Shown here piece by piece: positions 1 through 16,137 of a stretch of DNA of 16,137 nt. The position numbers were made by a program, and so were the translations under genes. The notes beneath the pieces are model-generated. The model ran no database searches. It had not been told where the DNA came from and saw only the letters and a list, made by a program, of their open reading frames with translations. Position 1 is the first letter of the stretch; each line of letters begins with the position of its first letter. The DNA comes from Candidatus Brocadiia bacterium (GTDB taxonomy: Bacteria; Planctomycetota; Brocadiia; SM23-32). The stretch is from NCBI GenBank assembly GCA_046538485.1, contig JBKHIT010000081.1:1-16137 (forward strand). Reading direction: 5' to 3'.

Positions 1-178
1 ATTTCCGATTTCGTTGATTGTCTCTGATTAACTCCCCCTTTAAAATGGCTGCGGCGCGGGGCCGAAGGAGGGCAATTTGTGATTTGAGCGCGCGTAGTGA
101 GCTAATCGCCGCGTCCCCCGGCACAGGGCCGCGAGAAGCCGCAACGAAGAAATGACCCGGCAGAATTGCTCCCTACGG

Positions 179-278
179 GCCGGACGGCGGCGGCCCATCT
201 GCGGCGTTGCAGTTCGGCGTGGACCCACTTGGGTCGAACTTCTCACTGCACCTTGCATCTGAACCACCGACGACCGGC
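179..278. repeat. ~100-nt imperfect palindrome (REP/MITE-like, CATCTGCGGCGTTGC...CCTTGCATCTG type)
   Basis: Left arm gccggacggcggcggcccatctgcggcgttgcagt aligns to the reverse complement of 245-278 (gccggtcgtcggtggttcagatgcaaggtgcagt). Inner stem gaccc-actt-gggtc. Confidence 0.6.
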
Positions 279-330
279 TGAACCCACAAAATCAAATGGA
301 ACGGACCACTAAAACGGACGACCAGGCCGG

Positions 331-355
331 CATCCGTAAGATGCAGGATAGGTTA
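331..355 (+). repeat. Copy 1 of CATCCGTAAGATGCAGG motif
   Basis: 331-347 is the exact reverse complement of 16009-16025; the match extends to 22/25 over 331-355 vs 16001-16025. Confidence 0.8.
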
Positions 356-375
356 AATCTATGAGAAAGGGATTT

Positions 376-402
376 TTGACGAAACAAAACTCCACCTGTT
401 TC
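376..402 (-). promoter_or_regulatory. Mirror-image ECF-type promoter on the minus strand (GAAAC-N16-CGTCAA)
   Basis: The 9-bp inverted repeat gacgaaaca (378-386) / tgtttcgtc (397-405) makes the minus strand read gaaac-aggtggagttttgttt-cgtcaa. Confidence 0.45.
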
Positions 403-407
403 GTCTA
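381..407 (+). promoter_or_regulatory. ECF-type promoter (-35 GAAAC, 16-nt spacer, -10 CGTCTA), probably autoregulatory
   Basis: gaaac (381-385) + 16 nt + cgtcta (402-407) directly upstream of the ECF gene, matching the AAC-N16/17-CGT ECF consensus. Confidence 0.75.
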
Positions 408-412
408 AAGGG

Positions 413-982
413 GTGAAAATGGACAAAACTATCGGGTCCCGAACAGATCAGGCGCTGGTCGTGCTGTTCCAGAACGACGATGGCCAGCGACGTCGCGCGT
501 TCTGCGAACTCTACGAACGACATGCGGGAGCACTGCGCAATTACCTCCTGCGTCTGACCGGTGCTGTGCAGACGGCCGAGGACCTCACGCAGGAAACGTT
601 CCTCCGCGCATTGGAGGGACTGGAAAGTTTCACCGGACGTAGCTCGTTCAAAACGTGGCTCTTCACGATCGGCACAAATCTGGTTCGGGATCATTTTCGG
701 AGGAAAAAGCCCATGGGTTCCCTGGCCGACGATCTGACGTCATCACATCCGGATCCGGCCGAAAAAGCCGAAACCGACGATGACGTCCGCCGGTTGCGCT
801 CGGCGGTGGCCGATCTGCCGGAAAGCCAGCGTTTCCCTCTGGTGCTGGTGCGGTTCGAAGGGATGAAATACAGAGAAGCCGCTGAAGCGCTCGGTATCAC
901 GCTGGCGGCCGTTCGAATGCGTATCCACAGAGCACACCTTGCTCTCACCGAAGCGCTTACGGACCCGGGAGGAGAATTATGA
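413..982 (+). CDS. ECF-family RNA polymerase sigma-70 factor (SigW/RpoE-like)
   Basis: Region 2 motifs (AFCELYERH...AEDLTQETFLRA...SSFKTWLFTIGTNLVRDHFRR) and region 4 HTH (LPESQRFPLVLVRFEGMKYREAAEALGITLAAVRMRIHRAH). Start is either GTG 413 or ATG 419 (AAGGGG upstream). Confidence 0.95.
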   Translation: MKMDKTIGSRTDQALVVLFQNDDGQRRRAFCELYERHAGALRNYLLRLTGAVQTAEDLTQETFLRALEGLESFTGRSSFKTWLFTIGTNLVRDHFRRKKPMGSLADDLTSSHPDPAEKAETDDDVRRLRSAVADLPESQRFPLVLVRFEGMKYREAAEALGITLAAVRMRIHRAHLALTEALTDPGGEL

Positions 983-3900
983 ACAGAGAAAAAGCACGAG
1001 AATATGTCACCCATAAACTGGCCGGCGAACTGACGGACGAGGAGGCCAGCGAACTGGAGAAATTCCTCGAAGAGAATCCTGATTTCGCCCCGGAGGTGGA
1101 ACGGATGGAAAAAGTGTGGAAACAACTCGACCGGATTGAGTCTGAAAACATCGACGCTCCGCCGATGAGGGAAGAACTGAAGACCCGGCTCGGCGTTTCG
1201 GACGACAGCGACCCGAAACGCATGTGGTGGGCGTTCGCGGCCGCGGCAGCACTGATCATCGTCGGCGTGGTGCTGGGCTGGCCGCGAAACGGAGGCCCGG
1301 AAACCAACGGCGGAGGAGCTGCCACCGGCGGAAAAAGCACCGGCGAGAAGATGCGGGAAACTGCGCAATCAGCCGATCAAAGCAGATTGCCCCGTGTTCT
1401 GAAAGCCCGTGGATTGGTCATGACGCGCGGTCCCGAGGATACCCGATGGCGACTTCTGAGACGCGGCGACGAAATTCCGCTCGACCACACCGTGCGAATC
1501 GGCTCCAACCCGGAATTCGGCGTTATGTTGGTCTCGGACGACGGCACGCAGATTACCCTCGCCGCCGACAGCGAACTCAAGGTCAGCAAATCCACCATCT
1601 GGGACCTGAACTCCGGATCGGCCTGGGTCTCGGTCGGCGAAGGATTCGACCGCGCGGGATCCGGGGGAGGCGAGGAGGGAGAACTCCCGCCGAGAAGACT
1701 CCACCTCCGTACCCCGCACGGTTTGATCGCCCCGGCGGGCACGAAATACGCCGTTCGTGTGAGCGCCGATTACACCCTTTGCCGCGTGCGACACGGCGAG
1801 GTGGTGCTTTCCCCCCATAATCAGAGCACAACCGAACGCGTTGGAGAAGGCCAGGCCGGAATCATCGATAACACGGGCGTCCGGCTGCCAAAGACCGGAG
1901 GCGAGGAACTCGACGCGCTTCTGGCCCTGAAGACGCAGCTCGATACCAGCCAGGCCGTCGCCCGCCTTGTTGCCCGCAGCAAAGAGGAAGGGGAAAAACT
2001 TCCCCTTGAGATCAAATCCTACGATGTCAAAGTGGACGTTGTGGACGGTGTGGCGCGGACGTTTATCGATATGGTGTTTATTAACCAAACCCACAGCCGC
2101 ATGGAAGGCACGTTCTTCTACAACCTGCCTCCGGACGCAGTGATCAGCGAATTCGCGATGTATGTCGGCGAGAGACGGGTGGTGGGTGAGGTGCTCGAAC
2201 GGCATCGCGCGCGTCAGATCTTCGAGTACATCCGCCGCGAACGGCGCGATCCGGCCCTGCTTGAGTGGGTTGGCGGGAATTTGTTCAAAATGCGCGTCTA
2301 CCCGATCGAACCGCGCTCGACCAAACGCATCCAGCTCGGGTATACCCAGGTGCTCAAACGACGCGAGGGGAAAGTCAGCTATAATTTCCCGCTGGTCAGT
2401 GAGATGTTGAAGAAAAACCCTCTCCATAATTTCTCTTTCAATGCTCACATACTGTCGACGCCCGGTCTGTCGGACGTCGAATGTCCTTCCCACAGGGCTC
2501 AGATCGAGACGGGAGACGGCGGGAAACGGGCGTCGGTGCGTGTGGCGGCGAAAGATTACACTCCGAAACGCGATTTCCACATGAGCTGGCGGGTGCCCGA
2601 TAGCGCGGAGTGCATCGTGTTGAGCAACAGCCGACCGGACGAGCCAGAAGGGTATTTCATGGTGCAGATTGATCCGCGCGTCAGAGCCCACCAGCGCGAT
2701 GTGCCCGCAAGAATATTGCTGGTGCTGGACGGGTCGGCTTCGGTCGATTCGCGCGCTTTCAACATCGCCCGGGAATTCGCCAGGGCCACCTGTTCGATGG
2801 CGAACGGCTGGGAGATGAACGTCGTTCTCACAACCGCGCACGCCGACCCCCTCTGGGCGGATTTCCAGACCGTCGATTGGGATACGTATGCCGATGTCGA
2901 AGATTTCCTCTCCAGCCGCAAACCGCTTGGCGGCACCGATCTGCTGCAAAGTTTCAAGGGCGTGGCCGATTGCGTCGAGAAAGACGAGCCCGTGCGCGTG
3001 ATCTACGTGGGCGACGGAATTGATACGCTGGGGGGGCTGGAAGGAACGGCGCTTGTGGAGGCGATCAAGAAGGAGTTTGCGGGCAAGAATGCCGAGCTGA
3101 GCTGCGTGGCCGTCGGTTCGTCCTACGATCGAGAGGTGCTCAGCGGGCTCGCCGGGGCACTGGGCGGCACGTTCCGTGCCGTGCAGGGCGCCACGGACGT
3201 CTTCGATGCTGCGGATCGGGTCATCGCCGAACTCTACCGACCCGTCCTGCGAGACGTGAAAGTTGAGTTTGAAGGGGTCAAAGTCGGAGCCGTCTATCCT
3301 CGGCAAATCGGCACGCTGGCGGTCGGAGATACGGGGACGGTTCTGGGTCGGATTGTGGAAGGCCGGGCGGGTAAAATCTCCGTCAGCGGAACCTCGGGCG
3401 GTAAAGCTTTCACCCGCGAATACGATATCGAACTGGCGATGCCGGAGGAGAAGAACCAGTTTTTACCCCGTCTCTGGGCAAAAGCCCACATGGATGCTCT
3501 GCGGGCGCGGATGGGGCTCGGGACGAAAAGTCCCGATAGCTATCTGCGGGACCAGATCATCGCGGTATCGATCGACTATCAAATCATGTCGCCGTATACG
3601 GCCTTCCTGGTGCTGGAAAGCGAGGAAGATTACAAGAAATACGGCGTGGTGCGCCGTCTGCGGAAAGTCGACTGGCGAGGGGAGATGGAGGGTGTGAGCC
3701 ACCGCCGACCGGGCACTGAGGTGGAGAGCGGGAAACCCGAACGTCAGGCCCCGGCGGGCCCCGTGGTTCCGCTCCCCGAACCCGTGCCACAGTTTTTCAG
3801 TCCCGGCGACAGCATCATCGATGAAGACGAAACGTTAATACGCAAAAACCTGGAATATGGCGCCGGAGGGGGAGGGAAACTACCAGGAGGAGAGAGACGC

Positions 3901-6900
3901 CGACTGTGGAAAGAACGAGACGAAATCCGCCTGGAAGAAAGTGGAGAAGCTTTCAGTAATTTAGATCTCCTCACCAGCTGGGAGACGACGCTGGATGGGA
4001 ACGGTCGCCTGTACCGGGATATTCCGCTGGAGTCAAAAGAGAGTTGGGGGGGGGACGATTACGCCGAATGGTCCGGGGCGCAAAGCGGTTTCGGGCCCCC
4101 TGTTCGGTCTCGACTGAAGCCTGTGAGAAAACCAAAAGAGCTTTCGTTGAATGAACCGGTTGCGAGCGGGCCGGCGTACTGGTACGCCAGCGACCGGCTG
4201 GGAGCGTCCGAGGAACTTATGACGATGCACGAGATCTCGGACAAGGAGAGAAGAGTTTCGGGCTTCGGGTACTACCGGCGCCGCCGCAGGAAATGTTACG
4301 ATTATTTCCGGCGATACGGTATAAATCAGATCACGACGAAAGGCGACGAGAAACTGAAGGTGCGGCACTGGTACCGCGACGAATTGCACGCGCGCCGTGC
4401 GGTCATCATGAAACCGGAGAACCTGCAATACCGTCTCGACCTTGTGCTGGCCCTGGTCTGCTCCGGGGAGTACAGTTCAGCACTCAAGCATCTGGAGGGG
4501 CTGGAAAAGTCATTCGGACCGAACTTCCACCTGCTGCTGGAACGGGCCTGGATAGAGACTGAGATGGGCAACAGGACCGCCGCCGCCGAATCGCTGCAGC
4601 GGGCGGAGAAGACACTTGAGAATGTTCCGGAGGACAAGCGGGTTCGTTTCCGTCAGAATCTTGCGAGCCAGTTCCAGGGAATCGGGCAGCGCGACAGGGC
4701 GGTCGAAATATACCTGGATCTTGCCAAAAACGCCTCCTCTGCCAGCAGTGCCATCAATTCCTACTGCACGGCGTGGTCGTGTGCCAACTCGGCCCGGGAC
4801 ACGGCGGCTGATAAGATTCTGGAGAAGATGCTCGAACGGTACCCGAAGAATGGCTACGCTTACCGGCAGGCGGCTCAATATCTTCGTTCTTCGGATCCAG
4901 AACGTGCGCTTGAGCTCCTGGACAGAGCCAGGGAGCTGGGGCAGGACGTTACGGACCTTCGGATGCGTATCCTGTTCTCGAAGGGCGACACCGAGGCGGC
5001 ATGGGGGCTCCTGAGGACCATGTTTGACGAAGCAGAAAGTTCTGAGGAGGTCCGGCAGGCCCTTCAACAGGCGCGCAACTACAACCAGCGTCGCGCCTAC
5101 GCATGGTGCAGGGATGCCATACTGGCGTGGGAGGAACCTCAGCTGACCGGAGCCCTCCAGTACGCTCGATACAATTTCACCCCCGGCAGAGACGTTGTTA
5201 ACAAGATCCAGAAGATGGCGGAGAGCAGGGAACTGACCGACGACCACCGCGTTCCTGTGTTCAATATGCTTCACAGGTCGAGCACACGCCGCAGGGAATG
5301 GGCTAAAATCCTGGTCCCGCTTCTGAAGCCTGAGTTTCGCGATAAAGAAGCGCTACCCGAAATGACCGCCAGCCAGCGGGAGAGTATCGCGCAGCAACGT
5401 TCCCTGGCGTTCCAGGCACTGCAGCTTTTGATCAATCATGGCTACTACAAGCTGGCCGAAAAACACCTGGCAAAATTTCGGAACATTGAAGACCTGACGG
5501 AGTCAGAACGACACCAGCTGGCCAACGCGCGCTGGCAGGTCGAGAGGAATTCCGGGAACCGAGAGGAAGCTATCGAGCACCTGGAGGAAGCTTTCCGGGA
5601 AACAAAGAACGGCAGTTACGCTTACAACCACGCTTATCAGCTCATGAACGCTTTCATAGAGCACGGAGAGTATGAACGAGCGATCGGGACGGGGGCCGAG
5701 CAAATGAAGCGGTTCCCCGGCCACTACAATAATCGCTATCTCATTAATTCCCTCTACCAGCGTATCCGCAATATGCCGGAGTTGCTCGATAAGGCCCGGA
5801 AACTCATCGTACGGGGGACGAGTACGGACCAGGAACGAAGGGCTCAGCGCCAGCGAATCCTGGCGCTGGTCGGGAAAGGAAAGTTCGCCGAGGCGGACGC
5901 GGAACTGCGAAAGCTGCACGATAATCTGGAGAAGCAGCTGGAGGATCTCGGTCGCGAGGTGGACGAGCTGAAGAGCAAAATCGAGAAATTACAACAGAAT
6001 CGACCCGAAAAAACTGTTCAGCCTGATGGCGGGGGAGTGAAGAAAGAAACGTATCAGGAAACCATGCGTTCCCTGCAACCCAAAAGGCAAAAACTGGTGC
6101 AACGACGGGCGGAGTTGTTTCAGACGCTGGCGTGGACGCGCCGGCTTCGCGCGCAGGTCACGGCCCGTAAAGCGAAATTAAGGGAAGAGTTTCTGGCCGA
6201 ATGTCGGCGGCGGGCTGAAGATGAAGATCCCGTGGTGCGCGAATGGACGAACGCGGCCCTCTACTGTCTCCGGGCCGCCGGCAAGCCCCAGAAGCGTAAG
6301 GAAATGCTGGAAAAATTGCACGAGCTGGAATCAGACGACCCTATCTGGGGGCGGTTGCTGTTGAACGCGCGGATACATGCCGAGGAATTTCGAGAAGCGC
6401 TCAAGCTGGCGGAGAAACTCCGGGAAAGAGCGCCCGGCGACCTGGATCTCGCGCGAACCTGGTACAGCCTCGTCGGATCCGTCGGCGATTCGGAAAAGAT
6501 CGAGGCTGCCACGAACGAATTTATGGATGTTCTCCGGGCGCATCCCAATACTCTCAAACAAATGGCGCAACAGTGGCAAAACCAGAAGAGGTACAATCTG
6601 GCCATCCGCGCTTGGCTCGCCGTCCAGAAGACGCCCCATTACCGCGCGAACGGGAACCCCAGACTTCAGGCCGCCTCGATCCTCCACCAAACCGGAAAGA
6701 CGAAACGAGCCACGGAGTTGCTTTTGGATCTTATCGCGGATATCAGCGTCGCCTCTAACTCCAATTACCGGCAAAGCGCGGTGGGGAGACTGACTGACTA
6801 CATCCGGGACGAAGAAAGCCTGCGTTTGGTCGAGGATGAAGTGCCGGCGCTGCTCGAGGCGGAGGACCTGGAGGTCCGACGCTGGAGCATGTTGCTGGCG

Positions 6901-9048
6901 TACCGCGCGGCAAATGTGCGGAAAGAAACTGAAAAGGCCCAAAGGTTGCTCAACGGGATGTTTGCGCTGCCATCATCCTCGCGATATTCTACCGGATTTC
7001 CGACGACCATGGTGAATTTGTTGGTCGAGAAGGAGCGTTACAAAGAAGCGGTTTCTTACGCCCGGAAGGGAGCTGAAGGACTTTCCGCGCACAACCGGAT
7101 GGCCCTGCTCCGAAACACCGCCTCGCGACTTGCAAATTCTGACAAATCCAGGGATCTCGGCATTGAGCTGTATCGGGATCTGATCGAGCGGGGAAGTTCC
7201 AATGTGGAGAACGACCGGCGGAAGCTCATTGAATGCCTGACGGAAGCCGGAAGGACGGAGGAGGCCTGGGAAGAATTGGAGAAACTCGGGGTCAATAGCT
7301 CGGATTGGAACTACTGGCGGGGTTTCCGAAAGATTTTAGAGACGGAAAAGGACTTCGATAAGGCTATAACCCGGGCGATTGCCGCCTGGCGCCATCAACG
7401 GCAACTCCAGGGAAGCTACCGACACAGCATCTGGAACACTCTGACCGATCACGCCAGAAGTGCGATCGACAAGGACAAACTTTCCCCGGATACGCGCAAA
7501 CAGCTCAAGGAAGTGCTCATGCAGCACCTGCGCGATGTTCTGTCGGCGACACCGACGAGTTCCTATTCAGGGTATGAGATTCAACTCGCCCGGAAACTGA
7601 AGGTCGTGGATGAAGTTTTGAAATTGGCTGAAGAAGCGGCTGAAAGCAAAGAGCCGTGCCGTAAGCTCCGTGCCGCCACTTGTATCAAGCGATTCGATGA
7701 AAAGAACGGACACAAACGTGCCGCCGGGATCTGGCGTGACGTCCTGCAGCTGAAAACGACCACCCCGCAGCAGATCTCTTCTGCCTGCAGTTCGCTCTAC
7801 AGTTATTACCGGTATCCGAAGAAAGATTGGGCGGCGGCCATTGAGATGCTTGAGGTCTGGAAGGAAAGCGGGAACCTCAACGAACCGAGCTACCTTCAGA
7901 ACCGTGTGGAGTGTCTCTACAAGTTGAACCGGCGGAAAGAAGCCCGCGCCGCCGCTGAAAAACTGTTGCAGCGGCCGGAAGTGCGGCAAAACTACTCGGG
8001 CTATCTCGGCAACCTCGCCTCATATTGCCAGAATGCCAGAGATCATACGATGGAAGTGAAGGTTCGGAAACTGCAGCTTCAGGTGCTTTTCTTGCAGAGC
8101 CGCCGGCGCAACCGGTCTCTGGATGCCGGTTCCGCCGCCCAGGTCTATAGAGCTCTGGCCCAGGCCTACGCGGGACAGGGAAAGATCGAAGAGGCCGTGG
8201 AGTCGTGCGTGCGCGGGCTCCAGATTGTGAACCGGAATCAGCACTCGTGGTATTACACGCGTCTGCGTCGGAGCCTGATTGAGATCTTGAAAGGCGGGGT
8301 CGATGGAGGTGTCGATGCGGCTGTCAGATTTTACGAGGAAAAACTCCTGCCCGAGGGTGAGATCCCACAGTTGCGAGTTGCTTTTGGGATGGCATACCGT
8401 GAGGCGAACAAAGAAGAAAAAGCGCTCGAACAGCTCTCGATTGCCGCCGAACTGTTGCCGAAAGATACCAAACTCCGCAGGATGGTCATACAGGGCTATA
8501 AGAATCTGGACAACCCCGATGAGGTGGAGAAAGCCTACCTTGCCTGGGCGCGTCTGGATCCGCAGAATATCCAGATATACCGCGAGTTGGGGCAGCTTTA
8601 TGAGAGTCAGAACCGGCCCGATGATGCCATGAAGGCCTATGCCACCATGGCCGAGGTCCGCCCCCGCGAGGCCGAAGGACACCGGGCCTACGGGCGCATT
8701 CTTGCCGACAAGGGCGAACTTGAGGAGGCTATCGTCCAGTACGTTACCGCCCGGAAATACCGTCCCACCGCGTTCGATATTGCTCGTGAGCTGGCGGAAC
8801 TCTACCGTCGGGCCGATCGCGTGCAGCAGATTGATGAGCTCTGGGAAGATGGGGAAAAAGCCTGCCGGAGCGCGATGGAAGACCTGCCCGACGACCCGCT
8901 TCCGTGGCTCGCACTGGCGCGTTTTCTAAAAGCCCAGGGGCGGGAAGACGAAGCGCGGGAACAATGCCACCGAATTTTGCGTCGCCACTGGCCGCGTTTC
9001 GGCGGCGAGACCCGCTCCGAGGCCCGCCAGATCCTGCAAACACTCTGA
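979..9048 (+). CDS. Giant membrane-anchored anti-sigma-like protein: ASD + TM + FecR-like + VIT + vWA + TPR repeats (2689 aa)
   Basis: ATGA overlap with the sigma stop and GGAGGAG RBS. N-terminal anti-sigma-like segment (YVTHKLAGELTDEEASELEKFL), TM aa82-101 (nt 1222-1281), FecR-like nt ~1390-1870 (DGTQITLAADSEL, LNSGSAWV, LRTPHG..GTKYAV, VRHGEV), VIT nt ~2000-2355 (RMEGTFFYNLPPDAVISEFAM, RRDPALLEWVGGNLFKMRVYPIEP), vWA nt ~2715-3240 (LVLDGSAS, GGTDL, YVGDG), then LPRLWA/SPYTAFLVLE motifs and TPR-like repeats from ~4390 to the end. Confidence 0.9.
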   Translation: MNREKAREYVTHKLAGELTDEEASELEKFLEENPDFAPEVERMEKVWKQLDRIESENIDAPPMREELKTRLGVSDDSDPKRMWWAFAAAAALIIVGVVLGWPRNGGPETNGGGAATGGKSTGEKMRETAQSADQSRLPRVLKARGLVMTRGPEDTRWRLLRRGDEIPLDHTVRIGSNPEFGVMLVSDDGTQITLAADSELKVSKSTIWDLNSGSAWVSVGEGFDRAGSGGGEEGELPPRRLHLRTPHGLIAPAGTKYAVRVSADYTLCRVRHGEVVLSPHNQSTTERVGEGQAGIIDNTGVRLPKTGGEELDALLALKTQLDTSQAVARLVARSKEEGEKLPLEIKSYDVKVDVVDGVARTFIDMVFINQTHSRMEGTFFYNLPPDAVISEFAMYVGERRVVGEVLERHRARQIFEYIRRERRDPALLEWVGGNLFKMRVYPIEPRSTKRIQLGYTQVLKRREGKVSYNFPLVSEMLKKNPLHNFSFNAHILSTPGLSDVECPSHRAQIETGDGGKRASVRVAAKDYTPKRDFHMSWRVPDSAECIVLSNSRPDEPEGYFMVQIDPRVRAHQRDVPARILLVLDGSASVDSRAFNIAREFARATCSMANGWEMNVVLTTAHADPLWADFQTVDWDTYADVEDFLSSRKPLGGTDLLQSFKGVADCVEKDEPVRVIYVGDGIDTLGGLEGTALVEAIKKEFAGKNAELSCVAVGSSYDREVLSGLAGALGGTFRAVQGATDVFDAADRVIAELYRPVLRDVKVEFEGVKVGAVYPRQIGTLAVGDTGTVLGRIVEGRAGKISVSGTSGGKAFTREYDIELAMPEEKNQFLPRLWAKAHMDALRARMGLGTKSPDSYLRDQIIAVSIDYQIMSPYTAFLVLESEEDYKKYGVVRRLRKVDWRGEMEGVSHRRPGTEVESGKPERQAPAGPVVPLPEPVPQFFSPGDSIIDEDETLIRKNLEYGAGGGGKLPGGERRRLWKERDEIRLEESGEAFSNLDLLTSWETTLDGNGRLYRDIPLESKESWGGDDYAEWSGAQSGFGPPVRSRLKPVRKPKELSLNEPVASGPAYWYASDRLGASEELMTMHEISDKERRVSGFGYYRRRRRKCYDYFRRYGINQITTKGDEKLKVRHWYRDELHARRAVIMKPENLQYRLDLVLALVCSGEYSSALKHLEGLEKSFGPNFHLLLERAWIETEMGNRTAAAESLQRAEKTLENVPEDKRVRFRQNLASQFQGIGQRDRAVEIYLDLAKNASSASSAINSYCTAWSCANSARDTAADKILEKMLERYPKNGYAYRQAAQYLRSSDPERALELLDRARELGQDVTDLRMRILFSKGDTEAAWGLLRTMFDEAESSEEVRQALQQARNYNQRRAYAWCRDAILAWEEPQLTGALQYARYNFTPGRDVVNKIQKMAESRELTDDHRVPVFNMLHRSSTRRREWAKILVPLLKPEFRDKEALPEMTASQRESIAQQRSLAFQALQLLINHGYYKLAEKHLAKFRNIEDLTESERHQLANARWQVERNSGNREEAIEHLEEAFRETKNGSYAYNHAYQLMNAFIEHGEYERAIGTGAEQMKRFPGHYNNRYLINSLYQRIRNMPELLDKARKLIVRGTSTDQERRAQRQRILALVGKGKFAEADAELRKLHDNLEKQLEDLGREVDELKSKIEKLQQNRPEKTVQPDGGGVKKETYQETMRSLQPKRQKLVQRRAELFQTLAWTRRLRAQVTARKAKLREEFLAECRRRAEDEDPVVREWTNAALYCLRAAGKPQKRKEMLEKLHELESDDPIWGRLLLNARIHAEEFREALKLAEKLRERAPGDLDLARTWYSLVGSVGDSEKIEAATNEFMDVLRAHPNTLKQMAQQWQNQKRYNLAIRAWLAVQKTPHYRANGNPRLQAASILHQTGKTKRATELLLDLIADISVASNSNYRQSAVGRLTDYIRDEESLRLVEDEVPALLEAEDLEVRRWSMLLAYRAANVRKETEKAQRLLNGMFALPSSSRYSTGFPTTMVNLLVEKERYKEAVSYARKGAEGLSAHNRMALLRNTASRLANSDKSRDLGIELYRDLIERGSSNVENDRRKLIECLTEAGRTEEAWEELEKLGVNSSDWNYWRGFRKILETEKDFDKAITRAIAAWRHQRQLQGSYRHSIWNTLTDHARSAIDKDKLSPDTRKQLKEVLMQHLRDVLSATPTSSYSGYEIQLARKLKVVDEVLKLAEEAAESKEPCRKLRAATCIKRFDEKNGHKRAAGIWRDVLQLKTTTPQQISSACSSLYSYYRYPKKDWAAAIEMLEVWKESGNLNEPSYLQNRVECLYKLNRRKEARAAAEKLLQRPEVRQNYSGYLGNLASYCQNARDHTMEVKVRKLQLQVLFLQSRRRNRSLDAGSAAQVYRALAQAYAGQGKIEEAVESCVRGLQIVNRNQHSWYYTRLRRSLIEILKGGVDGGVDAAVRFYEEKLLPEGEIPQLRVAFGMAYREANKEEKALEQLSIAAELLPKDTKLRRMVIQGYKNLDNPDEVEKAYLAWARLDPQNIQIYRELGQLYESQNRPDDAMKAYATMAEVRPREAEGHRAYGRILADKGELEEAIVQYVTARKYRPTAFDIARELAELYRRADRVQQIDELWEDGEKACRSAMEDLPDDPLPWLALARFLKAQGREDEAREQCHRILRRHWPRFGGETRSEARQILQTL

Positions 9049-9235
9049 CCATCAGCCGCAGCCGGCTGGGCCCCATTGGGCTGCCGTCAGGCTTCAAGAA
9101 CTGAGTCCTTCAAGACCCCTTGGTCCATTCGGTCCCCTGCTTTGTGTCCCTGATTGCCCTCCACTGTCGGTCACACGGCGCGACGTCGGAAGTATCCAGG
9201 TAGAACTGGGTGCACCCGACTTTCGAGGTTCGGAT

Positions 9236-9309
9236 GGTTAACGTTGAAGTGAACTGTCAGCCCGCATCGCTGAGGCGGGAGCCATTTGCGTTGATTGGAA
9301 CTGTTAGCT
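9236..9309. other. Possible degenerate integron attC-like site
   Basis: ggttAAC...GTTagct ends 74 nt apart with a central cccgc-N9-gcggg stem. The L boxes pair poorly and there is no integrase in the window. Confidence 0.3.
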
Positions 9310-9558
9310 GCGCAGCAGTTTGCGAATAGGGCAAAAACTATTTACCCCAAAAACGTGCTCTCGGCGGCGCTGAGGACTGTGTGGGAGCGCAGCACGAGAA
9401 CCCCGAACTCCGGCGGCTGACGGTGCCTTCGCACGAGGCTGCACTCTGAGGCACTCTTTCGGAGTGCGCAACAGCCCCTGAAAAGACTTACTACGAACCC
9501 GACGATGACTTCGAAGCTTGCGATCACTCTGGAACGTGCAATTCACTGAGAGGTGGTT

Positions 9559-9581
9559 GTAGTGGACCGCTTCAGCGGTCC
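9559..9581 (+). repeat. GTAG-type REP-like hairpin
   Basis: GTAG-t-ggaccgc-ttca-gcggtcc: a perfect 7-bp stem preceded by the GTAG tetranucleotide. Confidence 0.6.
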
Positions 9582-9812
9582 GTTGCGTCGGAACACACGC
9601 CAAGCCCAGGATAAAAAGCGCAACGACACAGCCGTGAGTAAAACGTCCCGTCGGTCCGTTTTAACACACCGCAATCCACAGCGCGCCGCTGGCGCGCGGG
9701 GCATCACACGGGCCGGTCCCGCCGAGATTCCGGGGTTCCGGAAGATGTTGGCTGCCGGGGGATGCAACAACAATCATCTCCTGTCCGAACCCCGCCGGCG
9801 TCAGCCGGCTAT

Positions 9813-9838
9813 GGAGTGCGGCGATTTTTCGCCGCTTT
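9813..9838 (+). repeat. REP-like hairpin GGAGTGCGGCGA-TTTT-TCGCCGCTTT (may also act as terminator)
   Basis: Perfect 7-bp stem (9818-9824/9829-9835) followed by T-rich sequence. Confidence 0.55.
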
Positions 9839-9902
9839 GTCGTTGTCTTTCGTCGTTTTGTGGTGGGCCTTCAGCCCACTTTTTTTCCCAATGCATACCT
9901 GT

Positions 9903-9968
9903 ACCCAGGGCTCCGAGGGCCTGCGGCCCCCGTCACCCCGGGCTGTTATATACTGCCCTTTCAGGGCA
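9903..9968. repeat. REP-like element of the CCCAGGG...CCCGGGCT...GCCCTTTCAGGGC type
   Basis: acccaggg...ccccgggct outer arms, gggcc-tgc-ggccc inner stem, and tgccct-ttc-agggca terminal hairpin. Confidence 0.55.
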
Positions 9969-10092
9969 ATGAACGGCAGGGCGCGCTCGGCGATAACCCC
10001 TTGCATCTGCGTGGCATCCCGGATACGTGGAGCCCCGGTGGGTTCTGGGAGATCTGTGGGCTGATGAGCCGCGTTCTGAACTCCAGCCTCCG

Positions 10093-10196
10093 GCTGAAGT
10101 CCAGTCCGCGAGGCGTTGGTCCGTTCAGTATGACGGGCATCTTACCTGTCAACGGTTCAGTTCCGCGGGACTTCAGCGTTCCCAGGATAGGGAACG
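10093..10196. repeat. Long nested imperfect hairpin plus adjacent hairpin
   Basis: gctgaagtcc (10093-10102) / ggacttcagc (10168-10177) is a perfect 10-bp pair. Inner pairs are ccgtt/aacgg and tgacggg/cctgtca (10131-10151). It is followed by cgttccc-aggata-gggaacg. Confidence 0.55.
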
Positions 10197-10382
10197 GGAT
10201 CCGGGATGGCTGAATCCAGCATTCTGTTCGGAAAGAGAATTAAGGAGTTTGCGCCCCGTCCGATGACAGAGTCAGATTTTCGGGGAATATCCGGCTTCCG
10301 GGTACCCAAAAGACCGACATCGCAAATTCCTTGAGGCGGCTTTACGGTTTGCCGTTGGCGAAAGTTTGCGTAAGAATAGGCA

Positions 10383-11117
10383 ATGATAGACCACGGCTGT
10401 TTCAAAAGGGAAAACTATCTCATGGAACCTGAACGCAGGCTTTATGGCTGGGATGATGGCAAGGTGTATTTTTTGATCGATGAAGAGCAGCGGGTGTGTG
10501 TTACCGATAATGGACCGTTGCTGCAGAAACTGGTTTTGATCTGCGAAGAGCACTACATGGAACATCCGCCTGGAGATCGAGTGGCTGACGAGCAATCCTT
10601 CGAGCCCGAAATGCCGGGAGAAGTGACCTCCTCCCAGGGCGTGACGTATGATCTGGAAGAAATAGCCTCTTGCATGTTCGATCTGGAAGAGGGTGGCGAA
10701 ATGATCGGGTTGTTGAATTTAGAAAATGGGCTGATTGTGCGCCATATGCCGCCGGATCTTGTCGGTGAAATCGACTACCCCGGATTCACGGACGAGGAAA
10801 AACAGCGTCTGCACCAAACCGGGGCTTTGCCCGAGGGCTGGGAATATATCGAGCAGGGACCGTCGCAGAAAAGCTGGAGATTTATGGAAAAATTTGCCCG
10901 CACAATTGAAAATCCTGTCCCCCGCGATCGTTTGTTAAATGCCATTCAGGGGGGAGGGGCTTTTCGTCGTTTTCGCGACATTACGAATTCTGATAAGAGA
11001 ATGCGTGAGCGCTGGTTTGCCTTCAGGGAAGATTGCCGGCGCCGCGCAGCACTGACGCAACTGGTCTTCGTGTATGAAATCGATTTTCCGGAAGAGGTTC
11101 AAAAACTGCTCCAGTAA
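10383..11117 (+). CDS. UPF0158-family protein with N-terminal extension
   Basis: C-terminal motif SWRFMEKFARTIENPVPRDRLLNAIQGGGAFRRFRD...RERWFAFRE is typical of UPF0158. Alternative start is ATG 10422. Confidence 0.8.
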   Translation: MIDHGCFKRENYLMEPERRLYGWDDGKVYFLIDEEQRVCVTDNGPLLQKLVLICEEHYMEHPPGDRVADEQSFEPEMPGEVTSSQGVTYDLEEIASCMFDLEEGGEMIGLLNLENGLIVRHMPPDLVGEIDYPGFTDEEKQRLHQTGALPEGWEYIEQGPSQKSWRFMEKFARTIENPVPRDRLLNAIQGGGAFRRFRDITNSDKRMRERWFAFREDCRRRAALTQLVFVYEIDFPEEVQKLLQ

Positions 11118-11375
11118 GGACATCTCCTGGAAGACCAGTTGTCGCAAATGGGAATCAGGCGGTCATGCGGTCCGGCAAAAATAGAACAGGGTGCGCATAA
11201 GTCTTCTCAGGTATGCTTTTTTCGTCACCACCACCCTGTGTCGATGGAGCATATGGCCGGTTATTACGAGAATACGGCCGTACGGCTTCAGTCACCTTTT
11301 GTCCGTGTTATGATGGACTCGCAACGATCCCTGTGGTGGTATTTTCAGGCTGAGCACGTAACCCGCGGATGCGGG

Positions 11376-14300
11376 TTATTCGACGGAGACGAGGCTGAAA
11401 TCTTCGGGGCGGGTGGGCAGAACCAGCACGTTTTCGCCTTCCACTTTTGGTTTTTGTGCCTTTTTCTCTTTTTCTTCCCTTTCTTCGGGGGTTTCGTCTT
11501 TGAAGAGATCGTCTACGTTTTTTTCGCCGAGTCCCAATCCGTCCTCGTCCGTGACTTCTCCTTCCATTAGATCTTGCTTAATTTCTTTTCGTCGTTTCTT
11601 AACTTCCTCATTGCTCAGGAAATCTTTTCCTTCTCTGGGGGGATAGCTCCTATCGTAGCGTTTGACTGAGATATCCTCGGGGAGCCCGAGCGCCTTGAGG
11701 TCAAGTTTCACGCGGATATTTTTCGGTTCCTGCGTGCGGTTCGAAGCGATGAGCAGGATCCGTCCGTCGTCTTTGTAGAAAGACACGAGCACCTCATCGC
11801 GCATCCCATCGACCTGCAGGTAGGGTTCGGTGTTCCAGTAGGGGATGAACGGTACCTCCCGGGGGTCCATAGCTCCCCACTCGATGACGTCGCGCCAGTA
11901 TTTGTTGAATACTCCGCTCGTTTCGCAGAAGGGGACGAAACATTCGAGATGGGCGAGCACCGAATTGCAGCCCCGCGCCATCCGCCATGCCCATCTCTTG
12001 TGGGAAGTTTCTTTGCCATGCTCCCAGATGCAGGCGTACCACGCCGGTGTTATGCCCCAGAGCCGGGCATTCTGAAGGGTTTCGACCCGTTGAAGCGGCA
12101 CCGACCGCACAAAACCCCGTGCTCGATGTCCGCCGATCATCCCGCCTCTGCCTTCCCCGTGCAGGTAGGAATCGGCGAAAACTAAATGAGAGTAATGGAA
12201 GCTGTGGATCACCGAACAGTGCGTGACGTACGCGGGTCCCTCGTCGTACTGGTGAGATATATTTCGGGAACGTTTGGTGAAAGCCCGTTTTCCCCAATAC
12301 GGTTCGCCGGGCTGGACTTTGCCGTTCGGGAACCGCACGGCCAGTCCCGCCTTAACATTATTCAGGCGGTCGGTGTAATCCTCGTCGGCATACCAGCCCT
12401 GATAGCAGCCGCGCTTGGCCCACTGATTCCATTCCCAGCAAAGGTGGTCGACCAGGTCGGGGGTGAAGGTCGGGTGTTTGGAGTACATCTCCCAGTAATC
12501 GGGCCCACCGCCCCGGAATCCCATGAACCACCAGCCGTGATACATGATCAGGCTCCCGAAGACCCCGACCTTATCCTTGGCCTCGCGCGCTTTTTCGGCC
12601 AGGTCATAGTTGCCTTTTATCGGCCAGACGCGATGCCCGTGCCCGCGGTCCTCCAGGGGCCAGGTCATGAATGTCGTCCCGTAGACCGAGCAATAGTCCG
12701 GACTTTCATGACGGTTGGCGCGGTCCATAAGCCGGTGATGATCCGCAAACGGGCGCGCGGGATGGGGAAGAACCCCGAAAACAATCGGGCGCACATGGGG
12801 TTCGAGATTCCGTTCAGCTTTTTTCACGCGGGGAATCGGCGGCGCCCAACGCGGGCCGATGTGCTTGCTGAGCAGTTTCTCACGCTTCACCGGTTCGGCG
12901 ATCAGGTTCAGGCGAATCAGCACCTCATCGCCTTTCTTCTCGATCCTCTGGGCCGGTCTTGTGTCGGATTGCCACCAGCCAATTGCGTTATCGGCAAACC
13001 AGTAAAGTCCCCGGTTGAGATCGTGGACATCGAGCGTATTGGTGAACGCGTAGCCGCGAAATTCCTCCAGAGCTGGGACCTCGAGCTTCCTCCGACGGCG
13101 GGCTCTGTGCTTCAGCTTCTGCCAGGCGTAGACGCGGGTATCGAAGACTATACCGTCTTTGTCGGGCACAACGCCGGTGCGTGCGCCACGGGCGCGAGCC
13201 ATGTTCTGCATGTAGCGTTTTGCCCGCTCGCTGTTCAGCGGGAAGACGAGCCTGAGGGGGGCAACGGTGTCCTTTTTCGGTTGCGGCAACAGCGTCCATT
13301 TGACGCACCCGTCGTAATCGCAGTCCCAGCGGACGTACACGTCGCAAGTGTTGCCCCGGAAAGTGGTCTCCCACACGGCGGCGGTGGGACTGGATTCGAC
13401 CCGCTTGAACCGGTCCGCTTTCATGGGGTGCCCGCTTTCCTCCAGATAGGCCGGGCGTGAGAGCAGATTCTTGTCGCTGGTGATAATTGTTTTCGGGAGG
13501 CCATTTTTTCCCAGCACATATTCTGTCATGCGCGTTTTGACGCGGCGATTCTCAAACTTGATGGGTGTCCACGGCGGAGGCGGAGAATCGAGAACGCCGG
13601 CGGTCTCACTGTACATAGGCGGCGGCGTGACATCGACTTTGGCTTTCCCGTCAACCACCTGCTGTCCCTGGACGTCGGTTATTTTGATGCGGGCGGTGTA
13701 ATCGGCCTGTGGGAACTGCCTTCCAGCCTTGAAATTGAATTCAGCCTCGCCCGAGGTGATGTCCTTCTCAGTGGGCTTGAACAGAACATCGCCCTCGGGG
13801 GTCAGGACCGATACTATGGCCCGGCCGGGCTTCAGGCCCGGCGGGAATTTGGTGGTCACTTTCACGTCCAGTTCGCCAATTCGCCACCTGGGGCTGCTTT
13901 TGATCGAGAAGAACTTGAGCGGGCCGGCGTCTTTTTTCCATCTCACGTGCGCATGGCGGATCTCTCGTTCGTGGAGAGCGTAGTTGTAGGCCGCCATTTC
14001 ATCAATATCGATTTGTGGTGGGTGACCGTGTTTGACCAGGACTTTGTCTGTGATCCCGACTTCCATCGTCTTCAATTCCAGGTCCTGCGCACCGTCGGCC
14101 AGATGGACCTTGCCTTTCCATTCCTCTCCGTTGATATACGCGGCGGCCTGTCCTTTTTCCCAGAGGACAACAACGTGGAACCAGTCGTTGGGGTGGATAA
14201 ACGGTTCCCGCACCATGCGCCCCCGGGGGAAATGCATCGTCAGGAAAAGCTTCTTTTCTTTTTTGCTCTTTCTGGTTCCGTAGAACCTGATGGCGTTGAG

Positions 14301-15779
14301 CAGGGGACGAAAGTGAGAGAGCTTCCCCGTTTTTCGGCTTCTTCTCACACGGGTGGCGTTGTCGAAATTGACCGGTCGGAACCAGAACTCGACGCTTCCT
14401 TCCTCGGGGCTCATTCCCTCCAGACTGAACCGGGGCAAGGCCGTGCAGGGCTCGATCCGCCAGCCCTGTCCCCGCACTCCCGGGACGGTCAGGCGTTCGA
14501 AATCGGCGCCGGCATTGAAATCGACTTTGTCGGTCCCGCCGCGGTGGAAATCGTACTTGCGGGTTTTCCCCAGCGGAGCGTGGAAAAGGGCGCCGTTGCG
14601 GAAGAAATGCGGTTTGCCGAAAGAGACCGTCCTCTGGCTCTCAAGGTCGCGCCATTCCTGAGAGGGGGTGGGGTAATAATCTATGTCGCCGTTGGTGGCC
14701 ATTACATCGTCGATCAGGCCCTCAAAGCCCTGATCGCCCTCGAGGCTATTGCCGATGATGACGGTGCCGGGAGCTACAGAATACTGCACCCCCCTGGGGG
14801 TCAGAAAGGAGTCCTGTTTGACGTTGTTGATGGCCAGTTCGGCCCGGTAGCAGCCGGGTCCCTGGACGACAGGGCTATTGTTGTAAATCCTGATCCAGAT
14901 CCATTCTCCGGTTGGGACGGGTTTCTTGGAGGTAATGTGTGAAGGCGGGGTGCTCAGGTAGTGTTTCATCGCCTCTTTCTTGCCCGTCATCGACTGCCAC
15001 CGGGGGTGGCCGTGACGGTGCCGCAGACGGAGTTCCACCTTCCCGTCCGGATGCAGCAGCAGCTTGGCGGCCGGTGTTCGTTCGTCCATCTCCTTAAGAT
15101 CGCTCGTGGCTATCGAGTGAAGGATGCAGACGGTTTCTTCCGGGTAATCGTCCACCTTAACCCAGGCGGAGACGCCCGCGTGCTCCATTTTGGACTTGAA
15201 TTCGAAGGGATAATCTTCGGGCGGTCGGGCGTTGAGGCCCTCGCAGACGATGCCTCCCTCGCCGCTGCATCTCAATCCCGACCCAAACTTGCCCTGCTCT
15301 GTGATCGATACTCCGTCGCCAAGGGTGAAGACCCGGCGGTGCCAGCTGTAGTCCTGGATCTGGTCCGGACCCAATTTGGACCGGTCAAGCGGCTTGGGTT
15401 TCCAGTTCTGCTTTTTTTCGGCGTGGGTGGCGGCTATCTCCGGCATGTCGAGCCCCGCGTCCTCGGTCCCCGCATCGAGCGTTGCGCTTATCTCACGCCC
15501 CGTATCTTCGACCTCTTTGGTTTGTTCCCAGTTTTTGATCTGTTCTTTGACGCGCTCGCTGACTCCCCGACGGGTGACGCCGAAATGGAGCAGCAGATAC
15601 ACCCTTTCGGAGGCCACGCCTTCTTCATTTTGCCAGGAGTAGCGGTAGTTGTAATCAGGTTTTTCGCCGGCTTTGCCCGAGTGCGCCAGGACCGGCAATA
15701 GTAGCGCCACCAGCAGGAAAGTGCGGGAATAACCTGTCAAGGAACGGAAGACATCCATTGGCAGAAGCGTGTGGTCCAT
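11376..15779 (-). CDS. Large secreted carbohydrate-active-like protein: signal peptide + two LamG/ConA-like jellyrolls + GH123/DUF6067-like region
   Basis: Signal-peptide-like RTFLLVALLLPVLAHS. LamG motifs: GKFGSGL..VSAWVK..IGNS..FEGLIDDV and GVRGQG..EGSVEFWFRP..WFHVVVLW..YING..IDEMAAYNYAL. Downstream motifs PPPWTP, DYDG, GLYWFAD, GWYADE and FIPYW. Start moved from 15995 to ATG 15779 (alt 15758) because the signal peptide begins there and a sigma70-like promoter lies inside the extension. Confidence 0.75.
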   Translation of the reverse strand: MDHTLLPMDVFRSLTGYSRTFLLVALLLPVLAHSGKAGEKPDYNYRYSWQNEEGVASERVYLLLHFGVTRRGVSERVKEQIKNWEQTKEVEDTGREISATLDAGTEDAGLDMPEIAATHAEKKQNWKPKPLDRSKLGPDQIQDYSWHRRVFTLGDGVSITEQGKFGSGLRCSGEGGIVCEGLNARPPEDYPFEFKSKMEHAGVSAWVKVDDYPEETVCILHSIATSDLKEMDERTPAAKLLLHPDGKVELRLRHRHGHPRWQSMTGKKEAMKHYLSTPPSHITSKKPVPTGEWIWIRIYNNSPVVQGPGCYRAELAINNVKQDSFLTPRGVQYSVAPGTVIIGNSLEGDQGFEGLIDDVMATNGDIDYYPTPSQEWRDLESQRTVSFGKPHFFRNGALFHAPLGKTRKYDFHRGGTDKVDFNAGADFERLTVPGVRGQGWRIEPCTALPRFSLEGMSPEEGSVEFWFRPVNFDNATRVRRSRKTGKLSHFRPLLNAIRFYGTRKSKKEKKLFLTMHFPRGRMVREPFIHPNDWFHVVVLWEKGQAAAYINGEEWKGKVHLADGAQDLELKTMEVGITDKVLVKHGHPPQIDIDEMAAYNYALHEREIRHAHVRWKKDAGPLKFFSIKSSPRWRIGELDVKVTTKFPPGLKPGRAIVSVLTPEGDVLFKPTEKDITSGEAEFNFKAGRQFPQADYTARIKITDVQGQQVVDGKAKVDVTPPPMYSETAGVLDSPPPPWTPIKFENRRVKTRMTEYVLGKNGLPKTIITSDKNLLSRPAYLEESGHPMKADRFKRVESSPTAAVWETTFRGNTCDVYVRWDCDYDGCVKWTLLPQPKKDTVAPLRLVFPLNSERAKRYMQNMARARGARTGVVPDKDGIVFDTRVYAWQKLKHRARRRRKLEVPALEEFRGYAFTNTLDVHDLNRGLYWFADNAIGWWQSDTRPAQRIEKKGDEVLIRLNLIAEPVKREKLLSKHIGPRWAPPIPRVKKAERNLEPHVRPIVFGVLPHPARPFADHHRLMDRANRHESPDYCSVYGTTFMTWPLEDRGHGHRVWPIKGNYDLAEKAREAKDKVGVFGSLIMYHGWWFMGFRGGGPDYWEMYSKHPTFTPDLVDHLCWEWNQWAKRGCYQGWYADEDYTDRLNNVKAGLAVRFPNGKVQPGEPYWGKRAFTKRSRNISHQYDEGPAYVTHCSVIHSFHYSHLVFADSYLHGEGRGGMIGGHRARGFVRSVPLQRVETLQNARLWGITPAWYACIWEHGKETSHKRWAWRMARGCNSVLAHLECFVPFCETSGVFNKYWRDVIEWGAMDPREVPFIPYWNTEPYLQVDGMRDEVLVSFYKDDGRILLIASNRTQEPKNIRVKLDLKALGLPEDISVKRYDRSYPPREGKDFLSNEEVKKRRKEIKQDLMEGEVTDEDGLGLGEKNVDDLFKDETPEEREEKEKKAQKPKVEGENVLVLPTRPEDFSLVSVE

Positions 15780-15841
15780 AAACGTCTCTTTCAGATGTGA
15801 GGAGCTCCTGTACCGAATATTCAAACTCCCAGGAACGCTAC

Positions 15842-15854
15842 ATACAGTCTGTAT
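15842..15854. promoter_or_regulatory. Palindromic operator-like site ATACAG-T-CTGTAT overlapping -10/+1
   Basis: Perfect 6-bp inverted repeat at the predicted transcription start region. Confidence 0.35.
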
Positions 15855-15883
15855 TGTACCGTTTTTGGGCATTATTCTGTCAA
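15853..15883 (-). promoter_or_regulatory. Sigma70-like promoter TTGACA-N19-TACAAT for the LamG/GH gene
   Basis: The minus strand reads ttgaca gaataatgcccaaaaacgg tacaat, about 75 nt upstream of ATG 15779. The spacer is long (19 nt). Confidence 0.55.
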
Positions 15884-16000
15884 GTGGTTGAAATCTGCGA
15901 GGGATTTGCGGGGAAGGTCGTGTCGTTGTTTCAGAGCCGGGGAACTGCTTGAGATTGCATCCGAGTCCTGAATGGAGCGGGACCGGAAACGCCACACCTG

Positions 16001-16025
16001 TATCATAGCCTGCATCTTACGGATG
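16001..16025 (-). repeat. Copy 2 of CATCCGTAAGATGCAGG motif
   Basis: cctgcatcttacggatg at 16009-16025, inverted relative to copy 1. Confidence 0.8.
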
Positions 16026-16137
16026 TACGCGTTTAGCGTGACGAGTGCCGTTCCAAAAAAGGCCCGTAGGGCCGGAGCAGACGTAGAACCAATGGTGGAG
16101 CCCACCAGAACTGAGGAAGCCCACAGACAGGTCATGC

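Follow-up and report, generated by a model that had tools for sequence, protein, structure and literature searches.

An ECF sigma factor of a Candidatus Brocadiia bacterium and the giant membrane protein encoded directly after it almost certainly form a sigma/anti-sigma pair, and there is an even chance that this pair is an autonomous transmembrane alarm, set off when proteases attack the envelope and combining an ITIH4-like bait with FecR-type proteolysis. The giant protein (2689 aa) has, in order, an anti-sigma domain, one transmembrane helix, half of a FecR domain, a VIT–vWA module, a hypervariable linker, and TPRs (Table 1). Both genes lie on the forward strand of contig JBKHIT010000081.1 (assembly GCA_046538485.1, 88% complete), and "the window" denotes the whole stretch of 16,137 nt that was analyzed.

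Table 1. Features of the ECF/giant-protein operon (positions in the window)
Feature	Position	Strand	Basis
ECF-type promoter GAAAC-N16-CGTCTA	381..407	+	exact match
ECF sigma factor, sigma2–sigma4 only, sigma4 helix VRMRIHR	413..982	+	Pfam/NCBIfam
Cytoplasmic class I anti-sigma domain, aa 1–78, four helices	979..1212	+	model, complex prediction
Single transmembrane helix, aa 82–100	1222..1278	+	hydropathy; helix 82–99 in model
FecR/PupR juxtamembrane all-beta subdomain, aa 139–323, without STN	1393..1947	+	profile, Foldseek
Gly254-Thr255, predicted FecR-type self-cleavage motif	1738..1743	+	alignment
ITIH heavy-chain-like VIT–vWA module, aa 330–890	1966..3648	+	AlphaFold, Foldseek
MIDAS DxSxS (D584, S586, S588) with T653 and D679	2728..2742 (DxSxS)	+	alignment, model
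Hypervariable linker, aa 900–1135, candidate bait region	3676..4383	+	conservation profile
TPR/helical solenoid, ~1550 aa	4384..9048	+	Pfam TPR families, conservation profile

The sigma ORF (189 aa) begins with GTG, with an in-frame ATG at 419. Profile searches find Sigma70_r2, r4_2, and the ECF family TIGR02937, with every score against NCBIfam equivalogs below cut-off. Thirty proteins, itself included, match the sigma at E ≤ 1e-30; no close orthologue was found in 40 genomes (best E 4e-44). The giant ORF (979–9048) overlaps the sigma gene at ATGA, as the first-pass annotation had it. The promoter motif upstream, which we take to be of the SigW/sigmaE type, occurs twice in the window at no more than one mismatch (0.23 expected on average by chance). 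The orthologous ECF gene in L044 is preceded by the same motif, and those in L023 and L030 by near-identical ones. The predicted transcription start, near 413, adjoins the sigma start codon, so that the mRNA would be leaderless or nearly so. A scan for sigma-70 promoters and terminators 3′ of the giant gene gave nothing above chance.

The N-terminal domain of the giant protein is modeled with helices at 3–14, 20–32, 34–55, and 61–71; its NCBIfam anti-sigma matches are weak and below cut-off (E 3e-5 and 2e-4). The zinc motif HxxxCxxC of the ZAS subclass is absent from aa 1–81, and zf-HC2 is present in six of the 44 homologue N-termini scanned. The predicted complex with the sigma scores 0.73 (best control 0.01), above a mark reached by 116 of 157 solved pairs and two of 215 mismatched pairs, with contacts at sigma residues 25–65 and 122–181 (sigma2 and sigma4) that agree to at least 93% between runs and a partner pLDDT of at least 85. 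The model thus favors the binding proposed in the first-pass annotation; a score this high could also come from similarity to sigma/anti-sigma pairs of solved structure. Synteny bears out the linkage also proposed there: of the 66 long homologues, 33 have an anti-sigma-type N-terminus, and every one of these directly follows an ECF gene. The single membrane helix already noted corresponds to a single hydrophobic stretch, which begins at aa 82 and has a mean of 2.22 over 19 residues (next best elsewhere 1.32).

Pfam recovers the four domains previously announced, FecR at 184–275 (E 4e-5), VIT at 345–455 (E 1e-24), VWA_3 at 578–732, and TPR families with their best stretches between aa 1509 and 2668, but FecR is represented by its juxtamembrane half only. 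The long TPR region, estimated before at about 1500 aa, is upheld as a solenoid, conserved most strongly over its final 240 aa; residues 1690–1900 are TPR-like, but their recognition value stays under the Atlas threshold. An addition to the first-pass description is the linker of ~235 aa between the vWA module and the TPRs, which has the lowest conservation of the ectodomain (0.06–0.18) and varies between 148 and 379 aa across 19 homologues. It is a candidate protease-susceptible (bait) region.

Bacterial VIT–vWA proteins are, to our knowledge, widespread and almost uncharacterized. The AlphaFold model of the module (pLDDT 87, pTM 0.83) has ITIH1 as its closest fold (6fpy; Foldseek E 3e-32), and the superposition aligns 518 residues with Z 28.2 and rmsd 6.7. 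The vWA metal site, whose DxSxS was noted at first pass, has all five MIDAS residues; it is complete in 24 of the 33 anti-sigma forms (degenerate in the other nine) and in all 26 exported forms described below. ITIH heavy chains carry a DPHF motif, which is not present in the giant protein. Human ITIH4 is described as a bait-type protease inhibitor with a required MIDAS and a variable protease-susceptible region (PMC7793589). The giant protein shares with human ITIH1 and ITIH4 the VIT–vWA fold, the complete MIDAS, and a variable region after the module, but at 17%–18% identity, and it is tethered to the membrane and fused to FecR and TPRs. Any inhibition of proteases by the giant protein would be by analogy.

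In relatives, the same promoter class precedes stand-alone VIT–vWA genes in 10 (strict) or 15 (loose) of 19 cases, against 25 (strict) and 194 (loose) of 5058 background windows. The loose motif also stands before 12 of 16 alpha-2-macroglobulin genes and seven of 25 serpin genes (background 44/798; ~4%–6% overall). With a matrix trained without this genome, the promoters of its VIT–vWA, exported vWA, and thioester macroglobulin genes rank first, second, and fourth among its non-coding matches. The strict motif scan of this genome alone is noisy (41 matches vs. 25 expected, mostly inside genes), and for this reason we relied on the comparative tests. Orthologues of the exported vWA gene were found in three relatives only, two of them with the motif. 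The same genome contains a further ECF gene followed by a zinc anti-sigma fused to an alpha-2-macroglobulin with an intact thioester; of the 120 homologues among the matches listed, 19 have this form. On contig C75, a gene behind the motif presumably resembles a macroglobulin N-terminus; its 536-aa fragment has no Pfam match and was left out of the counts.

The sigma described here is probably not the main reader of this promoter class. The motif precedes only six of 30 partner ECF genes (four strict, this one included), and the partner sigmas of the homologous giant proteins are just 19%–55% identical to the 189-aa sigma, which suggests that outputs differ between lineages. Among 18 loci of a SigW/sigmaE-like ECF that is present family-wide, seven have AAC-N16/17-CGTCTA in the promoter of the ECF itself, and the motif also occurs in relatives that yielded no close orthologue of the 189-aa sigma. 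Both points make the family-wide ECF the likelier master, and it probably runs most of the GRAAC-N16/17-CGTCYA regulon.

Among the 66 long homologues, 26 are exported without an anti-sigma domain, none of them after an ECF gene, and two are fused to the sigma itself; the first-pass annotation had overlooked these exported forms. On the tree, anti-sigma and exported forms are intermixed, and the starred branches force six changes or more (a quick, unrooted tree, from which no direction of change is claimed), and 13 of 25 exported forms sit behind the same promoter class. With the giant protein as sole query, only two distant loci are found in a scan of genome contigs. Since the ectodomain is so often exported without a sigma, it is probably a working effector later recruited as a sensor.

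These same observations would suit a general feedback on envelope integrity. In that reading, the giant protein would chiefly be a scaffold or repair factor exported as part of a sigmaE/SigW-like regulon, and the anti-sigma fusion would signal any envelope stress through its own misfolding, occupancy, or turnover, with no special role for protease attack. Genes for DUF4139, MoxR, kinase, and beta-propeller (PQQ-propeller) proteins also have the motif upstream, which fits general envelope stress. However, the best-identified regulon members are protease traps or ITIH-like proteins, and the sister anti-sigma bears an intact thioester macroglobulin, which makes this explanation rather unlikely. 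Equally doubtful is an integrin-like sensor of contact or ligand, with the MIDAS and TPRs binding a protein on a neighboring cell, a predator, or a phage, and the binding or pull separating the self-cleaved FecR halves with the linker uncut. The complete MIDAS, the description of ITIH1 as integrin-like (PMC7170535), the activation of FecR by force on its distal fragment (PMC12036975), and the TPR-bearing anti-sigma DdvA, for which a phage protein is the proposed signal (PMC11506125), are all compatible with it. On the other hand, no conserved neighboring or downstream gene is evident in the 48 loci listed, as judged by ORF lengths, PADLOC gives zero matches, and the promoter class speaks for protease inhibitors.

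Classical cell-surface signaling through a distant TonB-dependent transducer, for iron or glycan uptake, is very improbable, even with a FecR juxtamembrane fold and a Gly-Thr motif. The profile of the FecR region matches residues 7–146 only of PupR 6ovk (E 1e-11), Foldseek gives 6ovk_R as best match (E 5e-8), and, in the AlphaFold model, VIT directly follows the juxtamembrane domain. The STN/FecR_C half is missing, with neither PF16344 nor PF07660 on the contig, and PupR is reported to require both subdomains for transducer binding (PMC7186176). The absence of an adjacent TonB-dependent receptor, remarked on at first pass, extends to the window, and no PF00593 barrel is found in the genome at its 88% completeness; the sole STN match is a 434-aa protein without a barrel match. 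FecI–FecR, PupI–PupR, and FoxI–FoxR share with the present pair an ECF gene followed by an anti-sigma domain, one transmembrane helix, the juxtamembrane all-beta subdomain, and the Gly-Thr self-cleavage motif (PMC12036975, PMC7186176). The giant protein has no STN, and no transducer was found for it; a 2370-aa ITIH-like/linker/TPR region stands where STN would be, and the promoter, as we take it, is of the SigW/sigmaE type and not that of iron uptake genes.

Full-length homologues from other genomes refute a chimeric assembly or chance fusion, which can practically be dismissed, although the contigs of the independent study cover the gene in pieces and none does so from end to end: the architecture is common to 19 proteins, five of which (P0003–P0007) align from the N-terminus through the last TPR block. 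One contig of run X1, possibly the source data, spans 283–9426 without differences, and contigs of the second study cover 794–1748, 1719–3994, and 4345–7960 (21, 32, and 81 letters differ), bridging the anti-sigma–FecR and FecR–VIT–vWA–linker junctions. The fusion is real, in answer to the doubt raised at first pass.

For the protease alarm, the following course is proposed. The N-terminal domain would hold the co-translated ECF inactive, as synteny and the complex model suggest. The FecR domain, which bears the motif, would cleave itself at Gly254-Thr255, both parts staying together to cover the membrane helix, as those of E. coli FecR do. FecR signaling is described as removal of the fragment distal to this cut (PMC12036975). 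In that distal position, the giant protein has the ITIH-like VIT–vWA, the variable linker, and the TPRs, which occupy the place of the transducer-pulled STN. A foreign or runaway protease would cut the linker and be captured via the MIDAS as in ITIH4, and cut and capture together would loosen or remove the distal part. Site-2 proteolysis may then free the sigma (an RseP-like gene is present), which would transcribe its own operon and probably share the GRAAC-N16/17-CGTCYA regulon of exported VIT–vWA, vWA, alpha-2-macroglobulin, and serpin genes. The motif of that regulon is observed; this sigma is a candidate reader of it. Release of the sigma by proteolysis is likely. That protease attack is the signal is about evenly balanced; it was one of three candidates named at first pass, beside damage to the envelope and contact between cells, and is favored over these by the promoters and by the sister anti-sigma with its macroglobulin. 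The earlier proposal of an on-board sensor gains from the anti-sigma pair, the independence from a TonB-dependent transducer, and the intact metal site, with a ligand that stays putative.

Since the linker is distal to the ITIH module, cutting it would not on its own expose the membrane helix, and a further conformational step is assumed. The Gly-Thr is kept in 15 of the 19 closest homologues, this one included. Against the bait reading, the aligned column lacks it in 18 of the 33 anti-sigma forms, nine of the 33 have a degenerate MIDAS, and a cytoplasmic bacterial VIT–vWA protein is reported to be linked to radiation survival and not to proteases (bioRxiv 10.64898/2026.05.23.727404).

Related anti-sigmas are on record. 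Those of ECF46 in Planctomycetes and Verrucomicrobia, a precedent overlooked at first pass, also join FecR to an on-board sensor, but a lectin-like one (Laminin_G_3; PMC7826278); PF13385 has no Pfam match in the 2689-aa protein. Putative anti-sigmas of ECF289 and ECF226 (vWA with DUF3520) and of ECF267 (FecR with TPR) share vWA or TPR; by their descriptions in PMC7826278, they have no VIT and none joins FecR, VIT, vWA, and TPR. Myxococcus DdvS–DdvA likewise has a large single-pass anti-sigma with periplasmic TPRs, with RseP-dependent release and a defense output, but DdvA itself carries a zinc domain plus a CHAT protease module, and the genes under its control are those of CBASS and CRISPR (PMC11506125). 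In the giant protein, neither DUF3520 nor CHAT is matched by Pfam at E ≤ 0.1. The architecture was not found described in the literature searched, and the main planctomycete ECF-group surveys, outside that search, may list it.

We know of no signal for most planctomycete ECF systems. The locus ties a VIT–vWA protein to a defined signaling route and a predicted promoter, which makes its function testable. The promoter class joining macroglobulin, serpin, and VIT–vWA genes is useful even if the 189-aa sigma is not its master. Were the trap indeed the sensor, exported bacterial VIT–vWA proteins would receive a first functional assignment. If the bait reading is true, the ITIH4 mechanism, described as new in human, would have a bacterial counterpart as a receptor, the self-cleaving FecR module would act as a general, TonB-independent latch, and bacteria would own an inducible anti-protease defense regulon. 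It is possible, at somewhat less than an even chance, that planctomycetes, and probably myxobacteria, repeatedly turned ITIH-type and thioester macroglobulin traps into anti-sigma-fused receptors, in which a protease cut, through an ECF, would raise exported macroglobulins, serpins, and VIT/vWA proteins in an acute-phase-like response.

In the operon, the end of the ECF sigma gene overlaps the start of the giant FecR/VIT/vWA/TPR gene at ATGA; the first-pass annotation had proposed this arrangement, and both the open-frame coordinates (see table) and Pfam bear it out. Pfam places FecR at residues 184-275 of the giant protein, VIT at 345-455 and vWA at 578-732, with the TPRs further C-terminal, and there is a single membrane helix (residues 82-100). 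The promoter (376-407) is near-palindromic, so that a second site, GAAAC-N16-CGTCAA, lies on the minus strand. The non-coding elements flanking the operon, where depth is high, are probably REP- or MITE-like. In a Pfam scan of the window, nothing ties the UPF0158 and LamG/GH123-like genes to the sigma/anti-sigma system.

Features of the window, with the number of BLAST matches in the genome for the repeated elements
Feature	Coordinates	Strand	Remark
Multi-copy non-coding element	117-311		47 matches
GAAAC-N16-CGTCTA promoter	381-407	+	motif match
ECF sigma gene	413-982	+	ATGA overlap with downstream gene
Giant gene	979-9048	+	2689 aa
Multi-copy non-coding element	9279-9570		49 matches
Multi-copy non-coding element	9615-10110		304 matches
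UPF0158 gene	10383-11117	+	
LamG + GH123-like glycoside hydrolase gene	11376-15995	-	
Multi-copy non-coding element	16020-16086		24 matches

The nearest fold to the model of residues 133-905 (pLDDT 87, pTM 0.83) is ITIH1 (E 3e-32; Z 28.2, rmsd 6.7, 518 aligned), and the MIDAS is complete. Residues 900-1135 show the lowest conservation in the ectodomain, with a length of 148-379 aa across 19 close proteins. In ITIH4, according to PMC7793589, a variable region is cut and the protease is then held through the MIDAS, which leads to inhibition.

A second fusion occurs in the same genome (G000:C134:90041-95852, locus L108), where an ECF gene is followed by that of a 1725-aa protein in which a zf-HC2 domain and a membrane helix are combined with a complete macroglobulin, thioester motif included. 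Macroglobulins inhibit proteases by a bait-and-trap mechanism. Among 120 listed homologues of this protein, zf-HC2 is present in 19 and HxxxCxxC in 20, with GCxEQ kept in 20/20 of the latter. To judge from these sequences, fusions of a zinc anti-sigma to a thioester alpha-2-macroglobulin are a family of their own, of which no description was found in the literature searched.

GAAAC-N16-CGTCTA is found also before the orthologous ECF gene in locus L044, and L023 and L030 have variants of it. The strict promoter pattern was derived from the window and settled ahead of any inspection of other loci; a looser pattern was scored as well. Against a background of 25 (strict) and 194 (loose) of 5058 windows (reversed pattern, 0 strict and 0-2 loose), the motif stands upstream of stand-alone VIT-vWA genes in 10/19 strict and 15/19 loose cases, of the exported giants, which lack anti-sigma domain and ECF, in 13/25 loose cases (1 strict), and of partner ECFs in 6/30 loose cases (4 strict, window counted). 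The loose motif precedes 12/16 macroglobulin genes with upstream room (3 strict; 4/20 loci skipped) and 7/25 serpin genes (2 strict; 2/27 skipped), the background being 44/798; these loci were fetched after the motif was set, their genomes are related, and each set contains the copy of G000 itself. When G000 is scored with a matrix trained on 26 sites, all from other genomes, the top non-coding match belongs to a 777-aa VIT-vWA gene, the second to an exported vWA gene and the fourth to a 2152-aa thioester macroglobulin, while the sixth is the window promoter; unrelated matches lie between and below. Downstream from 30 exact sites in 8 other genomes (21 proteins scanned; several sites lie inside genes) are, among others, a serpin, 2 VIT, 1 vWA, 2 DUF4139, MoxR, 4 sigma genes, one kinase and one propeller gene.

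Three neighborhoods of G000 are of interest here. At G000:C48:45255-48906 (L104), a VIT-vWA gene, with the best-scoring promoter site upstream, is followed by an ARPP-1 (PF20208) gene. At G000:C43:67637-79083 (L110), a thioester macroglobulin, a sulfatase-like gene and 2 serpin genes stand in a row on one strand. At G000:C40:4092-16384 (L107), a 2692-aa TPR-macroglobulin without thioester motif is divergent from two genes, one for a VIT-vWA protein, interrupted by a TAA stop, and one for an exported vWA protein.

We do not assign this regulon to the sigma of the window, because no close orthologue of it is found in 40 relatives and because another ECF, which is conserved, SigW/sigmaE-like and paired with a zinc anti-sigma, is itself preceded by AAC-N16/17-CGTCTA in 7/18 loci. 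This other ECF is the likely master regulator of genes for macroglobulin, VIT-vWA, vWA, serpin, DUF4139 and MoxR proteins that share GGAAC-N16/17-CGTCTA. In G000, the promoter of this ECF has GGACC and the promoter of a third ECF has GATCA, both with CGTCTA. The pair occurs family-wide (G000:C23:35019-36950, i.e., L109, and L151, L153-L156, L158-L160, L162, L163, L165 and L167). From its motif, the operon can safely be placed in this promoter class, and its sigma is probably autoregulatory, with some overlap with the regulon.

Beyond the observed architecture, synteny, folds, motifs and promoter class, the analogy with ITIH4 and the content of the regulon suggest, at an even chance, protease attack as the signal. 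A protease would cut the linker and be held through the MIDAS, the sigma then being released. This reading is preferred mainly because two trap-like families are fused to anti-sigmas in one genome and the promoter class is rich in inhibitors. General feedback from the envelope is a distinctly less probable account of the same genes, and the sensing of a contact or a ligand by the ectodomain is no better placed.

In the model of residues 1-325, an N-terminal set of four helices is followed by the membrane helix and then by an all-beta domain, which in structure is most similar to PupR (6ovk). The profile match is restricted to residues 7-146 of 219 in PupR, the juxtamembrane subdomain. This subdomain is common to PupR/FecR and the giant protein, whereas the STN half is present only in PupR/FecR; in the structure model, VIT comes directly after the juxtamembrane domain. 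Transducer binding by PupR requires both subdomains (PMC7186176). A profile search finds no FecR_C on contig C61 (the window), no TonB-dependent receptor is adjacent, as remarked on earlier, and no such barrel is found in the genome (88% complete); signaling through a distant transducer is very improbable. Gly254-Thr255 aligns with the self-cleavage site of FecR and is kept in 15/19 close homologues. Loss of the fragment beyond the Gly-Thr cut makes signaling of E. coli FecR constitutive (PMC12036975). By analogy with FecR and DdvA, the FecR part would cleave itself, the membrane helix would be shielded, and the sigma would be freed by site-2 proteolysis; the genome has a gene for an RseP-like M50 protease. 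Modeling of the sigma in complex with residues 1-78 gives a score of 0.73 (best control, 0.01), with at least 93% contact agreement between runs and partner pLDDT of at least 85. The score mark is reached by 116/157 solved and 2/215 mismatched pairs, and this pass may reflect likeness only, since sigma/anti-sigma pairs are among the solved structures.

Residues 133-905 are matched at E<=1e-60 in 109/401 genomes of the phylum, in many via short VIT-vWA proteins. From 60 regions picked for long open frames (59 from the phylum search, 1 other) and 21 metagenome loci, with 4 duplicates dropped, 66 long proteins were retained, that of the window included: 33 directly after an ECF, 26 without ECF, 2 joined to a sigma by a membrane helix, and 5 with a truncated 5' end. 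A pair of this kind is also encoded in the complete genome G082. As these groups were first assigned by ECF adjacency, the N-termini were tested separately. In the ECF-adjacent form, the frame ahead of the helix is open for at least 66 aa in 33/33, and the domain it encodes matches fellow members at E<1e-3; among the ECF-less proteins, 0/26 match anti-sigma-type N-termini, and in 16/26 an in-frame stop lies no more than 50 codons from the hydrophobic helix, the others reading as signal-type starts (for L066, one of the 26, the upstream DNA is too short to judge). In a tree built from the VIT-vWA core by a quick method, for which no direction is claimed, the forms interleave and the starred branches force at least 6 changes. 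The partner sigmas, 19-55% identical to that of the window, are placed among other ECFs of the genome. Because ECF-less forms exist, forms interleave and partner sigmas diverge, the ectodomain appears to function without a sigma and to have been joined to differing sigma/anti-sigma modules. The MIDAS is complete in 24/33 anti-sigma and 26/26 exported forms, and Gly-Thr occupies the aligned column in 15/33 and 1/26; a 41-member clade is without it, irrespective of form. An Atlas cluster of FecR-VIT-vWA proteins has 64 members, mostly from Myxococcota. Sigma-fused versions occur among homologues (P0081, P0091, P0094), and in L055:2893-11790 and L082:2800-11742 (G354) the sigma is fused via a membrane helix to a giant FecR-like-VIT-vWA-TPR ectodomain; so tethered, it could act only once released. 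In L089:3877-13840 and L102:423-8941, the VIT-vWA and TPR parts are in separate open frames, which may be split genes or frameshifts. Precomputed domains of P0050, P0085 and P0106 include STN, Secretin_N or TonB_C alongside VIT.

The giant gene is real: a contig from X1, a run that may itself be the source, spans 283-9426 with zero differences, the stretches 794-1748, 1719-3994 and 4345-7960 are present in contigs of another study, and a search with residues 130-910 yields 118 proteins of 1478-4706 aa (query included), within which 5 of a close group of 19 align end to end with the giant protein; the assembly chimera that the first-pass annotation had wished to see checked is therefore hardly credible. 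The genome has 5.19 Mb, the named relatives of the contig's proteins are Planctomycetota, and DNA of this locus is found in microbial mat and salt lake metagenomes.

In the full-text literature searched, which lies apart from the ECF survey of 79 planctomycetes (said to define 30 further ECF groups), no anti-sigma is described as having a VIT or a macroglobulin domain, and no paper combines 'vault protein inter-alpha-trypsin' with 'sigma factor', or VIT with FecR and sigma. The ECF reclassification lists FecR-LamG, vWA-DUF3520 and FecR-TPR anti-sigmas, and none with VIT or macroglobulin among the entries searched in its text and part of its supplement (PMC7826278); unlike these, the giant protein has VIT. 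Protease attack, as the proposed signal, would be unusual, and it is testable.
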